Source: an uncultured Verrucomicrobiae bacterium (GTDB taxonomy: Bacteria > Verrucomicrobiota > Verrucomicrobiia > Chthoniobacterales > JAFAMB01). Taken from it: a stretch of 64,000 nt of DNA. Numbering within the stretch: the stretch's first letter is position 1; each line of letters starts with the position of its first letter. The notes beneath the pieces are model-generated. The model did no database searches. It was not told the origin of the DNA and saw nothing but the letters and a program-made list of their open reading frames with translations. The translations under genes were made by a program, and so were the position numbers. Where the stretch lies: positions 198,286-262,285 of the forward strand of contig CAVXLD010000001.1 in NCBI GenBank assembly GCA_963762565.1, given 5' to 3'. This document shows positions 1-64,000 of the stretch, one piece after another.

Positions 1-1
1 C

Positions 2-685
2 GACCTGTTGCAAGTCCGAGCAAAGCTTCGCGAACGTTTGCTCCCGGATATCGATGATTGGGTTAAAAAAAGAGCTGGCACCAGGGTGGAAGCGCTGGCG
101 AAATCGTCCGCGGTTACCGGTACCTTTACCGCATCTGCAGCACGGCCTTTGAACGCTGTATCGACTATCGGAGCCAATAACCCGACGCCGACGCCAACTC
201 CGGCGTCGCTAAGCATGATTCAAAGCACACCTCAGCCGGCTCCGACCGTGGTTCCGCAATCTAGTCCGACCGTTGAATCGATGCCTACGTCAAGCCCACT
301 ACCCGTCGCTTCTGGAAGCCCTGTTGCACCCCCGATTCCGGCAGAATCTCCAAAATCGGAAGAGAATCCGGCAAACGTGCCACCGTCACCGACGGCATCG
401 CCTGAAGCATCTCCCACCGTTGAGCAGCGAGTTGCGAAACATAGGGCTACGCCAAAGCCGCAGCCGACCCCGATGTCAACTCCTAAGCCGAAGACACTCC
501 TGGGCAAAATCTTCGACAGCTTGCGGAAGGCCAATGAAGAAGCCGGCAAGCCGACCCCGACGCCAAGCGATGGCCACTATGCGATGCCGACGCCAACTGT
601 TCGTTATTGGGCCAGTCCGACACCAAAGCCGAAACGTAGTAAGACGGAGCCGTCGCCGACCAATTCCGTCTATACTGACCACTAG
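2..685 (+). CDS. Pro/Thr-rich low-complexity protein, C-terminal part (5' end outside window)
   Basis: Frame open from nt 2 to TAG at 683-685. PTPTP and PKP tracts. No domain recognised. The track start at 8 is a TTG inside the open frame. Confidence 0.4.
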   Translation, partial: DLLQVRAKLRERLLPDIDDWVKKRAGTRVEALAKSSAVTGTFTASAARPLNAVSTIGANNPTPTPTPASLSMIQSTPQPAPTVVPQSSPTVESMPTSSPLPVASGSPVAPPIPAESPKSEENPANVPPSPTASPEASPTVEQRVAKHRATPKPQPTPMSTPKPKTLLGKIFDSLRKANEEAGKPTPTPSDGHYAMPTPTVRYWASPTPKPKRSKTEPSPTNSVYTDH

Positions 686-750
686 GGCTTGAAGCACTGC
701 AACTAAATGCCGTTAGCCCCAGCCATGTCAGGGGCACTAGAGGAGTGTGT

Positions 751-792
751 CGGCGAACGGGCGAACAAACTGGTGGGGCGAAGCTCCAGATC
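751..792. repeat. Solo left end of a family-A element (degenerate) with GGCGAAC units
   Basis: cggcgaacgggcgaacaaac followed by tggtggggcgaagctccagatc (canonical: ggtggggcgaggctcccgaa). No convincing right end before the gatB stop. Confidence 0.4.
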
Positions 793-852
793 TTCCTAAA
801 AAGGTGAACAAGGCGATTGCTATTACCGAATCTATAGTAGCCAGCACCGAAC

Positions 853-2316
853 CTACCCCGCGTTCAATAACTTCTCCAGCGTCTCCCCGACTAGATTTGG
901 ATTTGCTTTCCCTTTCGAAGCCTTCATCACTTGGCCTTTTAGGAAGTTGATCGCGGCGCCTTTTCCAGCCCGATAGTCTTCGACCGACTTCGGATTCGCT
1001 TCGATGACCTGCTGGCAAAGCAGCTTGATAGCGTCAACATCGCTCTCCTGTTTAAGGCCCTTTGCTTCCACAATCTTTCCCGGGGCTTCACCCGATGCGA
1101 ACATCTCGGCGAAAACTTCTTTCCCCTGTTTGCTGTTGATCTTCCCGTCTTCGATCAGTCCAGTCAATTCCGCGAGATGTTGCGGTTGGATAGGACACTC
1201 TCCTACTGATTTCCCAGCCGTCGCCAATGCACTCAGCAAATCGTTTAGAACGTAGTTAGCCACCGCTTTGGGTCTCTTGGCTCCTTTGGCGGCAGCTTCA
1301 AAATAACGTGAGAGCTCCAAGTCATCCGCCAGCACCCCGGCGTCGTAACTGCTAATCTCGTAATCTCGGATGAAACGCTCACGTTTTGCCCAAGGCAATT
1401 CAGGTAGGCGTAAGCGTACTTCCGGCATGAACACCTCGGTTTTAACGGGGAGCAAATCCGGGTCCGGGAAATATCGGTAGTCATGGGCCGACTCCTTAGT
1501 ACGCATTAGAAAAGTCTCGCCTTTGTCGTCGTCCCATCGGCGAGTCTCTTGAGACAATCTCTCTCCACGTTCTAAAGCAGAAATCTGGCGATCGATCTCA
1601 AACGCCAAAGCCCTTCGAACCCCGCTGATCGAATTCAGATTCTTCAACTCGATCTTGGCCCCATACTCGGTCTGATGATGGGGGCGTACCGACACGTTAC
1701 AATCACAACGCAGCTGGCCTTTCTCCATATCCGCATCGCTCACATCTCCGTAGATCAAGGCCTGCTTTAGCGACGTGAGATAAGCGAACGCTTCTTCGGG
1801 GGATTCTAGGTCCGGTTGGGAAACAATCTCCATTAGTGGCGTCCCGGCCCGGTTAAAATCGATTCCACTCGTCGTCTCGAAATGGGAATTCTTGGCGACA
1901 TCTTCCTCTAAATGAATCCGGATTAGCCGGACTCGTTTATCCGGATTTTTGATGCCCTTCTGCGCGTCTTTCGGGTAAGCGAGATCGTACAGAGGAACTT
2001 CTCCACTCTGGCAAATCGGCATATCGTACTGCGAGATTTGATAGTTCTTCGGCATGTCCGGATAGTAGTAGTTCTTACGATCGAATTTGCAGACCGGAGC
2101 GATCTCAGATTGGAAGATCAGGCCGGTCAAGGCTGTCATTTTGAGCGCTTCCAGATTCATCACAGGTAAGGCGCCGGGCAGCCCAAGGCAGGTAGGGCAC
2201 ACATTCGTATTGGGCTCCGCCCCGTACTCGACCGCGCAACCACAAAACATTTTGCTCCTGGTCTTCAGCTGGACATGCACCTCTAGTCCAATGGTCGCGA
2301 TGTAATCACTCTTCAT
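853..2316 (-). CDS. gatB: Asp-tRNA(Asn)/Glu-tRNA(Gln) amidotransferase subunit B
   Basis: 487 aa. N-terminus IGLEVHVQLKTRSKMFCGC...CPTCLGLPGALPVMN and overall length are typical GatB. Confidence 0.95.
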   Translation of the reverse strand: MKSDYIATIGLEVHVQLKTRSKMFCGCAVEYGAEPNTNVCPTCLGLPGALPVMNLEALKMTALTGLIFQSEIAPVCKFDRKNYYYPDMPKNYQISQYDMPICQSGEVPLYDLAYPKDAQKGIKNPDKRVRLIRIHLEEDVAKNSHFETTSGIDFNRAGTPLMEIVSQPDLESPEEAFAYLTSLKQALIYGDVSDADMEKGQLRCDCNVSVRPHHQTEYGAKIELKNLNSISGVRRALAFEIDRQISALERGERLSQETRRWDDDKGETFLMRTKESAHDYRYFPDPDLLPVKTEVFMPEVRLRLPELPWAKRERFIRDYEISSYDAGVLADDLELSRYFEAAAKGAKRPKAVANYVLNDLLSALATAGKSVGECPIQPQHLAELTGLIEDGKINSKQGKEVFAEMFASGEAPGKIVEAKGLKQESDVDAIKLLCQQVIEANPKSVEDYRAGKGAAINFLKGQVMKASKGKANPNLVGETLEKLLNAG

Positions 2317-2351
2317 AGATTTTTAGCCCGGCCAGGCCGGGCTAAAAATCT
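2317..2351 (-). promoter_or_regulatory. Perfect 15-bp hairpin between the cvpA-like stop and the gatB start codon
   Basis: AGATTTTTAGCCCGG-CCAGG-CCGGGCTAAAAATCT. It ends 1 nt from the gatB ATG (2316). There is no 3' U-tract on either strand, so it is not a canonical terminator. Confidence 0.5.
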
Positions 2352-2353
2352 AC

Positions 2354-3184
2354 CTAGCGTTTCGCCCCTTTCCACTGCTTACCGACCAACTCCTGCCTGA
2401 CCTCACCGTTTGTGAAGAATTGGACAAGCTTTGGGTTGGTCACAACGCCAAGTAAATCGCCCTTCTCAACGGAATTAGAAAGCTCAGGATCCTCCGCCAG
2501 GGCTTGAAAGGTTGCATTGTTACTCAACGGTCGAAACACCGGATCGGCCATCAACTGTCTAACCGCATCCGGGCGCGACAGAATTGAGCTCCAACGGTCG
2601 ATGGTATCGTAAACTGAACCAGGGACCGGATCGAGCCATCGGGTTACGTTTCCCAACCAACCCAAGTCGAGGGACGCCTTCGCTCTCGCGAACGTCGAGA
2701 CCAGGGGCGCTGGAGCTAACCCACGGCTTGCCTGTAGCGTTACTTCGTCTTCGGCGACTCGGCCGATCACGTGGATGAGAATCATGAGGAACCAGACGTT
2801 CACAAGGCCGTAGATGAATCCCAGCAAGGCGCCGCCGGCACCAGAGATCATGCGAGAGACTATCAAATCATAATCCCGGGTCCTGCGGAACAGGAACCCG
2901 CTGGCCAGCATCATTAGATAAAAACAAAGTATACCTAAGAGCACCCGCGCCAGCATAAGCCCGCCGGGCGAGATCGTCTTAGAGCTCATCCCGAGCGGAC
3001 CGAGAATCGCGTCGGAAAAGAAATAAACCACCAATACGGAGGCGGCGAACGCCAGTGGAATCAGGAGTTGAAGCAGGAGCCCGCGGAAACAGCCGCGGAT
3101 CACAGCGTAGATAACGCAGGCGGTAAAAATAATTAGTAATCCTGCCTGCCATTGTGGCGATGCCTCCACTGAGCCGCCGGTCAT
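2354..3184 (-). CDS. Multi-pass membrane protein, CvpA-like
   Basis: 276 aa. Several hydrophobic helices in the first ~170 aa followed by a soluble C-terminal part. The CvpA assignment comes from topology and composition only. Confidence 0.4.
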   Translation of the reverse strand: MTGGSVEASPQWQAGLLIIFTACVIYAVIRGCFRGLLLQLLIPLAFAASVLVVYFFSDAILGPLGMSSKTISPGGLMLARVLLGILCFYLMMLASGFLFRRTRDYDLIVSRMISGAGGALLGFIYGLVNVWFLMILIHVIGRVAEDEVTLQASRGLAPAPLVSTFARAKASLDLGWLGNVTRWLDPVPGSVYDTIDRWSSILSRPDAVRQLMADPVFRPLSNNATFQALAEDPELSNSVEKGDLLGVVTNPKLVQFFTNGEVRQELVGKQWKGAKR

Positions 3185-3190
3185 GACGCA

Positions 3191-4276
3191 TCAAAGCGAA
3201 TTCTGAGCCCGGTGCCGTAGCCAGTGATCACAGATCACCAGAATGGCCATTGCTTCGACAATCGGCACTGCCCGAGGAAGAACGCATGGATCATGGCGGC
3301 CGCGGGCAGCCAATTCTACAGGTTCGCCCGCTACGTTCACGGTGGCCTGAGGCTGCAAAATGGTGGCGGTCGGTTTGAATGCGACCCGAAAAACGATGTC
3401 TTCACCGTTGCTAATCCCGCCTTGTATTCCACCAGAATAGTTGGACTTCGTGCGTACCCGACCACCTTGGATTTCAAACGGGTCGTTGTGTTCGGCTCCC
3501 GTCATCCGTGTGCCCGCAAACCCGGATCCAAACTCGATTCCCTTCGCAGCCGGCAGACTCAATAACGCTTTCCCCAGATCTGCCTCCAGCTTGTCAAAAA
3601 CGGGTTCACCCAGTCCGGGCGGAACACCGCGGATGACGCATTCGATGACCCCGCCAACCGAATTCCCTTCTTTCCGCATTGTCTGAATGAGCTCGATCAT
3701 TTTCGCAGCCTTCTCTGGATCCGGACACCTGACGATCGAGCTTTCGACTTGCTGAAGCGTCACCGCGTGTGAGTCGATCTCGGCTTCAAGGGAGTGTATC
3801 TGGCGGACATAAGCGACTATTTCGATCCCCGGGATAGCTTGCGCTAACACTTTTCGGGCCACAGCGGCGGCCGCTACTCGCCCAATGGTTTCACGGGCGG
3901 ATGCTCGGCCACCGCCCTGCCAATTCCGGATCCCGAACTTCGCTTGATAAGTGAAGTCTGCATGAGAAGGCCGATAGGCGGTCTCCATCTCCCGATAAGC
4001 TTCCGGCCGGGCATCCTGGTTGCGGACCATGATAGAAATTGGTGTCCCTAATGTTTTGCCCTCGAATACCCCAGACAAGATCTCACATCGGTCAGCCTCT
4101 TTTCGCTGAGTCACAATCTCGCTTTGACCAGGCCGTCGCCGATCCAACTCCACTTGAATATCCTCTTCTGAGATCGCGATTCTCGGGGGGCACCCATCGA
4201 TTACAACACCGACTCCACCCCCGTGGGACTCACCCCAGGTCATCACCCGAAATAGAACGCCAAACTGAGAAGACAT
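3191..4276 (-). CDS. aroC: Chorismate synthase
   Basis: 361 aa. [35 protein letters not shown]-like and GGISNG motifs. Confidence 0.95.
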
Positions 4277-4330
4277 GTCGCTACGGAGGCCGTGAGCGTA
4301 TATTACCGCTTATCGGGATCAAGTCTATGC

Positions 4331-4532
4331 CGGAGCTGGGAGGCGTAAGTGGACGTAGTGGACGAAGTAGACGTAGTGGACAAAGTGGACCGGGAGTGGA
4401 CGATTTAACTCCTCGCCGCCGAATCTGAGGACGTCCACTCCGTCAACTCAGTCCATTCCGTCCACTCCTGTCTACTCGGCCGCCCATGCCCGGCGCACCC
4501 CTACTAGCTCCTAGATTCCAGCTCCTAGCTCC
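4331..4532. repeat. Nested palindrome of 9-nt arrays in the aroC / lysR divergent region
   Basis: Six GTAGTGGAC-type units (4345-4401) are mirrored by five GTCCACTCC-type units (4433-4477). An outer ggagctgggagg (4332-4343) is mirrored by ctagctcctagattccagctcctagctcc (4504-4532). Confidence 0.85.
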
Positions 4533-4606
4533 TCTTTTTTACTCGCGCCCGGCGCTGTTACCGGCCAGAAACAAATAGTCGCACCGAAGACCGCCCTGAT
4601 CCTGTC

Positions 4607-5509
4607 GTGAATGTTCACCACCTAGAGCTCTTTTTCTATGTTGCAAAGCATGGCGGAATCAGCTCGGCCGTCCGGCATATGCCTTACGGCATCCAGCAGC
4701 CGGCAGTAAGTGGTCAGATTCTGCAGCTCGAAGAATATCTGGGCCAGAAACTCTTCCATCGAAGACCCTTCTCCTTAACTCCTGCGGGCGAGCGCCTCTT
4801 TCGTTTTATCCAGCCATTCTTCGAGAACCTCGAACTCGTATCGGGAGAGCTCAGAGGCCATCAAAACAAAGAGCTGCGCCTGGCCGCTTCCACAGCCTTG
4901 CTGCGAGAGTACGGCCCTCGACTGCTGGACCAGGTCAAACAGCATGTCCCGGAGCTAAAACTGATCTTGCGCGAGGCAGATCAATCCATGGCCGAAGATT
5001 ACCTTTTGGCCCAGGAGGTTCACCTCGCGGTGACTGAGCTCTATACTAAGCCGCCCAGCGGCATTCAAACCGAGGTGCTGGCGGAGCTCCCCCTGGTTCT
5101 TCTTGTCGCCGTTGATGGTAAATTCAAGAAAGCGAAGGAAATCTTAGTCCAACGTCCGCTCCCCTTGATCTCAGTATCGGCTACTTCGGCACTTTATCGG
5201 ACGTTTCAAGACGGTTTGCGACAGCACGGACCACCTTGGGAAATCAATATCGAACTCTCGACCCTGGAAATGGTAGTCACCTACGCGAGTGCCGGCTACG
5301 GTGTCGGTCTATCGGTCCGCGCTCCAGGCCTCGAATTCGGGCCTAGACTTCGGGCAATCGATCTTGACGATTTCCCGAGTTTGAAGATCGCAGCTTTCTG
5401 GCAAGAACCCCTGGCGATGCTGCCGAGTCTTTTCCTTGAAGAAATCCGCAAGGAGGCTCGGAGGCAGATCGTTGTGCCACAGAAACCGAAGGGGAAGGGT
5501 TCATCCTAG
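4607..5509 (+). CDS. LysR family transcriptional regulator
   Basis: 300 aa. N-terminal wHTH (LELFFYVAKHGGISSAVRHMPYGIQQPAVSGQILQLEEYLGQKLF) plus a LysR substrate-binding-type C-terminus. GTG start. Divergent from aroC. Confidence 0.9.
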   Translation: MNVHHLELFFYVAKHGGISSAVRHMPYGIQQPAVSGQILQLEEYLGQKLFHRRPFSLTPAGERLFRFIQPFFENLELVSGELRGHQNKELRLAASTALLREYGPRLLDQVKQHVPELKLILREADQSMAEDYLLAQEVHLAVTELYTKPPSGIQTEVLAELPLVLLVAVDGKFKKAKEILVQRPLPLISVSATSALYRTFQDGLRQHGPPWEINIELSTLEMVVTYASAGYGVGLSVRAPGLEFGPRLRAIDLDDFPSLKIAAFWQEPLAMLPSLFLEEIRKEARRQIVVPQKPKGKGSS

Positions 5510-5715
5510 ACGCTGCGCAAGCGTGCGGAGAAACCCGGAATAAAACCCTCTGCTCCGGAGTCTGCTGACATAGGGCTGACACTCAACGACCTAGTGTGCC
5601 CGAGAACCGCCGCTCAGGCCTCCGGCGTTGTTTGATTCTGGATGCCGAGAATAATCTTGCGCTAAGCAGGGTTTGCAGCGTGTGTAACTTTAATAGAAAC
5701 AGAAACGCTCTCATT

Positions 5716-6879
5716 ATGTCCACCTTAACAGCAGCATCTCTCACGGTCCCGGATACGTTTCCTCCGTTCAGCTTGCCTCGCCTTCTCAAGACGGTTTTTA
5801 ATCCTAAGGCCGGCGAGAAGGTAGCCATCTTAATCGACCTTGATGATCCCCATCAGGTGGCAGATTTCGCTTTCCTCAAAAACCCTGATTTGACCATACA
5901 GCGACATGCTTACGACGTCTTCTATCAGGGATTAAAGAACGGTGTTCTCAAAGAGTTCGGGCTAATCGGTGGAGATCTTTTCGCTTATCAGATCACGGGC
6001 GGCAGCAATCTTGACCTTCCTGATCTGGCGGTCACGACCGGCGGAAAAGAAGTCAGCCTGGAACGGGACATTTATCCGAACTACAACCTCATCCTTTGCA
6101 TCTCAACTTATTCTGCGACTGCGCCTCTGACTGCCTTCGCAAAGAAATACGGCTTTCGGGGCGCCACCTTGCACGGGCTGAACCAAATCATTTTGGCGAC
6201 CGGTTTGGCTGTCGATTACGATGAGGTCAGCGCAAATGCTGAAAAACTTCGGCTGGGAATGACAAAGCCAGACTGGGTGGAAATCGACTTCGTAGTAGCT
6301 GGATCGAAGTCCACCTTACATCTGGACTTGGGGCGACAAGAGGCGCAGAAGAGCCATGGCCTTTGTCGAGGGGGGCCAGACATCGCGAATCTGCCGGCCG
6401 GAGAAATTTATTTCGTTCCCAGCGATGCTTCGGGCGAGTTTCCACTCAAGTACGAAGACGGGACTCTGGGTCTGATGACCGTTGCTCATGGGCGGATTGT
6501 GGACGCCAAATTGATCCGCGGAAACGCCAAGACAATTGAAGAACACAAACAGAAATTGAGTTCTGATCCGGTAACAGGCGAACTCGGCGAGCTAGGGTTT
6601 GGAACTCAGCTTCTCCCCACTTCAGGGCGCGATATTCAAGATGAGAAGATTCTTGGAACCCTGCACGTGGCAACCGGTCGGAGCGATCATCTGGGCGGCC
6701 ACTTAACTCCGGATAAATTCACGAATCATAAAAATGCCACCCATGACGACATTCTGTTTGCGCCGCATAAGACGCCGGAAGTGAACGTCTCGCAGGTGCG
6801 CATGCTTCGGAATGGAAAGACCGAGATCTTAATTGAGGACTTCGTTCCCGCTGCCTATATGGCAGGACTGCTGAGTTAA
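5716..6879 (+). CDS. Conserved hypothetical protein (possibly M29 aminopeptidase-like)
   Basis: Long ORF 5596-6879. I prefer the ATG at 5716 (MSTLTAAS...). The C-terminal pattern LHVATGRSDHLGGH...NATHDDILF is reminiscent of M29-type metallopeptidases, but this is unverified. Confidence 0.4.
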   Translation: MSTLTAASLTVPDTFPPFSLPRLLKTVFNPKAGEKVAILIDLDDPHQVADFAFLKNPDLTIQRHAYDVFYQGLKNGVLKEFGLIGGDLFAYQITGGSNLDLPDLAVTTGGKEVSLERDIYPNYNLILCISTYSATAPLTAFAKKYGFRGATLHGLNQIILATGLAVDYDEVSANAEKLRLGMTKPDWVEIDFVVAGSKSTLHLDLGRQEAQKSHGLCRGGPDIANLPAGEIYFVPSDASGEFPLKYEDGTLGLMTVAHGRIVDAKLIRGNAKTIEEHKQKLSSDPVTGELGELGFGTQLLPTSGRDIQDEKILGTLHVATGRSDHLGGHLTPDKFTNHKNATHDDILFAPHKTPEVNVSQVRMLRNGKTEILIEDFVPAAYMAGLLS

Positions 6880-6909
6880 GGAATTGGTCGAGGGATCATC
6901 CCATGGCGT

Positions 6910-7027
6910 GGGAGGGCGCGCGTCCCGCGCGCCGCGGCCAGTACTGCATCGCCGACATAACCGAGCGCTTTACCGGGTCTGTGCTGGCCTCCGAGAACAA
7001 AGGATCGCGGGGACGCGATCCCTCCCC
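6910..7027. repeat. Family C element, copy C1
   Basis: GGGAGGG + hairpin GGCGCGCG-TCC-CGCGCGCC at the left. Hairpin GGATCGCG-GGGA-CGCGATCC + CCTCCCC at the right. About 60 nt of unconserved spacer. Confidence 0.85.
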
Positions 7028-7051
7028 GCTTTGGGCCAATCACATATTACC

Positions 7052-7789
7052 GTGAACATTTACGAAACCGATCTGCTGCTGAACCAATACTTGTTGTTTC
7101 ATTATGGAACGGCAGAGGATCAACTGCCCTATTCTTTTGGACCCGGAGATGCGCTCTTTTATCCGTCTCGTTGTGTTACCGAGTTTTTACCACGGATTGG
7201 GCACATATCGCGCGCTCTTGACCTAGGATGTGCCGTCGGCGGATCGACTTTTGAGCTCGCGCGTTGGGCCGACGAAGTTATCGGGATCGACCTTTCTAGC
7301 CAATTCGTGGCGGCTGCTCAGGCCGTGCAAAAAACCGGCGAGATCGGAATTCGCATTGTGGAGGAAGGTCAGCGTTCCGCGGTTGTGACTCGACGGTTAG
7401 ATCCGCAGATTGATCGTTCGAAATGCCGGTTCTTCGTAGGAGACGCACTCCAGACGCCGGCGGAACTAGGCACCTTTGATCTGGTTTTGGCAGCAAATCT
7501 GATCGATCGGGTGTCTCGACCTGCGGATTTGTTGAGTGAAATCAAGCGATTGGTGAGAATCGGCGGACACGTCATCCTCGCATCGCCCTACACTTGGCTC
7601 GAAGAATTTACGCCGCGCGAAAACTGGCTTGCCGATGCCACGGCTAACACGTTGAGTCGGATTCAAAGGCTTCTGGGGCCCGAGCTGGTTCAGGTCGCGA
7701 CCAAAGATCTCCCCTTCCTGATCCGCGAGCATGCCCGAAAGTTTCAATGGAGCGTGGCGCAGGCGAGTGTGTGGAAAAAGGAGCGGTAG
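7052..7789 (+). CDS. Class I SAM-dependent methyltransferase, resembles stand-alone OvoA C-terminal (4-mercaptohistidine N1-methyltransferase-like) family
   Basis: LDLGCAVGGSTFELA SAM motif I. N-terminal YETDLLLNQYLLFHYG motif. The track ORF begins at 6884, but codons 1-56 are read through repeat C1, so I prefer the in-frame GTG at 7052. Confidence 0.6.
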   Translation: MNIYETDLLLNQYLLFHYGTAEDQLPYSFGPGDALFYPSRCVTEFLPRIGHISRALDLGCAVGGSTFELARWADEVIGIDLSSQFVAAAQAVQKTGEIGIRIVEEGQRSAVVTRRLDPQIDRSKCRFFVGDALQTPAELGTFDLVLAANLIDRVSRPADLLSEIKRLVRIGGHVILASPYTWLEEFTPRENWLADATANTLSRIQRLLGPELVQVATKDLPFLIREHARKFQWSVAQASVWKKER

Positions 7790-7792
7790 GTG

Positions 7793-7937
7793 TAGCGAAT
7801 CGGCGTGTGGGCGAAACGGCGAAAGGGCGAAATGGAAGCCGTACGGCGAAAGTTTCGGTGCGCCCATGACGTGCAACTTTCTATCGATGCCGACGCGCCG
7901 AGATTTTCGCCCTTTCGCCCATTCGCCCATTCGCCGG
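7793..7937. repeat. Array-bracketed element H1 (GGCGAAN arrays)
   Basis: Left gtgtgggcgaaacggcgaaagggcgaaatgg. Right ttttcgccctttcgcccattcgcccattcgccgg. The 67-nt core ends in gcgccgag, like a family-A left arm. Confidence 0.75.
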
Positions 7938-7953
7938 TGCGCGCTTCTAGCTC

Positions 7954-8499
7954 CTATTTCTGTGGCGTGAGGTTGATGGTAGTCGTCAGCTTAGGGTAAC
8001 CCACAATAGATACCTCCAGAACATAAGGGCGCCCAGGGACCATATCACGGGTCGAGATGGTACCCGGAAACTCTGAGCGTTCATTGGGATTTACGATCAC
8101 GTACGCCGGATTTTGCGTGACCGGTTGATCGTCGCTCCATTGAACGAGTTTCTTGCCGGCCTCATCCCGGAGGAGGAAGTCATATTCGCGGCTGTCGTTG
8201 AACTGAAGCGTTACCCCCTTCTTGGACCGGTTGATGAGGATAATCCGCGCCTCAAACGACCTTGTATCCGGGAGTTTGATAGTATCGGGCGACAACACGA
8301 CCCGCATTTCCAACCCATACGCCACGACTCCCGTGATCTTCCCGAACGGATTGATTTTCTCAGTCTTAGCGGCATTCGGAACTGCACCAGGACGCTCGGG
8401 CTTCGGACCTACAAACGGGACCCAGCGGTGAAGCTTCTGGGAAGAACAGGCAGTGAAGGCGAGTAGGAGTAGGCTTAACGTCCTAAGGCGTAAATGCAT
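7954..8499 (-). CDS. Lipoprotein, possibly BsuPI-type proteinase-inhibitor fold
   Basis: Signal peptide with lipobox LLLLAFTAC. The beta-rich pattern ILINRSKKGVTLQFNDSREYDFLLRDEAGKKLVQWS resembles BsuPI, but the assignment is weak. Confidence 0.45.
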   Translation of the reverse strand: MHLRLRTLSLLLLAFTACSSQKLHRWVPFVGPKPERPGAVPNAAKTEKINPFGKITGVVAYGLEMRVVLSPDTIKLPDTRSFEARIILINRSKKGVTLQFNDSREYDFLLRDEAGKKLVQWSDDQPVTQNPAYVIVNPNERSEFPGTISTRDMVPGRPYVLEVSIVGYPKLTTTINLTPQK

Positions 8500-8589
8500 C
8501 TGCTCCGTTTAGCGAAAGGCCTTCCCGGTTGCAAATTCTATCCTCTATAACGATGTCGCTCCTACGGAGCAGAATGCACCACACCAAAT

Positions 8590-9651
8590 ATGATTTGGAC
8601 ACCGTTTAACTTCCGAACGACGCTGCTCTACTCAGCGGTCTGGCTCCTCCTGACAGGTACAATGGCGAAGGCAGAACCTCCGAAATTGATATTGCCAACG
8701 GAGAACGACGGCCTTTTGACCGGTAAATTCGCGGAGTTCTATCAATACGTTCAGCGCGATTTCGAGGGCCAAGTCGGCCAGCCGTGGGAGGGCGGCCAGT
8801 ATGGTTTCGTCCGGAACCCAAGACGCATTGGATCGCAGGTCATTTATACGCGATTTCACGAGGGGATCGATATCCGGCCTCTACACCGGGATGCTGCCGG
8901 CGAGCCGGAAGACATCATCCATGCAATCGCCGCCGGAACCGTAGTTTACACAAATCCTGTCGCCAGAAATTCGAACTACGGCCGGTATGTGGTCATCGAA
9001 CATCACCTGGACGGTTTCCCTTATTACAGCCTTTACGCCCATCTGAACACGATCACTGTGAATATTGGCGACTCGGTAGATCAGGGTTCACCGATTGCAG
9101 TGATGGGCCATACCGGCGAGGGGCTCGACAGGGAGCGCGCCCATGTTCATCTGGAGCTAAACCTTCTTTTGAACTCCCATTTTTCAGAATGGTTCCAGGG
9201 ACATCACTCAGCAGACATCGACCGGCACGGTATCTACAATGGGATTAACTTGGCCGGCATCGACATTGGCCGGTTTTATTTGGAGCTCCAAAAGAATCCG
9301 GAGCTTACGGTGCCTACCTTCGTTCAACAGGGAGAACCCTGGTACAGAGTCCTGGTCCCGATATCGCCCCGAATGGATCTGACCGAACGATATCCTTGGC
9401 TGTTAGAAGGCGAAACGGACGCGCCCAGCTGCGAGATCAGTTTCGACCGCACTGGGCTGCCGCTTAAGGTTCGCGGTTCTAGCGAACATGTGACACAGCC
9501 AACGGTATCCTGGGTCCATTCTTCGCCTTTCCCTCAGCATCTGTTGACCAAAGGTTTCATTCGGGACCACGGATCAGGCTACGTTCTCTCAGAGGAGGGA
9601 AACCGGTACATCAGCCTGGTTTGTGACTCGCCTCAGGCTCGCCATCAATAG
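8590..9651 (+). CDS. M23 family metallopeptidase
   Basis: HEGIDIRP, YSLYAHLN, GHTGEG and HVHLELN motifs. N-terminal signal peptide. Confidence 0.85.
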   Translation: MIWTPFNFRTTLLYSAVWLLLTGTMAKAEPPKLILPTENDGLLTGKFAEFYQYVQRDFEGQVGQPWEGGQYGFVRNPRRIGSQVIYTRFHEGIDIRPLHRDAAGEPEDIIHAIAAGTVVYTNPVARNSNYGRYVVIEHHLDGFPYYSLYAHLNTITVNIGDSVDQGSPIAVMGHTGEGLDRERAHVHLELNLLLNSHFSEWFQGHHSADIDRHGIYNGINLAGIDIGRFYLELQKNPELTVPTFVQQGEPWYRVLVPISPRMDLTERYPWLLEGETDAPSCEISFDRTGLPLKVRGSSEHVTQPTVSWVHSSPFPQHLLTKGFIRDHGSGYVLSEEGNRYISLVCDSPQARHQ

Positions 9652-9776
9652 CAGATAGCACTGGAGGGGAGCCGCCTGTTTTCACGTTTTTCGATCGCAG
9701 CTCGGGATCGGCGAAAATGTTGCGCGGTCGCGACGCACGCACCAAAGCGGCTCCCCTCCAGGCTATTGGCTATTTG
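9647..9776. repeat. Family B element, short form (B1) with AATAGCM arrays
   Basis: ggaggggagccgc (9663-9675) pairs with caaagcggctcccctcc (9743-9759). Flanks aatagcagatagca / ggctattggctatttg. Lacks the inner repeat pair. Confidence 0.8.
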
Positions 9777-9841
9777 AGAGCGAGCCTCAGACGAACTCCC
9801 GCCTTGCCCTGCCCTTGAATCCCTTCTAAGAATCTCGGCGC

Positions 9842-10591
9842 GTGAAACGGCTAGCTCTGGTCTTAATTTTTCAATGCTGCTTGCACTCTGCCATGGCGGC
9901 GAATCGCCTCCCTCCTTCGGTCCGGCAACTGATTGTCGGTATCGCTCCGGACTGGAATTCGATGACTGGCGAAATCCAGCTTTTACAGAAGAATGGCGAT
10001 ACCTGGAGCCAAGCATCTGTTCCGATCAAAGTTCTCTTCGGGAAGAACGGCTTAGCTTGGGGCCGAGGTGAAATCATCGGTTCAGGAGAAGGCCCCGAAA
10101 AGGTCGAGCGGGACAATCGGGCGCCCGCCGGAGTGTTCAAGATTGGGGTCATTTATACTTATGATCATGCCTTACCGCCAGGCGCCGACTACCCGTTTCA
10201 TACCGTTACCGCCGCGGACACGTGGGTCGATGATCTGAACAGCCCTTACTATAACCAGCACGTGGTGGTCGACCCTCGAAATCCACCGCCGTGGTATAAC
10301 AAGGCTAAGATGAGATTGGGAGACTTTGCCTATCACTGGCTGATCGAAATCCGGCATAACTCTGATCCTCCGGTGCCCGGGTTTGGGAGTGCTATCTTCT
10401 TTCATATCCGGCGTGGACCGACTCGACCTTCGGCGGGCTGCACCACCATGGCGGAATCGAATCTAGTGACGCTCGTGAAGTGGCTACGCGCAGCTGACGA
10501 ACCCCATTATGCCTGCCTGCCAAGAGCCGAATATCTGGCAAACTGGCAAGCCTGGGGACTGCCGGATCCGAAGGCGACAGGGCTGTTTTGA
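9842..10591 (+). CDS. L,D-transpeptidase (YkuD) family protein
   Basis: Signal peptide. The C-terminal catalytic pattern IFFHIRRGPTRPSAGCTTM matches H...S.GC. Confidence 0.7.
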   Translation: MKRLALVLIFQCCLHSAMAANRLPPSVRQLIVGIAPDWNSMTGEIQLLQKNGDTWSQASVPIKVLFGKNGLAWGRGEIIGSGEGPEKVERDNRAPAGVFKIGVIYTYDHALPPGADYPFHTVTAADTWVDDLNSPYYNQHVVVDPRNPPPWYNKAKMRLGDFAYHWLIEIRHNSDPPVPGFGSAIFFHIRRGPTRPSAGCTTMAESNLVTLVKWLRAADEPHYACLPRAEYLANWQAWGLPDPKATGLF

Positions 10592-10625
10592 GGTGGCCGG
10601 TGGGGTAAGGCGCGGGTTGCAATTC

Positions 10626-10747
10626 GGGAGGGCGCGCGTCCCCGCACGCCGCGAGGACGTGCCACAACTGATTGTGTATTTTCGCCGCCATAATTAACAT
10701 ACGCTGGACTTCGGTAACAACGGATCGCGAGGACGCGATCCCTCCCC
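10626..10747. repeat. Family C element, copy C2
   Basis: gggagggcgcgcgtccccgcacgccgcgagg ... ggatcgcgaggacgcgatccctcccc. Same orientation as C1. Confidence 0.85.
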
Positions 10748-10827
10748 AGGTTTTCGACCTGCATTTCCGTCCCAGCCCTACCAACTTTCCGGTTGAGCCC
10801 ATGCCGTCCGCATCAGACCGTTAACCA

Positions 10828-11637
10828 GTGACTCGGCCCACTAAAGAAAACAGCGTGCTGGTTTTGGTTGGTCACGGTTCGACCGTAAACCCGGACTCGA
10901 GTTTACCGACTTTTGTTCACGCGAATGAGATCCGGTCCCGGCGCATATTTTCTGAAGTCTACTGCGCTTTTTGGAAAGAAGAGCCCAGTCTGCGGGAAGT
11001 CCTCAGAATGGTGGAAGTACGAGACGTTTACATCGTCCCCAACTTTATTAGCGAAGGTTACTTTACGGCAAAAGTTATCCCACGAGAGTTGGAATTGACC
11101 GGGCCAATCACGATCAGGAACTACCAAACCCTCAAATATTGCGACCCAGTGGGTAATGATCCTCGAATGACCGATCTGTTGCTCCATCGGGCGGCTGACG
11201 TCGCCTGCGATGCACCACCTCATGATACTAGCCTTGTCATTGTCGCTCACGGCACGGGCCTTAACGAAAATTCAGCCGTTGCCGCTAAACGCCAAGTTGC
11301 TGCGATTCGAGACCGAGGAATTTATCCGGAAGTGGTTGCTGCCTTCATGGAAGAGCCTCCCGAGATTTCACAGTGGGCCAGCTTGACCACCCGGAGATAC
11401 GTCGTCGTCGTTCCATTCTTCATTTCGGATGGCCTGCACAGCTATCAAGACATTCCGGTGTTGCTTGGGATACAAAGCGAGAATTCAGCTCCGGCAAGCC
11501 AACAAGAAATTTTTCGACATAACCCCTATGAACTCCACAACCGCAAACTTTATTACGCGAGTGCGATCGGGACAGACCCGATGATGGCAGACATTATTCT
11601 GGATACCGTCGATCGGTTTGATCAGCAGCATGATTGA
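10828..11637 (+). CDS. CbiX/SirB-type sirohydrochlorin chelatase
   Basis: Two-lobed protein with VLVGHGSTVNPDSS and VIVAHGTGLNENS motifs typical of CbiX. Confidence 0.8.
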   Translation: MTRPTKENSVLVLVGHGSTVNPDSSLPTFVHANEIRSRRIFSEVYCAFWKEEPSLREVLRMVEVRDVYIVPNFISEGYFTAKVIPRELELTGPITIRNYQTLKYCDPVGNDPRMTDLLLHRAADVACDAPPHDTSLVIVAHGTGLNENSAVAAKRQVAAIRDRGIYPEVVAAFMEEPPEISQWASLTTRRYVVVVPFFISDGLHSYQDIPVLLGIQSENSAPASQQEIFRHNPYELHNRKLYYASAIGTDPMMADIILDTVDRFDQQHD

Positions 11638-12313
11638 AAGACTGCTCCAGGAACGCTTACGTCGCGGCATGATCAACCTTGGGGAGCTGGTAGTCCGGGA
11701 GGTTGAACCCGGGCGGTATCTGATCCGGCATTGGAAAGATGACCGACAGGAGCGAAAGCTGGCGGTTGAAACCCGGGCAATCGCTGCCCTAGAAATCGTC
11801 AGGTACGACGAGCAAGGGAATTATCGGCCACTCAAAGGGGCCCCAAACTTGCCGACCGGCTGGGAACTACGCCTCGAGTCGACGGCCGAGCTCAGACGAG
11901 CGATCGATTATTTTTATCCCGGCGCGTTCTCCACTTGGATCGCATTCAGCCGCGGCGAGATCGATCCGGTCGACCTCAGACAAACCCTTACCCGACAAAC
12001 CGGCATGTACCGCGTCACACACAAGCTAACCGGCTTACAGGCCGAAGAATTAGCAGGCCGGTTTTGCCGATCTAATTCAAGCTGTATTCGGACAATCCTT
12101 TGGACCATTGACGGGAAAGCCCCGGAAAAGTATCTGCCCAGCTCTAAATTTGATCCGCAGGCAGATCAGGTCGCCCCGCGTCGAGAGGATCGCGAAGAGG
12201 ATGGACGGAGCGGACCTCATCACGATCGGTCCGCAGTTCCCTTTCTGTGCACCGAAGCCTGCAATCTGTTTGTGGCCGAGGCCCGAAAAATCGTCAAGAT
12301 TCACTCCACATGA
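11618..12313 (+). CDS. Hypothetical Cys-rich protein, DR2241-like partner of CbiX
   Basis: Overlaps the cbiX end by 20 nt and the next gene by ATGA. Four Cys in the C-terminal part (CRSNSSC ... CTEAC). Family assignment comes from gene context and memory only. Confidence 0.35.
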   Translation: MISSMIERLLQERLRRGMINLGELVVREVEPGRYLIRHWKDDRQERKLAVETRAIAALEIVRYDEQGNYRPLKGAPNLPTGWELRLESTAELRRAIDYFYPGAFSTWIAFSRGEIDPVDLRQTLTRQTGMYRVTHKLTGLQAEELAGRFCRSNSSCIRTILWTIDGKAPEKYLPSSKFDPQADQVAPRREDREEDGRSGPHHDRSAVPFLCTEACNLFVAEARKIVKIHST

Positions 12314-13530
12314 CGCGATACCGGTGCCGCTGGCTAGTGACAATGCAGGGTGAGCCGCTGGAGAACGGGGCTTTTGCTATTGAAAATAACCGGTTCGTCG
12401 AGGTTGGACCCGCGTCCCAGCTACTAGACAGAGATTCCGGTGGATTTGTCGATCTCGGGGAATGTATCGTCCTGCCGGGTTTGATCAACGCGCATTGTCA
12501 CCTGGACTACAGCTCACTTCGGGGGAGCATTTTGCCGTCTCGAAACTTCCCCCAATGGATCAGCCGGATCAATTCGTTGAAACGGTCACTCAGTGGTGAC
12601 GATTACCTCGAAGCCATGGACCTTGGGTTCGCCGAACTGCGACGCTCAGGGGTCACCTCTGTATTCGATATTGTAGCCACTCCGCAGATCCTGCCCCGTC
12701 TAACGCCGCCTCGTATCCGAACGTGGTTTTTCCTGGAACTGATCGACATAAGACCGCGTCCTTGGATCGACGATAGCGCTTTTGGTTCGTGGTTATTTTT
12801 CGAGCCGAGCGATTGGCTCGGTGGCTTCGGTCTGAGCCCGCATGCGCCGTACACCGCTTCGGCCGAACTCTATTCAGCTGCGCTAGCTGCTGCACACAAT
12901 TTCAAAATGCCGTTCACGACTCATGTCTCAGAATCGGCGTCGGAATACGAAATGTTTGCCAAGGGCAAAGGTGATCTGTTTGATTTCCTGAGCAAAATGA
13001 ACCGGCCCATGACCGATTGCGGCCGGCTCTCGCCCTTCCGAGCGTTAGCGTTGTCCGGTCTCTTACCGAAAGACGCTTTATTAGTTCATATGAACGAACT
13101 GGATGAAGCAGATCTGGAGATTCTCGGTCGTGACGAGTGGCGGTCCCTTTCCATCGTTAATTGTCCAAAGAGTAGTCGTTTTCTGCATCACCGGCAGTTC
13201 CCCATGCAGGCCTTGCGAGAACGAGGCTTCAACATCTGTCTAGGAACCGACAGTTTGGCCAGCAACGATTCTTTGAATTTATTCGCAGAAATGCGGATGG
13301 CGGCACGAAATCATGATTTCGTGAGCCCAAAGGAACTGTTAGAAATGGTAACAGTGAGGCCCGCCCGCGCGATTGGTTTGGAGGGATCACTAGGGCAGAT
13401 CGCACCCGGGTATCTGGCAGATGCTATCAGTATTCCTTTTGGCGGTGGTTATCGGAGCATTTATGAGGAAATCATTGATTACCGGGACGATGTATTATGG
13501 ATGATGGTCGATGGAAAACAGGTAGCTTAG
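12310..13530 (+). CDS. Amidohydrolase family protein (MtaD/chlorohydrolase/aminofutalosine deaminase-like)
   Basis: PGLINAHCHLDYS metal-binding motif, HVSES and GTDSLASN motifs. The ATG at 12310 overlaps the upstream stop (ATGA). Confidence 0.75.
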   Translation: MTRYRCRWLVTMQGEPLENGAFAIENNRFVEVGPASQLLDRDSGGFVDLGECIVLPGLINAHCHLDYSSLRGSILPSRNFPQWISRINSLKRSLSGDDYLEAMDLGFAELRRSGVTSVFDIVATPQILPRLTPPRIRTWFFLELIDIRPRPWIDDSAFGSWLFFEPSDWLGGFGLSPHAPYTASAELYSAALAAAHNFKMPFTTHVSESASEYEMFAKGKGDLFDFLSKMNRPMTDCGRLSPFRALALSGLLPKDALLVHMNELDEADLEILGRDEWRSLSIVNCPKSSRFLHHRQFPMQALRERGFNICLGTDSLASNDSLNLFAEMRMAARNHDFVSPKELLEMVTVRPARAIGLEGSLGQIAPGYLADAISIPFGGGYRSIYEEIIDYRDDVLWMMVDGKQVA

Positions 13531-14381
13531 CCCTGGCGGCTCTGCTGACGTTCTTAGTGCAAGGCGCGAGATCCCAGGATTTGTCTTTGGCCGCCCAAAG
13601 CGCAGCCGTGGTTGATTCTTACTCCGGCGAATTTCTTTACACGAAAAACGCCGATGCCAAAGAATACCCGGCGAGCTCCACCAAGATTTTGACGGCGCTG
13701 ATCGTGATCGAGGCTGGCAATCTTGACCAAGTGGTAACGGTGGCTCCGGAAGATACCAAGGTCGAACCTAGCAGCCTCGATCTGAAACCGGGACAACAAT
13801 TTACGCGGCGCCAACTACTCTTCGGCATGCTGCTCAAGAGCGCCAATGACGTTGCCATGTGCTTAGCCAGAGATAATGCCGGTTCCGTCCCTGCGTTCGC
13901 CGAAAAGATGAATTTGCGGGCAGCCGAACTAGGAGCAACCTCCAGTCATTTTGTTAATCCACACGGCCTCCATGATCCCAATCACTATACGACGGCTCAT
14001 GATCTGGTCCTCATCGCGCGCGCAGCGATGCAACAGCCGCTGTTCCGTCAGATTGTTTCAACTATCTACTACACTTGGCGAACTCCCAACGGCGAAGTGG
14101 ACCAGCTACGCAACCATAACCGGTTACTCCGGCATTTCGCAGGCTGTAACGGGCTGAAAACCGGTTATACCCGGGCCGCACAGCAGGTTCTGGTGAGCTC
14201 CGCTTTGCGGGGTGGTCACGAGGTGGTCGCGGTTGTGCTTCATACCGACAAACCCGGCATCTGGGTCGATAGCAAGACCCTCTTGACCTACGGACTTATT
14301 AAGGTGGGGTGTCCAGCGGAGGATATTGTGGACACCACTGACCGGGTCGACGAGCCGGGCGATGCGGACGAAGGGAAGTGA
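13497..14381 (+). CDS. D-alanyl-D-alanine carboxypeptidase (S11, PBP5/6-like)
   Basis: Signal peptide. SSTK (SxxK), SAND (SxN) and KTG motifs. Confidence 0.85.
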   Translation: MDDGRWKTGSLALAALLTFLVQGARSQDLSLAAQSAAVVDSYSGEFLYTKNADAKEYPASSTKILTALIVIEAGNLDQVVTVAPEDTKVEPSSLDLKPGQQFTRRQLLFGMLLKSANDVAMCLARDNAGSVPAFAEKMNLRAAELGATSSHFVNPHGLHDPNHYTTAHDLVLIARAAMQQPLFRQIVSTIYYTWRTPNGEVDQLRNHNRLLRHFAGCNGLKTGYTRAAQQVLVSSALRGGHEVVAVVLHTDKPGIWVDSKTLLTYGLIKVGCPAEDIVDTTDRVDEPGDADEGK

Positions 14382-14420
14382 CTTTGGCGTTTGGCGTGTC
14401 GGCGGACGGGACCGCAATTT

Positions 14421-14701
14421 GGTGGGGCGAGGCTCCCGAACGGAAGATGTACTTTCACAGCGCCCCTCGCTGAACCTCATGAGTTGTCGGCAACACCGAT
14501 GGACCGCCGAGCCGTCGGTCTGCAGCGTTTCAATACCCCGTTAGAATGAAGAACGTGCGTAGCAGATGCTTCAGATGCGCTGATTAGTTGTACGCGCTGG
14601 GACGCGGCTCGGCACGCCAATCGGCGAAACCTCGCGCGCAGTTTCGCAAAATCGAGCCTCTTTGTCGGAGATTTTAGGTCACTCGGGAGCCTCGCCCCAC
14701 C
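14421..14701. repeat. Family A element, copy A1 (281 nt)
   Basis: TIRs ggtggggcgaggctcccgaa (14421-14440) / tcgggagcctcgccccacc (14683-14701). Internal gccgagccg (14506-14514) / cggctcggc (14605-14613). GGCGTTT units on the left flank (14384-14405). Confidence 0.9.
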
Positions 14702-14847
14702 AACGTTGGGCCGCTACACGCGGATGCTCACAGATTCTTCCTCCGCATCCCATGCCGTAACCGACTCAAAATCAAGCAATTGCGTCTATTACGGCGACCC
14801 CCTTGCAGTTTCTGTGCCACTCTCCTACTATTCACTCACGACAACTT

Positions 14848-16254
14848 ATGCCCGGCCCAGGAATGCAACAGATACAAGGGATAGGACTGCAGCAAGTTCT
14901 TGCTCCGCAGCTGCAGCAAAGTTTGCAAATTCTGCAGGCCCCCACCCTGGAGCTCAAGAATATCGTCCAACAGGAGCTTCAAACGAACCCCGTCCTCGAG
15001 GAGGACCCAAGCGTTGAAGAAGCCGAGGACCGATCCTCAGACGAAGCTGATTTTCAGGAAGAATTCGAGAAGCTGGCAAAGCTGGATGAAGAATGGCGAG
15101 ATTATATGGCGCAGAACGTCTCTTACTCTGGGCGAAGCCAGGAAGACGAAGAGCGCCGCCAGTTTTTCCTCGACTCTCTCGCGAATCAGGAAACGCTCCA
15201 GCAGCATCTATTGGAGCAGCTGAACACTGCTGATATCGATGCGAAGAAACGAAAAGCCGCCGAGCTCCTGATCGGTAACATTGATGATGTTGGCTTTCTT
15301 TCGGCTCCCCTGGACGAGATCGCCAATCTTTCCGGGACCCCGATAGAAGATTTGCTGGAAGCCCTCGAACTGCTGCAAACCTTCCATCCCGTTGGGGTCG
15401 GCGCTCGAGACCTTAGAGATTGCCTCCTCATCCAGTTGCGACGGGTCGGAAAGGCCCAGAGCCTTGAATACCAGATCGTCGACCAATATCTCGATGACCT
15501 GGGCCGTAAGCGGTATCCGGACATTGCCAGACGTCTTGGGGTGACCGTCGACCAAGTGCAAAAGGGGGCCAATTTCATTGCCACTCTTGACCCAAAACCG
15601 GGTCAGATTTTTTCACCGGAACCCAACAGCTACGTACTGCCAGATGTGGTGGTCGAAAAAGTCGGTGATGAGTATGTGGTCTCTCTCACCGGCGATCAAA
15701 TCCCTCATCTGAGGATCAATAAAACGTATCGAGATTTGATGACGCAGGGTCGCAACGGAGGCGAAGTCAGAGACTACATCCGAGAGAAAATCAGGAGCGG
15801 AAAGTTCCTAATAAAGAGTATCCACCAGCGGCAACAGACCATCCTGAATATCGCGAACGAGATCGTCAAACGGCAACGCGATTTTCTTGATTATGGAACG
15901 GCCTTTCTTAAGCCAATGACGATGGTGCAAATCGCGGACACGGTGGGTGTACACGAGACCACGGTCAGCCGGGCAATCTCAGGCAAGTACATCGCGACGC
16001 CACAAGGGGTTGTGGAAATGAAGTTTTTCTTCACCCCGGGCTATCAGACCTACGACGGCGTCGCTCTAAGCAACACCAGCGTAAAGGAAACCATTGGGGA
16101 TTTGGTTCGCAATGAGGACACTCGCATGCCGCTGAGTGACAAAGAAATTGTGGAAATCCTCTCAGAACGAGGTATCCCAATAGCGCGTCGGACCGTCGCC
16201 AAGTACAGGGCCGAGCTGAACATTCTTCCCAGCAATCTGCGAAAACAATTTTAG
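14848..16254 (+). CDS. rpoN: RNA polymerase sigma-54 factor
   Basis: Gln/Leu-rich region I (LQQVLAPQLQQSLQILQ), acidic region II, and a C-terminal HTH plus RpoN box ARRTVAKYR. Alternative start at 14863. Confidence 0.95.
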   Translation: MPGPGMQQIQGIGLQQVLAPQLQQSLQILQAPTLELKNIVQQELQTNPVLEEDPSVEEAEDRSSDEADFQEEFEKLAKLDEEWRDYMAQNVSYSGRSQEDEERRQFFLDSLANQETLQQHLLEQLNTADIDAKKRKAAELLIGNIDDVGFLSAPLDEIANLSGTPIEDLLEALELLQTFHPVGVGARDLRDCLLIQLRRVGKAQSLEYQIVDQYLDDLGRKRYPDIARRLGVTVDQVQKGANFIATLDPKPGQIFSPEPNSYVLPDVVVEKVGDEYVVSLTGDQIPHLRINKTYRDLMTQGRNGGEVRDYIREKIRSGKFLIKSIHQRQQTILNIANEIVKRQRDFLDYGTAFLKPMTMVQIADTVGVHETTVSRAISGKYIATPQGVVEMKFFFTPGYQTYDGVALSNTSVKETIGDLVRNEDTRMPLSDKEIVEILSERGIPIARRTVAKYRAELNILPSNLRKQF

Positions 16255-17019
16255 GTGCGAATTCTAATCGTTCTTCTATGGATAGGGGTATTCACGTCGT
16301 CATTAGCCAAGGAAGCCCAATTTCGTTTTCCTCAAGACACGTTCTCTTTCTCGAATAACCTCTACTTCGATTATCATCCGGATCAGTCAGGGCACATCAT
16401 CATCAGCCGCCGGGCCCCGGGGAAGATCCCGGATTACTCACGTCATTGCTTCGCCCTAGTACGGTCGGTCCTGCAGTTTAGCCGGTTCGCCGAGTTCGAT
16501 CCTAAACTCCCGAAGGTTAGCGAAGAGGAATATCGGCAAAGGGTCCTCCGATTAGACCGATACGCTCCATACGGGCCTGGTCCGGCCAAGAAAATTGTGT
16601 TTCCCGGATATCCGAATCTTTACCAGTTCTCGGCCCATCACACCCTGATGCTACAAAAGAACCTCGGCCTATGGTGGCCGGGATATTGGCGGGTGGGCAA
16701 CTGGCGAATCGTGTTTCCGGCTCCTCGTTCCGGTCAAGAACAGTTTGCGCAATGGTTACGCCAACATCTTGACACAGGCCAGATCGAAGCCGTGTACATC
16801 ACACGATTTCGGCCGATCAACCATTGTTTAGTAGCCTACCGTTATACCACCGAACGAAATAGCGACCTGTTATTCTTTGTCTACGACGTCAACCAACCGG
16901 GAAAGATAGTTCATCTGCGGTATCACGTGGCCAATCGAAGCTTCTATTTTGACCCGAGCTGGTATTACGCCGGAGGGTTAGTTTCCGCCATGAAGTTGTA
17001 CGTCTCGCCGCTGATGTAA
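16255..17019 (+). CDS. Hypothetical secreted protein
   Basis: The GTG start abuts the rpoN stop. N-terminal signal peptide MRILIVLLWIGVFTSSLA. No domain recognised. Confidence 0.5.
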   Translation: MRILIVLLWIGVFTSSLAKEAQFRFPQDTFSFSNNLYFDYHPDQSGHIIISRRAPGKIPDYSRHCFALVRSVLQFSRFAEFDPKLPKVSEEEYRQRVLRLDRYAPYGPGPAKKIVFPGYPNLYQFSAHHTLMLQKNLGLWWPGYWRVGNWRIVFPAPRSGQEQFAQWLRQHLDTGQIEAVYITRFRPINHCLVAYRYTTERNSDLLFFVYDVNQPGKIVHLRYHVANRSFYFDPSWYYAGGLVSAMKLYVSPLM

Positions 17020-17034
17020 GGGGCCAGAAAAGTT

Positions 17035-17270
17035 GGTGGGGCGAGGCTCCGGAACTACGATTTTGTGTTCACAGGGGAGTTGATGCACTTAACCCAGCGC
17101 TCACAATTTCGATACGCTGCCGAGCCGCTGTTCTGTCGTGTGGCCGGCACCTTATTCCATGGGAGATCAGGGGAATCGGCTCGGCGGTCCTTCCGGCCTA
17201 ACGTTGCGTCCGGCGTCAAATCATCGAGGTCTCCGATATAGCGTCCGGTCTTTCGGGAGCCTCGCCCCAC
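17035..17270. repeat. Family A element, copy A2 (236 nt)
   Basis: TIRs 17035-17054 / 17252-17270. Internal 9-mers 17119-17127 / 17177-17185. Followed by cgtttcgcccattcg units. Confidence 0.9.
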
Positions 17271-17412
17271 TAATGCCCGCCGTTTCGCCCATTCGTTGCG
17301 TTTTGGTGGTTACAGTAATTGTTGCGTTCTTTCCGGTAGAAAAATCGGGAAAAGCAAGATAAAAATATAACGCCATCTCCCGCAGGCGTGTTATCATAAA
17401 GGCGATTGTATC

Positions 17413-19044
17413 ATGTCTTTCTTCTCCTGGTTCAGGTCGAAATCGGATAAATCAGAGCAAGATGAGTTGGAGTTGAAGGGTTCGAACGAGTCTCCAGAAA
17501 GGCAGGCTGATCCCGAACACCCTCCATTTCAATCGTCGCGCGTACCCCCGCCGCGTCTCCGGGAAACAGTCCCCGGAAGTAGGTCAAAAACGGCATCACC
17601 GGTTGAGCCAAGTACCGAGACCAAAGAAGGCTTCCGTCGCCCGGTACGAGCGACCGTGGACGTACCGTTGCAAGCGTTGCTCTTACAACTGCCACCGGAA
17701 GTAACTAAATCTAACATTGATATCGACCCAAAACGTCGGGTGCAAATTCCCCGTAAATCGGTGCAAATTGATGAAGCGCACCAGACAGCAAAGGTTACTT
17801 TCGCTACCCTTTTTGCATCCTGCCCAGAAATTTTCTCGGCGCCAATTGCTCCTCTCGATCAGCGAACCCTCGATTTTAATCTCCCTGCTTGGGAAAGATC
17901 AAGATCAGCGGACTCAGGCGAACGAACGACCAGCCCAACCGCGAAGACGAAGAGCGAATCGCCAGCTCCACCCGATCGGTTGACTCCTGTCGCTGGCGAA
18001 AGGTTGCGTGGGGAAAAACCACCGATTCCCAGCCCTGAGAAGCCCGACGAAGCGCACCTGGGAGGTGCTGCCCGAAACGGTTCTGAGGTCCCGAAAACCG
18101 TGCGCGTGGCACTCGGCCCAATCATCAAGAATCTGCCGCCAGAGCTGCAGCCTTCGGAACCAAACGCGCTCGCTAACAAACCGGGGGCCACAATCGAACT
18201 CCCGTTGGCATTGATTAACTCTCAACTCGCAAATGGCCGGGTAACAATCCCCTTTTCAGCGTTGTTGCAATCGTTGCCGGAAGACGTGAAGAGCCATTTT
18301 CCACAGGCCGATACGACTGCGGAAGTTACCATCCCGATTAAAGAAATTCTGCAAGACTATCCGCAGGATCTATTGCGTCCACGAGCGGATCAAGAACCAG
18401 AAGAGGTTCTACCAGCAATATCGACCCCTTTCACCGGTCCAGCGAAAGAGGATACCGAACGTTTTGCCCACGCTCCAGAACAGCCAGAAACCGAGAAGCT
18501 GGCTACCGACAGTCATCAACTCGAGCTTATCGAACACCCGGTAACACCAAGCGATTCACCACAGCCTGTATCTAAGGAATCATCGGTTGCCGAGGCGCCT
18601 TCGGTTGTCGAGGAAAAACCGGCCACAGAGGCAGCACCAACCGTTCAAGCCAAGCCGGCACCTAACTTCTCAGCACTGCAGTCTGTATTTTTAACGGATG
18701 AAGCATTGGACTTGAACAAGGTTGTTCAAAAAGTGGGCCAGCTTCCGGGGATAAATTCTGCCCTGTTTTTTGCAGCAGACGGCAGTCTCGAAGGTGAACC
18801 AGAAAAACTGGGCCTTACTCAATCATCGGTGCAATTGCTTTCCAGCCTTACCCACGAGATTGGACAACGCGTCGAGAATTTGGGGTTCGGTCAAATCGAA
18901 ACCGTCACGCTCGGTTGGAAGCGGGAACTGGTCAGCGTTTTCACCAGGGGCGAGTCCGGCTTTGTCGTCCGTCATGAAAAGAGGCCTTTCAGGCCGGGGG
19001 TGCGTGAGAAGATCTGTCTGGTTCTCAGCCACATCTGCAGCTGA
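17413..19044 (+). CDS. Roadblock/LC7 (MglB-like) domain protein with long disordered N-terminal extension
   Basis: The C-terminal ~115 aa (about nt 18685-19044) look like a roadblock fold: VGQLPGINSALFFAADGSLEG...ETVTLGWKRELVSVFTRGESGFVV. The N-terminal ~420 aa are P/E/S-rich with a recurring (V/I)x(I/L)P...LLxxLPxxL motif. It lies directly upstream of mglA. Confidence 0.6.
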   Translation: MSFFSWFRSKSDKSEQDELELKGSNESPERQADPEHPPFQSSRVPPPRLRETVPGSRSKTASPVEPSTETKEGFRRPVRATVDVPLQALLLQLPPEVTKSNIDIDPKRRVQIPRKSVQIDEAHQTAKVTFATLFASCPEIFSAPIAPLDQRTLDFNLPAWERSRSADSGERTTSPTAKTKSESPAPPDRLTPVAGERLRGEKPPIPSPEKPDEAHLGGAARNGSEVPKTVRVALGPIIKNLPPELQPSEPNALANKPGATIELPLALINSQLANGRVTIPFSALLQSLPEDVKSHFPQADTTAEVTIPIKEILQDYPQDLLRPRADQEPEEVLPAISTPFTGPAKEDTERFAHAPEQPETEKLATDSHQLELIEHPVTPSDSPQPVSKESSVAEAPSVVEEKPATEAAPTVQAKPAPNFSALQSVFLTDEALDLNKVVQKVGQLPGINSALFFAADGSLEGEPEKLGLTQSSVQLLSSLTHEIGQRVENLGFGQIETVTLGWKRELVSVFTRGESGFVVRHEKRPFRPGVREKICLVLSHICS

Positions 19045-19077
19045 CTGCGGTTTGCAAGAACCTAGGAAGTTTGGCGA

Positions 19078-19722
19078 ATGCCGATCATAAATTACGCGAG
19101 CAAAGAAATTCAGTTCAAGATCGTCTATTACGGGCCGGCCCTGAGCGGCAAAACGACTACCATTGCCTATATCCATTCGAGGTTGCCGGCTGCGTTTCGA
19201 GGAGATTTGGTGTCGTTGGCCACCGCGGCAGACCGCACCCTCTTTTTCGATTTCTTGCCGGTTGAGGCAGTGATCTTGCAAGGCTTCAAAACCAAATTCC
19301 AGCTCTACACCGTTCCGGGGCAGGTGGTGTACAATACAACCCGGCAGTTAGTCTTACGCAGCGTTGACGGCATCGTATTTGTGGCCGATTCGCACTGGGA
19401 CAAGATCCACGAAGATGTGGAGAGTTTCCGAAATCTCGAGGAAAACCTTCGCAAACAGCATCTCTCATTGGACGAGATCCCGTATGTTCTGCAGTACAAC
19501 AAACGTGACTTGCCCGATGCGGCTCCGGTGTCGTACTTAGAATTTTTGCTGAATAACCGGCGCCGACGCGCCCGAAGTTACGAAGCGATCGCAACGAAAG
19601 GACGGAGCGTCTTCGCTGCATTAGATGCCGTGACCCAAAGCGTTCTTAACCGGTTCATTCAAGAGAATCACCTTCTCAGGCCGATGCCGGCCAGAGAGAG
19701 CGCTGGGGCGGGGAGAGTGTGA
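19078..19722 (+). CDS. mglA: MglA-type Ras-like small GTPase
   Basis: KIVYYGPALSGKTTT P-loop, DRTLFFDFLP, LYTVPGQV switch II and YNKRDLP match my recollection of Myxococcus MglA along the whole length. Confidence 0.9.
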   Translation: MPIINYASKEIQFKIVYYGPALSGKTTTIAYIHSRLPAAFRGDLVSLATAADRTLFFDFLPVEAVILQGFKTKFQLYTVPGQVVYNTTRQLVLRSVDGIVFVADSHWDKIHEDVESFRNLEENLRKQHLSLDEIPYVLQYNKRDLPDAAPVSYLEFLLNNRRRRARSYEAIATKGRSVFAALDAVTQSVLNRFIQENHLLRPMPARESAGAGRV

Positions 19723-19947
19723 ATGGTGATTGGTGATTGGTGGGGCGAGGCTCCCGAAAGGCCTTTTAGTCTTATCAAGCGGGTCAGTTCTCACCCGGAG
19801 ATTATGTCCGCTACGCCGATAAACCCGCCGAGCCGTTGGTCCACGCGAACCATGGCTCGGCAGCGTTTCGGCATAGGTCGTATCGTGGTGAGGATCTTCC
19901 CCCTGCCTTGCGATCGTCATCAGGCCTTTCCGGAGCCTCGCCCTACC
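19718..19947. repeat. Family A element, copy A3 with GTGATTG array on the left
   Basis: The array gtgtgaatggtgattggtgattgg contains the mglA stop. TIRs 19739-19758 / 19928-19947. Minimal central hairpin gccgagccgttggt-ccacgcga-accatggctcggc. Confidence 0.9.
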
Positions 19948-19994
19948 AATTACCCGCAGTTGCGCTTCTTGCCACCCTCATATATGTGTCCGAA

Positions 19995-20660
19995 ATGATC
20001 GACTACATGCAAAAGGGTGGGCCGCTGATGTGGCTTATCCTCCTGTGTAGCGCTGTCACGGTGGCGGTCTTCGTCGAGCGGTTGCTTTATTTCCATCGTG
20101 CCAACATCAATCTTGGCGAATTTCTCCAGGGATTGGCAAATCTGGTTCGAAACCGTAATCTGACCGAGGCTCGAATCGAGTGTCAGACCACCTCCGTCCC
20201 AGTAACACGAGTGCTGCATGCTGCATTGTCTCGCCCTCATCTTTCGCGCTCAGAACTCCGCGAGATTGTCGAAGAAGCCGCTCAGATCGAAATGCCTCGT
20301 CTCGAACGCAATCTCGACCTTCTGGTTGGGATTGCTTACGTCTCCCCTTTAATCGGGCTTCTAGGTACGGTGACCGGCTTAATCCAAGCCTTCGTCCAGC
20401 TCTCTGCCAGCAACGGATATGCAACCCTGGCCGATGTCTCGAGCGGGGTTTACCAAAGCCTGCTCACAACGGCCGCCAGCTTGGCCGTCGCGATTCCGAC
20501 CATCTTGGCCTACTGCTTTCTTTCCTCCAGGCTGAACGCGTTGATGCACGAAATGGAAAGGGCCGGGATTGAAATCGTGAATATCCTGACCGACACGGAG
20601 ACGCCTGCATCCATCATCGAGTTCGACCCATCGTCCCAAGCAGCCAGTGAAAAGAGATGA
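19995..20660 (+). CDS. MotA/TolQ/ExbB proton-channel family protein
   Basis: The track ORF starts at 19836, but its first 53 codons read through repeat A3. The ATG at 19995 gives MIDYMQKGGPLMWLILLCS... with three TM helices typical of ExbB/TolQ. Confidence 0.85.
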   Translation: MIDYMQKGGPLMWLILLCSAVTVAVFVERLLYFHRANINLGEFLQGLANLVRNRNLTEARIECQTTSVPVTRVLHAALSRPHLSRSELREIVEEAAQIEMPRLERNLDLLVGIAYVSPLIGLLGTVTGLIQAFVQLSASNGYATLADVSSGVYQSLLTTAASLAVAIPTILAYCFLSSRLNALMHEMERAGIEIVNILTDTETPASIIEFDPSSQAASEKR

Positions 20661-21061
20661 AGCTCGAAAGAGCAGTCCGGCTCAATCCCTACCTTCTGTT
20701 TATCGTTCCTCTGGTAGAAGTCGTTTGTCTGCTGCTGCTATTGTTTGTGGTTAGCTCCACATTCTTAGTACACCCTGGCATCAGCGTAAACCTGCCATTC
20801 TCAAAATTCACCTTAGGTACCGTCGGAAACTCGGTGATCGTCACGGTAACCGCGGGCCCCTTCCCCCGGATCTATTATCGAGATCAAGCCGTAACCTTAG
20901 ACGAGTTACGGACAGCATTCGAAAAAGACCCGGTAACTGATAAGTCAGTCATAATAAGGGCGGATCGGGAGGCGCCTCAAGGCTCTGTGGTTCAAGTTAT
21001 GAATCTCTGTCTGGATCGGGGATACTCGGTGATTCTGGCAACGTCACCCAAATCGCCGTGA
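20657..21061 (+). CDS. ExbD/TolR family biopolymer transport protein
   Basis: 134 aa with a single N-terminal TM plus periplasmic domain. ATGA overlap with the upstream gene. Confidence 0.8.
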   Translation: MKLERAVRLNPYLLFIVPLVEVVCLLLLLFVVSSTFLVHPGISVNLPFSKFTLGTVGNSVIVTVTAGPFPRIYYRDQAVTLDELRTAFEKDPVTDKSVIIRADREAPQGSVVQVMNLCLDRGYSVILATSPKSP

Positions 21062-21783
21062 AGCCAGCGGCGCGCTCCCTGCAAAATTCCATTTTCGATT
21101 GGGATCGCCCGAGATGGAACGGACGGTTGCTGTGGCTAATTGTGTTTTCTTTAGGCCTACACTTCGCGGGACTTTACGTTTTCCATGTTGTTTACCCGTC
21201 AACCACTTCTCTGCCTCCCCCAGCGGCTCAAGTCTCGGTACTGAATCCACAAAACCCACAGGACCGCCGGCTCCTTGATTGGGTGGACCTAAACGATCCG
21301 TCTGCGATTAGCGCCCCCAAAGTAGACGACAGCCTGGTCGCAAAATTAGTCCCGGGTTATCGTCCGACGTTTAGCGACGAGACCCCTGAAATCCGGAAAA
21401 GCCAGGCCGGCGCCCCAGCCCAGGAGGCGGCTACTCCTTCGCTTTTTACTCCCGACAATCTTTTCCCTAGGCAAGTCAGGCCTGCTTCTGTTCAACGGAA
21501 GACCAGTTTCGCAAGCCACCTTGAGTTCGGGCCCGCCTTGGAAAATAGAAAACCGGCCACACCGGAGAGACTCCCGACCAGCCAGCGGCTCTCAGAACCC
21601 ACGACTTTCTTTGTGGGAATCAATAAGAAAGGCGAAGTAAAATACCTTTTTCTATTGCGAACTTCGGGAAATGATCAGCTGGATCATCTTGCCGAAGAGG
21701 CTGTTAAGCAGCTGAGATTTCAGCCCGATAACACCGAGAGCTGGGACACGGTTTCGCTGCAGTGGGGCAGCGGCGGGAAGTGA
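21058..21783 (+). CDS. TonB-like / hypothetical anchored protein
   Basis: GTGA overlap with exbD. N-terminal TM, Pro-rich linker, and a C-terminal ~70 aa (VKYLFLLRTSGNDQLDHLAEEAVKQLRFQP) compatible with a TonB C-terminal fold. Weak assignment. Confidence 0.45.
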   Translation: MKPAARSLQNSIFDWDRPRWNGRLLWLIVFSLGLHFAGLYVFHVVYPSTTSLPPPAAQVSVLNPQNPQDRRLLDWVDLNDPSAISAPKVDDSLVAKLVPGYRPTFSDETPEIRKSQAGAPAQEAATPSLFTPDNLFPRQVRPASVQRKTSFASHLEFGPALENRKPATPERLPTSQRLSEPTTFFVGINKKGEVKYLFLLRTSGNDQLDHLAEEAVKQLRFQPDNTESWDTVSLQWGSGGK

Positions 21784-21990
21784 TTAGTGATTAGTGATTA
21801 GTGATTGGTGATTGGTGGGGCGCTGGGGCGATGAAAAAACGTGTAACATGGACGCGGACTGGCACTAATACACTTATAAGTCCCGTCTTGTCATAAGCCC
21901 CATCGATATCAGCCGCGCACATCCTTGCTCTAAACGCTTTTCCATCAGCCCAGGCACCCACTAATCACCAATCACTAATCACCAATCACC
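21781..21990. repeat. TGATTAG/TGATTGG array-bracketed element (A-related variant)
   Basis: The left 5 heptamers begin with the TGA stop of the tonB-like gene and are followed by tggggcgctggggcg. Right cccactaatcaccaatcactaatcaccaatcacc. The core lacks the canonical A TIR. Confidence 0.8.
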
Positions 21991-22055
21991 TTCCCTGCCC
22001 TATTGACGCACCCGCCCCTCCGCGGGACGATGTTGGTAGCGGCCACAAACTGTCC

Positions 22056-22295
22056 ATGATTCGTATCGAACTCCCAACCCTGATCTTCATCTATCTTTTT
22101 CTTTCTGTGATTGTGATCGGCGGCCTCTGGTTGTTCGATGGTTGGCGGGTCCAAAAACGTAAAAAACAAGCCTTGCGTTACGCGGTCCGGTGCACGATTT
22201 GTGCCTCTATTTTCGAAGATAAGACCAATGAGCTGCTACCTCGTTGCCCACGATGCGGCAGCTTAAATGAGAGAAGAAACTTTGGAGGACTTTGA
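22056..22295 (+). CDS. Small membrane protein with C-terminal zinc ribbon
   Basis: 79 aa. One TM (LIFIYLFLSVIVIGGLWLF) and CxxC...CxxC (CTIC...CPRC). Confidence 0.45.
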   Translation: MIRIELPTLIFIYLFLSVIVIGGLWLFDGWRVQKRKKQALRYAVRCTICASIFEDKTNELLPRCPRCGSLNERRNFGGL

Positions 22296-22299
22296 TCAA

Positions 22300-23484
22300 A
22301 TGTCGATGTTCATCGGCCGAAATCGAAAGGCCCGCGTGACCTACGGTTTCGATGAAATTGCGCTGGTGCCGGGACAAGTCACTATCAACCCTAATGAGGT
22401 GGATATCAGTTTCGAGATCTCTACTCGAACTGGCAACGCCTTGAAGCTGGGCATTCCTATTCTGGCTAGCGCCATGGACGGAGTGGTTGACGTCCGTTTC
22501 GCGGTCGAGATGGGTAAATTAGGAGGCTTAGCGGTTCTCAACCTTGAAGGCGTACAAACCCGTTACAAGAATCCCGAAGAAGTACTCCTTAAAGTATTAG
22601 AGGCGGAAAAAGATCAAGTTACCGCTTTGCTGCAGAAGATTTACCAGGAACCGGTCCAAGAGGACTTGATCGCGGCCCGGATTAAGCAAATGAAGGATGG
22701 TGGAGTCCTGACCGCCGTCAGCTCCATCCCTCAAAAAGCCGAGCGTTACGGGCAAATCGCCCAAGAAGCTGGCGCCGATGTTTTTGTTGTCCAAAGCACA
22801 GTCTCGACAGTTCGACACATCTCTACCGAGTATCGCTCCTTAGATCTGGCTAGATTGTGCAAAGATCTGCGTTGTCCGGTGATCGTCGGCAACACCGTTG
22901 GCTTCGAAGTCACCCTTGAAATTCTGGAGTGCGGCGTGGCAGGAGTCCTGGTTGGCGTGGGACCAGGCGCAGCCTGCACGTCAAGGGGCGTCCTAGGTCT
23001 GGGCGTTCCGCAAGTGACCGCGACCGTGGATTGCGCAGCGGCGCGGGATTACTACCTCAAGAGAAGCGGTCGGTACGTGCCCATTATAACCGATGGCGGG
23101 ATGAGTAAGGGAGGCGATGTCTGCAAGGCTCTGGCTTGTGGCGCCGATGCCGTGATGATCGGAAGCGCATTCGCGAAGGCAGTCGAAGCACCCGGTAAAG
23201 GCTACCATTGGGGCATGGCGACGCCTCACGCCAACCTGCCCCGAGGCACCCGCATCCGGGTGGGAACAACCGGTCCTCTACGGCAAATCCTTTTCGGGCC
23301 GGCCGAGGTTGACGATGGCAGCCAAAACCTAGTGGGCGCTATTACGACTTGCATGGGCAACGTCGGCGCAGCCAGCCTCAGGGAGTTTCAAGAGACCGAG
23401 GTTATTATCGCGCCTTCCATCCGGACAGAGGGAAAATTGTTTCAGCAGGCGCAAATGGTCGGAATGGGATCTCGAAATTCCTAA
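22300..23484 (+). CDS. GuaB3-family IMP dehydrogenase-related protein
   Basis: FIGRNRKARVTYGFDEIALVPG N-terminus. TIM-barrel IMPDH-like without a CBS insert. The ATG at 22300 is preferred. Confidence 0.85.
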   Translation: MSMFIGRNRKARVTYGFDEIALVPGQVTINPNEVDISFEISTRTGNALKLGIPILASAMDGVVDVRFAVEMGKLGGLAVLNLEGVQTRYKNPEEVLLKVLEAEKDQVTALLQKIYQEPVQEDLIAARIKQMKDGGVLTAVSSIPQKAERYGQIAQEAGADVFVVQSTVSTVRHISTEYRSLDLARLCKDLRCPVIVGNTVGFEVTLEILECGVAGVLVGVGPGAACTSRGVLGLGVPQVTATVDCAAARDYYLKRSGRYVPIITDGGMSKGGDVCKALACGADAVMIGSAFAKAVEAPGKGYHWGMATPHANLPRGTRIRVGTTGPLRQILFGPAEVDDGSQNLVGAITTCMGNVGAASLREFQETEVIIAPSIRTEGKLFQQAQMVGMGSRNS

Positions 23485-23532
23485 GAATTCAGTTGCCTAA
23501 TTCCTTAGAGCAAAATACCCCGTTAGCAGTAA

Positions 23533-24780
23533 GTGATGAGCGATAGACGTGTTGTAGTCACCGGGTTGGGTGTTATCACACCAATCGGTAATGACCTTAA
23601 AACCTTTTGGGAGAACCTTGTAGCGGGGAAAAACGGGATCCGTAAGATCTCGCATTTCGACGCCTCCATCTTCGACTGTCACATTGCCGGCGAGGTGCCA
23701 GATTTCGATCCCATTACGTATCTGGCTAATCCTAAGGACGTTCGGCGGACCGACCGTTTTTCCCAATTTGCTCTGGCCTGCTCAAAGCGGGCCCTAGAAG
23801 ACAGTGGTCTCGATCTGGAACGCATCGACCGCACTCGGGTCGGCGTCCTGGTCGGCAGTGGGATCGGCGGCTTGAGCACACTGGAGACCCAACATGTGGT
23901 TTTCTTGAAGAAAGGCCCTTCCAGAGTGTCTCCCTTCATGGTGCCAATGATGATCGTGAACATGGCCAGCGGATTAATCGCGATGGAATACGGCTTTGAA
24001 GGCCCGAATTATTCTATCGTGACCGCTTGTGCCACCTCCGCGAACTCCATTGGCGAAGCTTGGAGGATGATTCGCGATGATGAAGCCGAGATTTTCTTGG
24101 CCGGCGGTACCGAGGCGGTCATCAATAATCTTGGCCTCGGCGGCTTCTGTGCGATGCGGGCGATGAGCACGAGAAACGATGAACCGCACCGGGCATCGCG
24201 CCCATTCGATAGGGAACGAGACGGGTTCGTGATGGGTGAAGGCGGTGGAGTCTTAATTCTCGAGGAGTACGAACACGCAAAGGCTCGAGGGGCACGCATC
24301 TACTGCGAACTCGCTGGTTATGGACTTACCTGCGATGCTTACCACATGACCGCGCCCAAACCCGATGGGACGCCGGTAGCGCGAGGGATGCAAATCGCCG
24401 CGAAGCGGGCCGGCGTTAATCCGACGGATATTGATTACATCAACGCTCACGCCACATCGACACAGGTCGGCGATGTTTGCGAAACGAATGCGATTAAACG
24501 GTTCGCCGGTGATTACGCGAAAAATGGTCTTTTGATTAGCTCAACCAAATCGATGATTGGTCATCTGCTCGGCGGCGCTGGAGCAGTAGAAAGCGCGGTC
24601 TGCATCCTTGCCATGCAACATGGTGTGGTGCCGCCCACGATCAATCTCGACAATCCTGACCCTGAGTGCGACCTCGACTACGTCCCAAATGTCGCACGCG
24701 AGAAAAAAGTACGAGTCGCACTTAATAATTCGTTTGGCTTCGGCGGCCACAACGCATCGCTTTGTTTCAAAGCATTGTAG
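23533..24780 (+). CDS. fabF: 3-oxoacyl-ACP synthase II
   Basis: RRVVVTGLGVITPIG, ACATS active-site Cys, HATST and GHLLGGAG motifs. Confidence 0.95.
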   Translation: MMSDRRVVVTGLGVITPIGNDLKTFWENLVAGKNGIRKISHFDASIFDCHIAGEVPDFDPITYLANPKDVRRTDRFSQFALACSKRALEDSGLDLERIDRTRVGVLVGSGIGGLSTLETQHVVFLKKGPSRVSPFMVPMMIVNMASGLIAMEYGFEGPNYSIVTACATSANSIGEAWRMIRDDEAEIFLAGGTEAVINNLGLGGFCAMRAMSTRNDEPHRASRPFDRERDGFVMGEGGGVLILEEYEHAKARGARIYCELAGYGLTCDAYHMTAPKPDGTPVARGMQIAAKRAGVNPTDIDYINAHATSTQVGDVCETNAIKRFAGDYAKNGLLISSTKSMIGHLLGGAGAVESAVCILAMQHGVVPPTINLDNPDPECDLDYVPNVAREKKVRVALNNSFGFGGHNASLCFKAL

Positions 24781-24939
24781 GGGGCGTTTGGCGTTCGGCG
24801 TTCGGCGTTTGGCGTTCGGCGTTCGGCGTTCCTATGATTCGAAATGATTGCAACACTGCGGATCTGTCGTGGCTCGTGAGCAAGCGACGCGCGTTATTGA
24901 AGCGCCGAACGCCAAACGGTGAACGCCGAACGCCAAACG
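24781..24939. repeat. Array-bracketed element G1 (GGCGTTY arrays)
   Basis: Seven GGCGTTY units (24781-24830) start 1 nt after the fabF stop. A 71-nt core follows. The inverted array gcgccgaacgccaaacggtgaacgccgaacgccaaacg is at 24902-24939. Confidence 0.85.
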
Positions 24940-25800
24940 AGTAAGTACGTCGTTCTTCTGCTCCTGACCGCATTGTTTTGGTCGTTGGGAGGAGTCCTCA
25001 TCAAGTCCATCGATTGGAATCCTGTCGCCATTGCGGGTTCGCGAAGCTTGATCGCCGTCTTCCTAATCGCCATCCTGCGACCGTCCGCCGTCCGTAAATT
25101 TTCCTGGACCGCATTCTTCGGCGGAATCGCCTACATGGTGACAGTTGTGTTGTTCGTGATTGCAACCAAGCTGACAACCGCTGCCAATGCCATTTTTCTC
25201 CAGTACACGGCTCCGATTTATATCGCTCTGATAAGCCCATGGCTTTTGAAGGAACGTGTTCGTCGACTGGACTGGATTCTGATCGGTCTTGCTTTCGGCG
25301 GAATTGCTCTCTTTTTCTGCGACCGGCTCTCCTTTGCCGGAATTTGGGGAGTAATGGCCGCACTTGTCAGCGGCTTCTCCTACGCGTGGCTTACGATGCT
25401 GTTGCGTCGCCAAAAATCGGCATCCCCCGAAGCCACGGTGTTCATAGGCAACTTGATGACTGTGTTAGTGGCGGCTCCGGCGATGTGGCCGCCGGTGAAC
25501 CTGGGCCATAATTGGCCTTGGCTGCTTGCCTTGGGCGTCCTCCAGCTCACGATTCCCTATTTGCTTTATACACAGGCTATCCGGCATGTGCGTGCGCTGG
25601 ATGCATCTATAATCAGCATGATCGAGCCGATCCTTAATCCGATCTGGGTCATGTTTGCCGTGGGCGAACATCCCGCCAGATGGGCAATCGTCGGAGGATG
25701 CATGGTCCTGGGAACCTCTTTGCTACGGAGTATCTTCGCCTCGCGCGAGCCCGAATCCGAATTCGCCTTAGGCTCATCCGGAATGACAAATGACAGATGA
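24919..25800 (+). CDS. DMT (EamA) family transporter
   Basis: About 10 TM helices in two EamA-like halves. The start is uncertain because the first codons lie in the GGCGTTY-type array. The stop and last ~13 codons lie in element F1. Confidence 0.75.
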   Translation: MNAERQTSKYVVLLLLTALFWSLGGVLIKSIDWNPVAIAGSRSLIAVFLIAILRPSAVRKFSWTAFFGGIAYMVTVVLFVIATKLTTAANAIFLQYTAPIYIALISPWLLKERVRRLDWILIGLAFGGIALFFCDRLSFAGIWGVMAALVSGFSYAWLTMLLRRQKSASPEATVFIGNLMTVLVAAPAMWPPVNLGHNWPWLLALGVLQLTIPYLLYTQAIRHVRALDASIISMIEPILNPIWVMFAVGEHPARWAIVGGCMVLGTSLLRSIFASREPESEFALGSSGMTNDR

Positions 25801-25902
25801 AAAATGACAGATTGGGAAATCCTTCGGTCACACGCGTTCTATTTCGGACATTTGTCATCTGTCATTTGTCATTTGTCATTCGAAACGAGCCTCAGGCGAG
25901 TT
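25760..25902. repeat. Family F element, copy F1 (143 nt)
   Basis: aattcgccttaggctcatccggaATGACAAATGACAGATGAAAAATGACAG, core attgggaaatccttcggtcacacgcgttctatttcggac, then the inverted TGTCATY array and cgaaacgagcctcaggcgagtt. Confidence 0.9.
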
Positions 25903-26329
25903 TCGCCGTGTACGTATTCGCAGTGCCAGACAGACACACGACTCCATCCTGATTGCGCACAGTGGTGGCAAGCGTGCAGATCGGTTTGTCGTCACGAACA
26001 GTTGTGACTTCAACCCTGCCGGTAATCACATCTCCGACGTAGACTGCTTTAACAAACTTCCATTCTACCCCGAGAAACACCGTGCCGGGGCCAGGGAGAT
26101 CTTCGGCCACGATCGCGTTCAAAATTCCGGAAGTGATGCCTCCCTGAACGATCAATCCGCCAAACACTGATCTCCCAGCAACTTCGCGGTCATAATGTAA
26201 CGGATTCCGGTCGCCGGTGATCTCTGTAAATAGCGCGATGTCGCGCTCGCTGACTGTTCGGGATCGCTCTGCCGAATCGCCAACTCTCGGTTTCCCACGA
26301 ATTGTTCCCGCCCAACCGTCACTCTTCAT
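25892..26329 (-). CDS. MaoC-family (R)-specific enoyl-CoA hydratase/dehydratase
   Basis: 145 aa hot-dog fold. ITGDRNPLHYD motif. Confidence 0.85.
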   Translation of the reverse strand: MKSDGWAGTIRGKPRVGDSAERSRTVSERDIALFTEITGDRNPLHYDREVAGRSVFGGLIVQGGITSGILNAIVAEDLPGPGTVFLGVEWKFVKAVYVGDVITGRVEVTTVRDDKPICTLATTVRNQDGVVCLSGTANTYTAKLA

Positions 26330-26343
26330 GATGTGACCTCCGG

Positions 26344-26486
26344 ACTCGCCTTAGGCTCGTCCGCAATGACAAATGACAAATAACAGATGACAGATTGGGA
26401 ATTCCTTCGGTCACACGCATTTCTATTTCGGAGATTTGTCATTTGTAATTTGTCATCTGCCATTCCGAACGAGCCTCAGGCGAGTT
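26344..26486. repeat. Family F element, copy F2 (143 nt)
   Basis: Same layout as F1. Core attgggaattccttcggtcacacgcatttctatttcggag. The right end ccgaacgagcctcaggcgagtt supplies the stop of the ABC ATPase gene. Confidence 0.9.
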
Positions 26487-27231
26487 CGGCTTCTGTGAGC
26501 GCTGCTAACACCCGTTCCTTCCAAGCCGTGAAGGCATGATCCTGTCGAGAACGAGGCCGAGGAAGATCGATCCGAAATTGGCGATGAATTTGTCCGGGGC
26601 GTCCCTTGATCACAACGATGCTGTCGGATAATGCGACCGCTTCTTCAATATCGTGCGTCACGAAAAACATGGTCAACGAATGCCTCGCAAAAAGCTCCAT
26701 CAAATGGTCTTGCAGCCGGCTTCGGGTGAGAGCATCGAGGGCGCTAAACGGCTCGTCCAGCAATAGAAGAGATGGTTTTCGCACTAAGGCTCTGGCTATC
26801 GCCACCCTTTGAGCCATCCCTCCCGACAATTGGCGCGGGTAATAATGGGAGAAGGATTCTAAACCAACTTGCTCCAGAATTTCCTTCGCCAACGCTCCGA
26901 TCCGGCTATGCCCGGCCGGGCCGAACCCGAATTCCACATTTTGGCGAACGGTCAGCCACGGCATGAGTCGGGGCTCTTGAAACACGACGCCTAGGTTGGG
27001 GCGTTCGGCATTTGGCGTTTGGCGTTCGGCGTTCGGCGCACGATCGCTATCCCAGCGGATTTCTCCGGAGGTCGGGCGCTCAAGTCCAGCTAGAATCCGC
27101 AACAGCGTGCTTTTGCCCGAGCCGGTCGTACCCACCATCACCGTGACTTGTTGCGGCTCGATCGAAAGCTCAAGATTAGCAATCACCAAAGCGTCACCGT
27201 AAGCCTTCGTTATCTGATCGATTCTTACCAT
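26476..27231 (-). CDS. ABC transporter ATP-binding protein, NitT/TauT (SsuB/TauB-like) family
   Basis: Walker A GTTGSGKST, signature LSGGMAQR, Walker B LLLLDEP. The true start is probably MVRIDQI at 27231, since the track start at 27330 reads through element F3. It contains an in-frame heptamer-array insertion. Confidence 0.9.
   Translation of the reverse strand: MVRIDQITKAYGDALVIANLELSIEPQQVTVMVGTTGSGKSTLLRILAGLERPTSGEIRWDSDRAPNAERQTPNAERPNLGVVFQEPRLMPWLTVRQNVEFGFGPAGHSRIGALAKEILEQVGLESFSHYYPRQLSGGMAQRVAIARALVRKPSLLLLDEPFSALDALTRSRLQDHLMELFARHSLTMFFVTHDIEEAVALSDSIVVIKGRPGQIHRQFRIDLPRPRSRQDHAFTAWKERVLAALTEAELA
26994..27042. repeat. GGCGTTY heptamer array inside the ABC ATPase coding sequence
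   Basis: ggttggggcgttcggcatttggcgtttggcgttcggcgttcggcgcacg. Translated on the minus strand it gives APNAERQTPNAERPN, between the Walker A region and the VVFQEPRLMPW Q-loop. Confidence 0.85.
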
Positions 27232-27243
27232 TGAACTCGCTGA

Positions 27244-27377
27244 GGCTCCTTCAAGATGACAATGACAGATGACAGATGACAAATGTCCGAAATAGACCGC
27301 GCGTGACCGAAGGATCTCCCAATCTGTCATCTGTCATTTGTCATTCCGAACGAGCCTCAGGCGAGTTCGGCTGATAG
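27244..27377. repeat. Family F element, copy F3 (core inverted relative to F1/F2)
   Basis: aactcgctgaggctccttcaagATGACAATGACAGATGACAGATGACAA, core atgtccgaaatagaccgcgcgtgaccgaaggatctcccaatc, then TGTCATCTGTCATTTGTCATtccgaacgagcctcaggcgagtt. Confidence 0.9.
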
Positions 27378-28216
27378 GCGTCCTGCCAGTGCAACGCACG
27401 CTCGGAAACCCAGGCCAAGCATCCGTCAGTCGATTTTCCGCACAGAGCGAATAACAAGATGCTGGTGATCAAAGTGGCGGGACGACCGGTGGTTTGTCCA
27501 TCGATCAGCAGAAACCCGAGACCATGGGTTGCTCCCATGAATTCTGCTGCGACTACAAACATCCAAGCCAGACCTAAACTCTGTCGAAGCCCTACGAAAA
27601 TGGCCGGTAAACTTGCGGGGAGAAATATTCTTCGAGCCAAGCTCCACCCCTTGAAGCCGTTCACCAACGCAACCTCAACCAGTTTCCGGTCAACGCTACG
27701 GATGCTGCTCACGAGCGCCAGGTAGAGCGGAAAGAACGCCCCCAGCGCAATCAAGAGGATCTTCGAGGTCTCAAAAATTCCGAACCACAGAATGAAAAGA
27801 GGGACCCAAGCATACGAAGGTACGCTTCGAATCGCGTGAATGGTCGGGTTGAGTAATCGATACGCGGTTGAGCTAATGCCCGTAACGGTTCCGAGCACTA
27901 TCGCAACTGCGCTGCCTAGACCGAAGCCGCTGAAGACTCGGACAAAAGTGGCCCAGAGATGGACCCAGATCTGCCCGCTCCAAAGCAAACGATTGATTTC
28001 AGCCAGGATCTCGGTTGGCGAAGAAGTAATTGTCCGGTCTAACCATCCAAGGCGAGACGCCATTTCCCAGGCGGTTAGTGCGATTGCCGGAACCACAAAA
28101 CCAAGCAAACTCCATCGCCGGCGCCATTTGACAGGAGTCCGGACTCTATCTCTCGCAGTCTTAGATTCCAAGACATCGACTGGCTCAGCGGCAGGGAGCA
28201 GCGTAGAAGTCGCCAT
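27341..28216 (-). CDS. ABC transporter permease, NitT/TauT (SsuC/TauC-like) family
   Basis: BPD-transporter-type membrane protein. Start preferred at MATSTLL (28216), because the track start at 28255 lies inside element D1. The last ~12 codons are read from element F3. Confidence 0.85.
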   Translation of the reverse strand: MATSTLLPAAEPVDVLESKTARDRVRTPVKWRRRWSLLGFVVPAIALTAWEMASRLGWLDRTITSSPTEILAEINRLLWSGQIWVHLWATFVRVFSGFGLGSAVAIVLGTVTGISSTAYRLLNPTIHAIRSVPSYAWVPLFILWFGIFETSKILLIALGAFFPLYLALVSSIRSVDRKLVEVALVNGFKGWSLARRIFLPASLPAIFVGLRQSLGLAWMFVVAAEFMGATHGLGFLLIDGQTTGRPATLITSILLFALCGKSTDGCLAWVSERALHWQDAYQPNSPEARSE

Positions 28217-28230
28217 TTCTTGGTCCCCTC

Positions 28231-28524
28231 TTGTGTCCTGTCCCATAAGTAACATGGCTTTCGCCGTCGGCCAGTTGGCTGTTTTTCAAGGCGCGAGCGA
28301 AGCGCCCATATCTGGTTCATACGGGTCGAGCGAGCAACGCGGAAAAACAGCCAACTGGCCACGGCCCGGAGGGTTGCGATGAAAATGGGCCGGCGGCTGC
28401 GTTGCTCGTCGGTTACGTATCGATCAAGATATGCGCCCTCTACCGCCAGTCCGGCTCGGACCGCCTTGCCGGCGGCCCATTTTGATCGCAACGAAAGCCA
28501 TGTTACTTATGGGACAGGACACTA
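28231..28524. mobile_element. Family D MITE-like element, copy D1 (294 nt)
   Basis: About 33-nt TIRs: tgtgtcctgtcccataagtaacatggctttcg / cgaaagccatgttacttatgggacaggacacta. It fills the gap between the SBP stop (28522-28524) and the permease start (28216). About 96% identical to D2. Confidence 0.9.
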
Positions 28525-29649
28525 GTTGGCAGTCGCGATCCGATCCGCAAACGAGGGATCGAGCAATTCATTCACGATCCTGTCCACGTCGGTGTTGGGA
28601 TCGATGATTCCGTTCGCTTTCAAGGCGTTGGCGGAATCCAGAATAACCTGGCGCTGAGTCGCTCCGAGCCGCGAATCCTTCAGGTTGGTCCTTTCCCACA
28701 CCTTCTCCGCAACGGCCGGGCTTAATTGAGCCGCTGACTGTAGGATGGTACGCGCTTCGTCCGAATGATCCAGGCACCACAGGCGGGCTTTCTCATAAGT
28801 TCGGAGAACGCGCTCAGTAATATCCGGATGCTCGAAAGCGAAAGCTTCCCGTACGTTCAATACCCCGAAACTGTTCCAATCCGCTCGGCGAAAAAACAGC
28901 TTAAATCCCTTGTCGACCTCTAGCTGTGCCATGTACGGATCCAGCCCGGCCCAAGCATCGACCTGCCCCCGTTCCAACGCGACTTTGCCGTCGGGATGCT
29001 GCAAAGGTACAACCTGGATATCCTTTTCGCTCAACCCAGCGGAGGCGAGTGACCGCAAAAGAAAAATATGAGGATCAGTTCCGCGAGTCACGGCCACGCG
29101 TTTGCCACGCAGATCTTCGATCCGCGTTATTCCGGAGCTTGGGCTTGTTACCAGCGCGGTCCATTCGGGCGCAGAATAAACGTAAATCGCTTTGATTGGG
29201 TTGCCGTTTGCTCGCCCGATAAATGCCGCCGCTCCCGCGGTTGAGCCGAAGTCGACACTTTTGCCCCTTAGATACTCCAGCGCTTTGTTACTACCCAGGC
29301 TCTGCACCCACTCCACCTTGATGCCGCTTGAGCCCAGATCCTCCTCTAGCCATTTCTTGTCCTTGAGCACCAGGCTAATCGGATTGTAGTACGCCCAATC
29401 GACTCGAACGGTGTCGACGCTTCCGGCCTTGGAAAATTCGCCAAACCAGAGCGACCCAAACAAACACATAAGGGACAAAATCGAGCTCAGGCGACCTCGC
29501 CTCGGTGATGGCTTAGTTGTGTCACCGTACGCGCGAGGGGGATTGTACCTCGGGCTGCCATGCCTGGAAGATCGAAGTCGGACGGAAAGAATACTGTGCT
29601 GATAGGGTTTCACCCTCCCCATCTCTAGATGTAATCCGCCCGAACGCAA
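28522..29649 (-). CDS. ABC transporter substrate-binding protein, NMT1/SsuA-like
   Basis: Periplasmic-binding-protein pattern (VRVDWAYYNPISLVLK..., AVTRGTDPHIFLL). The start codon is uncertain, with several in-frame ATGs between 29469 and 29649. Confidence 0.8.
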   Translation of the reverse strand: MRSGGLHLEMGRVKPYQHSILSVRLRSSRHGSPRYNPPRAYGDTTKPSPRRGRLSSILSLMCLFGSLWFGEFSKAGSVDTVRVDWAYYNPISLVLKDKKWLEEDLGSSGIKVEWVQSLGSNKALEYLRGKSVDFGSTAGAAAFIGRANGNPIKAIYVYSAPEWTALVTSPSSGITRIEDLRGKRVAVTRGTDPHIFLLRSLASAGLSEKDIQVVPLQHPDGKVALERGQVDAWAGLDPYMAQLEVDKGFKLFFRRADWNSFGVLNVREAFAFEHPDITERVLRTYEKARLWCLDHSDEARTILQSAAQLSPAVAEKVWERTNLKDSRLGATQRQVILDSANALKANGIIDPNTDVDRIVNELLDPSFADRIATAN

Positions 29650-29688
29650 GCCGTTTCGCGCCTAGCGCAGGCGAGCCGGTCACGACTT

Positions 29689-29892
29689 GGAGGGGAGCCG
29701 CTTTGGAATTTTGCGGATCCGTAAGTTGGCAGCAAGCGGCTCCCGGGAACGGTCCAGGGCTGGGCAGCTCTGTGACGGCTTCAAATCGATGCTTGCAACC
29801 GGGTTCTTCCGCCGTGCCTCACATTGGGTAATTCCCGGGAGCCGCTTGCTACCAACCTACAGATCTGCCACGCTACAAAGCGGCTCCCCTCC
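29689..29892. repeat. Family B element, copy B2 (204 nt, double nested inverted repeats)
   Basis: Outer ggaggggagccgctttg (29689-29705) / caaagcggctcccctcc (29876-29892). Inner ttggcagcaagcggctcccgggaa (29726-29749) / ttcccgggagccgcttgctaccaa (29832-29855). Confidence 0.9.
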
Positions 29893-30018
29893 AGTCCTTG
29901 GGCGTGCGACGCCACCGGGCTGATTGCGATGACGAGAACGAAGATGATCGCGCCACAGTGATCACTCACTCCTTGCAAGCCCAGCAGCTCCAGGCCACGG
30001 TTTGGCAGACCTAAAGTT

Positions 30019-31053
30019 ATGATGAACTATCGTTTACTCGGTCGGAGCGGGCTGCGAGTTTCGGAGCTCTGCTTAGGAACCATGACCTTCGGGGAAGATT
30101 GGGGTTGGGGAGCTCCCAAGGATGAAGCACGGAAAATCTACGACGCGTTTCGCGAAGCCGGCGGCAATTTTATCGATACGGCTAACGTTTATACGCAGGG
30201 TTCGAGCGAAACCTTTCTCGGCGAGTTCTTTTCGGAACACCGTGATAGCGTGGTTCTCGCCACGAAATACACCAATGCGCTAACCACCAATGACCCGAAT
30301 GCCGGGGGAAACCAGCGCAAGAATATGATGCAAGCCGTTGAAGGCAGTTTGCGTCGCCTGAAAACCGATTACATCGACCTCTATTGGCTTCATATCTGGG
30401 ATCAAATGACGCCAGTTGAAGAAGTGATGCGCGCCTTCGATGACCTGGTTCGCCAAGGTAAAGTCCTTTATGTCGGCGTTTCCGATGCACCTGCCTGGTG
30501 GATCAGTAAAGCGAATACGATCGCTGAGCTCCGTGGATGGTCGCCCTTCGTCGGTCTGCAGATTGAGTATTCACTGATCGAACGTACGGTCGAACGGGAG
30601 CTGATTCCGGCAGCGAAACATCTTGGGCTCACGGTCACCGCCTGGTCACCTTTAGCGGGTGGCGTTCTCACCGGCAAATATGCGTCAGGCGAAGCCACCG
30701 ACTCCCGTTATTCTACCGAAATGATGAAACAATGGTTACCAGAGCAAACTCGGACTGCTCGCATCGTTGAGGCTCTTCAGAATGTCAGTAAACAGACCGG
30801 ACGGAGTAAAGCCCAGATCGCATTGGCTTGGCTGCGACATCGCGCCGTCCCGGTTATCCCTATTGTGGGCGCCCGCAAACTGACTCAGCTTGAAGACAAC
30901 ATCGCCAGTCTGACACTCACTCTCACTCCGGACCAACTGGCCTTATTGGATGAGGCCAGTCAGATCGAGCTCGGTTTCCCGTACCACTTCTACGCTAACG
31001 AGATGGTCCGCACGTTCGTGTACGGCGGTGTAAGGGACCACATAATCACGTGA
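30019..31053 (+). CDS. Aldo/keto reductase
   Basis: YRLLGRSGLRVSELCLGTMTFG, IDTANVY and LYWLH motifs. Confidence 0.9.
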   Translation: MMNYRLLGRSGLRVSELCLGTMTFGEDWGWGAPKDEARKIYDAFREAGGNFIDTANVYTQGSSETFLGEFFSEHRDSVVLATKYTNALTTNDPNAGGNQRKNMMQAVEGSLRRLKTDYIDLYWLHIWDQMTPVEEVMRAFDDLVRQGKVLYVGVSDAPAWWISKANTIAELRGWSPFVGLQIEYSLIERTVERELIPAAKHLGLTVTAWSPLAGGVLTGKYASGEATDSRYSTEMMKQWLPEQTRTARIVEALQNVSKQTGRSKAQIALAWLRHRAVPVIPIVGARKLTQLEDNIASLTLTLTPDQLALLDEASQIELGFPYHFYANEMVRTFVYGGVRDHIIT

Positions 31054-31345
31054 TTAGTGATTAGTGATTGGCGATGGCGCTGGTCGGGCGAGGCTCCCGA
31101 AAGAACTAAAGTCTCTAACGAAGATCCAGACGTTTCGGCCTGAAAGAGTTTGTTAGGCCGATCGGTGTGCCGAGCCGTGGTTCCGCGCGTAACCCGGCTC
31201 GGCGCGTTGCTAGAAGTAGCATGCCTTCTTAATTCGGAATGCGAAGGGAGATGGAAAATCACAGAGTCTTTCGGGAGCCTCGCCCTACCAACGGCGTCTC
31301 ATCCACCATCACCTCTCACCAATCACCAATCACTTCTCACCTTCT
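31051..31345. repeat. Family A element, copy A5 with inverted TGATTAG-type arrays
   Basis: The array starts on the aldo/keto reductase TGA stop. TIRs 31082-31101 / 31270-31289. Central hairpin gccgagccgtggtt-ccgcgcgt-aacccggctcggc. Right array atcaccaatcaccaatcact (to ~31345). Confidence 0.9.
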
Positions 31346-31348
31346 CCG

Positions 31349-31759
31349 TCACTCCCCGGCCGCGAGATAATCTCCTTCGACGTGCACAATCTCGATCAGA
31401 TTGTTGAACGGATCCCGAGTAAAAAACCGGGGACGAAATGGTAATGCCCTCGTTTCGATGATCTGGTAACCAGCTGCCTTGAGTCTTGTCCGATAATCAT
31501 CCAAATCATTGACCTCGATGCAGAAATGCGGGGACCAATCCCCCGGCACTGATCGTGCCTCCGGAACACAATGAAGCTCGACACCTTCTTCTCCGGTATA
31601 AAACCAAATCCAACCTAACGGTTTGACGACTTTAGGAATCGGCTTTTCCCGAAAGCCCATCACCTCGACATAAAATTTCCGCAAAAAGTTCTCCTCTCCT
31701 GGAGGAAAAATAATCGTGACATGCTGGAACTTTGGTGTCGCGGCGGTCGTCGTGCTCAT
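31349..31759 (-). CDS. VOC (glyoxalase/bleomycin-resistance/dioxygenase) family protein
   Basis: 136 aa. HVTIIF...HFCIEV paired beta-alpha-beta-beta-beta pattern. Confidence 0.7.
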   Translation of the reverse strand: MSTTTAATPKFQHVTIIFPPGEENFLRKFYVEVMGFREKPIPKVVKPLGWIWFYTGEEGVELHCVPEARSVPGDWSPHFCIEVNDLDDYRTRLKAAGYQIIETRALPFRPRFFTRDPFNNLIEIVHVEGDYLAAGE

Positions 31760-31937
31760 ACGCCAACATCTAGTGCGTCCCAGCGGTCTGCAAGCCTGCT
31801 GAGCAGCTTTACTTTTTGGCTAGTACTATTACTTGTTCCAGATTCGCCTAGCTGCCGCCGCCTCAGAGATGCGCTTGCGGAACTTGTCGCGCGGCGCCAC
31901 AGGCGGCCATGACAGTTTGAGAAAGGAATCAGTATCT

Positions 31938-32318
31938 ATGTATCCAACTCGATTAATTGAATACCAGGACGCCTCCGCCGAAGTCCGCCAGGTCTACGAT
32001 GACATCATGGCTACTCGCAAGGTCGACAAAGTGAATAATTTCTGGAAGGCGCTGGCCAACCATCCCACCACTCTGCGACGAACTTGGGAGAGCATAAAAG
32101 AGGTGATGACGCCAGGTGAATTGGATCCGTTAACTAAAGAACTAATTTATATGGCGGTGAGCGTTACGAACAACTGTGAATACTGCATCCATTCGCATAC
32201 TAAGGCAGCCACTAAGTTGGGCCTTTCCCCGCAAGCGTTCGGAGAATTGTTAGCAGTGATCGGCATGGCCAATGAGACCAATCGTTTGGCGAATGGCTAT
32301 CAAGTCCCGGTCGATTAG
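31938..32318 (+). CDS. Carboxymuconolactone decarboxylase (AhpD-like) family protein
   Basis: CEYCIHSH (CxxC...H) motif. ATG at 31938 preceded by GAAAGGA. Confidence 0.8.
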   Translation: MYPTRLIEYQDASAEVRQVYDDIMATRKVDKVNNFWKALANHPTTLRRTWESIKEVMTPGELDPLTKELIYMAVSVTNNCEYCIHSHTKAATKLGLSPQAFGELLAVIGMANETNRLANGYQVPVD

Positions 32319-32527
32319 CGTCTCAGGAGCGCGCTTGAGGCCTTGACCAGAAACAGCATCAACCAGAATGGCTCTCCGCTGGTTTGTATGCGGATCGCGT
32401 GCATTGGAAGGGTCCGCTGCAGGGGCAGACTTCGTGTTAATTCGCGTCAATTCCGCGGTTAACGACGTTGTCTTTTACCATCATATCGGCTACCTTAGTG
32501 AAGGTTGGTTAGTCAGGGGAAATTGGT

Positions 32528-33517
32528 ATGGACCGGTTTTTCGTTGAGACTAGACGGGTAAGAACGTATGTTCAAACCCGAGGGACGGGCGTGCCGCTCG
32601 TCTTTATCCACGGTGCTCTGTTAAACTCCGACCTGTGGACCCACCAAATCGAGACCTTCTCGGATCTATTTCAGGTTGTTGCCTACGATTTGCGTGGACA
32701 CGGACGCACTGGTCCGTCCGATTTGAAACGCTATACAACCGGTACTTTCGCCGATGATCTGGCCGAGATTCTCGACGCCTTAGAACTTAGCCGGCCGATC
32801 GTGTGCGGCCTCTCTATGGGCGGTATGATTGCACAAAGCTTTGCCGCCAAATATCCGGAGCGAGTGCGCGCGCTCGTGCTATGCGATACCGGGGTATCAA
32901 CCTGCCATTATTTAACCGACAGAATCTTGAACCAGGCCATCGGATTGGTGACACCGACAGCAACGCTTCTAGGGGTTCCAGAGTTCCGCCGGTTCACCCA
33001 TTTGGTCAACCAATGCTTCGGCGATCATAGTTGGGTGGCTCAGACTGAAAAAAGCATCAATTTCGTGGCGAAGGCTGTCGGAATGGTTAAGCCCCAAGAA
33101 GTCGCCAAGATCGTCACTGCTCTCCGGAAGTTTGACAGTTCTCCACTCTACCGGCCTAAGATCCCGGCACTGATTCTCAATGGAGAAAGCGATTCTCCCT
33201 TTATTCTTCGGCACGCTAAGATACTGCAGGATGCTTACGTAGGATCCAATTATCGAACCATTCCGAAAGCAGGCCATTTAGCAAACCTTGATAACCCCGT
33301 GATTTTTGATTTGAGGTTGTTAGAATTTTTGACGGAACTATCCGCTAAGCCAGCTAGAGAGTTTGCAGTGATGGCTTGGCTGGCCCACACTTTGGCTCGC
33401 GGGCGCAGCCTGATTCAAACTTTTACTTCCAAGAAAAGCTCGACCGTTCAGGAGTATAACGGGCCGCTCTTAGAGACGAAGGAGAGGAGTCAGGCACCAG
33501 ACCTGCGCCCTCGTTAG
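32528..33517 (+). CDS. Alpha/beta hydrolase
   Basis: PLVFIHGA oxyanion region and GLSMGG nucleophile elbow. Confidence 0.85.
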   Translation: MDRFFVETRRVRTYVQTRGTGVPLVFIHGALLNSDLWTHQIETFSDLFQVVAYDLRGHGRTGPSDLKRYTTGTFADDLAEILDALELSRPIVCGLSMGGMIAQSFAAKYPERVRALVLCDTGVSTCHYLTDRILNQAIGLVTPTATLLGVPEFRRFTHLVNQCFGDHSWVAQTEKSINFVAKAVGMVKPQEVAKIVTALRKFDSSPLYRPKIPALILNGESDSPFILRHAKILQDAYVGSNYRTIPKAGHLANLDNPVIFDLRLLEFLTELSAKPAREFAVMAWLAHTLARGRSLIQTFTSKKSSTVQEYNGPLLETKERSQAPDLRPR

Positions 33518-33564
33518 CACACTATTTCTACTCGCTGACGGCGATTCCTGCGGCTTCAGAACGT

Positions 33565-33858
33565 TAGTGTGCTGTCCCATAAATAACATGGCTTTCGCCG
33601 TCGGTCAGTTGGCTGTTTTTCAAGGCGCGAGCGAAGCGCCCATATCTGGTTCATACGGGTCGAGCGAGCAACGCGGAAAAACAGCCAACTGGCCTCGGCC
33701 CGGAGGGTTGCGATGAAAATGGGCCGGCGGCTGCGTTGCTCGTCGGTTACGTATCGATCTAGATATGCGCCCCTTACCGCCAGTCCGGCTCGGACCGCCT
33801 TACCGGCGGCCCATTTTGATCACAACGAAAGCCATGTTATTTATGGGACAGCACACTA
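33565..33858. mobile_element. Family D MITE-like element, copy D2 (294 nt)
   Basis: TIRs tagtgtgctgtcccataaataacatggctttcg / cgaaagccatgttatttatgggacagcacacta. About a dozen substitutions versus D1 and no indels. Confidence 0.9.
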
Positions 33859-33865
33859 GGAGCGC

Positions 33866-34351
33866 TCACTTGTCCAGGTTAGTCGGTTCTGTCAACCGAG
33901 TCGCTTGCTCTTTTTGAGCTTGCACCGTCAGTCGATCCAGGGCACCGGTACCCTCTGGCTGTTTTACGTCGGCCTCGCGATCCACCGATTTAGTATCCTT
34001 CGCGTCTTGCTGGTCCGGCTGCTTTTTATCACCGCTACGACCGCTATTTGTCGTCTGGGCTACGTGATTCTCGCCATCCCGAATTGTTGACGCTTCCGGA
34101 TCACGCCGGCGATTCTGCGGAGCAATGGTCGAGTGGAATGATCGATTTGCTGGGGTAATCGAGTGAAGACCATTGGCAGATCTGACATAAATCACTCGAT
34201 CTTCCCGACCGCCTACCACTATGACCCGCTTGACGATTACACGAGTTGCCACCGTCGGGACGGTAGGAACCTGATCGTCATCAGCCTTTGCAATTGCGCA
34301 TAGGCAAAGGCCCACGCTTAGCCCAGTTATAAGAAGTCGCGCTTTCTTCAT
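33866..34351 (-). CDS. Hypothetical secreted protein
   Basis: Start preferred at MKKARLLITGLSVGLCLCAIAKA (34351). The signal peptide resembles that of 43023-43940. The C-terminal half is charged and low-complexity. Confidence 0.5.
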   Translation of the reverse strand: MKKARLLITGLSVGLCLCAIAKADDDQVPTVPTVATRVIVKRVIVVGGREDRVIYVRSANGLHSITPANRSFHSTIAPQNRRRDPEASTIRDGENHVAQTTNSGRSGDKKQPDQQDAKDTKSVDREADVKQPEGTGALDRLTVQAQKEQATRLTEPTNLDK

Positions 34352-34492
34352 TAGATCTTCTCCAAATATCTGCATGCATCTCCGCGCCAACCGCCAAAGT
34401 CCTTGCCGGAGATCACCCAATCTTATTTCGCTTCCGCGCATCACCTTGGACTTGCATTGACATCGAGCAAACCGAAACCACCCACGCTCGCT

Positions 34493-34600
34493 CCTGAACT
34501 CCCCGACTCCGCAAAGCCTACGTCGCGGCAAGCCTTGAACTCCCCGACTTCGCAGAGCCTACGTCGCGGCAGGCCTTGAACTCCTTGAACTCCTTGAGCT
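34493..34600. repeat. Tandem repeat: 2 x ~40 nt followed by 3 x 9 nt
   Basis: cctgaactccccgactccgcaaagcctacgtcgcggcaag (34493-34532), ccttgaactccccgacttcgcagagcctacgtcgcggcagg (34533-34573), then ccttgaact ccttgaact ccttgagct. Confidence 0.85.
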
Positions 34601-34616
34601 ACCGTCTGCCTTGGGA

Positions 34617-36053
34617 ATGCCAGCCAGCCACGAATATGATGCGGTTGTAGTGGGCGCAGGACCGAACGGCTTGTCTGCAGCTATCCGTATCGCTCAGCAC
34701 GGCTTTTCCACCTTGGTCTTAGAACAGAGCACAATTATTGGGGGCGCTTGCCGCACGGAAGAACTCACTCTTCCGGGATTCCGGCACGACGTCGGGTCTG
34801 CGGTTCATCCTCTTGCCCTAGGTTCGCCTTTCTTTTCCTCTCTGCCACTCGAAGAGCACGGTCTGAGTTGGTTGCAACCGACAATTCCACTCGCACATCC
34901 GATCGATAAAAACCGAATCGCCGTTCTTTATCAGTCCCTCGAAAAGACTGCGCTTCTCTTCGGACGCGATGCCGACCACTATACCAGGCTGTTTAGACCA
35001 CTGGTCGCGAACTGGCGAAGCCTTCTGCACGAGTTTCTCCAACCAATAATCCATCGCCCGCAGCACCTGTTGCAGATGGCTCAATTTGGCTGCATGGCTC
35101 TCCTTTCAGTCGAGCAACTGGTCCGGAGACGCTTTTCGGAAGAAAAAACCAGAGCTTTATTGGCAGGCTTGGGAGCACATTCTTTTTTATCATTGAGTAG
35201 CCCAGGCTCAGCCTCCTTCGTTTTGGTTCTCGGATTGCTGGCTCACGCAGTCGGTTGGCCGATCCCCAAGGGTGGTGCCGGCTCGATCACTCAAGCTCTG
35301 TCGCAATATTTGTCATCGCTCGGAGGAAGGATCGAGACCGGTAGGCCGATAAAGAGCTTTCGGGAACTGCCGAAAGCCCGAGCGGTGCTCTATGACCTTA
35401 CTCCCCGGCAGCTCATCCAAATCGAGTCACTGCCGAGCGGTTATCAACGGAAACTCGAACGATTCAAGTATGGACCAGCGGTTTTTAAGATCGACTACGC
35501 TCTGGATGGAAACATCCCTTGGGTCCATGAGGCGTGCCATAGCGCCGGCACCGTTCATCTGGGAGGCACGTTCGAGGAAGTAGCCTTGGCGGAATCAAAA
35601 GTTGCTTCTAGAGGCTACACCGACCAGCCTTTCCTATTGCTCAGCCAACCGACCTTATTGGATCCAACCAGGGCGCCAGCCGGCAAGCACGTGCTTTGGG
35701 CTTACGCTCATGTTCCCTTTGGCTCAGACCGTGATCTCACCGAGATCATCGAACGACAAATCGACCGCTTTGCACCGGGATTTTCCAAGCACGTCATGGC
35801 GCGACACGTTAGTTCACCGGCACAGCTGCAGACCATGAACCCGAATTTGGTCGGTGGAACCATAACCGGCGGGGCTAACCATTTGTGGCAATTGATCGCT
35901 AGACCGACGCTTAGCGCCGTCCCCTATCGGACGCCAAAAAAAGGGGTGTATCTTTGCTCTTCATCAACACCGCCTGGTGGCGGCGTTCACGGGATGTGCG
36001 GATTCCACGCGGCCAATGCGGTTTTACGAGATTTTCATCGGAGTTCGAAGTAA
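34617..36053 (+). CDS. NAD(P)/FAD-dependent oxidoreductase, phytoene-desaturase (CrtI)-related
   Basis: YDAVVVGAGPNGLSAA dinucleotide-binding motif. About 480 aa, amine-oxidase-like. Confidence 0.8.
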   Translation: MPASHEYDAVVVGAGPNGLSAAIRIAQHGFSTLVLEQSTIIGGACRTEELTLPGFRHDVGSAVHPLALGSPFFSSLPLEEHGLSWLQPTIPLAHPIDKNRIAVLYQSLEKTALLFGRDADHYTRLFRPLVANWRSLLHEFLQPIIHRPQHLLQMAQFGCMALLSVEQLVRRRFSEEKTRALLAGLGAHSFLSLSSPGSASFVLVLGLLAHAVGWPIPKGGAGSITQALSQYLSSLGGRIETGRPIKSFRELPKARAVLYDLTPRQLIQIESLPSGYQRKLERFKYGPAVFKIDYALDGNIPWVHEACHSAGTVHLGGTFEEVALAESKVASRGYTDQPFLLLSQPTLLDPTRAPAGKHVLWAYAHVPFGSDRDLTEIIERQIDRFAPGFSKHVMARHVSSPAQLQTMNPNLVGGTITGGANHLWQLIARPTLSAVPYRTPKKGVYLCSSSTPPGGGVHGMCGFHAANAVLRDFHRSSK

Positions 36054-36055
36054 AT

Positions 36056-36182
36056 GTGGAGCGCTGCCTCGCTTGCGAGGCCGTGGTGAGCAGGGCAAGA
36101 TGCTGTGTCATACGCCATTTTTTCGATGCTAGGTGACGTCGCCCTGCTTACCAACGGCCTCGCAAGCGAGGCAGCGCTCCAC
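36056..36182. repeat. Family E element, copy E1 (127 nt)
   Basis: About 40-nt TIRs: gtggagcgctgcctcgcttgcgaggccgtggtgagcagggc / gccctgcttaccaacggcctcgcaagcgaggcagcgctccac. Each TIR holds the self-complementary CCTCGCTTGCGAGG. Confidence 0.9.
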
Positions 36183-36266
36183 ACGGCGTTCTGGCGCGTT
36201 TACTTGACGCAGAAACGTTCAGGCAGATACTTACGCCGCTAGTCTCCCTATTTATCCCCCAAAACC

Positions 36267-37532
36267 ATGAAACACGGAACTGTTTCTGTATTACTTCTGT
36301 CTGCCTGTCTCGCTTCGCCTGGCTTTAGCGATACAGTGATTAAAGTCCTGCACATCCAAAAGCTCCCCGCAGTTCGTGCCATCTGGCAAGAAGCAGCGGA
36401 CCAATATCAGAAGGCAAATCCCGGAGTTAAAGTGCAATTCGACTACCTTGAAAATGAAGCGTTCAAGGCAAAGTTACCCACTCTATTGCAATCTAAAGAC
36501 CGGCCCAGTGTCTTTCATAGCTGGGGCGGTGGAGTGATGGACGAACAAGTCGCCTCCGGCGTCTGCAAAGATATTACTCAAGCGGTCGGGAGCGGCGGAT
36601 TTAAAGACACATTTTATTCGGCCGGTGTCCAGAACTTCACCGTAAACGGAAAGATCTACGGCTTACCAAACGATATTGGACCAGTCGTCTTTTGGTACAA
36701 CAAAGACCTCTGCCAGAAAGCCGGCGTTGATCCGACCCAAATTCATTACTGGGATGATTTTATTGCGGCGGTCAAAAAAATCCAGGCGGCCGGAATTACG
36801 CCAATCGCTGCCGGTGGCAAAGACAAATGGCCACTACATTTCTATCCGGCGATTCTGTTAATGCGCATCCTGGGCAAGGAAGGATTGACCGATGTGGCCG
36901 CCGGCAAGGATGGCGGGTTTACTAATCCCGATGCCGTCAAGGCGTTCCAGCTTTATAAGGAACTCGCGGACTTGCAGCCGTTCCAGAAAGGTTTTCAAGC
37001 GGCGACTTATCCTGATTCGGCCGGTACGTTCCATGATGGGAAAACAGCGTTCCATTTGATGGGCATCTGGGACATCACCGAGGGCCGTTCCGATGCCGCG
37101 GACGGTAAAGGGTTACCGGATGAAAAACTCGGCTGGTTCAACTTCCCGGAAGTGAAGGGCGGAAAAGGTCACGCCAACGATATCTTTGCCAGCGTCGACG
37201 GCTGGCTGGTTACCAGCGATGCCCCCAAAGAGACTGTTGATTTTATGAAGGTCTGGCTCGGAAAAGATATTCAGACCAAGCTAGCGGCCGCTGGTCTGTT
37301 CATTCCGATGGTAAAAGGAACGGCCGAGGCCATCCAGAACCCTTTCTTCAAAGGGATCGCCACGGAGGTCGCCGAATCCGACTGGATCGAAATCGCGATG
37401 GACCAGTTGCTCGGACCTGACACCGGGTTGGTCTTCAATGATGAGAGCGCCGCGGTAGCCGCTGGAAGTGCTTCCCCAGCGGACGCTGCCAAAGCGATCG
37501 AAAGCGCTTTGGAACGGAATAAGCAGCAATAA
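36267..37532 (+). CDS. Sugar ABC transporter substrate-binding protein (family 1 SBP)
   Basis: Signal peptide. 421 aa with the family-1 solute-binding pattern. Followed by two sugar-type permeases. Confidence 0.8.
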   Translation: MKHGTVSVLLLSACLASPGFSDTVIKVLHIQKLPAVRAIWQEAADQYQKANPGVKVQFDYLENEAFKAKLPTLLQSKDRPSVFHSWGGGVMDEQVASGVCKDITQAVGSGGFKDTFYSAGVQNFTVNGKIYGLPNDIGPVVFWYNKDLCQKAGVDPTQIHYWDDFIAAVKKIQAAGITPIAAGGKDKWPLHFYPAILLMRILGKEGLTDVAAGKDGGFTNPDAVKAFQLYKELADLQPFQKGFQAATYPDSAGTFHDGKTAFHLMGIWDITEGRSDAADGKGLPDEKLGWFNFPEVKGGKGHANDIFASVDGWLVTSDAPKETVDFMKVWLGKDIQTKLAAAGLFIPMVKGTAEAIQNPFFKGIATEVAESDWIEIAMDQLLGPDTGLVFNDESAAVAAGSASPADAAKAIESALERNKQQ

Positions 37533-37534
37533 TC

Positions 37535-37681
37535 TGAGCTCTCGGTTCTAGGTTCAAAGTTTTAGGTTTTAAGTTCTAAGTTCAGAGTGCTCGAAGGCAG
37601 AAATGGGCCTCCGAGCCTCTGGCTTGCAACTCCCGAAGTAGGACCTAAACCCTACAACCGGTAACTTTAAACCCTGAACTC
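37535..37681. repeat. Array-bracketed element I (AAGTTYW/AGGTTYW arrays)
   Basis: Left ggttctaggttcaaagttttaggttttaagttctaagttcagag. Right gtaggacctaaaccctacaaccggtaactttaaaccctgaact. It fills the whole SBP-to-Gfo/Idh/MocA gap. Confidence 0.75.
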
Positions 37682-38767
37682 ATGCTGAATATCGGAGTCG
37701 TTGGATCCGGATTCATTAGTCGAGCTTACCTGAAAGCAGCTCGGGACTTTCCGAATGTGCGAATCATCGCATGCTCGGATGTCAACTTTGCTGCTGCAGA
37801 AGAAAAGGCTCGCGAATTCCAGATCCAAGCACAATCGGTCGGGGAACTGTTAGGAAACTCAGAAATCGATTTGGTTCTGAACCTGACGGTCCCTCAAAGT
37901 CATGGGGCTGTTTCCCTTCAGGCAATTGAGGCAGGGAAACATGTCTATTCGGAAAAACCCTTGGCTCTTTCGATAAAAGAAGCCACTCAACTGCTCTCCG
38001 CTGCCGGGGTTCGCGGCAAGCGGGTCGGTGTTGCGCCGGATACCTTTCTTGGTGGCGGCCAACAAACCGTCCGCGGATTGATTGACGGCGGCGCCATAGG
38101 AAAACCGATCGGCGGGGCTGCGTTCATCCTGCTCCCCGGCCACGAAATTTGGCATCCTAACCCGGACTTTTTCTATCAGGCGGGCGGCGGCCCGGTCCTC
38201 GATATGGGACCGTACTATTTGACCGCCCTAGTGCATTTGCTCGGCCCAATCAAACGAGTGACATCGATTGGCAGCCGAACATTTGATGAGCGAGAAATTC
38301 AATCTGGACCACGAAAAGGAGAACGGATCCCAGTCACGATTTTGACCCATTTTAACGCCCTTCTGGAATTCCAGGAAGGACCGGTGGTCAGCTTTCACGC
38401 GAGTTTCGATGTGAAAGAGCATACACATTGGCCAATCGAGATCTATGGCACCGAGGGCACGCTCCAAGTACCCGATCCCAATACTTTCGGCGGACCTGTC
38501 CGACTATTGAAGGTTCGAAAGTCCGTCACTGAAGTCCCGCTCACACACGGTTTCTCTGATCGCAATTATCGAATTCTTGGTGTAGCCGAGATGGGGAACG
38601 CCATTGAAAAGGGTAGGCCTCATCGAGCCTCTGCTGAGCTTGGGTATCACGTCCTCGAGGTCATGGAGGCAATCGTTCAAGACGGTGGAAAAGGAACGCA
38701 GATCGCTTCACATTGCGACAGGCCGGCGCCTTTGCCATCACAGCCACGTTTAGGAATATTGGAATGA
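37682..38767 (+). CDS. Gfo/Idh/MocA family oxidoreductase
   Basis: IGVVGSGFISRAY Rossmann N-terminus and EKPLA motif. Confidence 0.85.
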   Translation: MLNIGVVGSGFISRAYLKAARDFPNVRIIACSDVNFAAAEEKAREFQIQAQSVGELLGNSEIDLVLNLTVPQSHGAVSLQAIEAGKHVYSEKPLALSIKEATQLLSAAGVRGKRVGVAPDTFLGGGQQTVRGLIDGGAIGKPIGGAAFILLPGHEIWHPNPDFFYQAGGGPVLDMGPYYLTALVHLLGPIKRVTSIGSRTFDEREIQSGPRKGERIPVTILTHFNALLEFQEGPVVSFHASFDVKEHTHWPIEIYGTEGTLQVPDPNTFGGPVRLLKVRKSVTEVPLTHGFSDRNYRILGVAEMGNAIEKGRPHRASAELGYHVLEVMEAIVQDGGKGTQIASHCDRPAPLPSQPRLGILE

Positions 38768-38817
38768 CCATGGAAGACATCCCCCAACCTGCCTTTGGCC
38801 GACGCAATTCGGACCCG

Positions 38818-39022
38818 GAGGGGAGCCGCTTTATCGTTAGGCAGCTCTGTAATTCGGCAGCAAGCGGCTCCCGAGAACGGCCCCGGATGATGCAGGTCTA
38901 TTGGGCAGCCATATCGACCAGCTTGGAACAGAGCCGCTGGGCAAATATTTACGCTGGGTTATTCCCGGGAGCCGCCTGCTGCCAACTGATAGGACTGCCA
39001 CACTACAAAGCGGCTCCCCTCC
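38818..39022. repeat. Family B element, copy B3 (205 nt)
   Basis: Outer repeats 38818-38834 / 39006-39022. Inner repeats 38853-38877 / 38962-38985. The right flank ctgggcatgcgacgcc resembles the B2 flank. Confidence 0.9.
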
Positions 39023-39068
39023 AGGCGCTGGGCATGCGACGCCGTGTTCTTAGAAGCACGAAGCGCAC

Positions 39069-39710
39069 ATGAGATCAGCACTCATTCTCTGGGGCGGTTG
39101 GGACGGTCACGAGCCGGAGCGGTGCGCGGAAATCGTTCAAGGGATGCTGACCGATGACGGGTTTCAGGTGAGCAAGGAGGCCGACCTGCAAGTCTTGGTT
39201 GAGGCAAACCCAGGCAGGTTCAACTTGATCGTACCGATCATTTCGATGGGATCGATCACAGATGCTCAGTGTAAAGCTCTGACCTCAGCCGTGGAAGCAG
39301 GAACGGGCCTGGCTGGCTTTCACGGCGGTATGGGCGATAGCTTCCGTAACCATACCCACTATCAATTCATGACTGGCGGTCAGTTTGTTGCGCATCCCGG
39401 CAACATCATCAATTACCGGGTGAATATTGTGGATCATTCCGATCCAATCACAGCCGGCCTGGATGATTTCGATTACCGTTCAGAGCAATATTACATGCAT
39501 GTGGATCCGAATAATCACGTGCTCGCTACCACTACTTTTTCTGGCGAACACGCTTTCTGGGTTGCAGGGGCGACAATACCAGTGGTCTGGAAACGACAGC
39601 ACGGGCATGGAAAAGTGTTTTTCAGTTCATTAGGCCACGCAGCGTCTGAGTTTGCCGTGAAAGAGATGAGAACAATCTTGCAACGCGGGATGGTTTGGGC
39701 AGCCAGGTGA
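39069..39710 (+). CDS. ThuA domain-containing protein
   Basis: 213 aa. ALILWGGWDGHEP, GFHGGMGDSF and GQFVAHPG patterns are typical of the ThuA (trehalose-utilisation) family. Confidence 0.75.
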   Translation: MRSALILWGGWDGHEPERCAEIVQGMLTDDGFQVSKEADLQVLVEANPGRFNLIVPIISMGSITDAQCKALTSAVEAGTGLAGFHGGMGDSFRNHTHYQFMTGGQFVAHPGNIINYRVNIVDHSDPITAGLDDFDYRSEQYYMHVDPNNHVLATTTFSGEHAFWVAGATIPVVWKRQHGHGKVFFSSLGHAASEFAVKEMRTILQRGMVWAAR

Positions 39711-39774
39711 AGCCTATGGACTTGTCCATCGAAGGCGGTCGAACAGCTCCTAGGCACTCGCTGAACTCAACGCC

Positions 39775-39897
39775 GGGAGGGATTCGCGTCCTCGCGATCC
39801 GACGCGATCGAAGCCCTGCGCGGCTGGCGGACGAGGGGTTGAATGTATCTTTAGTTCTTGGAACGTCTTTACGGCGCGCGGGGACGCGCGCCCTCCC
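39775..39897. repeat. Family C element, copy C3 (inverted orientation)
   Basis: gggagggattcgcgtcctcgcgatcc ... cggcgcgcggggacgcgcgccctccc is the reverse complement of the C1/C2 layout. Confidence 0.85.
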
Positions 39898-39966
39898 GGG
39901 CGGCGGAGCCCTTCTCTCGCCGCGAGATGTATACGCAAGCGAGCGAGTGCGAGATCCCGGTTCACA

Positions 39967-40944
39967 TTGCTCAAAGATCCTATGCCGCCCAACCAAACGT
40001 TGATAGCGGAAGCTCCGGCGAAAAAAACGCCTGTCCCGAAAAGCTCTTTGCCTTCCGGGCTGCGCGCCGCCTATCGCAGCGGTATTCTGACGACGCTGCT
40101 TTTGTTTTTGCCTCCGGCGCTCGTGCTCTTCAGCATGTTCGTTATCCTGCCGGTCGGCGAAGCCAGCTATTTCAGCTTTTTTAACTGGAACGGGTACGGC
40201 CATCCCAATAAGTGGATCGATTTCGTAAATTATTTTCGCGTCCTGCGCGACCCGGTTTTTCTGCAGTCACTGGGAAATAATGGTCTGGTCATCCTAGTCT
40301 CAGCTTTTATTCAGGTGCCGCTGGCGCTCTGGGTAGCCCTTCTGATCTCCGATCGAAGCCGGTCCAGCATCGTGTTTCGGGCGATCTTTTTCGTTCCTTA
40401 CATACTGGCTGACGTCGTGGCCGGTCTGATTTGGCGTTATCTCTACGACGGTGATTATGGAATTGTCGGCACGATCTTTCGTTGGTTTGGGCGTGATGCC
40501 CCCGATGTCCTGGCAGAGACCGGGTGGGCGACAGCGGCGCTATTATTAGTCGTGGTCTGGAAATATTTCGGATTTCACATGGCGCTGTTCATTGCTGGAC
40601 GCCAAAACGTCCCCAACGACGTACTCGAGTCGGCGCGAATCGACGGCGCCAGCCGTTGGAACATTACCCGTTTCATAGTTCTTCCGCTGATGCGGCCAGT
40701 CATTGTTCTTTCTCTGTTTTTTAGCTTGCTCGGGTCTCTACAACTCTTTGACCTCATTATCGCGCTGACTGGTGGAGGTCCGCTCAATTCAACCCACTCG
40801 GCGGTCTCTTACCTCTACACGTTTGGAATCAGGCGGATGCAAGTCGGTTTTGGCAGTGCGGTCGGAGTTATCCTTTTTATTATCTGCGTTCTGGTCATGA
40901 TTTTCTATAAGCGCATCTTTATGCGGGAGTCTGCCTCCAAATGA
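39967..40944 (+). CDS. Carbohydrate ABC transporter permease
   Basis: 6-TM MalF-type permease with the EAA-like loop ESARIDGASRWNITRFIVLP. Start uncertain (39967 or 39982). Confidence 0.85.
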   Translation: MLKDPMPPNQTLIAEAPAKKTPVPKSSLPSGLRAAYRSGILTTLLLFLPPALVLFSMFVILPVGEASYFSFFNWNGYGHPNKWIDFVNYFRVLRDPVFLQSLGNNGLVILVSAFIQVPLALWVALLISDRSRSSIVFRAIFFVPYILADVVAGLIWRYLYDGDYGIVGTIFRWFGRDAPDVLAETGWATAALLLVVVWKYFGFHMALFIAGRQNVPNDVLESARIDGASRWNITRFIVLPLMRPVIVLSLFFSLLGSLQLFDLIIALTGGGPLNSTHSAVSYLYTFGIRRMQVGFGSAVGVILFIICVLVMIFYKRIFMRESASK

Positions 40945-41762
40945 AATCCCTCTTCAGTTACTATCGATGGTTGGTCTTGCTTCTGGTAGCGAGTTTTTGC
41001 CTGGTTCCATTGTGGGCAACCGTCGTGGGTGGGTTTAAGTCGACGGGTGACCTCCGTACGAATGCTCTCGGCTTGCCCCGGCAGTGGCTGGTAGACAATT
41101 ATATTTCCATCGTCTCGACTCCGCGGTTTTGGCAGATGCTTTGGAATTCGGCTGTGATCGCCTTTTTCACGGTCGTACTAACATTGATAGTCAGTTCACT
41201 AGCTGCATATACTCTAGCTCATTTGCGCTTCGCTGGGCGCAAATGGATCGCCAACTACCTGACCCTGGGACTGACTTTCCCGTTCGCCACTGCAGTCTTG
41301 CCAGTATTTATTCGGGTTCGCGATCTCGGCCTGCTCGACACCTACTGGGGCGTCATCCTCCCCCAAGTCGCCTTTAACTTAAGCTTTAGCATCGTGTTGC
41401 TGCGCGGTTTCTTCTCAGAGTTACCAAAGGAATTGTTTGAAGCTGCGATCATGGATGGTTGCAGTTATCCACGAATCTTTTTGCGCATTACCCTGCCGCT
41501 CTCTCGCCCGATCCTGGCCACTGTCGGCGTTCTGGCTCTGGTCGGAAGCTGGAACAACTTCCTTTTGCCATTGGTTACCATCAATGACGACTCCGTTTAT
41601 CCATGGCCTTTAGGAATCATGCAGTTTCAAGGTCAATACAGCACCGACTGGGGGAAGGTGCTGGCTTTCGTAACCCTCACCATGCTTCCCGCTATCACGC
41701 TGTATCTGATGGCCCAGAAACAGGTCATTGCCGGCCTTACTTCGGGAGCCGTTAAGGGTTAG
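40941..41762 (+). CDS. Carbohydrate ABC transporter permease
   Basis: MalG-type permease with the loop EAAIMDGCSYPRIFLRITLPLSRP. ATGA overlap with the upstream permease. Confidence 0.85.
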   Translation: MKSLFSYYRWLVLLLVASFCLVPLWATVVGGFKSTGDLRTNALGLPRQWLVDNYISIVSTPRFWQMLWNSAVIAFFTVVLTLIVSSLAAYTLAHLRFAGRKWIANYLTLGLTFPFATAVLPVFIRVRDLGLLDTYWGVILPQVAFNLSFSIVLLRGFFSELPKELFEAAIMDGCSYPRIFLRITLPLSRPILATVGVLALVGSWNNFLLPLVTINDDSVYPWPLGIMQFQGQYSTDWGKVLAFVTLTMLPAITLYLMAQKQVIAGLTSGAVKG

Positions 41763-41897
41763 CGTTTGGCGTTTGGCGTTCGGCGTTGGCAGTTGGTAGC
41801 GCTCGAGCTCAGTAAGCGGTTTTCTTCTACATAGCGCTCATTATTTTGGGACGACCACGGCCGCCTTTCACCTTTCACTTCTCACTGATCACTAACC
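41763..41897. repeat. Hybrid array element G2 (GGCGTTY array left, CCTTTCA/CTNATCA array right)
   Basis: cgtttggcgtttggcgttcggcgttggc starts 1 nt after the permease stop. Right side cctttcacctttcacttctcactgatcactaacc. The two arrays are not complementary. Confidence 0.7.
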
Positions 41898-42296
41898 TTG
41901 AGCATTGGACACAAACCATTCACACTCCTACCCATGGCCGAGCTCACAACCTATCTCTTCCCTGCTGTCCAAGGATTGTTTTGCCTGATCGTAGCCGTGG
42001 TATGGCTGATCGGGTTTATTCGTCAGCGAAACATCGGTTTTTTGCTATTGACCCTGGCGACGCTTGCCGAAGGTGTAACCAGTCCAATCCGGCAGGTGCT
42101 AATCAATTACGTGATCTTTCATGAGTCTCATCTCTCCGCTGCAGAACGGTCGACCGCCCTTGCAACGATTTCCTACACGATTCTTGGTTTTTACATCGTG
42201 TTTTGGCTGGTTACCGCCCTCGGCGCGACGTTGGTGGTGTTCCATCGATCAAAACATCAGATAGCTCCCGGACCAATTCCTCCCGTGTCTGGTTAG
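41898..42296 (+). CDS. Hypothetical membrane protein
   Basis: 132 aa with about four hydrophobic helices. TTG start, so the start is uncertain. Confidence 0.4.
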   Translation: MSIGHKPFTLLPMAELTTYLFPAVQGLFCLIVAVVWLIGFIRQRNIGFLLLTLATLAEGVTSPIRQVLINYVIFHESHLSAAERSTALATISYTILGFYIVFWLVTALGATLVVFHRSKHQIAPGPIPPVSG

Positions 42297-42317
42297 ATCG
42301 ATCGCACATAAATAGCG

Positions 42318-42349
42318 TTGGCGGTTTCGCACCGCTGCGAAACCGCCAA
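42318..42349. terminator. Hairpin between convergent genes (candidate bidirectional terminator)
   Basis: ttggcggtttcgca-ccgc-tgcgaaaccgccaa is a 14-bp perfect stem. It lies between the 41898-42296 (+) stop and the 42391-42897 (-) stop. The flanking U-tract is weak. Confidence 0.5.
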
Positions 42350-42390
42350 GTCGGCTACTCCTGAAAAACTGGAGTCAGGTTAAAGGGTTC

Positions 42391-42897
42391 TTATTTGCGC
42401 TCAACCTTGACCTTGCGGCCGGTTTGATGGTCGAGATAGATCTCCTTGTTTCCCTTTTTCTCGATCAGTTCATACCGGCTTGGGGCCTGTTGAACTTCCT
42501 GCGTGGTAACCACCGCATCGTCGCCAGTTGATTCTACCACCGTGCCTGGCCGCTCAGTGACCACCGTGTTAGGCCGCTCGGTGGTGGTTGTCGTGGTAGT
42601 CTCCCGCACGCCGCCCGCTGGGGCTTGCAGAATGGAGCCAGTCGGTGACACGTAAATCACTTGCTGACCCGAGTCACCCATGTACGTCACGGCATACTCT
42701 CCTCCGGTGTCCTGGACCACGCGTACTACTTTCGTCGGAGACGCAATTCTTGTTTCTCTAATCACCGACGATTGGACAACTTGGGGCAGGGTTGTGAATT
42801 GAAGCACCTCGTCAGCTTTCGCGATCCCAACGAGTGATACACCTACTCCGGCAACGGCGATAAGACGTGTTACGTTTGTCATTAATTGATCTTTCAT
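42391..42897 (-). CDS. Secreted protein, PepSY-like, paralogue of 43023-43940
   Basis: Signal peptide. QFTTLPQVVQSSVIRE...VVRVVQDTGGEYAVTYMGDSGQQVIYVSPTGSI aligns with the neighbouring gene. The C-terminal YELIEKKGNKEIYLDHQTGRKV motif is shared. Confidence 0.5.
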   Translation of the reverse strand: MKDQLMTNVTRLIAVAGVGVSLVGIAKADEVLQFTTLPQVVQSSVIRETRIASPTKVVRVVQDTGGEYAVTYMGDSGQQVIYVSPTGSILQAPAGGVRETTTTTTTERPNTVVTERPGTVVESTGDDAVVTTQEVQQAPSRYELIEKKGNKEIYLDHQTGRKVKVERK

Positions 42898-42910
42898 TTT
42901 TGCAGTTGGC

Positions 42911-42938
42911 GTCTCGCGCCAATCTGGTGACGCGAGAC
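42911..42938 (-). terminator. Short GC hairpin between the two tandem paralogues
   Basis: gtctcgcg-ccaatctggtga-cgcgagac is an 8-bp stem, downstream of the 43023-43940 stop. Confidence 0.3.
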
Positions 42939-43022
42939 TAGCCTTTACTCTTTCTATTTCGCAGACGGGACAGTTCTTGGATCTATCTCCAGGCCATCAC
43001 TGCTGCTGGTTTTTAGATTCGA

Positions 43023-43940
43023 CTAAGAACCCGGCGAGGGTTTCGCTTTGCTCTTGGATTTGTCCTGAGACTGGGATTTCTCCTGAGACTGTTGTTGTTC
43101 GCCAGGAGTCCGGCTTGTTTGATGCTGCTCCTTGTCGCCCTGGTTCTCCTTCATGTTGCGCTGATCCGCATTCTTTTCATCGGTCCGCGGATTTCCTGAG
43201 GTGTCACGAGTTTTCTGCTCTTGACCATTGCCAACGCGCTCTTGGTTCCCTTGATCCTTTTGTTCTCCCCGACTCACATTATGCTGAGTCTTCTGCTCCT
43301 CCCTCATATTCTTGTTGGCTTCCTTGGCATTGCCTTCGTCGGTTTTTTCGCGCATAGCGCCCGACTGCTGATCTTTGTCTTCAGTACGAACGCTACCCTT
43401 GTTCTCTTGGTCCGTTCGGACATTGGTTTTATCCGTCTCGTTCGTTCGGATATTCGTTTTGTTTTCTTCCGTAGTCCGACCGCCGCCCCGCGAAACTTCA
43501 CTAGCGCCACCTTTGACGATCACTCTCTTGTTGGTCTGATGATCGATATAGATCGCGTCTGGTCCCTGGTCTTGCACGAACTCGTAACGTTCACCCCCGC
43601 TCCGGATCTCATCCATTGTGATCGTCACTTCCGACGATCCCTGTCCGCCTTGTTCGATCACCGTGCTCGGCCGCTCGACGATGGTTCCATCCGCGTTGAC
43701 GTAGACGATCTGGTCTCCGCTATCCGTCAAAACCGTGATTTCGTAGATATTGTCCGGCTCTTCCACAACGCGGACAACCTTCTCCGGGCTTACGATATTG
43801 TAATGATGAAAAACAGTTGTCCGAACTACCTGTGGCAAGGTGGTGAATTGGATCTCTTTTTTAACCTCTTTTGCTTCCGTGGCCGCACACAGACAGAGAC
43901 CGAGTGCACAGGCCGCGATAATATACTTTGTTCTATTCAT
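43023..43940 (-). CDS. Secreted protein, PepSY-like N-terminal half plus ~150-aa charged disordered tail
   Basis: Signal peptide ACALGLCLCAATEA. QFTTLPQVVRTTVFHHYN...EITVLTDSGDQIVYVNADGTIV. The tail is rich in K/E/Q/N/R/T with short repeats (TNIRTNETDKTNVRTDQENKGSVRTEDKD). Confidence 0.5.
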   Translation of the reverse strand: MNRTKYIIAACALGLCLCAATEAKEVKKEIQFTTLPQVVRTTVFHHYNIVSPEKVVRVVEEPDNIYEITVLTDSGDQIVYVNADGTIVERPSTVIEQGGQGSSEVTITMDEIRSGGERYEFVQDQGPDAIYIDHQTNKRVIVKGGASEVSRGGGRTTEENKTNIRTNETDKTNVRTDQENKGSVRTEDKDQQSGAMREKTDEGNAKEANKNMREEQKTQHNVSRGEQKDQGNQERVGNGQEQKTRDTSGNPRTDEKNADQRNMKENQGDKEQHQTSRTPGEQQQSQEKSQSQDKSKSKAKPSPGS

Positions 43941-44211
43941 TGGCTTTCTCTTTGATTTACTTCTCTCCCGCCGTACCGGACTCCGAGCCGGGACAGTGAC
44001 TCCCCTGTAGTAGGTATCGCGGTCCCGTCGCCGGGCGGATCTGTAAGATTGCTTTTACGAGAAGCGAAAAGATTCGCTGATCGAGGTAGAACGCGATGCG
44101 GATGCTTGTTTACTCGCGTGGCAACGACTAGACCGCCGGGTCAACTCGCTGCAATTTACTGACAAGAGAATTAACTACAGGATGCTTCCCGACTACCTCG
44201 AGAATCAATGC

Positions 44212-45315
44212 TCATACGCTTACCAGCGTTAGGTTCGGGTCCGCATCTAGCGCCAGGTCTGTCGTGGCATTTCCTCTGAAGCGATGAACAGCTACGTATC
44301 CGATCATAGCGGCATTGTCAGTGGTTAGTGCCGGCTGCGCCAGGAGTAAGCGTCTCCCAGTCTTCTCCGCGGCTTCCTTCATCCTATGCCGAAGCCGGGA
44401 ATTGCAACTGACACCACCACTAACCGTTATTAAGTCGACTCCAAGCTCGGCTGCTGCCGCCATCGTTTTCCGCACGAGGATATCCACTACCGCCTCTTGA
44501 AACGATGCGGCGACATCGGCTGCATAGTCGCCTTTCAGCTTCGGCAAAAGGTATCGGACAGCAGTCTTGATCCCGCTAAAGCTGAAGTTGAAATCGTGGC
44601 TACCTACCATCGGTCGAGGCAAATCGTATCGCCTCGAATCGCCTCTGGGCGCGAGCACGTCAATCTGGGGACCTCCTGGGTAAGGCAATCCCAACAACTT
44701 GGCGACCTTATCAAACGCTTCTCCGGCCGCATCGTCTACGGTTCCCCCCAGCACTTGGTATCGACCAACGCCATCCACCAAAACCAACAAAGTGTGGCCT
44801 CCGCTTACGACTAATCCGACAGACCGCTCGGGACCGGATTCAGTCGCAAAGAACGGCGACAGAAGATGCGCCTCGAGATGATTTACACCGACAAAAGGTC
44901 TGTTCAAACCGATCGCCAGCCCCTTTCCAAACGAGTATCCAACGAGTAACGACGTCAGCAATCCCGGCCCCCGAGTCGCGGCCACACAATCAATCTGCTG
45001 CACCTGCACATTGGCCGTGGTCAATGCTTGGTTAACCAAGGGAGCGACCTTAGACAGGTGATTACGGGATGCGACTTCCGGCACAACTCCACCGAACTCG
45101 CGATGAATCAACGTTTGACTGGAAATGCAAGAGCTTAGAAGTCTGGCGCCCGCAAGCACGGCAGCCGCGGTCTCATCGCAGGAGGTCTCTATGGAGAGCA
45201 CGACGGGACCGGCCACTCCGTCTTCACCAAGCGGCTCGACTGAGCTCGCTGAAGTCCTTCCGCCTTCCTCGATAGTTTCTGAACTATTGCGGACAAGATG
45301 GCGCGACGAGCTCAC
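44212..45315 (-). CDS. tsaD: tRNA N6-adenosine threonylcarbamoyltransferase
   Basis: LSIETSCDETAAAV, GVNHLEAHL and VSGGHT motifs. The GTG start overlaps the upstream stop (GTGA). Confidence 0.9.
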   Translation of the reverse strand: MSSSRHLVRNSSETIEEGGRTSASSVEPLGEDGVAGPVVLSIETSCDETAAAVLAGARLLSSCISSQTLIHREFGGVVPEVASRNHLSKVAPLVNQALTTANVQVQQIDCVAATRGPGLLTSLLVGYSFGKGLAIGLNRPFVGVNHLEAHLLSPFFATESGPERSVGLVVSGGHTLLVLVDGVGRYQVLGGTVDDAAGEAFDKVAKLLGLPYPGGPQIDVLAPRGDSRRYDLPRPMVGSHDFNFSFSGIKTAVRYLLPKLKGDYAADVAASFQEAVVDILVRKTMAAAAELGVDLITVSGGVSCNSRLRHRMKEAAEKTGRRLLLAQPALTTDNAAMIGYVAVHRFRGNATTDLALDADPNLTLVSV

Positions 45316-46607
45316 TTCTCTGACGGTTGGGGCTGAGCGCCGCCCTGCGTGTAGATCATGACGCTCTTCACCGCGTCGACTGCACGATCCAGTTGTGAGT
45401 CCCGTTGGCTGTTGACAAATTTTTGATCTTCCGGTGACACAGGGCCGTCTCTCCGTCGCAGAAGAAGCGCCCTCTCCTGATCCAAGGTTAACGATGCTTT
45501 GATGTTGGGCGTTACCCCATTTTGATGAATCACCTGGCGGCTAGGCGTATAATACCTAGCGGTGGTTAGACGGAGCGCGGAACCATCCGGCAATTGAATA
45601 ACGCTTTGTACCGATCCTTTCCCGAATGTGGTTTCTCCGACGAGAATAGCTCGATTGAGATCCTTTAATGCGCCGGCCACAATCTCAGCTCCACTTGCGC
45701 TCTGTCCATTCACCAGCACCGCCATTGGCATAGTCAGTCTAGGCTTCGCTTTTTGGTCAGTATAGTATTCGTGGCGTTGCGAGGCCTCGCGCCCCTGGGT
45801 ATAAACCACCATGGTTTTGGGCGCCACGAATTGCCCGCAAACATCAACGGCACTGGTTAACAACCCGCCTGGATTAAAACGCAGATCCAAAATCAATGCC
45901 TGCATCCCTTGCCGCTGTAGATCATCCAGTTTCTGACTCAACTCTTGTGCCGTCGGCTCGTTGAATTGGGTGATTCTCAAATAACCGATCTTGAATTTGG
46001 TGCCCTCTGATTGATCCAGGATCTTGGCATCCTTAACGCTCGTCACCTTGATGATCTCGCGTTGTAGGGTGAACTCTTTTGTTTCCTTAGTAGATGGCCG
46101 ATAAATTGTAAGGGTTACTTTTTGTCCGGGGTCGCCTTTGAGCTGATTCAAAGCGTCCTGCAAGCTCATTCGGTCCGTAACACTTCCGTTGATACGAAGG
46201 ATCTCGTCTCCAGGCATGATACCGGCGCGCATGCTTGGGGTATCCTCCATCGGAGTAACCACCGTGATGACCCCGTCCTTAGTGGAAACCACGATACCCA
46301 AGCCGCCAAACTCGCTCTTGGTGTCATCCTCCATGTCCCTGTAATCGGCCGGTTCCATGAACTGGCTGTGGGGATCCAGGCTATTGAGCATGCCGTGCAA
46401 CGCCGAGTAGGTCAGGCCACGGTAAGACGTCTTACTCTCGTCCACGTAATCCTGCCGCACCAATTGCAGGGCTCGGGTAAAGACCGTGAGATTAAAGTAG
46501 TCCGTGTTAGAATCGGCGGCTGCATTCCCGGTAAGGACCTTGAAGCCCACAGCCAGGTTGAACCCCACGAGCAGCGCGACCAATACCACGACCAATTTGC
46601 GCTTCAT
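45312..46607 (-). CDS. S41 carboxyl-terminal processing protease
   Basis: PDZ region, then SASGAEIVAGALKD...TFGKGSVQ catalytic Ser/Lys motifs. Confidence 0.9.
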   Translation of the reverse strand: MKRKLVVVLVALLVGFNLAVGFKVLTGNAAADSNTDYFNLTVFTRALQLVRQDYVDESKTSYRGLTYSALHGMLNSLDPHSQFMEPADYRDMEDDTKSEFGGLGIVVSTKDGVITVVTPMEDTPSMRAGIMPGDEILRINGSVTDRMSLQDALNQLKGDPGQKVTLTIYRPSTKETKEFTLQREIIKVTSVKDAKILDQSEGTKFKIGYLRITQFNEPTAQELSQKLDDLQRQGMQALILDLRFNPGGLLTSAVDVCGQFVAPKTMVVYTQGREASQRHEYYTDQKAKPRLTMPMAVLVNGQSASGAEIVAGALKDLNRAILVGETTFGKGSVQSVIQLPDGSALRLTTARYYTPSRQVIHQNGVTPNIKASLTLDQERALLLRRRDGPVSPEDQKFVNSQRDSQLDRAVDAVKSVMIYTQGGAQPQPSEK

Positions 46608-46648
46608 GTAAGAGCGGAACGTAACACAGCATTACAAATAACCAAGCT

Positions 46649-46894
46649 GGTGGGGCGAGGCTCCGGAATAACCTGAAATGGCAAACGGAGAACTCGATTT
46701 AGTCTAAACCGAGATCGCGCTTCGCCAATGGGCGCGCCGAGCCGATCCCAGCGTGTGGCAGCCGACGATCGGTCAGGGGGGGTGGAACATGCTGGGACCG
46801 GCTCGGCGCGTTTAGCGGCATCGCCCACGATAGATTGGCAAACATTGACGTCCTCCGCTCGAGCAAAGCGGCCGTTCGGGAGCCTCGCCCCACC
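46649..46894. repeat. Family A element, copy A6 (246 nt)
   Basis: TIRs 46649-46668 / 46875-46894. Internal 9-mers 46736-46744 / 46799-46807. Confidence 0.9.
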
Positions 46895-46902
46895 AACGCC
46901 TC

Positions 46903-47328
46903 TCAGAACCGCTTCCGGTGCCGGACCAGCCTATTGCCCTTTTCGTTGACCAGCACTAGTTCGTCTTCGGTGAGACTTTCAATACGCTCTTCAACCTGAT
47001 ACTGCTGCACGGAACCGGAATCGCTCCGATAAACCTCGCCCGAGGCGACCAGTTTCCCATCCTTGACATCCCACATCCCGGAAAAGCTCCAACGCGTCGT
47101 GCCTCCATCAGCGTGCATGATCTCATCCGCGGAATGCATCCCATCCCGATGGAAGCTGTTCTCGCCGTAGAATCGGTAGTTCCCCCCGGCTTCGTCAGTG
47201 ACCCAAGTCCCAACCAACTTTTGGGTTAGTTCTTGATCGGTCGGAGCGGACTTGTGGCAGGCAACACCGCCGGCGACGAGCAGGCTGCTCGCCAAGACAC
47301 CTCCTAGAATACGCCGTCGCCATCTCAT
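46903..47328 (-). CDS. Hypothetical lipoprotein
   Basis: MRWRRRILGGVLASSLLVAGGVAC lipobox. The track GTG start at 47346 lies in the hairpin arm, so the ATG at 47328 is preferred. Confidence 0.45.
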   Translation of the reverse strand: MRWRRRILGGVLASSLLVAGGVACHKSAPTDQELTQKLVGTWVTDEAGGNYRFYGENSFHRDGMHSADEIMHADGGTTRWSFSGMWDVKDGKLVASGEVYRSDSGSVQQYQVEERIESLTEDELVLVNEKGNRLVRHRKRF

Positions 47329-47340
47329 TCCATTTAATTT

Positions 47341-47422
47341 CACCACAGAGAGACAGAGGACACAAAAGCCAAAATTCGGTTTCCCTTAGGATGACCTTTG
47401 TGTCCCCTGTCTCTCTGTGGTG
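47341..47422. repeat. 26-bp-stem hairpin downstream of clpX
   Basis: caccacagagagacagaggacacaaa (47341-47366) pairs with tttgtgtcccctgtctctctgtggtg (47397-47422), with one mismatch and a 30-nt loop. Confidence 0.85.
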
Positions 47423-47425
47423 AAA

Positions 47426-48694
47426 TTAAGCGGCGTCCTTGTCCTGCTTCCTGCGAATTAGAGGAGCTCGTTTGCCCTCAACCACGGCCCGATTGATCAC
47501 CACGTCAGCGATGTCTTCCCGGCTCGGAACGTCGTACATAACGTCGAGCATGATTTTTTCGAACATGGAACGAAGCGCACGCGCCCCAGTTCCTTTGGTG
47601 GCCGCCTGTTGGGCCAACGCCCGGAGAGCGTCCTTAGTAACCACCAAGTTCACTCCCTCCATCGCCAATAGTTTGGTGTACTGCTTCACCATCGCGTTCC
47701 GCGTGTCGGTCAATATCAGGATTAACTCTTCCTCGGTTAAGGTATCCAGCGCCGTCACAATCGGTAACCGGCCGATGAACTCCGGTATCATCCCGAAGGA
47801 GAGCAGATCTTCGGGTTCGGTATGCCGCAAGGTATCACGCAACTGGAGGTCTGAGGAACTGATTTGAGGCGAATGAAAACCGAGTACTCGGTTCCCTAAC
47901 CGTCGATTAATCAGCCGGTCTAACCCCACAAAGGCTCCGCCGCAGATAAACAAAATCTTTTCCGTGTTAACCTGGATATACTCCTGGTGAGGATGCTTTC
48001 GTCCACCTTGAGGCGGGACATTGCAGCTGCTTCCTTCCAAAATCTTCAGAAGCGCCTGCTGGACGCCCTCACCGGAAACATCGCGGGTAATACTGACGTT
48101 ATCGGTTTTACGGCCGATCTTATCTATTTCATCGATATAAACGATTCCAATCTCGGCTCGTTTAACGTCGTAGTCAGCATTCTGCAGGAGCCGCAAGATG
48201 ATATTCTCGACGTCTTCCCCAACGTAACCGGCCTCGGTCAACGTCGTAGCATCAGCGATACAAAACGGCACATCCAGAATTCGGGCTAGTGTCCTGGCCA
48301 GGAGCGTCTTTCCGCACCCAGTTGGCCCGATCATCAAAATATTGCTCTTTTCAATCTCGACGTCAGCGTATGGATCGAGGGATAGATCCTTGGTCGGGTT
48401 GGCGTTCAGAATCCGCTTGTAATGGTTGTGGACGGCCACGGAAAGGACCTTCTTGGCCGAATCCTGCCCAATCACATGCTGATCGAGTTCGCGCCTGATC
48501 TCGACTGGCTTCGGCACACGCAGCGTTGTGGTCTGCCGTCGGGCGTCCTCGTTTAGCTCTTTATCGAGGATGCCTTTACAAACGTTGATACAATTATCGC
48601 AGATGTAGACACCCGGCCCGGCGATCAATTTGCGAACCTCTGCGTGGCTCTTTCCGCAGAAAGAACACATCGTCAGATTAGAGGCCCGGGCCAT
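47426..48694 (-). CDS. clpX: ATP-dependent Clp protease ATP-binding subunit ClpX
   Basis: N-terminal zinc ribbon CSFCGK...CDNC, Walker A GPTGCGKT, and the IGFG-like loop region. Confidence 0.97.
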
Positions 48695-48734
48695 ACGACT
48701 TACTAAACCGCTCTACAAGATACCAAGAAACCTT

Positions 48735-49400
48735 TCACGAAGCCAGTACCCTATCACCATTTTGAGGGAGCGCCTCTGCCTTTACATCCTTACGCGACTT
48801 CACCACTTCGTCGACCACGCCATAGATCCGCGCTTCTTCCGCCGACATCCAGTAGTCACGGTCGGAATCGATCCCGATCTGTTCCTCCGTTTTGCCGGTG
48901 TGCTGCGCAAGGATATGGATCAGCCGTTTCTTGATCTTGAACATCCATTCCACGGTGCGTTCGACGTCACTTGCGGTACCCTGAGCGCCGCCGGAAACCT
49001 GGTGGATCATAATATCCGAATTTGGCAACGCGTACCGCTTTCCGCGGGTCCCAGCAGCCAGCAACACTGCTCCCATACTCGCCGCTATGCCCACACAATA
49101 GGTCGCTACCTCGCAAGTGACGAACTGCATGGTATCATAAATCGCCATCCCCGCCGTGACCGAACCGCCGGGCGAATTGATGTACAGATTGATGTCCTTC
49201 TTCGGATCCGTCATCTGCAGAAAAAGCATTTGCGCCACGACCAAGTTGGCCACGTGATCATCGATCGCCGTCCCGATGAATACGATCCGATCGTTCAGCA
49301 GCCGGCTATAAATATCGAGGCTTCGCTCTCCTCTTCCCGTCTGCTCGATCACCATCGGAACCAGGTATGAGCTTGGCTTTGAATAGTTTGATTTCGACAT
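48735..49400 (-). CDS. clpP: ATP-dependent Clp protease proteolytic subunit
   Basis: [13 protein letters not shown] and GIAASMGA (Ser) motifs plus the His region. Confidence 0.95.
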
Positions 49401-49417
49401 GAATAAATCGGCCCGGA

Positions 49418-50746
49418 TTATCGGTTTAGTTGAGGCTCCGAACTCGTTTCGACGTTAGCATTCGAGGTTAGGAAATCAAGGACCTTGCCGACCTGGATCT
49501 CGTCGATCAGCTGGGGAATTGCTCCTCTTTTATCCAACTCCGACATGGCTTTCTCGTAAGACATCCCATGTTGCGCCGCCAGCGATTCCACCCGGCGCTT
49601 CAATTCCGGCCCGCTCACCTCGATTTTCTCGGCTTCACCAATCCGGGTGAGGATAAAGCTGGCCTTCAGCCGGTCTTTTGCACTGCGAGACGCCACGTTC
49701 ATGATCTCCTTCCCGCTCTCTCTCAAGGCATCTTCGCTGACGCCTCTCAATTGGTTTTGCTCCACAATCTCGGACATGATTCGCCGGGTCTCATCTTTGA
49801 CGTAGCTCTGGGGTAGCTCGCATTCGACCCGTTGAGTCAGAAAATCCACAATCTGGTTGCGCTTGGCTCTCTCAATTTCTTCTGTCTTTTGCTCGGTAAG
49901 CCTGTCCCGGAGTTGAGCACGCAGCTGGTCTAAAGCCAGCCCAGGGGCAACCTGCGCAGCAAACTCGTCATTCAATTCCGGCAACTCCATCCGCTTCAAC
50001 GCCTTCAATTCCACCTGGAAGTGGATCACGCGGCCCTGCAGGGGCTTGACCGGAAAATCATCCGGCGGACTGAGATCAAATTCGCGCCGTTCTCCGATTT
50101 GCATCCCCAGAACCGCGGCGCCAAAACCAGGTAATAAGCTGTCTTCCTGGAGTTTAATCCAGAAATCTTTCCCGTTGGCCAGCCGTTTAGGAGCATCCGG
50201 AATCGCTTCCAAGAGCGGTTGGCCATCGACCGTAGTTTCGAAATCGATTACCCCAAAACCGCCCATTTCCAATGCACCATCGGATTGCTCGGTAAACGTA
50301 GCGTGCCGCTCCCGGAGCCGCTCTAGAGCGGTTTCAACTTCCGGATCTGACACTTGGAGCGGTGGTACCTTCACCGGAATCCCTTTGTATGCAGGAAGCT
50401 CAAACTCTGGCGAGGTAACTACGGTCGCCGTGAAACGCATGCTGCGTTCCGGGGTAAATTCAACATCTTCAACGTTCGATACGGATAAAACTCGTAGGCC
50501 TTTTTCCCGAATCGCTTCTTTGGTCGATTCGTTGACCAGTTTTCGCGTTAACTCTTCTTGGATTTCTTTGCGAAACTTTGATTCAACCACGTGCTGAGGC
50601 GCTTTCCCGGGGCGGAAGCCGCGTATCCGAGCGACCTGTTGGAACCCTTTTACCACGTCGTTCCATTCTTTGGTTACGCGTTCTGGGGGCAATTCGACCC
50701 TCAATGACGCCAAACAATTCGGTAAATTCTCAACTTCTACGTTCAT
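49418..50746 (-). CDS. tig: Trigger factor
   Basis: GFRPGKAP ribosome-binding signature. 442 aa. tig-clpP-clpX order. Confidence 0.9.
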
Positions 50747-50796
50747 GGAAACTTAGCGAACGCCAAGCCTAGACCTGATCCCGTATCGGGGCAAGA

Positions 50797-50992
50797 GGGC
50801 GAATAGGCGAAACGGCGAGTGGGTCAATGGGCGAAAAGGCGACAACGCGTCAGAATCATCTCTGAACGCTATGGCAGAAAACTCGACGGTCTCGCGACAC
50901 GAGTTGCTGTTTCAGACAAACGCAGCGGTTTTGAGCCGTTCCGCGGGCACCCTCGCCGTATCGCCCTTTTCGCCCACTCGCCGTTTCGCTCC
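50797..50992. repeat. Array-bracketed element H2 (GGCGAAN arrays)
   Basis: Left gggcgaataggcgaaacggcgagtgggtcaatgggcgaaaaggcgac. Right cctcgccgtatcgcccttttcgcccactcgccgtttcgctcc. 107-nt core. Confidence 0.8.
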
Positions 50993-51007
50993 CGCGTCCG
51001 GAAACGT

Positions 51008-52279
51008 TCACAATCCACTTTCCGCAACCCAGCGGTGCATCTCACCCTCTGCGACTGGACCAACCACTGCCAGACCCATACGGGTGGGATCAAAACAAAG
51101 ACGCGCAACCGATTGGATCGCTTCCGGAGTGACTTCTTTGACTTTCGCCTGGACCTCTTCCGGATGAATCACGTGCTCGTAAGCGATGATCGATTCCCCC
51201 ATCCACATGATCTGATTAGTGGTGCTCTCCAAGCTAAGTTCGTTTTGGCCGATCGTGTATTCCTGCGCCTGGTGAAGCTCTTTCTCGGTCGGCGGCTCCT
51301 CACAGACTCTCTCCAATTCGTGCCGGATCGCTCGCAAGGCGCTCTTTAATTTGCCCGGTTCCAATCCGACGCAAATGCTCATCAATCCTGAATCTTCGAG
51401 CACCAACGTTCCACTATGGACAGAGTAACAGTAAGCGTAACGCTCCCTGAGCTGTTGGAACAGGCGGGAACTCATATTTTCGCCCAGGATGACGCTGAGG
51501 ATCTTCAGAGCGTGGCGCCGGTCATCGTTGCGATCGATGGCATGATAACCCAACGCTAAATGGGTCTGTTCTGTTCCTTCCTTGGCTACCGCCATCCGGT
51601 CCTTAACTTTGGTTCCTTTCCAGCGATCAAATTCGGGCGGAGTCCCAGCTGGCAGGTCCGCCATCGTTGATTCGAATTTGCTGACGACCTCGTTATGGCG
51701 GCAACATCCCCCAACCGTGATGACCGTGGTACAGCCGTTATAATTCCGCTCCATATATTGAACCAGATCGGGCCGCCGGATGCGGCCGATTGATTCCAGC
51801 GAACCGGTCAACGGCCGGCCCAGAGCGTGACGCGGCCACATCACTCCGCTTAACAACTCTTGCGAGAGCTGGGAGGGTTGATCCCGATACATCAAAATCT
51901 CTTCGCGAATAACGTCGCGTTCTCGCTCGATCTCGACGTCCGCCAGCAACGAGTTGCGAAACATGTCGGTCAGCACATCCGCCAGGATATTGAAGTAATG
52001 AGCTGCCGCTTTTGCATAAAAGCAGGTGTGATCTTCGGTCGTGAAGGCGTTGATAAATCCGCCCACTCCTTCTACCTCCTCAGTCAACCGTTGAGCATTC
52101 CTCGTTTTGGTCCCCTTAAATAGAAGATGCTCAAGAAAGTGGGAGATGCCGCAGTGTTCCTCAGGCTCGTGACGACCGCCCACTGCAACCCAGATACCTA
52201 CGCTGACGCTCTTCATGTGAGGCATCTCGCAGGTCGCTACCCTAATTCCATTCCTGAGCTTTGTTGTCTGATATATCAT
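51008..52279 (-). CDS. M16 family (pitrilysin-like) zinc peptidase
   Basis: HFLEHLLFKGT inverted zinc-binding motif (HxxEH). Confidence 0.85.
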   Translation of the reverse strand: MIYQTTKLRNGIRVATCEMPHMKSVSVGIWVAVGGRHEPEEHCGISHFLEHLLFKGTKTRNAQRLTEEVEGVGGFINAFTTEDHTCFYAKAAAHYFNILADVLTDMFRNSLLADVEIERERDVIREEILMYRDQPSQLSQELLSGVMWPRHALGRPLTGSLESIGRIRRPDLVQYMERNYNGCTTVITVGGCCRHNEVVSKFESTMADLPAGTPPEFDRWKGTKVKDRMAVAKEGTEQTHLALGYHAIDRNDDRRHALKILSVILGENMSSRLFQQLRERYAYCYSVHSGTLVLEDSGLMSICVGLEPGKLKSALRAIRHELERVCEEPPTEKELHQAQEYTIGQNELSLESTTNQIMWMGESIIAYEHVIHPEEVQAKVKEVTPEAIQSVARLCFDPTRMGLAVVGPVAEGEMHRWVAESGL

Positions 52280-52322
52280 TGCTTAGATCTTCAGATAGTC
52301 AGACGTAAAAATCTGCGGCGCA

Positions 52323-53021
52323 TCATGTTCCAGTCGCTACTTTGTCTGTCTCCAGCTTGAATAAGCTGCGAGCTAATTCCAAATCACTCGGATAGGTCAC
52401 CTTTAAATTCCAATCTCCGCTCTGCATCAGGCGCACCGGAAATCCGGCCATTTCTGCCGCCGACGTCTCGTCCGTAACCGTCATCCCGCGAGCAAGCACC
52501 AACTCGTACGCGGCAAATAACCAATCCCGTCTGAAGATTTGTGGCGTTTGCATCGTCCACAGACCCGAGCGGTCAATACTACCGACTACCAAACCATCAC
52601 TATCAACTTTTTTCAACGTCTCGACGACAGGAGCCGCCAATGCAACAGCTCCACATTTAGTTGCGAGCAGCATCGCGTTCGAGATTGTCGAACTCGAAAC
52701 CAAGGGCCTGGCGCCATCGTGCACAGCGACAAGTTCAACATCCTCGCTCAGCGCCCCTAAACCTTGCCAGACCGATAAATGCCGGTTCGCACCGCCGGTC
52801 ACAACAGCCGCTACTTTCTTCAGCGCATATTCCCCGACCAGGTTGCCAAACTGCTTGATGCGTTCTTCGTTCGCAACCAAGACGATCTCATCCACTTCCG
52901 GGCAGTTTTCAAAGCGCTCCAGGGTCCTGATAAATAAAGGTCTACCATCCAAGTCCGCAGTAAGCTTGTCGAACCCCATTCGTTGACTATTGCCCGCGGC
53001 CACTACAATCGCTGCTCTCAT
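52323..53021 (-). CDS. ispD: 2-C-methyl-D-erythritol 4-phosphate cytidylyltransferase
   Basis: AIVVAAGNSQRMG N-terminus. VHDGARP and TPQIF motifs. The track start at 53042 is also possible. Confidence 0.85.
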   Translation of the reverse strand: MRAAIVVAAGNSQRMGFDKLTADLDGRPLFIRTLERFENCPEVDEIVLVANEERIKQFGNLVGEYALKKVAAVVTGGANRHLSVWQGLGALSEDVELVAVHDGARPLVSSSTISNAMLLATKCGAVALAAPVVETLKKVDSDGLVVGSIDRSGLWTMQTPQIFRRDWLFAAYELVLARGMTVTDETSAAEMAGFPVRLMQSGDWNLKVTYPSDLELARSLFKLETDKVATGT

Positions 53022-53098
53022 TAAAAAAGGCCAGAGTCGCATTTAACCGAGGCCAATCGGCTATAGAAGCCGATCCGCTACGAAATAACAAGTGAAAA

Positions 53099-53257
53099 GG
53101 CGGGGCGAGTTTGCGGTTCAATATCAGCGGCTCCGATCACGGCGCAGAGAAAGTCATGGCTTAGCGGTATCCCACTGAATGGAACCTATGGGACTCATGA
53201 GCGGCGCCTCAGCGCAAGCCCGAAACCGCCAACGGCTAACGGCAAACCGTGAACCCG
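53099..53257. repeat. Degenerate array-bracketed element J
   Basis: Left ggcggggcgagtttgcggttc. Right cgaaaccgccaacggctaacggcaaaccgtgaacccg, abutting the yqeY stop. The core contains agcggctcc. Weak. Confidence 0.3.
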
Positions 53258-53710
53258 TCAGGGGAGAGCTTCCCGAACAGATTGGCTCAGCGTCTTACCG
53301 TCGACTCGACCGGCGGCCTTCTCCGTCGCAATTTTCATCACTTGACCCAGCTGAGCCTTTGAGGTGGCGTTGGCTTCGGTTATCGCTTCGCGAACCAGCG
53401 CCTTTATTTCCTCCTCTGACAAGGGCTTAGGAAGATATTGGTTGAGGATCTGCATCTCGCGCCTCTCTTTCTCAGCCAGCTCAGGCCGGCCACCCTTTTC
53501 AAAACCAGCAATAGAGTCCTCCCTCTGCTTGACCTGTTTACGGATAACGATCAGGGTTTCCGGGTCCGCCAGCTTTCCGCCGGCTCCGTATTTCTCAATG
53601 GTGGCATTCATCAATGCCGATTTCGCCATCCGCAAAACAGAGAGACGTTCCGCCTCTCTAGCCCGCATCGCTTCTTTAAGATCAGCCTCGATCTGGTCTT
53701 GGATCGTCAT
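53258..53710 (-). CDS. GatB/YqeY domain-containing protein
   Basis: 150 aa. MTIQDQIEADLKEAMRAREAERLSVLR... is a typical YqeY N-terminus. Confidence 0.85.
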   Translation of the reverse strand: MTIQDQIEADLKEAMRAREAERLSVLRMAKSALMNATIEKYGAGGKLADPETLIVIRKQVKQREDSIAGFEKGGRPELAEKERREMQILNQYLPKPLSEEEIKALVREAITEANATSKAQLGQVMKIATEKAAGRVDGKTLSQSVREALP

Positions 53711-53727
53711 GGGAAAACCTAGAATAA

Positions 53728-53886
53728 GAAACGAGCGAGAACGAGCGGAAACGAACGAGAAAGTTCGGAAGCGAGGATTGGCGGGGCGAGGCTCCCGCAG
53801 GACCCTGCGCGACGCCAGGGTTTAAGGCAATTCGATTCCGGATGTAATGTTAGGCCGAAACAAGCGCCGAGCCGCTCGTTTCTCCT
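53728..53886. repeat. Family A half element A7 (left half only) with GAACGAG arrays
   Basis: gaaacgagcgagaacgagcggaaacgaacgagaaag array, TIR ggcggggcgaggctcccgca (53780-53799), a 66-nt arm, gccgagccg (53866-53874), then immediately ctcgtttctc. Confidence 0.75.
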
Positions 53887-53919
53887 GGCTGAAAGCCGAA
53901 ATTCGGGCAATATAGGCGA

Positions 53920-54834
53920 ATGCGTTTGCGCGTGGCCGTAGCTGTACTGGGTTTCTGTTTTATTCAGGCTTTCTCGGCAACTGCATCGCTTCCTTTCAGC
54001 ACCGTTTTCAAAGGCGAACCAATTTTTGATTTATTGGTGCGCAGAGCCGAGCAAGAAGGCTGGCGTTCGCGACCATTGGGTGAGCGAATGGTTTTGGTCG
54101 GGAAAGCTTTACTGGGCACGCCATACCGCAGCTTTACCTTGGAAATTGACGATCACATCGAAGCACCTTCGGTCGATTTCCTCGGCATGGATTGTTGGAC
54201 CTTTTACGAGATCGCTCTCGCATTCTCCAGAATGCTCGAATTGAAATCGAGTGCGTACAGTCCCCAGGATCTCTTGTCCATCATCGAGCTGGATCGTTAC
54301 CGAGGTGGACACTGCAATGGTCTCTACACCTCGCGTTTGCACTTTCTTGAGGACTGGATTTACGACAATCAGAGGCGCGGTTTGGTCCAGAATATGACCG
54401 TCAGTCTAGGCGGGGTTCCGATGCGCGGCCGCTATCTCAACGAGATGAGCAAGTATTGGCGTAGCTCGCGGTATTTGCGGAACAATCCCAATCTGATTCC
54501 GGTGATCCGCAACATGGAAGAAACCGTAGCCTCTCGCCCGATTTACCATATCCCGAGAGACCGGGTCGCCGCCATCGAGCCTAAGATTCGAAGCGGTGAC
54601 ATCATCTGCATCACCGGCCGGGGACCCGAAGGATTTACCGAGCACGTCGGGATTGCTTATCGAGACGGCGTCGGCGTTCTGCATTTCATGCATGCGTCCA
54701 AGGACGAACACCAGGTCATGATTGATGTCGCTCTGCATCAATACGTCTACCGGTATCGTAAATTCGCCGGCATCATGGTAGTGCGGCCCGTTGATTTATC
54801 GCCGGGCGAGGAGTCGCATGTCGCAGCCAACTAG
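53920..54834 (+). CDS. DUF1460-like (amidase-like) secreted protein
   Basis: Signal peptide. The LLGTPYRSFTLE...DCWTFYEIALAFSRM pattern is as I recall for DUF1460. Not verified. Confidence 0.55.
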   Translation: MRLRVAVAVLGFCFIQAFSATASLPFSTVFKGEPIFDLLVRRAEQEGWRSRPLGERMVLVGKALLGTPYRSFTLEIDDHIEAPSVDFLGMDCWTFYEIALAFSRMLELKSSAYSPQDLLSIIELDRYRGGHCNGLYTSRLHFLEDWIYDNQRRGLVQNMTVSLGGVPMRGRYLNEMSKYWRSSRYLRNNPNLIPVIRNMEETVASRPIYHIPRDRVAAIEPKIRSGDIICITGRGPEGFTEHVGIAYRDGVGVLHFMHASKDEHQVMIDVALHQYVYRYRKFAGIMVVRPVDLSPGEESHVAAN

Positions 54835-54883
54835 TCTGGTGGTTATCCATTCGTGGTTCGTAAACGGCCAGAGGTGGTCCGGC

Positions 54884-55200
54884 AGTAAGCGGTAAGCAGT
54901 AAGCAGTGGTCAGTACTACGAGCTAAAATCCAGGAGCTAGGAGGGCCGACGGCTGTGGAGCGTGCCTCGCTTGCGAGTCCGTGGTGAGCAAGGCTCATTA
55001 CGTGACATCCCCATCGTCGGCGTACGCTCTTTTGTCTGAAGAGGCAAACCTTGCGATACAGAGCGCTGACCGACATAGGGCATGTGTCGTGGTTCACCCT
55101 TGCTCTCCAACGGCCTCGCAAGCGAGGCACGCTCCACGGCCGTCGCCCCTCCTAGCTCCTAAATTCTAGCTCCTAGCTCCTAAACTGCTTACTGCTTACT
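54884..55200. repeat. Family E element, copy E2, with two nested layers of inverted arrays
   Basis: AGTAAGC units then AGCTAGGAG units on the left. TIRs 54955-54993 / 55098-55137. CTCCTAGCT units then GCTTACT units on the right. Confidence 0.9.
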
Positions 55201-55238
55201 TTCGCGCCATCACCCAAACGCTCGCTAACGCTCGATTT

Positions 55239-55832
55239 ATGGGCCATACTCCCCCCATGGCAGCGACACCTTCTATGATGGTAGAGCTAGGGCGCAAAGC
55301 TCCTGATTTTCACCTGCCGGATGTTGCAGATGGCAGGATGGTTAGCCTCTCCGATTTCGGTCCGGATCAGGCATTACTGGTGATGTTCATCTGCCGGCAC
55401 TGTCCTTACGTTCTGCACGTGAAGCCGGAACTGGCCCGGCTCGCAACGGATTACCAGGAAAAAAGCGTCGGGATTGTCGGAATTAGCTCCAACGACGCTC
55501 AACATTATCCGGATGACGCACCGGATAAGCTGGCTGAGCTGAGCCGGGATCTGGGCATTCCGGTTCTCTACGACGAAAGCCAATCCGTTGCCAAAGCGTA
55601 CCAGGCCACTTGCACACCCGATTTTTTCGTGTTCGACGGAAATCGGACGCTGGTTTACCGGGGCCAGCTTGATGACAGCCGGCCCGGGAACAGCCGGCCG
55701 TTGAACGGCCGCGATTTGCGGGCCGCTCTAGATGCAGTCTTAGCCGGACGCGTAGTCGACTCTACTCAGCGCGCCAGCATCGGTTGCAACATCAAATGGA
55801 AACCGGGGAACGCTCCCGATTATTTCCGTTGA
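55239..55832 (+). CDS. Thioredoxin-fold (AhpC/TSA-like) protein
   Basis: CRHCPYV redox-type motif within a thioredoxin-fold pattern. Confidence 0.7.
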   Translation: MGHTPPMAATPSMMVELGRKAPDFHLPDVADGRMVSLSDFGPDQALLVMFICRHCPYVLHVKPELARLATDYQEKSVGIVGISSNDAQHYPDDAPDKLAELSRDLGIPVLYDESQSVAKAYQATCTPDFFVFDGNRTLVYRGQLDDSRPGNSRPLNGRDLRAALDAVLAGRVVDSTQRASIGCNIKWKPGNAPDYFR

Positions 55833-55999
55833 CCCGCGCGGCCTTCGTTTAGGGGAGCCGGGTCAAATTCTTGGCCACGACCATTTGCGGGGAACGATTT
55901 GCTCCCAATAATGTTCACTTGAACATATTTTACAGCCGTGCATGTTAACCCATGCACTCGTCGCCACCGCCAAATCTTTCAGGCTGGGGTGAAAAGATC

Positions 56000-57037
56000 A
56001 TGGGCCGCGGTTCAAGCATCAATCCAGTTAACCGCTTTGAACCATTGCATTATGATTTGGATGAATGGTGCGATCCGCCATCCCAGCCGCACATCCGCAC
56101 TCAGCTTTTTCGCGACGACACTCAGAGTATCATCGCGCGCAACCAAAGTCCGGATGTCGGTTTTGAAACCAGCATCAATCCGTATCGAGGATGTGAACAC
56201 GGCTGTGCTTATTGCTACGCCAGGCCGACCCATGAATATTTAGGGTTCTCCGCCGGCATCGATTTCGAATCGAAAATACTGGTTAAGTTAAATGCCGCGA
56301 CGCTGCTCGCGGCCGAATTAAATCGGCCTGGTTGGCAGCCGCAAACGGTGACCATGAGCGGCGTAACGGATTGTTATCAGCCAATCGAACGCAAACTGAA
56401 GATCACGCGTTCCTGTCTGCAGGTGCTGGCCGATTTCCGCAATCCAACCTTCATCGTCACCAAAAACCATCTGGTCACCCGGGACATTGATTTGCTCGCA
56501 AGCCTGGCTGCACACAGAGCGGCCGGAGTCACGGTCTCAGTAACCACGCTGGACGCCGGTTTGGCTCAAAAGCTCGAACCACGAGCATCGAATCCGCGGT
56601 CACGCCTGGCCGCGATCCGGGAGCTAGCGAGCGCTAACATCCCGGTTGGCGTTAACGTCGCTCCGATTATCCCGGGTTTAACCGACCATGAAATACCGAG
56701 CATTCTGACCGCCGCGGGTGAGGCCGGCGCCCAATTCGCCTATTACACGATTGTGCGTCTACCCATGGCGGTATCGACGATCTTCATTAACTGGCTGGAA
56801 ACCCACTTCCCGGATCGCAAAAATACGGTTCTTCGCCGGATTCAGTCGATGCGCGGCGGGAAACTAAACGAATCGGTATTCGGCAAACGGATGCGCGGGG
56901 AAGGGATCCTGGCCGACCAGATCCGCCGGATTTTCGAAGTTGGCTGCCGCCGGGCCGGCATAAAACAGGATCATGTGGAGCTCAGTACAGAGGCGTTTCG
57001 AAGGATAGAACCGAACCAGCTAGGATTGGATCTGTAA
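56000..57037 (+). CDS. PA0069-family radical SAM protein
   Basis: MGRGSSINPVNRF N-terminus and the CEHGCAYCYA CxxxCxxC cluster motif. The ATG at 56000 is preferred over the track start at 55952. Confidence 0.8.
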   Translation: MGRGSSINPVNRFEPLHYDLDEWCDPPSQPHIRTQLFRDDTQSIIARNQSPDVGFETSINPYRGCEHGCAYCYARPTHEYLGFSAGIDFESKILVKLNAATLLAAELNRPGWQPQTVTMSGVTDCYQPIERKLKITRSCLQVLADFRNPTFIVTKNHLVTRDIDLLASLAAHRAAGVTVSVTTLDAGLAQKLEPRASNPRSRLAAIRELASANIPVGVNVAPIIPGLTDHEIPSILTAAGEAGAQFAYYTIVRLPMAVSTIFINWLETHFPDRKNTVLRRIQSMRGGKLNESVFGKRMRGEGILADQIRRIFEVGCRRAGIKQDHVELSTEAFRRIEPNQLGLDL

Positions 57038-57046
57038 CCTCGGATT

Positions 57047-57194
57047 GGTGAGCGAGGCTCCGGCACGACAAAATGCATTGCCAAACCCAGCGATAGGCCC
57101 GGCTCGGCGAGCTGTGCAGCGTTGCACCGGTCAAGTAGGGGCAGCATAGCGGCTTTGCGAAAATCGATCGGTCGTTCGGGAGCCTCGCCCTACC
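57047..57194. repeat. Family A half element A8 (left TIR joined to right half)
   Basis: ggtgagcgaggctccggca (57047-57065), only cggctcggc (57100-57108), a 66-nt right arm, and TIR ttcgggagcctcgccctacc (57175-57194). Confidence 0.75.
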
Positions 57195-57243
57195 ACGCTC
57201 GTTGACGGCGTCGTGTTGCCATGCATACCTGACCCTTCGTCCT

Positions 57244-58233
57244 ATGCATCAAAAGCTGCGGCCATCCCATCATGTTTCGGCGACAGCAGGGTTAACGCTC
57301 GCGTGCCTTTTTTGGGGGCTCAGTTTTCCGGCCAGCAAAGCATTGACGTTCCTCTATCTGAAAGCGATCCCGGCAGAATCGAGTTGGTTCGTAGTCGGCT
57401 TACAAGGAGCCCTGCGTTTCGGTATCGCCGGCCTGATCATGGTTCTGCTCAGTTGGCGAGAACTGTCGTCGTTGAACAGGCGCGAGCTAGGTCAAGGACT
57501 CTGGCTCGGGCTATTTGGAGGAACCGGCTTGATCTTTCAAATCGATGGCTTGGCATATACTCCTGCCTCAACTTCGTCTTTCCTCACCCAGACTTATTGT
57601 ATTTTGGTCCCGCTTTACCATGCCGTCGCCGCTCGACGTCTCCCGCGACCAGTGCAACTGCTGGCCACGGCCGGCGTGGTCGCTGGCATCGTCGTCCTGA
57701 GCAAGATCGACTGGGGCCATTTCCGGATGGGCCGCGGCGAGCTTGAAACCTTAATTAGTACGTTATTTTTCACCGGCCAGATTCTGGTGTTAGACTCCGC
57801 CCAGTACTTCCAGAACCGGACGAAGGTGGTTTCCTCGATAATGTTCCTGACCACCGGACTGGTTTTTACTCTGGTCCTTATTCTATCAAACCATTCTTTC
57901 AGCAGTTACCAAGCAGCCGCTCGCGTAGAAGGACAATTCTACCTCCTGGCGATTTTGATCTTCTTTTGCACTCTATTGGCTTTCAACCTGATGAATCGCT
58001 GCCAAAAATATATCCCGGCGAGTGAGGCGGCTTTGATTTACACCATGGAACCGGTTTCCACTTCTGTGTTCGCGACCTTCCTACCCGCCTGGCTATCCCA
58101 TCTGGTTGGTATTCGGTATGAGAACGAACAAGTCTCAGTAAGCCTGCTGATTGGGGGTGGCCTGATTCTAGCCGCTAATTTAGTGATGCAAATCTGGGGG
58201 CATACTCGCATCGCCCACGCTGGAGAAACTTGA
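57244..58233 (+). CDS. DMT (EamA-like) family transporter
   Basis: About 10 TM helices. ATG at 57244 preferred. Confidence 0.7.
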   Translation: MHQKLRPSHHVSATAGLTLACLFWGLSFPASKALTFLYLKAIPAESSWFVVGLQGALRFGIAGLIMVLLSWRELSSLNRRELGQGLWLGLFGGTGLIFQIDGLAYTPASTSSFLTQTYCILVPLYHAVAARRLPRPVQLLATAGVVAGIVVLSKIDWGHFRMGRGELETLISTLFFTGQILVLDSAQYFQNRTKVVSSIMFLTTGLVFTLVLILSNHSFSSYQAAARVEGQFYLLAILIFFCTLLAFNLMNRCQKYIPASEAALIYTMEPVSTSVFATFLPAWLSHLVGIRYENEQVSVSLLIGGGLILAANLVMQIWGHTRIAHAGET

Positions 58234-58264
58234 CAGCCCGGTCCAGCCGAATCCAAACTGCACT

Positions 58265-59305
58265 ATGCGCCGCTGTTACCTTCTGCTCGCCTTAACCGGG
58301 TTCGCCATCAACTGCCTTGGCCAAGACAGTTCCGATTGGTCGAAAGTGATGGAAGCCGAAAAACAACGCGAGGAAAAACCGGCGGTCGGGCAAAATGCTG
58401 TAGAATTTTACGCAGGACGCGAGAAGGCACTTCACGATGCGGCGGCAGATTTTCTGGCGAAGCATCCAGACGATCCCAACGCAGCTAAGGCTCTGCTGTG
58501 GAAAATTGATAACACCGCTTTTTCCGGGCCCGCTGAGGAAAGAACGACTCTTCTAGCAAATCTCTCTAGCGAGACTGATGCTTTCTTTAAGGCTCATCCC
58601 CAACCGGCAGCTACCGAAACGCAGATTCGAGAAACGTTGCTCTACTGTTATTTGGACAACGACGATCTGATTCACACCCCGCAACAGGCTGGGGATCTGG
58701 CAGCCAAGATCGCCCAGTTCCTGGCAACCTATCCTGAAGCCGAGAAGCGGGTAAAACTGCAAATTGTTGAGTCAAGCATGCTGCTAAAGGCAGATCAGGC
58801 CAAAGGGATAGAATTTCTGGAGCAATTGAGTAAAGACTCGAACCCTGAGCTGGCTGAGGCAGCGAACGCCGCTCTGGTGAAAGCTCGCCTAGTCGGGAGC
58901 AAGCTCGACCTTTCATTTGTTGATACCAAGGGGCAAAATGTTGATTTGAGCCAGCTCTCCGGAAAGGTCGTACTCATCGATTTCTGGGCATCATGGTGCC
59001 CGGATTGCGCAAGGGAGATGCCCCAGGTACAACAGGTCTATCGGGATTTTGAGTCGAAAGGGTTTGCGATCCTGGGTGTTTCTTTGGACAAAGATCGGCG
59101 CGCGATGGACAACTACATTGCTAAACATTTGATTCCCTGGCCTCAATATTTTGACGGAAAAGGTTGGAAGAACGATCTGGTGACGAAGTACTCCGTTCAC
59201 GAGATTCCGGAGATGTGGATCATCAATAAAAAGGGTGTCGTGGAGACCACGGCCGCGGATGTCACCCAATTGGCCTCCACCGTGCAACGCCTGGTAGCGG
59301 AATAG
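58265..59305 (+). CDS. TlpA-family thiol:disulfide oxidoreductase with N-terminal helical domain
   Basis: Signal peptide. C-terminal thioredoxin domain with VLIDFWASWCPDC. Confidence 0.75.
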   Translation: MRRCYLLLALTGFAINCLGQDSSDWSKVMEAEKQREEKPAVGQNAVEFYAGREKALHDAAADFLAKHPDDPNAAKALLWKIDNTAFSGPAEERTTLLANLSSETDAFFKAHPQPAATETQIRETLLYCYLDNDDLIHTPQQAGDLAAKIAQFLATYPEAEKRVKLQIVESSMLLKADQAKGIEFLEQLSKDSNPELAEAANAALVKARLVGSKLDLSFVDTKGQNVDLSQLSGKVVLIDFWASWCPDCAREMPQVQQVYRDFESKGFAILGVSLDKDRRAMDNYIAKHLIPWPQYFDGKGWKNDLVTKYSVHEIPEMWIINKKGVVETTAADVTQLASTVQRLVAE

Positions 59306-59311
59306 TACGGC

Positions 59312-60187
59312 GTGAACATGAGCGAGCGGCCTGCTGCCATCGGTGTCATTGGAGGAAGCGGTCTTTATCAGATGGGAGGCTTGGACTCGCCCACAGAGAT
59401 AGAGGTCGATACTCCCTTTGGAAAACCCTCCGACTCGATCGTGGGCGGGATCTTAGGAGGCCGTCCGATCTATTTTTTACCCCGGCACGGAAGAGGCCAT
59501 CGGATCTTGCCGAGCGAGTTGAATCATCGAGCAAACGTATTTGCGCTGCGGTCTCTGAACGTTCGGTGGCTCATCAGTTTCGGCGCCGTAGGCAGCCTTC
59601 AAGAGAACTACCATCCTCGTGACATTTTACTGCCGTCTCAATTCTTTGATCGAACCAGTCAAAGAGCCTCGTGGACCTTTTTCGGGGAAGGCATCGTTGC
59701 CCACGTTTCCTTCGCGGATCCAGTGAGCTCAAAGCTGAGGGCAATTACCGCAGAGGCAGCCCGGGCGGTGGGTTGCCGTGTTCATGATGGCGGCACCTAC
59801 GTCAACATGGATGGCCCCGCTTTTTCAACTCGAGCCGAGTCTGAATTCCATCGAAAAATGGGATTCGATGTGATCGGTATGACGAACCTGCCCGAGGCAA
59901 AACTTGCCCGTGAAGCAGAAATGGCCTTTGTAGCAATCAGTCTAGTGACAGACTACGATTGCTGGAAAGTTGACGTTGAGCCGGTAACGGCGGAAACGAT
60001 AATCGGCCATCTGCTGGCGAATGCTGATGCCGCTCGACAGATTACTTCGAAAGTGGTTGCACAGATTCCGGAAGAGCCAAATTGGCCGGAGCATCGGGCA
60101 TTGGATTCCGCTCTAGTTACTGATCGGAAACTTTGGCCGCCCGCCACGGTTAGAAAGTTAGAAGTTATCTTGAAACGATTTTTGTGA
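59312..60187 (+). CDS. mtnP: S-methyl-5'-thioadenosine phosphorylase
   Basis: IGVIGGSGLY, FLPRHGRGH and the MTNLPEAKLAREAE motif region. Confidence 0.9.
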   Translation: MNMSERPAAIGVIGGSGLYQMGGLDSPTEIEVDTPFGKPSDSIVGGILGGRPIYFLPRHGRGHRILPSELNHRANVFALRSLNVRWLISFGAVGSLQENYHPRDILLPSQFFDRTSQRASWTFFGEGIVAHVSFADPVSSKLRAITAEAARAVGCRVHDGGTYVNMDGPAFSTRAESEFHRKMGFDVIGMTNLPEAKLAREAEMAFVAISLVTDYDCWKVDVEPVTAETIIGHLLANADAARQITSKVVAQIPEEPNWPEHRALDSALVTDRKLWPPATVRKLEVILKRFL

Positions 60188-61026
60188 AAATGCGTTATCT
60201 CTTGGGTTGGTTTTTCGTGCTTTTTAGCATGGTCTCTTGGGCTGCGGCTGAAGACACGACGGTGGCGAGTCCAAGTCCGTCCCCGTCACCAGTATCAACA
60301 CCTGAAGCTCCAGCCGCCGAGGTAAAACCGGCGACCTGGTTCAGCGTGCACGTCGACGGTCCTTACATCGCGATGACTTTCGATGATGGACCCAGTGCGG
60401 AAACCACTCCTCGACTGCTGGACATTCTTAAACAACGAAATCTCAAAGTCACTTTCTTCGAGATCGGTCAAAACGCCGAACGCAATCCGGCGATCGTTAA
60501 ACGAATTCTGGCGGAAGGGCATGAGATCGGGAATCACTCGTGGACGCACCCCCAGCTGTCGAAGTTGTCCGACGAGCGCGTCACTGAAGAGATCACCAAG
60601 ACCCAAGACGCGATCAAAAACGCATCCGGTTCCGGCTATACCCCAACTCTGTTACGCCCGCCGTATGGCGCCATCACTGCCCGGCAGAAGGAGTGGATCG
60701 AAAAACAGTTTGGCTTGAGCATCATCATGTGGTCCGTGGATCCCTTCGACTGGAAACGGCCCGGAGAATCAGTGATCGAGCAACGGATTTTGGCCGGCGC
60801 ACGACCCGGTGCGATCATACTTTCCCACGATATCCACAAACAGACCGTTGATGCGATGCCAGCTACATTAGATGCGCTGATAGCCAAGGGATTCAAGTTC
60901 GTGACCGTCAGTCAATTGATTGCGATGAACACACCCAAGAGCAGCGTCACCCCAAGTCCGCGGCCGTCAGCCAGTCCTCACGCAAGTCCGGTGAAAAAAA
61001 AGGCTAGACTGGCGGCGGGGAACTAG
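60184..61026 (+). CDS. Polysaccharide deacetylase (NodB homology) family protein
   Basis: MTFDDGP, GNHSWTHP and LLRPPYG motifs. Signal peptide plus Pro/Ser linker. Confidence 0.85.
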   Translation: MKMRYLLGWFFVLFSMVSWAAAEDTTVASPSPSPSPVSTPEAPAAEVKPATWFSVHVDGPYIAMTFDDGPSAETTPRLLDILKQRNLKVTFFEIGQNAERNPAIVKRILAEGHEIGNHSWTHPQLSKLSDERVTEEITKTQDAIKNASGSGYTPTLLRPPYGAITARQKEWIEKQFGLSIIMWSVDPFDWKRPGESVIEQRILAGARPGAIILSHDIHKQTVDAMPATLDALIAKGFKFVTVSQLIAMNTPKSSVTPSPRPSASPHASPVKKKARLAAGN

Positions 61027-61035
61027 AGGGTTTTT

Positions 61036-61317
61036 GGTAGGGCGAGGCTCCCGAACATCCCGACATCTTCGCAACGCCGGGGATGATCTTCTACCAGTGT
61101 ATTAACGTGGCCGATCAGCGCGCCGAGCCGTTGGTCCCAGCGAGTTCCATGACCCACAAGAACGGATCGAAGGTTTTTAAAAGTTCTCGCACGTCGAAGC
61201 GGTTAAATCAGCGCTGGGTAAATCGGCTCGGCGGGCAGACCGGGGCTGGACGCGTTTAATCCAAAAAATCACGGGCCCTGCGAAAGTGCATTCGTAATTC
61301 GGGAGCCTCGCCCTACC
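61036..61317. repeat. Family A element, copy A9 (282 nt)
   Basis: TIRs ggtagggcgaggctcccgaa (61036-61055) / ttcgggagcctcgccctacc (61298-61317). Internal 9-mers 61122-61130 / 61224-61232. Confidence 0.9.
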
Positions 61318-61370
61318 CCCCTCGCAGAGTCCTAGCTAACCAGGACGATTCTGCTACCATAGCCGCATCA

Positions 61371-63092
61371 ATGGTAGTGGAGACATATCTCGAGGCTCGT
61401 GCTCGGCTCGCTGGTGTCGTAGGGAACTTGGTTTCTCTCGCCAGAGAGACCGATGAAAGCCAGGAGACGATCGAAACGCTCCAGACTCTCTCGCGCAGTC
61501 TGGCGGATCCGCTTCTTTTTGTTGTGGTAGGCGAAGTGAAGGCAGGCAAATCGTCTTTGCTGAACGCGGTTTTTGGACAGGAATTTTGCAAAGTCGACGT
61601 GCTGCCTGCCACCGATAAGATCTACGTCTTCAAGTACGGAGAGAAAGACCATGATGTGCCGGTATCGGATCATCTGACCGAGCGTTACCGCCCAATCCCG
61701 TTTTTGAAGAATTTCAACATCGTCGACACGCCGGGCACGAATACCATCGTGGCCAGCCACCATGAAATCACGACCAGCTATGTTCCACTGGCGGACTTGA
61801 TCGTGTTCGTTTTCTCCGTGGTGAATCCGTGGGCTGCCTCAGCTTGGGAATTTCTTCGGCTGCTTGGGAATCGATGGAAGAAAAACATCGTGTTTGTATT
61901 ACAACAGGCGGATCTACGTTCGCCGGAAGAAGTCCAGGTCATTATCAAACACCTTGACCAGACCGTTCTTCAGATATTGGGCTCGAGCCGGCCGATTTTC
62001 GCGGTTGCTGCAAAGAAGGCCCTTAAGGCTAAGCTCATCTCGAATCCGCCCGAAGAGCCACTTTGGCAGGAAAGCAACTTTGCTGTCCTGGAGAATTGGA
62101 TTTCTGAGACGGTAACTCAAAGCGAGGAACGAGGCGGCAAGCTGCGGTCGACAGCTCAAACCGCCCAGGTTGTCGCCAATTCGATCCAGGTCCGTCTGCA
62201 AAGCTCTTTGGACCTCCTGAAATCAGATCAGGAAAAGTTGGGGACGATTCGTCGATCACTGGAGGCGCGAAAAGGGCAAACCCTTCGCCAAGTGGGCGGT
62301 TTTATCCGGGAAATGGAAATGGCTTACGATAACTGCCGTGAGCGGGGTGAGAAGCTGCTCGAGGAACGCCTCAGCCTGACCCAAACGTTCAAAATGATTT
62401 TTTCCGGCGGCCGTTGGGAAAAGGACTTTCAGGACCAAGTGGAACGCGATGTCAGGACCAAGGTACAAGAACAGATCGAACACGCGCTCGGGCTGCTCGA
62501 GTCGGATCTGCGCGGTATTTGGCAGGACTTACAGGAACGAGTTCAAGTTCAATTCGATAGCGACAGCAAACGACAGGTACGTCCAGCGTTGCCCGGGTTC
62601 CTAAGCCAGCGGGGAATCATATTGCAAAAACTCCAACTAACCCTCCTCGAGCAAACCTCGGACGCGAAGATCAAAGAGCAGCTGCAGAGCTGGTTTGGCG
62701 AGACCGCTCGTTGGCTCCGGGTTCCAGCCGGGGTCGCTGCTGCTGGCGGAGTCTTTACCGTCATTGCTGCCCTGGCGCACGCCGCGATTCTAGACGTAAC
62801 CGGGACGGTCGCCGGCGTCGCAGCAGCAGCCGGAACATTGTATGCCGTCCTGAGGCGTCGCCATATTTTGAGGGAATACCGCTTACGGATGAATGAGAAA
62901 CGAACCCAACTTTCGGAGGCCGTTGAGACACAACTGCGTAACGCCATCACGGCCTTCTACCATGAGATCGGTACTACGTTCGATCCGTTAGAGAGTTTCT
63001 GTATCGCCGAAGCGCACCGCATTTTGCCGTTACGAGAACGGGTGGATGAGATTGAGCGCTCATTGGTGGAGCTCAAGCAAATGACCGGGTGA
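61371..63092 (+). CDS. Bacterial dynamin-like GTPase
   Basis: P-loop GEVKAGKSSLLNA, G3 IVDTPGTN, long coiled-coil stalk, and a hydrophobic Ala/Gly-rich paddle VPAGVAAAGGVFTVIAALAHAAILDVTGTVAGVAAAAGTLYAVL. Confidence 0.75.
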   Translation: MVVETYLEARARLAGVVGNLVSLARETDESQETIETLQTLSRSLADPLLFVVVGEVKAGKSSLLNAVFGQEFCKVDVLPATDKIYVFKYGEKDHDVPVSDHLTERYRPIPFLKNFNIVDTPGTNTIVASHHEITTSYVPLADLIVFVFSVVNPWAASAWEFLRLLGNRWKKNIVFVLQQADLRSPEEVQVIIKHLDQTVLQILGSSRPIFAVAAKKALKAKLISNPPEEPLWQESNFAVLENWISETVTQSEERGGKLRSTAQTAQVVANSIQVRLQSSLDLLKSDQEKLGTIRRSLEARKGQTLRQVGGFIREMEMAYDNCRERGEKLLEERLSLTQTFKMIFSGGRWEKDFQDQVERDVRTKVQEQIEHALGLLESDLRGIWQDLQERVQVQFDSDSKRQVRPALPGFLSQRGIILQKLQLTLLEQTSDAKIKEQLQSWFGETARWLRVPAGVAAAGGVFTVIAALAHAAILDVTGTVAGVAAAAGTLYAVLRRRHILREYRLRMNEKRTQLSEAVETQLRNAITAFYHEIGTTFDPLESFCIAEAHRILPLRERVDEIERSLVELKQMTG

Positions 63093-63125
63093 TGTAGACA
63101 TGGACCCGGAAGGGGGAGACACCCG

Positions 63126-63335
63126 GAGGGGAGCCGCTTTGTCAGACGCTAGCTGTGTTCGGTCGGCAGCAGGCGGCTCCCGGGAATAGCCCAGCGCGTT
63201 CTATTTATCCAGCGCCTACTTCGTTGAAGCACCGACACGGACAGAGCCTATAGAGCTGGATTACCTGGCAGACGTTACCGGGAGCCGCCTGCAAGCAACC
63301 GATAGACCTGCCAACTTACAAAGCGGCTCCCCTCC
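63126..63335. repeat. Family B element, copy B4 (210 nt)
   Basis: Outer repeats 63126-63142 / 63319-63335. Inner tcggcagcaggcggctcccgggaa (63163-63186) / ttaccgggagccgcctgcaagcaa (63275-63298). Confidence 0.85.
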
Positions 63336-63342
63336 GGCGCCG

Positions 63343-63413
63343 CGTCGCCGATACGCCCATTCGCCCTTTCGCCCGTTCGCCGATACGCCCACACGCCGAC
63401 ACGCCCATACCCC
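63343..63413. repeat. One-sided NTTCGCC-type array upstream of cdsA
   Basis: cgtcgccgatacgcccattcgccctttcgcccgttcgccgatacgcccacacgccgacacgcccatacccc. No mirrored partner on the left of B4. Confidence 0.7.
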
Positions 63414-63471
63414 CCAGCTACCTCTGGACGCCACGTGCCCATTATGGCAGGCTCCGCCGCAACATTCCTTC

Positions 63472-64000
63472 ATGAGTCGCTTTTTGCGTAGACTGGTCAG
63501 CGCCGTCGCTATGTGGGCGATCGCCTTGGCAGTTGTTTCCACCGGAAACGAAGTCGTTTTCTTTCTCCTGATCGCCGGGCTGGGGCTGGCCGGGCTTTGG
63601 GAATACTTCGTAATGATCGAGAAATCCGGGATGCGCTGCTTCAAAGCATTCGGCATCTGCTGCGGAGCAGCTTATTTCATCGGAAGTTTCCTATTCTTCC
63701 GATCGAATGGAGCTGACGCTGACTATAACTTCGAGACCCTGGTGCTCTTGGTATTCTTGTTCGGCGTTTTTGCCCGGCAGATGTTTCGGCCGAGCACGAA
63801 GCAAGCACCGCTGGAAACGATGGCATACACCTTGTTCGGGTTGCTTTACGTCTCCTGGTTATTCAATTTTTTGACGAAGATCATTTACGTAGTTCCGCGA
63901 GACCCGAACGGCCATACGGTTGGCCAATTCTACGTCATTTATCTTGTAATCGTAACGAAGTTCAGTGATATGGGCGCGTATCTCGTCGGCAGCAAGATCG
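63472..64000 (+). CDS. cdsA: Phosphatidate cytidylyltransferase, N-terminal part (3' end outside window)
   Basis: Not in the ORF track because there is no stop in the window. My translation from the ATG at 63472 gives MSRFLRRLVSAVAMWAIALAVV...VIVTKFSDMGAYLVGSKI. It is multi-TM with the TK.SD.GAY..G CdsA pattern. Confidence 0.8.
   Translation, partial: MSRFLRRLVSAVAMWAIALAVVSTGNEVVFFLLIAGLGLAGLWEYFVMIEKSGMRCFKAFGICCGAAYFIGSFLFFRSNGADADYNFETLVLLVFLFGVFARQMFRPSTKQAPLETMAYTLFGLLYVSWLFNFLTKIIYVVPRDPNGHTVGQFYVIYLVIVTKFSDMGAYLVGSKI

Follow-up and report, generated by a model that had tools for sequence, protein, structure and literature searches.

The window, by which we mean the whole 64-kb stretch of DNA that was analysed, contains a real, non-coding palindromic intergenic repeat of ~205-290 bp, family B. 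Its copies are dispersed, have no counterpart at the orthologous sites of relatives, seem to disappear through internal deletions, and can persist even where two operon genes are translationally coupled. Family B is probably a non-autonomous palindromic element of the MITE/REPIN/BIME-like kind, belonging to Chthoniobacterales-like Verrucomicrobiota.

The statistical case for the repeat is straightforward. The core 9-mer GGGAGCCGC occurs 14 times in the window against an expectation of 1.01 (none of 100 shuffles reaches 14), and all 14 occurrences fall inside four elements: three long copies and one short copy (Table 1). The exact 13-mer GGAGGGGAGCCGC is found eight times, as four inverted pairs starting and ending at 9663/9759, 29689/29892, 38817/39022 and 63125/63335, and the whole-arm pattern (outer box, N15-40, inner box) has 6 matches, with 0 expected from shuffled sequence. 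The covariance-model search proposed in the preliminary description was run with a model of the arm built from 11 arms; in the window it picks out these six arms exactly, with E from 3e-22 to 2e-18, and makes no other strong match. The coordinates given earlier for the 29689 copy and the short form stand, and the starts at 38818 and 63126 were each off by one. Open reading frames within the elements are spurious and without Pfam hits. The window copies are only 65-85% identical among themselves, which argues against a recent burst; they lie 9-24 kb apart with housekeeping genes around them, and the neighbours are ordinary chromosomal genes (gatB, aroC, rpoN, fabF, clpX, tig, tsaD, ispD, ABC transporters and others).

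Table 1. Positions in the window of family B, its parts, associated features and family A
Feature	Positions	Length, sequence or remark
Family B long copy	29689-29892	204 nt
29689 copy, left outer box	29689-29705	GGAGGGGAGCCGCTTTG
29689 copy, left inner box	29726-29749	TTGGCAGCAAGCGGCTCCCGGGAA
29689 copy, centre	29750-29831	ends GGGAACGG... and ...TGGGTAATTCCC; diverged, still alignable with other copies
29689 copy, right inner box	29832-29855	TTCCCGGGAGCCGCTTGCTACCAA
29689 copy, right outer box	29876-29892	CAAAGCGGCTCCCCTCC
29689 copy, right-hand extension	29893-29913	AGTCCTTGGGCGTGCGACGCC; common to 38817 copy
Family B long copy, core	38817-39022	206 nt
38817 copy, outer boxes	38817-38833, 39006-39022	
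38817 copy, inner boxes	38854-38877, 38962-38985	
38817 copy, right-hand extension	39023-39043	AGGCGCTGGGCATGCGACGCC
Extra DNA between GFO/IDH/MocA gene and thuA	38778-39068	291 nt; B core in the middle; not in relatives
Family B long copy	63125-63335	211 nt
63125 copy, outer boxes	63125-63141, 63319-63335	
63125 copy, inner boxes	63163-63186, 63275-63298	
Tandem octamers CGCCCnTT	63337-63412	abut 63125 copy; also in relatives L138 and L139 without B
Family B short copy (stand-alone long-type arm)	9663-9759	GGAGGGGAGCCGC, 71 nt, GCGGCTCCCCTCC
Short copy, left flank	9642-9662	heptamers AATAGCA, GATAGCA; inverted relative to 9760-9777
Short copy, right flank	9760-9777	AGGCTATTGGCTATTTGA, inverted AATAGCC units
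Empty site	58234-58264	downstream of gene 57202-58233; B in relatives
Family A copies	~14417-14708, 17031-17278, 19735-19954, 31078-31296, 46645-46901, 61032-61324	plus partial copies

A full element consists of two inverted arms with a centre of ~90 nt between them; single-arm, tandem and chimeric forms also exist. Each arm follows the plan CGCCT-GGAGGGGAGCCGCTTTG, ~20 nt, TTGGCAGCArGCGGCTCCCGGGAA, or, in terms of its boxes, GGAGGGGAGCCGCyTk ... mArGCGGCTCCCGnGAA, with a spacer between the 9-nt cores of ~34 nt (short type) or ~70 nt (long type). The outer and inner pairs are as first described, apart from small deviations in two copies: in the 38817 copy, TTTA closes the left outer box, and the inner boxes of the 38817 and 63125 copies have 1-5 differences from the consensus quoted at that time. 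Within an arm, the inner box is the reverse complement of the outer box (GGGAGCCGCTT / AAGCGGCTCCC). Each arm is therefore itself a hairpin (57 or ~95 nt, an 11-bp closing stem and a loop of 30-70 nt), and a cruciform made of two such hairpins is an alternative fold open to the element. The ~20-nt spacers were originally thought to be variable. They are in fact homologous in all six window arms, for which the alignment gives the consensus TAAnnTGGCAGCTCTATCGGTnGGCAGC, and those on the left pair with those on the right. The terminal arms (62-64 nt, with 17-nt outer boxes) are 80-85% complementary, and since they pair along their whole length, either strand can fold into a hairpin of ~75 bp. The ends of the centre are roughly inverted once more (GGGAACGTCTG... 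or GGGAATTACCCAGCG), and the centre of the 63125 copy is inverted with respect to those of the other two long copies. The repeat is also longer than first reported, because an extension of ~21 nt to the right of the outer box, with TGGGCrTGCGACGCC at 29899-29913 and 39029-39043, is common to the 29689 and 38817 copies.

The short form, previously taken to be an outer pair alone, is one long-type arm, which in reverse complement can be aligned with the long arms of L051 and L076. Its inverted AATAGCM flanks are as they had been described (Table 1). Single arms are also found in L088, L114 and L046, and L094 has a tandem, partly fused pair. The CGCCCnTT octamers beside the 63125 copy are an older layer.

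All three long window copies are lineage-specific, gained or lost on the time scale of species divergence. Family B comes and goes from one related genome to the next as a miniature mobile element would, and for that reason is neither an RNA gene nor a conserved site of regulation. The 38817 copy lies inside a sugar-transport operon, between co-directional genes for a GFO/IDH/MocA oxidoreductase and ThuA. These genes overlap (ATGA) or are 1-2 nt apart in L120, L125, L126, L127-129 and L264-266 (83-87% ThuA identity); in the window the gap is 301 nt. The empty site reads ...TGAA|ATGGAGAAATCAGC, as against ...TGACC ATGGAAGA CATCC...(291 nt)...GCGCAC ATGAGA TCAGC in the window. The old start region is found on both sides of the extra DNA (ATGGAAGA at 38770-38777 and ATGAGA at 39069-39074), and the right-hand ATGAGA is the present thuA start codon. 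This pair, ATGGAAGA / ATG(GAA)AGA, may be a degenerate target duplication of 6-8 bp, although the resemblance is only suggestive. The outermost ~40 nt of the insert are unique; the terminus CATCCCCCAAyCTGCC, considered as the end of a larger mobile unit, was set aside as unique to this one locus. In the closest relative at this site, L263, the outer parts of the insert are ~90% identical and one clean gap of 216 nt (38821-39036) removes the core. What remains in L263 includes CCTGGA from the outer box and GCGACGCC from the right extension, which recurs at the 29689 copy; for that reason an internal deletion in L263 is likelier than an insertion in the window. At the same place, L122 has another rearranged remnant.

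The other sites tell a similar story. The 63125 copy, between a dynamin-like GTPase gene and cdsA, was compared across 59 related loci around the GTPase gene. No relative of 89-94% identity whose contig spans the junction has family B there; each lineage has a different long palindrome, and all of these end immediately ahead of one conserved cdsA leader. A possible exception that carries B is L132, with ...GAGGGGAGCC at the end of its contig. The genome of the window is represented in several ENA assemblies and in GCA_049577925.1, and all four near-identical strains have the 63125 copy. At the 29689 site, the genes for an NMT1-type binding protein (SBP) and an aldo/keto reductase are divergent neighbours in relatives too; between the flanks CGTTTyGCs and CCTTGCAAGC, L261 has 33 nt, L260 an unrelated palindrome of ~440 nt and L262 another sequence. 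The window itself has an empty site (Table 1), whose counterpart holds a full element in L074 and L170, a left arm and centre in L140 and a right arm alone in L135/136. The gene upstream of this site lacks, in the window, 17 C-terminal codons that the relatives have in common, and a deletion in the window's lineage is accordingly indicated. Truncated, single-arm and tandem copies of this sort are typical of decaying mobile repeats.

The gene contexts are also unlike one another: a divergent promoter region (29689), the interior of an operon (38817) and the 3' end of a gene. The preliminary description had placed a copy in a divergent promoter region between the SBP and aldo/keto reductase genes; that placement holds for the 29689 copy and not for the 38817 copy with its co-directional neighbours. 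The divergent placement does not point to regulation: relatives with the same gene pair hold other sequence there, and a consensus promoter scan found no promoter-like site inside the elements.

That family B might be a structured RNA, whether a cis-acting signal for processing, stability or termination or a small RNA gene, is suggested by its very strong predicted fold (-139 and -147 kcal/mol for the two strands as RNA, z -10.7 and -11.3) and by the location of three of the four window copies between co-directional genes, where they would be transcribed. We consider this very unlikely. The predicted fold is a property of both strands, and of the DNA (-74 kcal/mol, z -9.9), and the better folder in each of the three long copies is the antisense strand, not the one that is transcribed with the flanking genes. 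In an RNAalifold consensus of 14 full copies, the covariation term is -0.1 kcal/mol and the fold rests on box pairs whose columns are invariant; some double change is seen in 10 of 44 pairs, largely at the subfamily level. The spacers of one element are no more complementary to each other than to those of other elements (0.68 within and 0.67 between for short arms; 0.60 and 0.58 for long arms), so that the arms are not co-evolving within a copy. A terminator scan found no T-tract terminator-like site in or beside any of the three long copies, and there is no T tract after the hairpin, as an intrinsic terminator would have. Rfam 15 gave no hit at the gathering threshold, and at E <= 5 only spurious miRNA-hairpin matches elsewhere in the window. 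Context and strand are not conserved, close relatives are without the element at the orthologous sites, and a relative that lacks the core is otherwise unchanged. The data thus give no support for a selected RNA structure and fit decay from a palindromic founder sequence. A transcribed copy would form a hairpin of ~75 bp and could affect mRNA processing; nothing indicates selection for that.

The preliminary description allowed for family B being confined to this one region of the genome. It is not: the four-box plan is present on many contigs of at least five assemblies of Verrucomicrobiota/Chthoniobacterales (JAFAZK, JAFAHI, JAFAIO, DASUWQ and JAFAVN, the last with one degenerate copy), DASUWQ being a Chthoniobacterales assembly with the full plan, and the same architecture is found in related metagenome loci. 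The arms in these assemblies are longer (cores 80 nt apart, as against 43 in the window), the short type being present there too, and the span from outer box to outer box is 270-286 nt (281 nt in L074), with lengths of 281-329 nt also measured in the assemblies. The outer box was also scanned for in one genome per species, where the matches listed are mostly single chance matches in many phyla; none of those listed outside Verrucomicrobiota has paired boxes. Recurrent matches in Streptomyces, with cores 1300 nt apart and inside uvrA, were dismissed as chance. Viral contigs yield 70 single matches and no paired cores, which argues against a link to phage. The homologues of the flanking ThuA and aldo/keto reductase have source labels of Chthoniobacterales or Verrucomicrobia. 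The best reading is that family B is specific to Chthoniobacterales-like Verrucomicrobiota of soil. No description of family B emerged from a literature search that covered the box sequences and the repeats of Verrucomicrobia, Chthoniobacter and Udaeobacter; the only reports it turned up are of the GTAG-type REPs of Opitutus terrae.

Family B has a probable relative in the window. Family A (Table 1) is likewise a nested inverted repeat, with outer boxes TTGGTGGGGCGAGGCTCCCGAA and inner boxes GCCGAGCCG / CGGCTCGGC. Its terminal box, TTGG-TGGGGCGA-GGCTCCCG-AA, and the inner box of family B, TTGG-CAGCAAGC-GGCTCCCG-GGAA, have the same spacing and agree at 16 of 22 positions (counted by hand), the shared box being TTGG-N8-GGCTCCCG. 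Both families have a second, inner inverted pair that contains GAGCCG, and in both a CCCAGCG module lies on the centre side of the inner boxes; the module is (A/T)TTACCCAGCG in the 29689 copy and in one family A copy, and is shorter or more distant elsewhere. The relatedness of the two families that had been noticed in the preliminary description is supported by these three features. The 7-mer GGGAGCC occurs 29 times in the window, with 11.1 expected, and its density is 0.07/kb in coding sequence, 2.59/kb in intergenic sequence (37-fold higher) and 1.31/kb in intergenic sequence outside family B (19-fold higher); since the repeat copies themselves produce the enrichment, it does not count as independent evidence. 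With boxes, spacing and module in agreement, and GGGAGCC concentrated between genes, families A and B are plausibly homologous or share a recognition system. A common factor that recognises both can at most be inferred; a Pfam search of the window and a RayT search of the fetched loci turned up no candidate protein for the A/B boxes. A tRNA/tmRNA scan, bearing on a tRNA-derived origin of the family A termini (...CCCCACCA), found none.

The four boxes hardly vary across 14 full copies, which come from at least five assemblies, and spacer identity is down to 55-70%. The invariance of the boxes is in part an ascertainment effect, as the copies were collected by exact box matches. The boxes are most likely the recognition target of a putative mobilising enzyme. 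The same pattern of conservation, together with the 37-fold intergenic bias of GGGAGCC and the box common to families A and B, would also fit a reading in which the boxes bound a host protein, either nucleoid-associated/architectural or a regulator, and the element were a four-site array kept for a chromosomal function. We regard this as unlikely: the copies are not kept at orthologous sites, their contexts are unrelated, no candidate protein is known, and invariance is also expected if only elements with intact boxes propagate, and from the way in which the copies were found.

Taking family B to be a miniature mobile repeat, as we prefer, we envisage that it spreads at the DNA level through a putative enzyme, supplied in trans, that would recognise the GGGAGCCGC boxes. 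The enzyme might act on extruded or single-stranded hairpins, in the manner of HUH/RAYT proteins, or on double-stranded terminal repeats, like DDE transposases; family A would use the same or a related enzyme, and an inserted copy would be mostly neutral. The window has no transposase, integrase or RAYT gene by Pfam search. A phmmer comparison of the E. coli RayT protein with the 7478 ORFs of the fetched loci (~1.5 Mb in all) produced no hit at E <= 10, but those loci are a small fraction of the genomes and a single-copy gene is easily missed. In the fetched loci, no pair of outer boxes 0.5-3 kb apart encloses an ORF, as it would in an autonomous element.

Several classes of known repeat invite comparison. 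The bacterial MITEs include Correia of Neisseria, ERIC, Nezha and RUP. Family B resembles them in being non-coding, 100-300 bp long (below the limit of ~500 bp) and present in multiple dispersed copies, in having terminal inverted repeats, in its presence or absence at orthologous sites between relatives, in inserting beside or into genes with the provision of new start or stop codons, and in that the whole element can be an RNA hairpin. In contrast with MITEs, it has an internal second pair of the terminal motif and poorly defined ends, no matching autonomous IS was seen in the window or the fetched loci, and no target duplication is clear, there being one possible degenerate case at the 38817 locus and no clean empty sites for the other copies. 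A REP unit is an imperfect palindrome of 20-40 nt with the tetranucleotide GTAG or CGTC at one end, and a RAYT gene is present in the same genome, usually flanked by REPs. Family B shares with REP and REPIN elements a palindromic unit, inverted pairs of units that make a longer hairpin, the occurrence of single units (the 9663-9759 copy and those of L088, L114 and L046), an extragenic, dispersed and clade-specific distribution, and the coexistence of related families in one genome. It differs in that its arms are 57-95 nt long with loops of 30-70 nt, its full elements come to about 205-290 nt, the tag position is GGAG and the copy density is modest (4 in the 64-kb window and about 1 per 80 kb in relatives). 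The REP tag is more nearly approached by family A and by another family, "family F", that is found in relatives only (outer box GGTAGGGCGAAAAAyTCGGCGCGCC): they start GGTAGGGCGA / GGTGGGGCGA, and the GGTAG/GGTGG that they carry (GGTAGGGCGAAAAA... in "family F") resembles the GTAG tag. REP/REPIN elements are mobilised by RAYTs, which are HUH Y1 transposases (PMC3733652).

With the mosaic intergenic repeats, family B has in common conserved boxes joined by variable linkers, short and long arms mixed within one element, chimeric and partial forms and an intergenic location that includes operon interiors. The repeats in question are the BIMEs of enterobacteria, for some of which a chromosomal role (binding of IHF or gyrase) has been proposed, and the RIME and Sm repeats of rhizobia. 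They have no sequence similarity to family B, whose boxes come four to the element in strictly alternating orientation, and they belong to another phylum. The two nested inverted pairs around a variable centre recall the R''-L''...L'-R' arrangement of integron attC sites, whose recombination acts on a folded single strand. The likeness is architectural only: family B ends GGAGGGG / CCCCTCC without the core sites RYYYAAC / GTTRRRY, and it has housekeeping neighbours with no cassette array or nearby integrase.

Two findings sit less easily with ordinary transposition. Family B is a repeated unit without sharply defined ends, and several sites hold now one family, now another, within unchanged flanks, which could reflect recombination or gene conversion instead of classical transposition. 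The replacement is not peculiar to family B. In the window, 15 of 40 intergenic gaps (>=70 nt) fold with z < -4, and there are further palindrome families, one pair of which (28233-28525 and 33567-33859) is 96% identical and suggests, on that identity, recent activity of this kind of element. Along the stretch syntenic with L074, three more intergenic sites differ, two holding different families and one holding family A in L074 only, and the site upstream of the GTPase gene likewise differs between genomes. Almost every longer intergenic site that was compared has a different long palindrome in each related lineage. That unrelated palindromes succeed one another so rapidly at fixed intergenic sites is the most striking by-product of the analysis.

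Such turnover might occur with no transposition at all, palindromes growing by hairpin template switching into their local flanks and recombination or gene conversion spreading the shared cores. Several observations favour this reading: in a distant clade (74% identity), the palindrome downstream of the GTPase gene has an outer arm that repeats, in inverted orientation, the last 31 nt of the coding sequence, and the sister lineages L145 and L146 add an inner layer. The flanks of some family B copies in the assemblies vary from copy to copy and yet pair within a copy (17 of 24 positions in L051 and 19 of 24 in L084; permutation p about 0.02), older outer layers persist around cores that differ, and the successive elements of the tandem L094 copy join at a common GCCGCCTGG. 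As a complete account of family B, we nevertheless think it quite improbable. The three long copies of the window have no excess of flank complementarity, identical boxes of 17-24 nt on many contigs of several genomes need a step of dispersal, and the insertion between abutting operon genes had no prior hairpin to extend. Taken together, the observations point to the insertion of cores into older palindromes, or their exchange inside them, and to stems that can grow into the sequence nearby.

A bolder and unlikely proposition is that one undescribed hairpin-directed system gave rise to family A, family B and this clade's other palindromes; in it, a predicted enzyme acting on the GGGAGCC-type boxes of extruded hairpins would repeatedly insert, replace and delete cores at fixed intergenic sites. 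If so, it would build layered, onion-like palindromes whose outer layers are copied from local flanks and inverted tandem arrays of 7-8-nt units, and it would be a new mode of intergenic DNA turnover, distinct from ordinary MITE transposition. Were there a dedicated hairpin-targeting mechanism, these genomes would provide a natural system for following how palindromic DNA is created, moved and purged.

Considered simply as a miniature repeat, family B adds an undescribed MITE/REPIN-like element for a group of abundant, uncultured soil Verrucomicrobiota. Its recognition is of use in masking and annotation and in avoiding false calls of regulatory motifs or small RNAs, and it helps to explain contig breaks (the contig of one relative ends inside the repeat). 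The 38817 locus is a clean example of a palindrome of 0.3 kb that is tolerated between translationally coupled operon genes, with replacement of a start codon.

Foldback (FB) transposons, which are eukaryotic and far larger, have long inverted arms made in part of short tandem repeats; several palindromes of the window and of its relatives are similarly flanked by inverted arrays of 7-8-nt units, with no mechanistic link shown. The tandem units of these arrays, which stand beside many of the palindromes, include GTGATTG, GGCGTTC, ATGACAA, AATAGCA and CGCCCnTT.

The two intergenic regions that flank the dynamin-like GTPase gene were compared among loci fetched from related genomes (L130-L188), at the downstream site orthologous to 63093-63471 and at the upstream site orthologous to 61027-61370. 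Between lineages with 89-94% protein identity, both sites hold long palindromes that are unrelated to one another. They include a 'family F' (GGTAGGGCGAAAAAyTCGGCGCGCC...), which is found only in the relatives, a GGGATGACAGGACTCAGCC... family, and hairpins of the heptamers ATGGGAC, AGTGGAC or CTCCTAG. These differing palindromes all terminate at the same conserved leader sequences. In four of the loci (L142, L143, L145 and L146) the final 31 nt of the GTPase coding sequence themselves serve as the outer arm of the palindrome, and an inverted copy of those 31 nt directly precedes cdsA; inside this arm, L145 and L146 have one more layer, made of AATAGCC heptamers. These four loci suggest that growth of a palindrome starts at its centre and that the local flanks are copied.

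Family B sites have also changed among relatives. Compared with its orthologues in four related loci (L074, L135, L140 and L170), the gene at 57202-58233 is 17 codons shorter at its 3' end; at 58190-58265 these codons are missing together with a family B element, which is consistent with a single deletion. Another related locus, L262, has two adjacent full family B elements of the short type (3571-3802 and 4102-4317) downstream of the aldo/keto reductase gene; the corresponding place in the window is occupied by a family A element.

Family A shares the nested inverted-repeat architecture of family B. In family A the outer pair consists of TTGGTGGGGCGAGGCTCCCGAA boxes and the inner pair of GCCGAGCCG / CGGCTCGGC; a CCCAGCG module adjoins the inner boxes in both families alike. 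The window holds further palindrome families (see the table). The two copies of a 293-nt element are 96% identical and have terminal inverted repeats of ~30 nt (GTCCTGTCCCATAAGTAACATGGCTTTCG). This element resembles a MITE that was active recently and belongs to a different family. In a second family, the copy at 54.9 kb is flanked by GTAAGCr heptamers and folds more strongly than anything else in the window (its gap has z = -18.7). Of a third family, one copy lies downstream of thuA and the other at 10.6 kb; in relatives, the spacer between thuA and the permease gene can be anything from 115 to 462 nt long.

Palindromic and tandem-repeat features (window positions, except the last row)
Feature	Copies	Place
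Family A	14417-14708, 17031-17278, 19735-19954, 31078-31296, 46645-46901, 61032-61324	
Family A, partial	768-796, 53776-53874, 57046-57201	
293-nt palindromic element	28233-28525, 33567-33859	two intergenic regions
Palindrome GTGGAGCGyTGCCTCGCTTGCGAG...	54916-55176, 36054-36180	
Inverted repeat GGGAGGGmkyGCGyGTCCyCGC...	39775-39898, 10625-10747	
Inverted tandem arrays of 7-8-nt units	21775-21994, 24776-24939, 25757-25902, 26340-26486, 27299-27370, 31050-31078 with 31302-31344, 63337-63412	
Palindrome of L142, L143, L145, L146		~30 nt before GTPase stop codon to cdsA start

Many of the intergenic palindromes have arms that are flanked by, or made of, inverted tandem arrays of 7-8-nt units. The units of these arrays include GTGATTG, GGCGTTC, ATGACAA and CGCCCnTT; AATAGCC, GTGATTG and GGCGTTC are found again in relatives. 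Permissive Rfam searching matched eukaryotic microRNA precursor models at 47330-47433, 26361-26468, 27253-27345 and 4356-4458. These were rejected as microRNA precursors: the scores are below gathering and the sites are bacterial intergenic hairpins, whose length and perfection account for the false positives.

The NMT1/THI5-like binding-protein gene is preceded by, or begins with, a block of ~70 nt (29589-29660; ATACTGTGCTGATAGGGTTTCACCC...TGTAATCCGCCCGAACGCAAGCCGTTT) that is kept in relatives L260-L262, the adjacent spacer not being conserved. The block has no match in Rfam and may be a leader or regulatory element. Finally, the AT skew of 40001-44000 is strongly negative in two consecutive 2-kb bins (-0.27 and -0.28), unlike the remaining window; its genes encode two ABC permeases and a number of proteins that match no Pfam family.

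Follow-up and report, generated by a model that had tools for sequence, protein, structure and literature searches.

The intergenic repeat shown above is copy A5 of a family, family A, which on sequence grounds is a REPIN-like element with each of its REPs split by ~70 nt. The explanation that we regard as probable is that family A is a REPIN-type non-autonomous element (two inverted REPs) belonging to a REP/RAYT (HUH-Y1) system of soil Chthoniobacterales, and that its propagation is limited by geometry.

Copies of family A and the length of their arms

Read inward from either end, a full element consists of an outer block, TTGGT[G/A]GGGCGAGGCTCCCGAA, which forms a terminal inverted repeat (TIR), followed by an arm and then by the inner 9-mer GCCGAGCCG. 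Within the window, by which we mean the whole 64-kb stretch of DNA that was analysed, the TIR core GGGCGAGGCTCCCGAA has 17 matches with at most 3 mismatches (0.9 expected) and the 9-mer has 13 (1.3 expected). Family A is present there as six full and two half copies, all of them intergenic and frequently beginning a few bases 3' of a stop codon (Table 1). The two halves of every full copy are perfect complements of each other over their outer blocks (20-22 bp) and over their inner 9-mers, and column 6 of the TIR (G/A) covaries between both ends of the element. Many more copies are found in Verrucomicrobiota MAGs and soil metagenomes. The genome-collection loci bearing family A belong to Verrucomicrobiota and Chthoniobacterales MAGs, and the named relatives of a window protein are from Chthoniobacterales and Verrucomicrobia MAGs. 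The ENA contig ERZ25039468:contig_87558 encodes a protein 98% identical to a window protein, and this contig is 98-99% identical to the window.

Table 1. Positions of the family A copies in the window and of the parts of copy A5, with the adjoining heptamer arrays
Feature	Position	Strand	Remarks
Heptamer array GTGATTA/GTGATTG...	31050..31079	+	adjoins left end of A5; begins at stop codon of ORF 30019-31053
A5, whole copy	31080-31291
A5 left outer block (TIR) ctggtcGGGCGAGGCTCCCGAA	31080..31101	+	REP 5' part; includes the GT[A/G]G tag position
A5 left arm	31102..31168	+	67 nt, variable filler, with a degenerate REP 5' part in its final ~17 nt (TTAGGCCGATCGGTGT)
A5 inner block, 9-mer GCCGAGCCG	31169..31177	+	REP 3' part
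A5 centre	31178..31194		17 nt; in master copies the RAYT gene occupies the same position
A5 inner block, inverted CGGCTCGGC	31195..31203	-
A5 right arm	31204..31269	-	66 nt, without complementarity to left arm
A5 right outer block TTCGGGAGCCTCGCCCtaccaa	31270..31291	-
Inverted heptamer array CACCAAT...	31292..31345	-	adjoins right end of A5; counterpart of the 31050..31079 array
Copy A1	14419..14703		arms 65/68 nt, centre 90 nt
Copy A2	17033..17273		arms 64/66 nt, centre 49 nt; orthologues in L149/L199 and L247
Copy A3	19737..19949		arms 68/66 nt; right arm 19862-19927, its 9-mer with 1 mismatch
Copy A6	46647..46896		arms 67/67 nt, centre 54 nt
Copy A9	61034..61319		arms 66/65 nt, centre 93 nt
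Half element, single REP-like unit	53778..53874	+	TIR, 66-nt arm, 9-mer; TIR-core hit 53784+
Half element	57100..57196	-	9-mer, 66-nt arm, TIR; TIR-core hit 57190-; degenerate opposite TIR at 57050-57065

With arm length taken as the gap that separates the TIR core from the 9-mer, the left-arm and right-arm lengths given in a preliminary description of this DNA for the six full copies, and the 66-nt arm of both half elements, were exactly reproduced (Table 1). Outside the window, our sample consisted of ~230 loci from one genome-collection scan and one metagenome scan. The 16-mer pattern used for the genome collection was too short, and the 112 loci that it returned are mostly chance matches, with ~19 useful Verrucomicrobiota loci among them. 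For the spacing test, we took the TIR-core hits in the fetched loci that had an exact 9-mer within 200 nt, the spacing itself not being preset. In 198 of the 202 resulting block pairs the spacing is 64-70 nt (64 nt in 7 pairs, 65 in 13, 66 in 43, 67 in 57, 68 in 56, 69 in 19 and 70 in 3). One of the four outliers is a genuine 55-nt arm (L197), which is the one true short arm among ~240, and the rest represent a duplicated block or chance matches. The broad distribution that the preliminary description had named as evidence against a fixed arm length thus did not emerge from the larger sample, in which 219 non-identical arms range from 63 to 70 nt with a mean of 67.0 nt and a standard deviation of 1.29.

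The centres of the same elements behave quite differently, spanning 7-125 nt across 88 full elements (sd 34) and falling into loose classes near 18, 48 and 90-105 nt. By this comparison (arm sd 1.3 nt versus centre sd 34 nt), length is held far more tightly in the arms than in the adjoining centres, which supports the earlier suggestion of a spacing constraint in part. Left and right arm lengths correlate within elements (r=0.33, p=0.0014), which fits shared (subfamily) ancestry or a symmetry requirement alike.

The further claim of a fixed spacing without indels has to be divided. Larger indels are indeed nearly absent from the arms, but single-base indels accumulate with divergence: the mean squared difference in arm length climbs from 0.25 (d~0.05) through 1.3 (d~0.5) and 2.8 (d~1) to 3.7 nt^2 at saturation, an approximately linear rise without a clear plateau. 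Since changes of ±1-3 nt build up in this way, a strict ruler is unproven, and in view of the near-linear rise to a maximum of ~3.7 nt^2, length constancy may partly be a matter of inheritance and of small indels being rare. One could go further and suppose that a single ancestral insertion or duplication of ~70 nt split the REP and that its length has been inherited ever since, small indels being rare, the family too young for length to drift, and the distance without any function that depends on it. Besides the steady rise of the squared length difference, this supposition can draw on 24 comparisons of arms 70-90% identical, of which 10 already show a length difference of 1-4 nt, and on the left/right correlation, which would be expected from shared subfamily ancestry. 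We nevertheless consider it unlikely, as the centres of the same elements vary as widely as they do, a 39-nt indel lies in the centre and none in the arms of the orthologues L122/L129, and only a single truly short arm was found. Moreover, bacterial genomes have a deletion bias, which ought to wear away the 134 nt that each copy would carry to no purpose. Our reading is that selection removes indels of more than 2-3 nt from the arms, though not from the centre, and that single-base changes drift. Why arm length is held is something that we infer.

Sequence and structure of the arms

In a MAFFT alignment of 219 half units, the outer block and the 9-mer are invariant. The arm between them carries weak motifs, namely nGACC directly after the TIR, C-R-R-R-G near positions 40-44, and (C/T)TAGGCCGA and GCGC just before the 9-mer. 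Positions 46-73 of the alignment hold essentially no information; identity between copies over this 28-nt core is ~30%, compared with the 25% expected at random or from base composition, and the mean pairwise identity of the arms is 38%. The description of the arm sequence as free is therefore nearly accurate for the 28-nt core and overstated for the arm ends, with their weak motifs and their degenerate REP part. A literature search on the sequence motif of the repeat returned no match. An IHF-like motif in the arms was judged by eye to be too weak.

Pairwise comparisons of the arms gave mixed results. The arms are more conserved than 4-fold sites between the window and L149 and between L126 and L169, they are at background identity between the window and L178 and among the master copies (elements with a RAYT gene in their centre, described below), and in a comparison of near-identical strains their divergence outpaces that of third codon positions. 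With the comparisons mixed, purifying selection on the arm sequence was dropped as a general claim. A coding reading of the arms was ruled out because their lengths change by steps other than multiples of 3.

Pairing between the two arms of an element is likewise absent. In A5, as the preliminary description had stated, the arms are not complementary, the left arm being 36% identical in register to the reverse-complemented right arm. Across elements, left arms and reverse-complemented right arms are 45% identical, compared with 38% for shuffled partners, an excess that is significant and small, and identity is at least 55% in just 17 of 88 elements. A diverged stem was rejected on the grounds that left/right complementarity barely exceeds that of shuffled partners.

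Nor was a fold found within the arms. Folding z-scores against dinucleotide shuffles average 0.03 and -0.08 on the two strands (n=219), and RNAalifold and mutual information across the 219 half units detected no consensus structure and no covarying column pairs in the arm, the sole pairing being that of the outer block with the 9-mer. Searches of Rfam yielded no relevant match, either for the whole window at the gathering threshold or for two copies at E<=10. A structured RNA was rejected on these three counts, and the suggestion of a structure measured by its length finds no support in folding or covariation. That the copies encode one or more structured ncRNAs whose conserved fold keeps the arm length is thus an idea to which we attach scarcely any credence, even though whole-element folds are very stable owing to the terminal and inner stems, and copies lie just downstream of genes. 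The orientation of the element also flips between orthologues, which speaks against an ncRNA: at L126/L169 and at L024/L222 it is inverted in place with collinear flanks.

The same tolerance of inversion in place between orthologous loci would agree with spacing along a DNA duplex, in which a dimeric host protein or the RAYT would contact both blocks on one face of the helix with the intervening DNA wrapped or bent. The blocks lie ~82 bp apart from start to start, or ~7.8 turns, and helical phase would set the length to within ~±3 bp. The element has dyad symmetry, with identical weak motifs at corresponding positions of its two halves when these are read inward, arm lengths are spread over less than one helical turn, and the arms lack single-strand structure. 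In contrast, ±3 bp amounts to ~±100 degrees of twist, more play than would be expected of a phased loop, and there are no secondary peaks at 67±10.5 nt. The binding protein is hypothetical, and HUH-Y1 transposases of the family of 4ER8 act on single-stranded hairpins. As such, we hold spacing along the duplex to be quite improbable.

A transposase gene between the inner blocks and the compact form of the REP

In one metagenome contig, L138, the outer blocks are 750 nt apart and a 152-aa ORF lies between the two 9-mers. Its product matches the NCBIfam model NF047646 (REP-associated tyrosine transposase) with E=5.6e-19 over profile positions 11-145 of 146, at 68.5 bits, which is under the curated cut-off of 80. 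Pfam returned no match to this ORF. The best PDB match is 4ER8, the TnpA-REP of E. coli (E=7.8e-8), with an alignment that spans the HUH and Tyr motifs (PHHLHLF / PEHMHCI and YMKMNPVRAGLV / YIYINPVKHGWV). A database search with the same ORF retrieved 283 homologues, some of which are labelled RayT or carry PF01797.

Homologues of 70-81% identity (L233-L239 and L250-L253) are all found in the arrangement TIR-arm(64-67)-9mer-RAYT-9mer'-arm-TIR', which holds for every one with readable DNA. Their RAYT gene has the same neighbours throughout, methyltransferase-like and UvrA-like genes, and in L233, L238, L250 and L251-253 the neighbours GT9, methyltransferase-like and UvrA-like are the same. A single-copy, syntenic transposase gene flanked by the repeat of its genome is the signature of REP/REPIN-RAYT systems (PMC3116915; PMC5581495). 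As identical ends bracket the RAYT gene, the centre of the short copies corresponds to the position of that gene in the master copies. The 64-kb window contains no RAYT gene, so for the genome of the window we infer the link to a RAYT from the homology of the element ends.

The master copies also bear on the supposition that arm length is simply inherited. Their arms, orthologous by synteny, have drifted to background identity, and the 4-fold sites of their RAYT genes are saturated (0.29-0.54), yet the arms are still 64-67 nt long.

More distant relatives provide the connection between the two blocks. RAYTs of 50-64% identity (L240, L245/L246 and L248) are flanked by a compact REP in which GGTAGGGCGAGGCTCCC runs straight into GCCGAGCCG, and both blocks are contiguous in a Pirellulaceae locus (L064) too. 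The compact REP is ~26 nt long, GTAG-tagged, and reads GGTAGGGCGAGGCTCCCGCCGAGCCG. An inverted doublet of compact REPs in L240 forms a hairpin with z=-5.8. L241, the locus of a RAYT that is still further removed, follows this design but differs in its stem: GTAGGG is succeeded by one 8-bp strand of the stem, a loop of TCCC and the complementary strand of 8 bp. Because the TIR and the internal 9-mer adjoin in these compact relatives, we identify them as the two halves of one REP. Being one continuous REP in related lineages, both flanking blocks are very likely the recognition sequences of one protein, a RAYT. The proposal in the preliminary description of two protein-binding sites held at a set distance is therefore supported as far as the sites go, but not as far as a strict ruler is concerned.

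The arm itself retains a trace of this history. Aligned in register 0, the last 17 nt of the arm share 7.2 of 17 positions with the 5' part of the compact REP, compared with ~4.4 in other registers. With these inner 17 nt in exact REP register, each half unit resembles two direct REP copies ~70 nt apart, and it looks, judging by the alignment, as if the outer copy retains its 5' part and the inner copy its 3' part. The weak motif preceding the 9-mer would then be the degenerate 5' part of the inner REP. Across the arm, the outer block and the 9-mer are able to pair, either GGCGAGGC to GCCGAGCC with two G.A mismatches in the stem, or GGCTC to GAGCC. Since the compact REP's own small hairpin is thermodynamically undistinctive and indistinguishable from shuffles (z about -0.3), we take the tandem-G.A stem as something that may form.

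Locus turnover, related systems and meaning

Comparison of orthologous loci revealed retention, replacement and inversion of family A copies. Copy A2 is retained in L149/L199 with arms 65% and 84% identical and no indel, in a vicinity where 4-fold sites are 0.41-0.57 identical between the window and these loci. The A3 locus of L149/L199 is occupied by another family of palindromic repeats, and conversely L178 has a family A copy where the window carries a different palindrome. At the A5 locus, the copy in L178 has little in common with A5 beyond the family motifs, and its centre is 118 nt long. In L247, a strain contig 98-99% identical to the window in its genes, the entire spacer of the A1 locus is different and lacks the element, without being a precise empty site. 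The turnover at the A1, A3 and L178 loci is consistent with mobility. No clean excision or insertion polymorphism of a family A copy was seen among the strains and species compared, and 101 copies showed no target-site duplication or conserved flank beyond TTGGTR. About 11% of copies lie inside larger copy-specific palindromes (at least 14 of 20 flank positions complementary), and palindromic outer flanks were rejected as a general target because they are confined to this fraction.

The missing target-site duplication also bears on the label of MITE used in the preliminary description. An ordinary DDE-derived MITE would decay neutrally except at its transposase-binding TIR and a subterminal site, and it could account for TIRs of 20-22 bp, for intergenic copies and for size classes indicative of internal deletion. 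Between the ends of family A, however, the one gene found codes for an HUH tyrosine transposase (RAYT), not for a DDE enzyme. A true TA-duplicating MITE is present in the window as well (28233-28525), and it is unlike family A, with copies 96% identical and a clean empty site in strain L247. We consider a DDE-derived origin hardly tenable, and replace the label with that of a REPIN-like repeat linked to an HUH tyrosine transposase.

The nearly identical strain L247 also gave a view of change within single arms. Between the window and L247, the arms of A2 are 95% identical, and the right arm of A3 differs at 23 of 66 positions without an indel, mostly within a patch of ~27 nt; third codon positions near A3 are 95-98% identical. 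In the window version of this patch, 10 of 12 positions match the complement of the left arm, which, as a single case, would fit a template-switch event. No donor arm for the replaced patch was found in the sequences compared.

Taken with the compact REP and the RAYT, the preferred explanation of family A as a geometry-limited REPIN-type element would work as follows. The RAYT would recognise both blocks on single-stranded DNA, which would keep the blocks, and the copies propagated or retained would be those with both blocks in a workable geometry. Recognition of single-stranded DNA has been shown for the TnpA-REP of E. coli. Arm indels of more than 2-3 nt would be purged, while substitutions, indels of ±1 nt and patchwise replacement, whether through template switching or through conversion anchored in the invariant blocks, would be tolerated. 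The centre would be free to shrink, as its sole cargo was the transposase gene.

A different view of the arms would make them a functional, exchangeable cassette belonging to a domesticated HUH system, with a RAYT clade co-evolved to need its blocks ~70 nt apart and with locus-specific sequence that has a role of its own. The spacing would then represent a measured single-stranded loop or a wrapped duplex, and the unpaired filler would be rewritten patchwise at constant length, as in the 27-nt patch of A3. We regard this as very unlikely; if it were true, the copy-specific arm sequence could pair with a nucleic acid in trans.

Seen as a REPIN-type element, family A has close counterparts among known systems. 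The REPINs of P. fluorescens SBW25 and E. coli have two invariant inverted blocks at perfectly conserved distances (Bertels & Rainey 2011, PMC3116915). Length-conserved, sequence-variable spacers are thus already known for REPINs and for REP dimers (PMC3116915, PMC3733652), and the fixed-length variable spacer of family A is, as a result, not new in kind. Family A shares with REPINs its many extragenic copies, two inverted conserved blocks, a less conserved spacer of conserved length, singlet remnants, a GT[A/G]G tag at the outer end and the lack of target-site duplication, and in both the same blocks flank a syntenic HUH-Y1 transposase gene, single-copy in REPIN systems and putatively so in family A. 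In contrast, family A elements measure 190-310 bp, two to three times the ~100 bp of REPINs, and their REP is split by ~70 nt, whereas that of REPINs is a compact imperfect palindrome of 20-40 bp. The arms of family A are unpaired, whereas REPIN spacers keep their hairpin complementarity by compensatory changes, and the RAYT gene is enclosed by the inner blocks of a doublet, instead of having a complete REP hairpin on either side. The host also differs, being an uncultured soil Verrucomicrobium, unlike SBW25 and E. coli. What is new in family A is the split REP, the unpaired arms, the size of the element and the position of the RAYT gene between the inner blocks.

The survey of GTAG-REP dimers by Di Nocera et al. 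2013 (PMC3733652) covers dimers of the HH type and includes a verrucomicrobium, Opitutus terrae. Family A resembles the HH dimers in its outward GTAG tag, in being an inverted dimer and in that some copies are nested in larger palindromes. For the GTAG-REP dimers of that survey, stem lengths are 5-13 bp and loop lengths 2-20 bp (PMC3733652), as against a loop equivalent of ~74 nt in family A, and their variable piece of conserved length lies between the two units rather than within each unit.

Other small bacterial repeats are further removed. With the PATEs derived from IS200/IS605, and with further hairpin elements mobilised by HUH enzymes, family A shares a Y1 HUH enzyme, the recognition of a subterminal DNA structure, and the lack of TIR-type cleavage and of target-site duplication. 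The ends of PATEs, unlike those of family A, are not inverted repeats of each other, and the TnpA of IS200/IS605 is multi-copy and travels with the element, whereas the enzyme of family A is syntenic and putatively single-copy. Correia/NEMIS, ERIC and RPE are likewise intergenic, 100-300 bp long and imperfectly palindromic with terminal inverted repeats, but they either go with DDE transposons that duplicate their target or lack a known enzyme. To our knowledge, none of Correia/NEMIS, ERIC, RPE and similar repeats has been described with two invariant blocks and a non-pairing filler of fixed length.

Family A repeats take up a large part of the DNA between genes here, and they will confound assembly, annotation and screens for ncRNAs and MITEs. 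REPIN-RAYT systems are studied as long-lived, vertically inherited replicators in bacterial genomes, and what a RAYT recognises and what limits its passengers are poorly understood. Family A offers a natural experiment in this regard, with the same REP compact in some lineages and split by 67 ± 1.3 nt in others, and with the freely variable centre as an internal control in the split form. The geometry of an HUH tyrosine transposase is thereby made directly testable with synthetic substrates, and REPIN biology is extended to the abundant uncultured Verrucomicrobia of soil.

Spacer turnover between near-identical strains

In strain L247, whose genes are 98-99% identical to those of the window, the spacer that precedes the sigma-54 gene (14397-14755 in the window, 7051-7346 in L247) is wholly different, with 99% identity in the genes on either side. 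The window spacer holds a short GGCGTTT array and A1, a copy of the REPIN-type repeat family A, whereas that of L247 holds a long array and approximately 230 nt of unrelated sequence. At 17128-17176, 17274-17412 and 21784-22266, the two strains diverge by 10-15% in intergenic sequence, compared to 2-5% at third codon positions. Turnover of spacers here is much faster than that of genes.

Between the same near-identical strains, the right arm of family-A copy A3 (19862-19927) differs from that of L247 by 23 substitutions in 66 nt with no indels. These substitutions are concentrated in a patch of approximately 27 nt, and the window's version of the arm is partly complementary to the A3 left arm.

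A recent MITE insertion is also seen between these strains. The two copies of this MITE (see table) are 96% identical, with terminal inverted repeats beginning GTGTCCTGTCCCATAAGTAACATGGCTTTCG, and L247 lacks the copy at 28233-28525, having a clean empty site, cccctcTAattggc, in its place. This copy is a recent IS630/Tc1-like insertion and, with its TA target duplication and clean empty site, the MITE is unlike family A.

Repeats and arrays (coordinates refer to the window unless a contig is named)
Feature	Position	Description
MITE	28233-28525	293 bp; TIRs of ~37 bp; TA target duplication
MITE	33567-33859	as above
Second palindromic family	29684-29913
Second palindromic family	38812-39043
Second palindromic family	63159-63356
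Second palindromic family	L149 ~590-880
Inverted repeat	54916-54982 / 55110-55176	67 nt; 90% complementary; arms 127 nt apart
Tandem 7-/8-nt array	31050-31079 / 31292-31345
Tandem 7-/8-nt array	19719-19742
Tandem 7-/8-nt array	21780-21822 / 21948-21994
Tandem 7-/8-nt array	24776-24842 / 24896-24939
Tandem 7-/8-nt array	25789-25873 / 27261-27345
Tandem 7-/8-nt array	7795-7950
Tandem 7-/8-nt array	63337-63412

Arrays and junctions at element ends

Tandem arrays of 7- or 8-nt units flank palindromic elements of the window as inverted pairs. Beside family A, the array unit ATTGGTG matches the 7 nt at the outer edge of the conserved block, which looks as though the element's end had been reiterated. 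In the contigs L182 (10815-10950), L164 and L183, similar arrays are enclosed by these outer blocks, replacing arms and 9-mers. Five half units with differing arms (L166, L198, L222 from 9864, L231 and L143) end in GCCGA followed by CnTGTCCGACGTAGC in place of GCCG, a recurrent junction to other sequence that falls within the 9-mer. Some family-A copies (L150 ~800-1070, L173 and L224) have on both sides a compact GTAG-tagged REP that belongs to a different family (GGTAGGGATGAGCTCGCGCTCATC / TAGGGACGAGCTCCTGCTCATCC).

Inversion and exchange at shared loci

At orthologous loci with collinear flanking genes, family-A copies are found inverted in place (L126 7999-8280 versus L169 4943-5224; L024 366-601 versus L222 13078-13314). 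The spacer orthologous to that of A3 holds, in the related contigs L149/L199, the second palindromic family (GGAGGGGAGCCGCTTT ... AAGCGGCTCCCGGGAA), with well-paired arms of 62-78 nt. A different palindrome (GGAGCGCTGCCTCGCTTGCGAGGCCG...) occupies 36054-36266, at exactly the place where contig L178, from a related genome, carries a family-A copy (9267-9464); lineages exchange intergenic palindromes.

What the first reader, a model, noticed from the sequence alone, without database searches (positions are those of the whole stretch)
33565..33858. Family D internal layout: an inverted dimer of two diverged units, each with its own long stem, plus loop-loop complementarity
Inside the ~33-bp terminal stem there are two further long stems. 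The first pairs ggccagttggctgtttttc with gaaaaacagccaactggcc (about 19 bp). The second pairs gttgcgatgaaaatgggccggcgg with ccggcggcccattttgatcgcaac (22 of 24 bp in D1). This gives a three-way junction. The two enclosed loops are homologous in inverted orientation, sharing caaggcg, gcgcccatatct/agatatgcgcc and atacg. They also contain a 10-nt complementary pair, cgagcaacgc in loop 1 and gcgttgctcg in loop 2, that could form a long-range or kissing interaction. The right unit also carries ccggctcgg, the family A central motif. That is a lot of ordered structure for a 294-nt non-coding element.
Basis: partly seen in the sequence, partly recalled or inferred. Interest (0 to 1): 0.65.

Follow-up and report, generated by a model that had tools for sequence, protein, structure and literature searches.

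The report
Mobile mini-transposon with three-armed hairpin
The 294-base "structured element" is one copy of a small non-coding jumping-DNA family (a MITE) common in soil Verrucomicrobia. It inserts at CTAG sites and duplicates TA, so its elaborate fold is mostly a product of its palindromic build, not evidence of a dedicated RNA gene.

Summary
Window 33565-33858 has a perfect 33-bp terminal inverted repeat, two long inner stems (19 and 24 bp), loops that are homologous in inverted orientation, and a 10-nt loop-loop complement. Both strands fold into the same three-way junction (z about -12).

- A second copy, 96% identical, lies at 28231-28524.
- TIR scans found 14 genome loci (mostly Verrucomicrobiota MAGs) and at least 120 soil metagenome contigs.
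- Of 63 TIR-paired copies, 62 have TA on at least one flank. The site consensus is C-TA-G.
- A 97%-identical strain variant carries the empty site (…AACGC-TA-GGAGC…) exactly where the window has TA + 290 bp + TA. A second empty site matches the other copy.

TA duplication at CTAG is the hallmark of IS630/Tc1-mariner transposition. No cognate transposase was found.

The kissing-loop idea fails. The 10-mer pairing is lost in 9 of 36 full-length copies, with no compensation, and it is only one of four remnants of an old palindrome.

The inner stems are real and are conserved about as well as, or better than, the TIRs. Covariation is sparse, wobble usage is not strand-specific, and two G·G mismatches are fixed.

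Verdict: a new member of a known kind, of modest interest.

The parts
33565..33566 (.). Left copy of the duplicated target dinucleotide TA.
   Evidence: The empty site in strain variant L140 has a single TA (…AACGC TA GGAGC…) where the window has TA-element-TA. TA flanks 46 of 63 left ends.
33567..33597 (+). Left terminal inverted repeat (TIR), 31 bp: GTGTGCTGTCCCATAAATAACATGGCTTTCG.
   Evidence: Conserved across 36 copies, with pairwise difference 0.051.
33603..33621 (+). Stem 1, 5' arm.
   Evidence: I3. 97% of cells are paired across copies. The C-G to U-A double change at columns 49/156 occurs in 5 copies.
33622..33675 (+). Loop 1. It is homologous in inverted orientation to loop 2 and contains CGAGCAACGC at 33665-33674.
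   Evidence: It is variable, with hairpin modules present in some copies and absent in others. Pairwise difference is 0.129.
33676..33694 (+). Stem 1, 3' arm.
33695..33706 (+). Linker between the two units (CGGCCCGGAGGG region).
33707..33730 (+). Stem 2, 5' arm.
   Evidence: I2. It is nearly invariant, with pairwise difference 0.012. Two G·G mismatches are fixed in 35-36 of 36 copies.
33731..33802 (+). Loop 2. It contains GCGTTGCTCG at 33733-33742 and the small hairpin GTCCGGCTCGGAC at 33783-33795.
   Evidence: Pairwise difference is 0.179 and the gap fraction is 0.29.
33803..33826 (+). Stem 2, 3' arm. Short family members that lack the 5' arm still keep it next to the right TIR.
33826..33856 (-). 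Right terminal inverted repeat, 31 bp.
33857..33858 (.). Right copy of the duplicated target dinucleotide TA.
28231..28524 (+). Second family D copy (core 28233-28522), 96% identical to the first and in the same orientation on the + strand. It is inserted at the TAG stop codon of the sulfonate-binding-protein gene (28522-29649, - strand), upstream of the permease gene.
   Evidence: The orthologous empty site in L141 reads …GCCAAC TAG AATCAC… with a 12-nt intergenic gap.
32528..33517 (+). Flanking alpha/beta-hydrolase gene. It is not part of the element and was used to find the empty site.
33866..34351 (-). Flanking convergent 161-aa gene. It is not part of the element, and its stop lies 8 nt from the element.

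Best explanation
Window 33567-33856, with its sister at 28233-28522, is a copy of a non-autonomous DNA transposon: a bacterial MITE of a family spread through soil Verrucomicrobiota of the Chthoniobacterales type.

**Mechanism.** It most likely moves by cut-and-paste. A DDE transposase of the IS630/Tc1-mariner superfamily, supplied in trans, would bind the 31-bp terminal inverted repeats and excise the element. It would then insert it at a TA dinucleotide, preferably inside 5'-CTAG-3' (more loosely YTAR). Repair of the staggered cut duplicates the TA.

The element begins with G and ends with C, so CTAG is rebuilt on both sides. A TAG stop codon hit by the insertion stays a stop codon.

**Internal layout.** It is historical. 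The element is a degenerate long palindrome made of two units related by inversion. Each unit carries its own 19-24-bp stem, and the loops are decorated with small GC-rich hairpin modules that come and go between copies. Either DNA strand, or a read-through transcript in either direction, therefore folds into the same three-armed structure. The loop-loop complement is a remnant of the palindrome, not a maintained tertiary contact.

**Shown here:** the TIRs, the TA duplication, the CTAG preference, two empty sites, the many dispersed copies, the size variants, the intergenic location, and the non-maintenance of the kissing pair.

**Inferred:** the identity of the transposase, and whether the strongly conserved inner stems serve any cis function in mobilisation.
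For: - **Copies.** Two copies lie in the window. Together these hold 63 TIR pairs of 56-451 nt and 80 unpaired TIRs, many at contig ends.
- **Target duplication.** TA lies on both flanks in 31 of 63 copies and on at least one flank in 62 of 63. The background TA frequency is 3.4%. Position -3 is C in 42 of 63 and +3 is G in 44 of 63.
- **Empty site for this copy.** L140 is a strain variant with a 97%-identical hydrolase gene and the same neighbouring genes, from the same sample as the window-identical contig L015. It reads TTCAGAACGC-TA-GGAGCGCTCACTT where the window reads ttcagaacgt-TA-[290 bp]-TA-ggagcgctcactt. Orthologous loci L138 and L139 also lack the element.
- **Empty site for the sister copy.** L141 has AAC-TAG-AAT and a 12-nt gap.
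- **TSD length.** The first and last element bases (G, C) are essentially invariant while the -3 and +3 positions vary. This excludes a 4-bp CTAG duplication.
- **Location.** 58 of 60 distinct insertions are not spanned by an ORF of 120 aa or more. Seventeen sit in the TAG stop codon of such an ORF.
- **Modular variants.** There are TIR-only forms (56-101 nt), one-unit forms (148-186 nt), two-unit forms (272-324 nt), and forms with other palindromic elements nested inside (332-451 nt).
- **Published basis.** IS630-family elements insert at TA and duplicate it, and IS630 prefers TA within CTAG (PMC2170065 and the Tenzen & Ohtsubo 1991 paper it cites). Bacterial MITEs such as RUP, Correia and ERIC carry TA at their termini, and their transcripts fold into long stem-loops (PMC2229807).
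Against: - No autonomous partner was found. No TIR pair 0.6-4 kb apart encloses a transposase in 839 kb of fetched loci. No multi-copy ORF family looks like a transposase. None of ten window ORFs of the right size is one.
- The assignment to IS630/Tc1-mariner therefore rests on the TA/CTAG signature alone.
- The inner stems are conserved about as well as, or better than, the TIRs: pairwise difference 0.012-0.070 against 0.051-0.060, with loops at 0.13-0.18. Pure 'historical by-product' does not explain this.
- There is a modest excess of double (compensatory) changes: 13 pairs against 5.0 ± 1.5 in shuffles.
Confidence: 0.84

Rival explanations
1. This is the first reader's reading: a dedicated structured non-coding RNA (or cis-regulatory RNA) whose function depends on the three-way junction and a loop-loop kissing contact.
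For: - The fold is very stable (z about -12).
- The junction is recovered by RNAalifold on 36 copies.
- The stems are more conserved than the loops.
- There are a few compensatory changes, such as C-G to U-A at columns 49/156 in 5 copies and the G/C swap in the small hairpin.
- 13 pairs show double changes against 5.0 in shuffles.
Against: - The element is a precise insertion, present or absent between strains, with TA duplication.
- The fold is equally good on both strands and as DNA.
- Wobble usage is not strand-specific: 50 G-U against 39 A-C.
- There is no Rfam match at gathering score, and only a chance-level hit at E 0.87.
- There is no promoter-like site.
- Copies lie in both orientations relative to genes that read into them, 22 against 10, and these are not independent.
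- The kissing pair is lost in 9 of 36 copies without compensation.
- The RNAalifold covariation term is only -0.54 of -121.6 kcal/mol.
- Two G·G mismatches in stem 2 are fixed in all copies.
- One-unit and zero-unit family members also exist.
Confidence: 0.08
2. It is a MITE of a different superfamily, the IS5 / PIF-Harbinger type. These target YTAR or TNA and duplicate 3-4 bp (here CTAG) rather than TA.
For: The flanks read C-TA-G around the element. If the terminal G and C are counted as target sequence, this looks like a 4-bp CTAG duplication. The claim that IS5 targets YTAR with a 4-bp duplication rests on my own knowledge of ISfinder descriptions.
Against: A 4-bp duplication requires the base at -3 to equal the last element base, and the base at +3 to equal the first. 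Yet -3 is T, A or G in 21 of 63 copies and +3 is A, C or T in 19 of 63. The terminal G and C stay fixed in 35-36 of 36 aligned copies.
Confidence: 0.06
3. It is a REP/BIME- or REPIN-like palindromic repeat, spread by a RAYT (Y1) transposase or by recombination rather than by a DDE transposase.
For: The window is packed with other short intergenic palindromic repeat families. Family D also contains small GC-rich palindromic modules that move between positions.
Against: - REPs are palindromes of 20-40 bp without TIR-plus-target-duplication architecture (PMC3733652 abstract).
- Family D has 31-bp TIRs, a TA duplication and precise empty sites.
- The modules CCGGCAGCTGCCGG do not occur elsewhere in the window.
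Confidence: 0.02

Closest known systems
RUP (repeat unit of pneumococcus), the MITE proposed to be mobilised by IS630-Spn1
   Same: It is non-coding, bounded by TIRs, multi-copy and mostly intergenic. It inserts at TA with TA at its termini. Mobilisation in trans by an IS630-family transposase is inferred (PMC2229807).
   Different: - RUP is 107 bp with short TIRs, forms a single stem-loop, and has a known cognate IS.
- Family D is 290 bp with 31-bp TIRs and two inner 19-24-bp stems, giving a three-way junction.
- Its hosts are soil Verrucomicrobiota, and no cognate IS was found here.
Correia / NEMIS elements of Neisseria
   Same: - Both duplicate TA and have TIRs of about 24-26 bp.
- Both have length variants that differ by an internal block.
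- Filled and empty sites differ between strains.
- Transcripts fold into long hairpins (PMC2229807).
   Different: Correia elements are 107-155 bp single hairpins with an IHF site and promoter-like ends, and RNase III processing has been shown. None of this was tested for family D. There is no sequence relationship, and no promoter-like site was found.
CIR repeats of Caulobacter and Brucella
   Same: The predicted RNA has two long inverted-repeat arms joined by a linker (PMC2229807). This resembles the two inner arms of family D.
   Different: CIR lacks TIRs and a clear target duplication, and its mobility is uncertain. Family D has both, plus a third, terminal stem.
IS630 / ISY100 (bacterial Tc1-mariner family insertion sequences)
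   Same: They insert at TA with a 2-bp TA duplication, and IS630 prefers TA inside CTAG (PMC2170065 and references there). This is the same signature as the 63 family D copies.
   Different: These are autonomous elements of about 1-1.2 kb that encode the transposase. Family D encodes nothing, and no such partner with matching TIRs was recovered.

Membership tests
Bacterial MITE (non-autonomous DNA transposon) | Terminal inverted repeats. | tested here: met
   The arms are 31 bp (33 with the TA) and 100% complementary. They are conserved in 36 aligned copies.
Bacterial MITE (non-autonomous DNA transposon) | Target-site duplication flanking the element. | tested here: met
   TA is on both flanks in 31 of 63 copies and on at least one flank in 62 of 63, against a 3.4% background. 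A single TA is present at the empty site.
Bacterial MITE (non-autonomous DNA transposon) | Small size with no transposase or other gene inside. | tested here: met
   The core is 290 bp. The only ORFs of 50 aa or more that touch it are a 50-aa frame running out of the element and the start of the flanking 221-aa frame.
Bacterial MITE (non-autonomous DNA transposon) | Many dispersed copies at unrelated sites. | tested here: met
   There are 2 copies in the window, 14 genome loci and at least 120 metagenome contigs, giving 60 distinct flanks among the paired copies.
Bacterial MITE (non-autonomous DNA transposon) | Insertion polymorphism: filled and precise empty sites in related genomes. | tested here: met
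   L140 (97% orthologue) is empty at exactly the TA. L141 is empty for the sister copy.
IS630 / Tc1-mariner-mobilised element | 2-bp TA duplication, not 3-4 bp. | tested here: met
   The terminal G and C are fixed while -3 and +3 vary, which excludes a 4-bp duplication.
IS630 / Tc1-mariner-mobilised element | Preference for TA within CTAG (NTAN). | tested here: met
   Position -3 is C in 42 of 63 copies and +3 is G in 44 of 63. CTAG itself is under-represented in these loci, with 1550 observed against 3226 expected.
IS630 / Tc1-mariner-mobilised element | A resident autonomous IS with matching TIRs that encodes a DDE (DD34-35E type) transposase. | tested here: inconclusive
   None was found in 839 kb of fetched loci or in the window.
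IS630 / Tc1-mariner-mobilised element | The transposase binds the TIRs and catalyses excision and integration. | not testable with these tools
   This needs a biochemical or genetic assay.
Known structured RNA family (Rfam) | A match to a curated covariance model. | tested here: not met
   There were 0 matches at gathering score in the 64-kb window. The only hit on the element was a chance-level one, mir-1827 at 16.6 bits against a gathering score of 82, E 0.87.
Functional structured RNA (generic) | Base pairs supported by covariation beyond what relatedness explains. | tested here: inconclusive
   13 pairs show double changes against 5.0 ± 1.5 in shuffles. However, most stem columns never vary, and the RNAalifold covariation term is -0.54 kcal/mol. 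The TIRs, which are DNA sites, show the same kind of double changes.
Functional structured RNA (generic) | Strand specificity: a G-U excess on one strand and a consistent orientation to transcription. | tested here: not met
   There are 50 G-U against 39 A-C cells. The fold is equal on both strands. Orientation relative to genes reading into the element is 22 opposite and 10 same.
   The pair is full in 21 of 36 copies and 7 or fewer of 10 in 9 of 36. One side is replaced by an unrelated palindrome while the partner is unchanged.
REP / BIME / REPIN | Palindromic units of 20-40 bp without TIR-plus-TSD architecture, associated with a RAYT. | tested here: not met
   The unit is 290 bp with 31-bp TIRs and a TA duplication. 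No RAYT was looked for beyond the ORF surveys.

The most novel reading that the evidence does not exclude
The two inner stems may be working parts of the transposon rather than fossils.

- They are conserved about as well as, or better than, the TIRs across diverged sub-families.
- They keep two fixed G·G mismatches, so each arm's sequence is conserved, not just the pairing.
- They have equal lengths in the two units but unrelated sequences.

They could be extra protein-binding sites. Alternatively they could be hairpin- or cruciform-forming arms that bring the two TIRs together for synapsis of a short element, or that give read-through transcripts a defined processing or termination structure. 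That would make family D a three-armed MITE whose mobilisation or persistence depends on internal structure, which has not been described for bacterial IS630-type MITEs.
Probability: 0.15. Interest if true: 0.5.

Novelty: new member of a known kind. Interest (0 to 1): 0.3.

Why it matters
The finding explains a conspicuous 'highly structured' intergenic element as mobile DNA. This prevents its mis-annotation as an RNA gene in soil Verrucomicrobiota genomes and MAGs, where such repeats also break assemblies: many TIRs sit at contig ends.

It adds a well-supported IS630-type MITE family, with two precise empty sites, to a phylum for which I found none described. This rests on limited literature searches.

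Two details may interest transposon specialists.
- Seventeen of 60 insertions sit in a TAG stop codon that the element's terminal G rebuilds.
- The inner stems are unusually strongly conserved.

Insertions inside operons, such as the copy between the sulfonate-binding-protein and permease genes, place a hairpin of about -165 kcal/mol in the mRNA and could affect expression. This was not tested.

Tried and rejected
- **Rfam.** A scan at gathering score (whole window) and at E ≤ 1 (the element) gave nothing meaningful. ARAGORN found no tRNA or tmRNA.
- **Promoter and terminator scan.** No promoter-like site. The terminator-like hits are just parts of stem 1 followed by its T-run.
- **Search for the autonomous partner.** I looked for TIR pairs 0.6-4 kb apart, shared inner content next to unpaired TIRs, ORFs next to 'solo' TIRs, multi-copy ORF clusters in 839 kb of loci, and Pfam families in ten window ORFs of transposase-like size. 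All turned out to be ordinary host genes.
- **Plasmid collection.** blastn of the element found no match.
- **IR/DR idea** (inner stems as repeats of the TIR binding site, as in Sleeping Beauty). Local alignment of the TIR against the stem arms is at chance, P 0.24-0.61. Rejected.
- **4-bp CTAG duplication (IS5-like).** Rejected because the terminal G and C are fixed while -3 and +3 vary.
- **Unit 1 as an independent nested element.** Its stem sequence occurs only inside family D copies. Rejected.
- **'Family A motif' link.** It is only a shared 9-mer, with no flanking homology.
- **AGCACACTA match.** The 9-nt match between host flank 33516-33524 and the TIR tip (D4/I9) is also present at the empty site. 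It is within chance for a 600-nt region.
- **Orientation bias** relative to genes reading into the element (22 against 10). It is weak, the copies are not independent, and I do not rely on it.
- **Look-up of P0085** (92% orthologue) found no contig.

Full report
**1. The observation**

- a 33-nt perfect terminal inverted repeat (33565-33597 / 33826-33858);
- an inner 19-nt stem (33603-33621 / 33676-33694, 95% complementary);
- a second inner 24-nt stem (33707-33730 / 33803-33826, 88%);
- a perfect 10-nt complement between the two enclosed loops (33665-33674 / 33733-33742).

ViennaRNA folds the + strand RNA, the - strand RNA and the + strand as ssDNA into the same three-way junction. The z-scores are -11.9, -11.8 and -12.1, and no shuffle folded as well. 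The two loops are homologous only in inverted orientation: z is 5.9 for loop 1 against the reverse complement of loop 2, and about 1 for the direct comparison. So 'an inverted dimer of two diverged units' is an accurate description.

Minor corrections:
- Several quoted strings come from the sister copy at 28231-28524.
- Stem 2 is 21 of 24 at the stated coordinates.
- The 'family A motif' ccggctcgg is a shared 9-mer (8 hits against 1.09 expected) with no homology around it.

**2. A repeat family**

A second copy, 96% identical, lies at 28231-28524 in the same orientation.

An exact-pattern scan with 22 nt of the terminal repeat found 14 loci in one-genome-per-species contigs. Ten of these are in Verrucomicrobiota MAGs, and the rest are in bins labelled Acidobacteriota, Terriglobales or Actinomycetota.

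In these loci I found 63 pairs of terminal repeats, 56-451 nt apart, with modes near 272, 290 and 310-320. There were also 80 unpaired ends, many of them at contig ends, as expected for a repeat that breaks assemblies.

The closest named homologues of the window's flanking genes are from Chthoniobacterales and 'Verrucomicrobia bacterium'.

**3. Mobile DNA with a TA target duplication**

The two bases outside the 31-bp repeat are TA on both sides in 31 of 63 copies and on at least one side in 62 of 63. TA makes up only 3.4% of dinucleotides in the same DNA. The next base out is C on the left (42 of 63) and G on the right (44 of 63), so the preferred site is C-TA-G.

The decisive evidence is an empty site. 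The hydrolase gene upstream of the element has a 97%-identical orthologue (P0001) on another contig. That contig comes from the same sample as the window-identical contig L015. There the convergent neighbour gene follows after 56 nt instead of 349 nt. The sequence reads …TTCAGAACGC-TA-GGAGCGCTCACTT…, where the window reads …ttcagaacgt-TA-[290 bp]-TA-ggagcgctcactt….

More distant orthologous loci (L138, L139) also lack the element.

For the sister copy, a 90% orthologue of the upstream sulfonate-binding-protein gene is followed after 12 nt by the permease gene. That site reads …GCCAAC-TAG-AATCAC…. The window has the element exactly after the TA of that stop codon.

**4. Which kind of transposon**

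The terminal G and C of the element are essentially invariant, while the bases at -3 and +3 vary in about a third of copies. The duplication is therefore 2 bp (TA), not 4 bp (CTAG).

Insertion at TA with TA duplication, and a preference for TA inside CTAG, is the published signature of IS630 and of the bacterial and eukaryotic Tc1/mariner family (PMC2170065 and the Tenzen & Ohtsubo papers cited there). Bacterial MITEs with TA at their termini include RUP, Correia/NEMIS and ERIC, and their transcripts typically fold into long stem-loops (PMC2229807).

I therefore assign family D to the IS630/Tc1-mariner-type MITEs. The transposase itself is inferred, because I did not find it. No terminal-repeat pair 0.6-4 kb apart encloses a transposase, no multi-copy ORF family in the 839 kb of fetched loci looks like one, and ten window ORFs of suitable size are ordinary enzymes and transporters.

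**5. The internal structure across copies**

Thirty-six distinct full-length copies, 73-97% identical to the window copy in the interior, were aligned as A2.

*Stems.*
- The three long helices are kept: 97%, 97% and 91% of cells are paired. RNAalifold recovers the junction.
- Most stem columns never vary, so covariation has little to work on. Thirteen pairs show a change on both sides against 5.0 ± 1.5 in column shuffles. The covariation term is -0.54 of -121.6 kcal/mol.
- The terminal repeats, which are protein-binding DNA sites in this class of element, show the same kind of double change. An example is C-G to G-C at columns 5/335 in the window copy and L011.
- Wobble pairs are not strand-specific: 50 G-U against 39 A-C.
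- Stem 2 has two G·G mismatches fixed in 35-36 of 36 copies.

*Kissing pair.*
- It is fully complementary in 21 of 36 copies and reduced to 7 or fewer of 10 in 9 copies.
- In about seven copies the loop-2 partner is replaced by a GC palindrome, usually CCGCGGCCGCGG, while loop 1 is unchanged. In L037 loop 1 is replaced while loop 2 is essentially unchanged, with a single substitution.
- Other complementary blocks left over from the inverted homology are kept as well or better. CATATCT/AGATATG is kept in 34 of 36 copies.

**6. Modularity and history**

The family includes:
- terminal-repeat-only hairpins (56-101 nt);
- one-unit forms (148-186 nt) that keep loop 2 and the 3' arm of stem 2, sometimes without its partner arm;
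- the two-unit forms;
- 332-451-nt forms with other palindromic elements nested inside.

Small GC-rich hairpin modules are present or absent at four positions. The same palindrome, CCGGCAGCTGCCGG, appears at three different positions. The loop-1 module GTGCGAGCCGCAC is the inverted homologue of the loop-2 hairpin GTCCGGCTCGGAC, with a compensatory G/C swap.

The stem sequences occur only inside family D copies, so unit 1 is not an independent element that nested in.

The arms of the two stems are of similar length (about 24 nt if stem 1 is extended by a bulged segment) but unrelated in sequence. They also do not resemble the terminal repeat, so an IR/DR-type arrangement of repeated transposase sites is not supported.

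**7. What remains unexplained**

Across copies, the pairwise differences are 0.012-0.070 in the stem arms, 0.051-0.060 in the terminal repeats and 0.13-0.18 in the loops, which also carry many indels. The terminal-repeat value is, if anything, biased low, because copies were found through an exact match in one repeat.

Such conservation, together with the fixed mismatches, suggests constraint on the sequence of each arm. This would act in the lineages that give rise to new copies, beyond simple hairpin maintenance. I cannot tell whether it reflects a cis role in mobilisation, a host-level effect of the RNA or DNA structure, or sampling of a few recent master copies. This is the basis of the 'novel case'.

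**8. Genomic setting**

Fifty-eight of 60 distinct insertions are not spanned by an ORF of 120 aa or more. Seventeen sit in the TAG stop codon of such an ORF.

The element starts with G, so TA + G restores the stop. The window's sister copy does this to the sulfonate-binding-protein gene, and it sits about 15 nt upstream of the likely start of the permease gene.

The copy under review lies between two convergent genes, 48 nt and 8 nt from their stops. CTAG is about two-fold under-represented in these loci. That scarcity, together with selection against insertions in genes, would concentrate surviving copies at gene ends.

**9. Verdict**

The structural description is right, the kissing interaction is not maintained, and the element is best explained as a new family of a known kind of mobile DNA. 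Interest is modest.

Noticed in passing
Alignment A2 (for example L024:2263-2579, L054:80-396, L122:391-705), compared with window 33598-33602, 33731-33745 and 33775-33802: Small GC-rich palindromic modules (CCGGCAGCTGCCGG, CCGCGGCCGCGG, GTGCGAGCCGCAC / GTCCGGCTCGGAC) are swapped in and out at four positions inside family D copies. The same 14-nt palindrome occurs at three different positions. The mechanism is unknown: recombination between sub-families or template switching are possibilities. The palindrome does not occur elsewhere in the window.
   Followed up: partly
Window 28522-28524, and 17 of 60 insertions in the loci (for example L002:5709, L023:3464, L088:6314): Insertions sit in the TAG stop codon of an upstream gene. 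The stop is rebuilt from the duplicated TA plus the element's terminal G.
   Followed up: yes
L137:3470-3600, and window 25756-25902, 26339-26486 and 27261-27370: A different palindromic repeat family, made of AATGACA / GATGACA heptamer runs, occupies the same hydrolase-downstream intergenic region in an 88% orthologous locus. It also has three copies around the ABC-transporter genes in the window.
   Followed up: no
Window 14417-14708, 17031-17278, 19735-19954, 31078-31296, 46645-46901, 57151-57201 and 61032-61324: An abundant intergenic inverted-repeat family ends in TGGTGGGGCGAGGCTCCCGAA / TTCGGGAGCCTCGCCCCACCA.
   Followed up: partly
Window 29684-29913, 38812-39043 and 63121-63356: Another palindromic repeat family, of about 200 nt, has arms GGAGGGGAGCCGCTTTG… / …CAAAGCGGCTCCCCTCC. 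There are three copies (D6, D15, I4, I6).
   Followed up: no
Window 7795-7950, 24776-24939, 26986-27052, 41754-41806, 50790-50997 and 63337-63412; also 21775-21994 and 31050-31347: Short tandem arrays of 7-8-nt units (GGCGTTC / GGCGTTT, TCGCCCNT, GTGATTA / GTGATTG) often form the arms of inverted repeats in intergenic regions.
   Followed up: no
L022:154-485, L094:724-1068, L072:5634-5994, L018:5320-5705 and L082:4786-5236: Larger family D copies carry other long palindromic elements nested inside. Several are bounded by GGCGTCAACCTAAG… / …CTTAGGTTGACGC, which suggests a further MITE family that inserts into family D.
   Followed up: no
L011 (Acidobacteriota bin), L014 (Terriglobales bin) and L007 (Actinomycetota bin): Family D copies, including one 96% identical to the window copy, occur on contigs binned to phyla other than Verrucomicrobiota. 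This could be mis-binning or horizontal spread. I did not check it.
   Followed up: no
Window 33516-33524 compared with 33850-33858: A host flank 40 nt upstream of the insertion (AGCACACTA) matches the tip of the right terminal repeat plus the TA. It is also present at the empty site in L140. A 9-mer match of this kind is expected by chance in a 600-nt region.
   Followed up: yes
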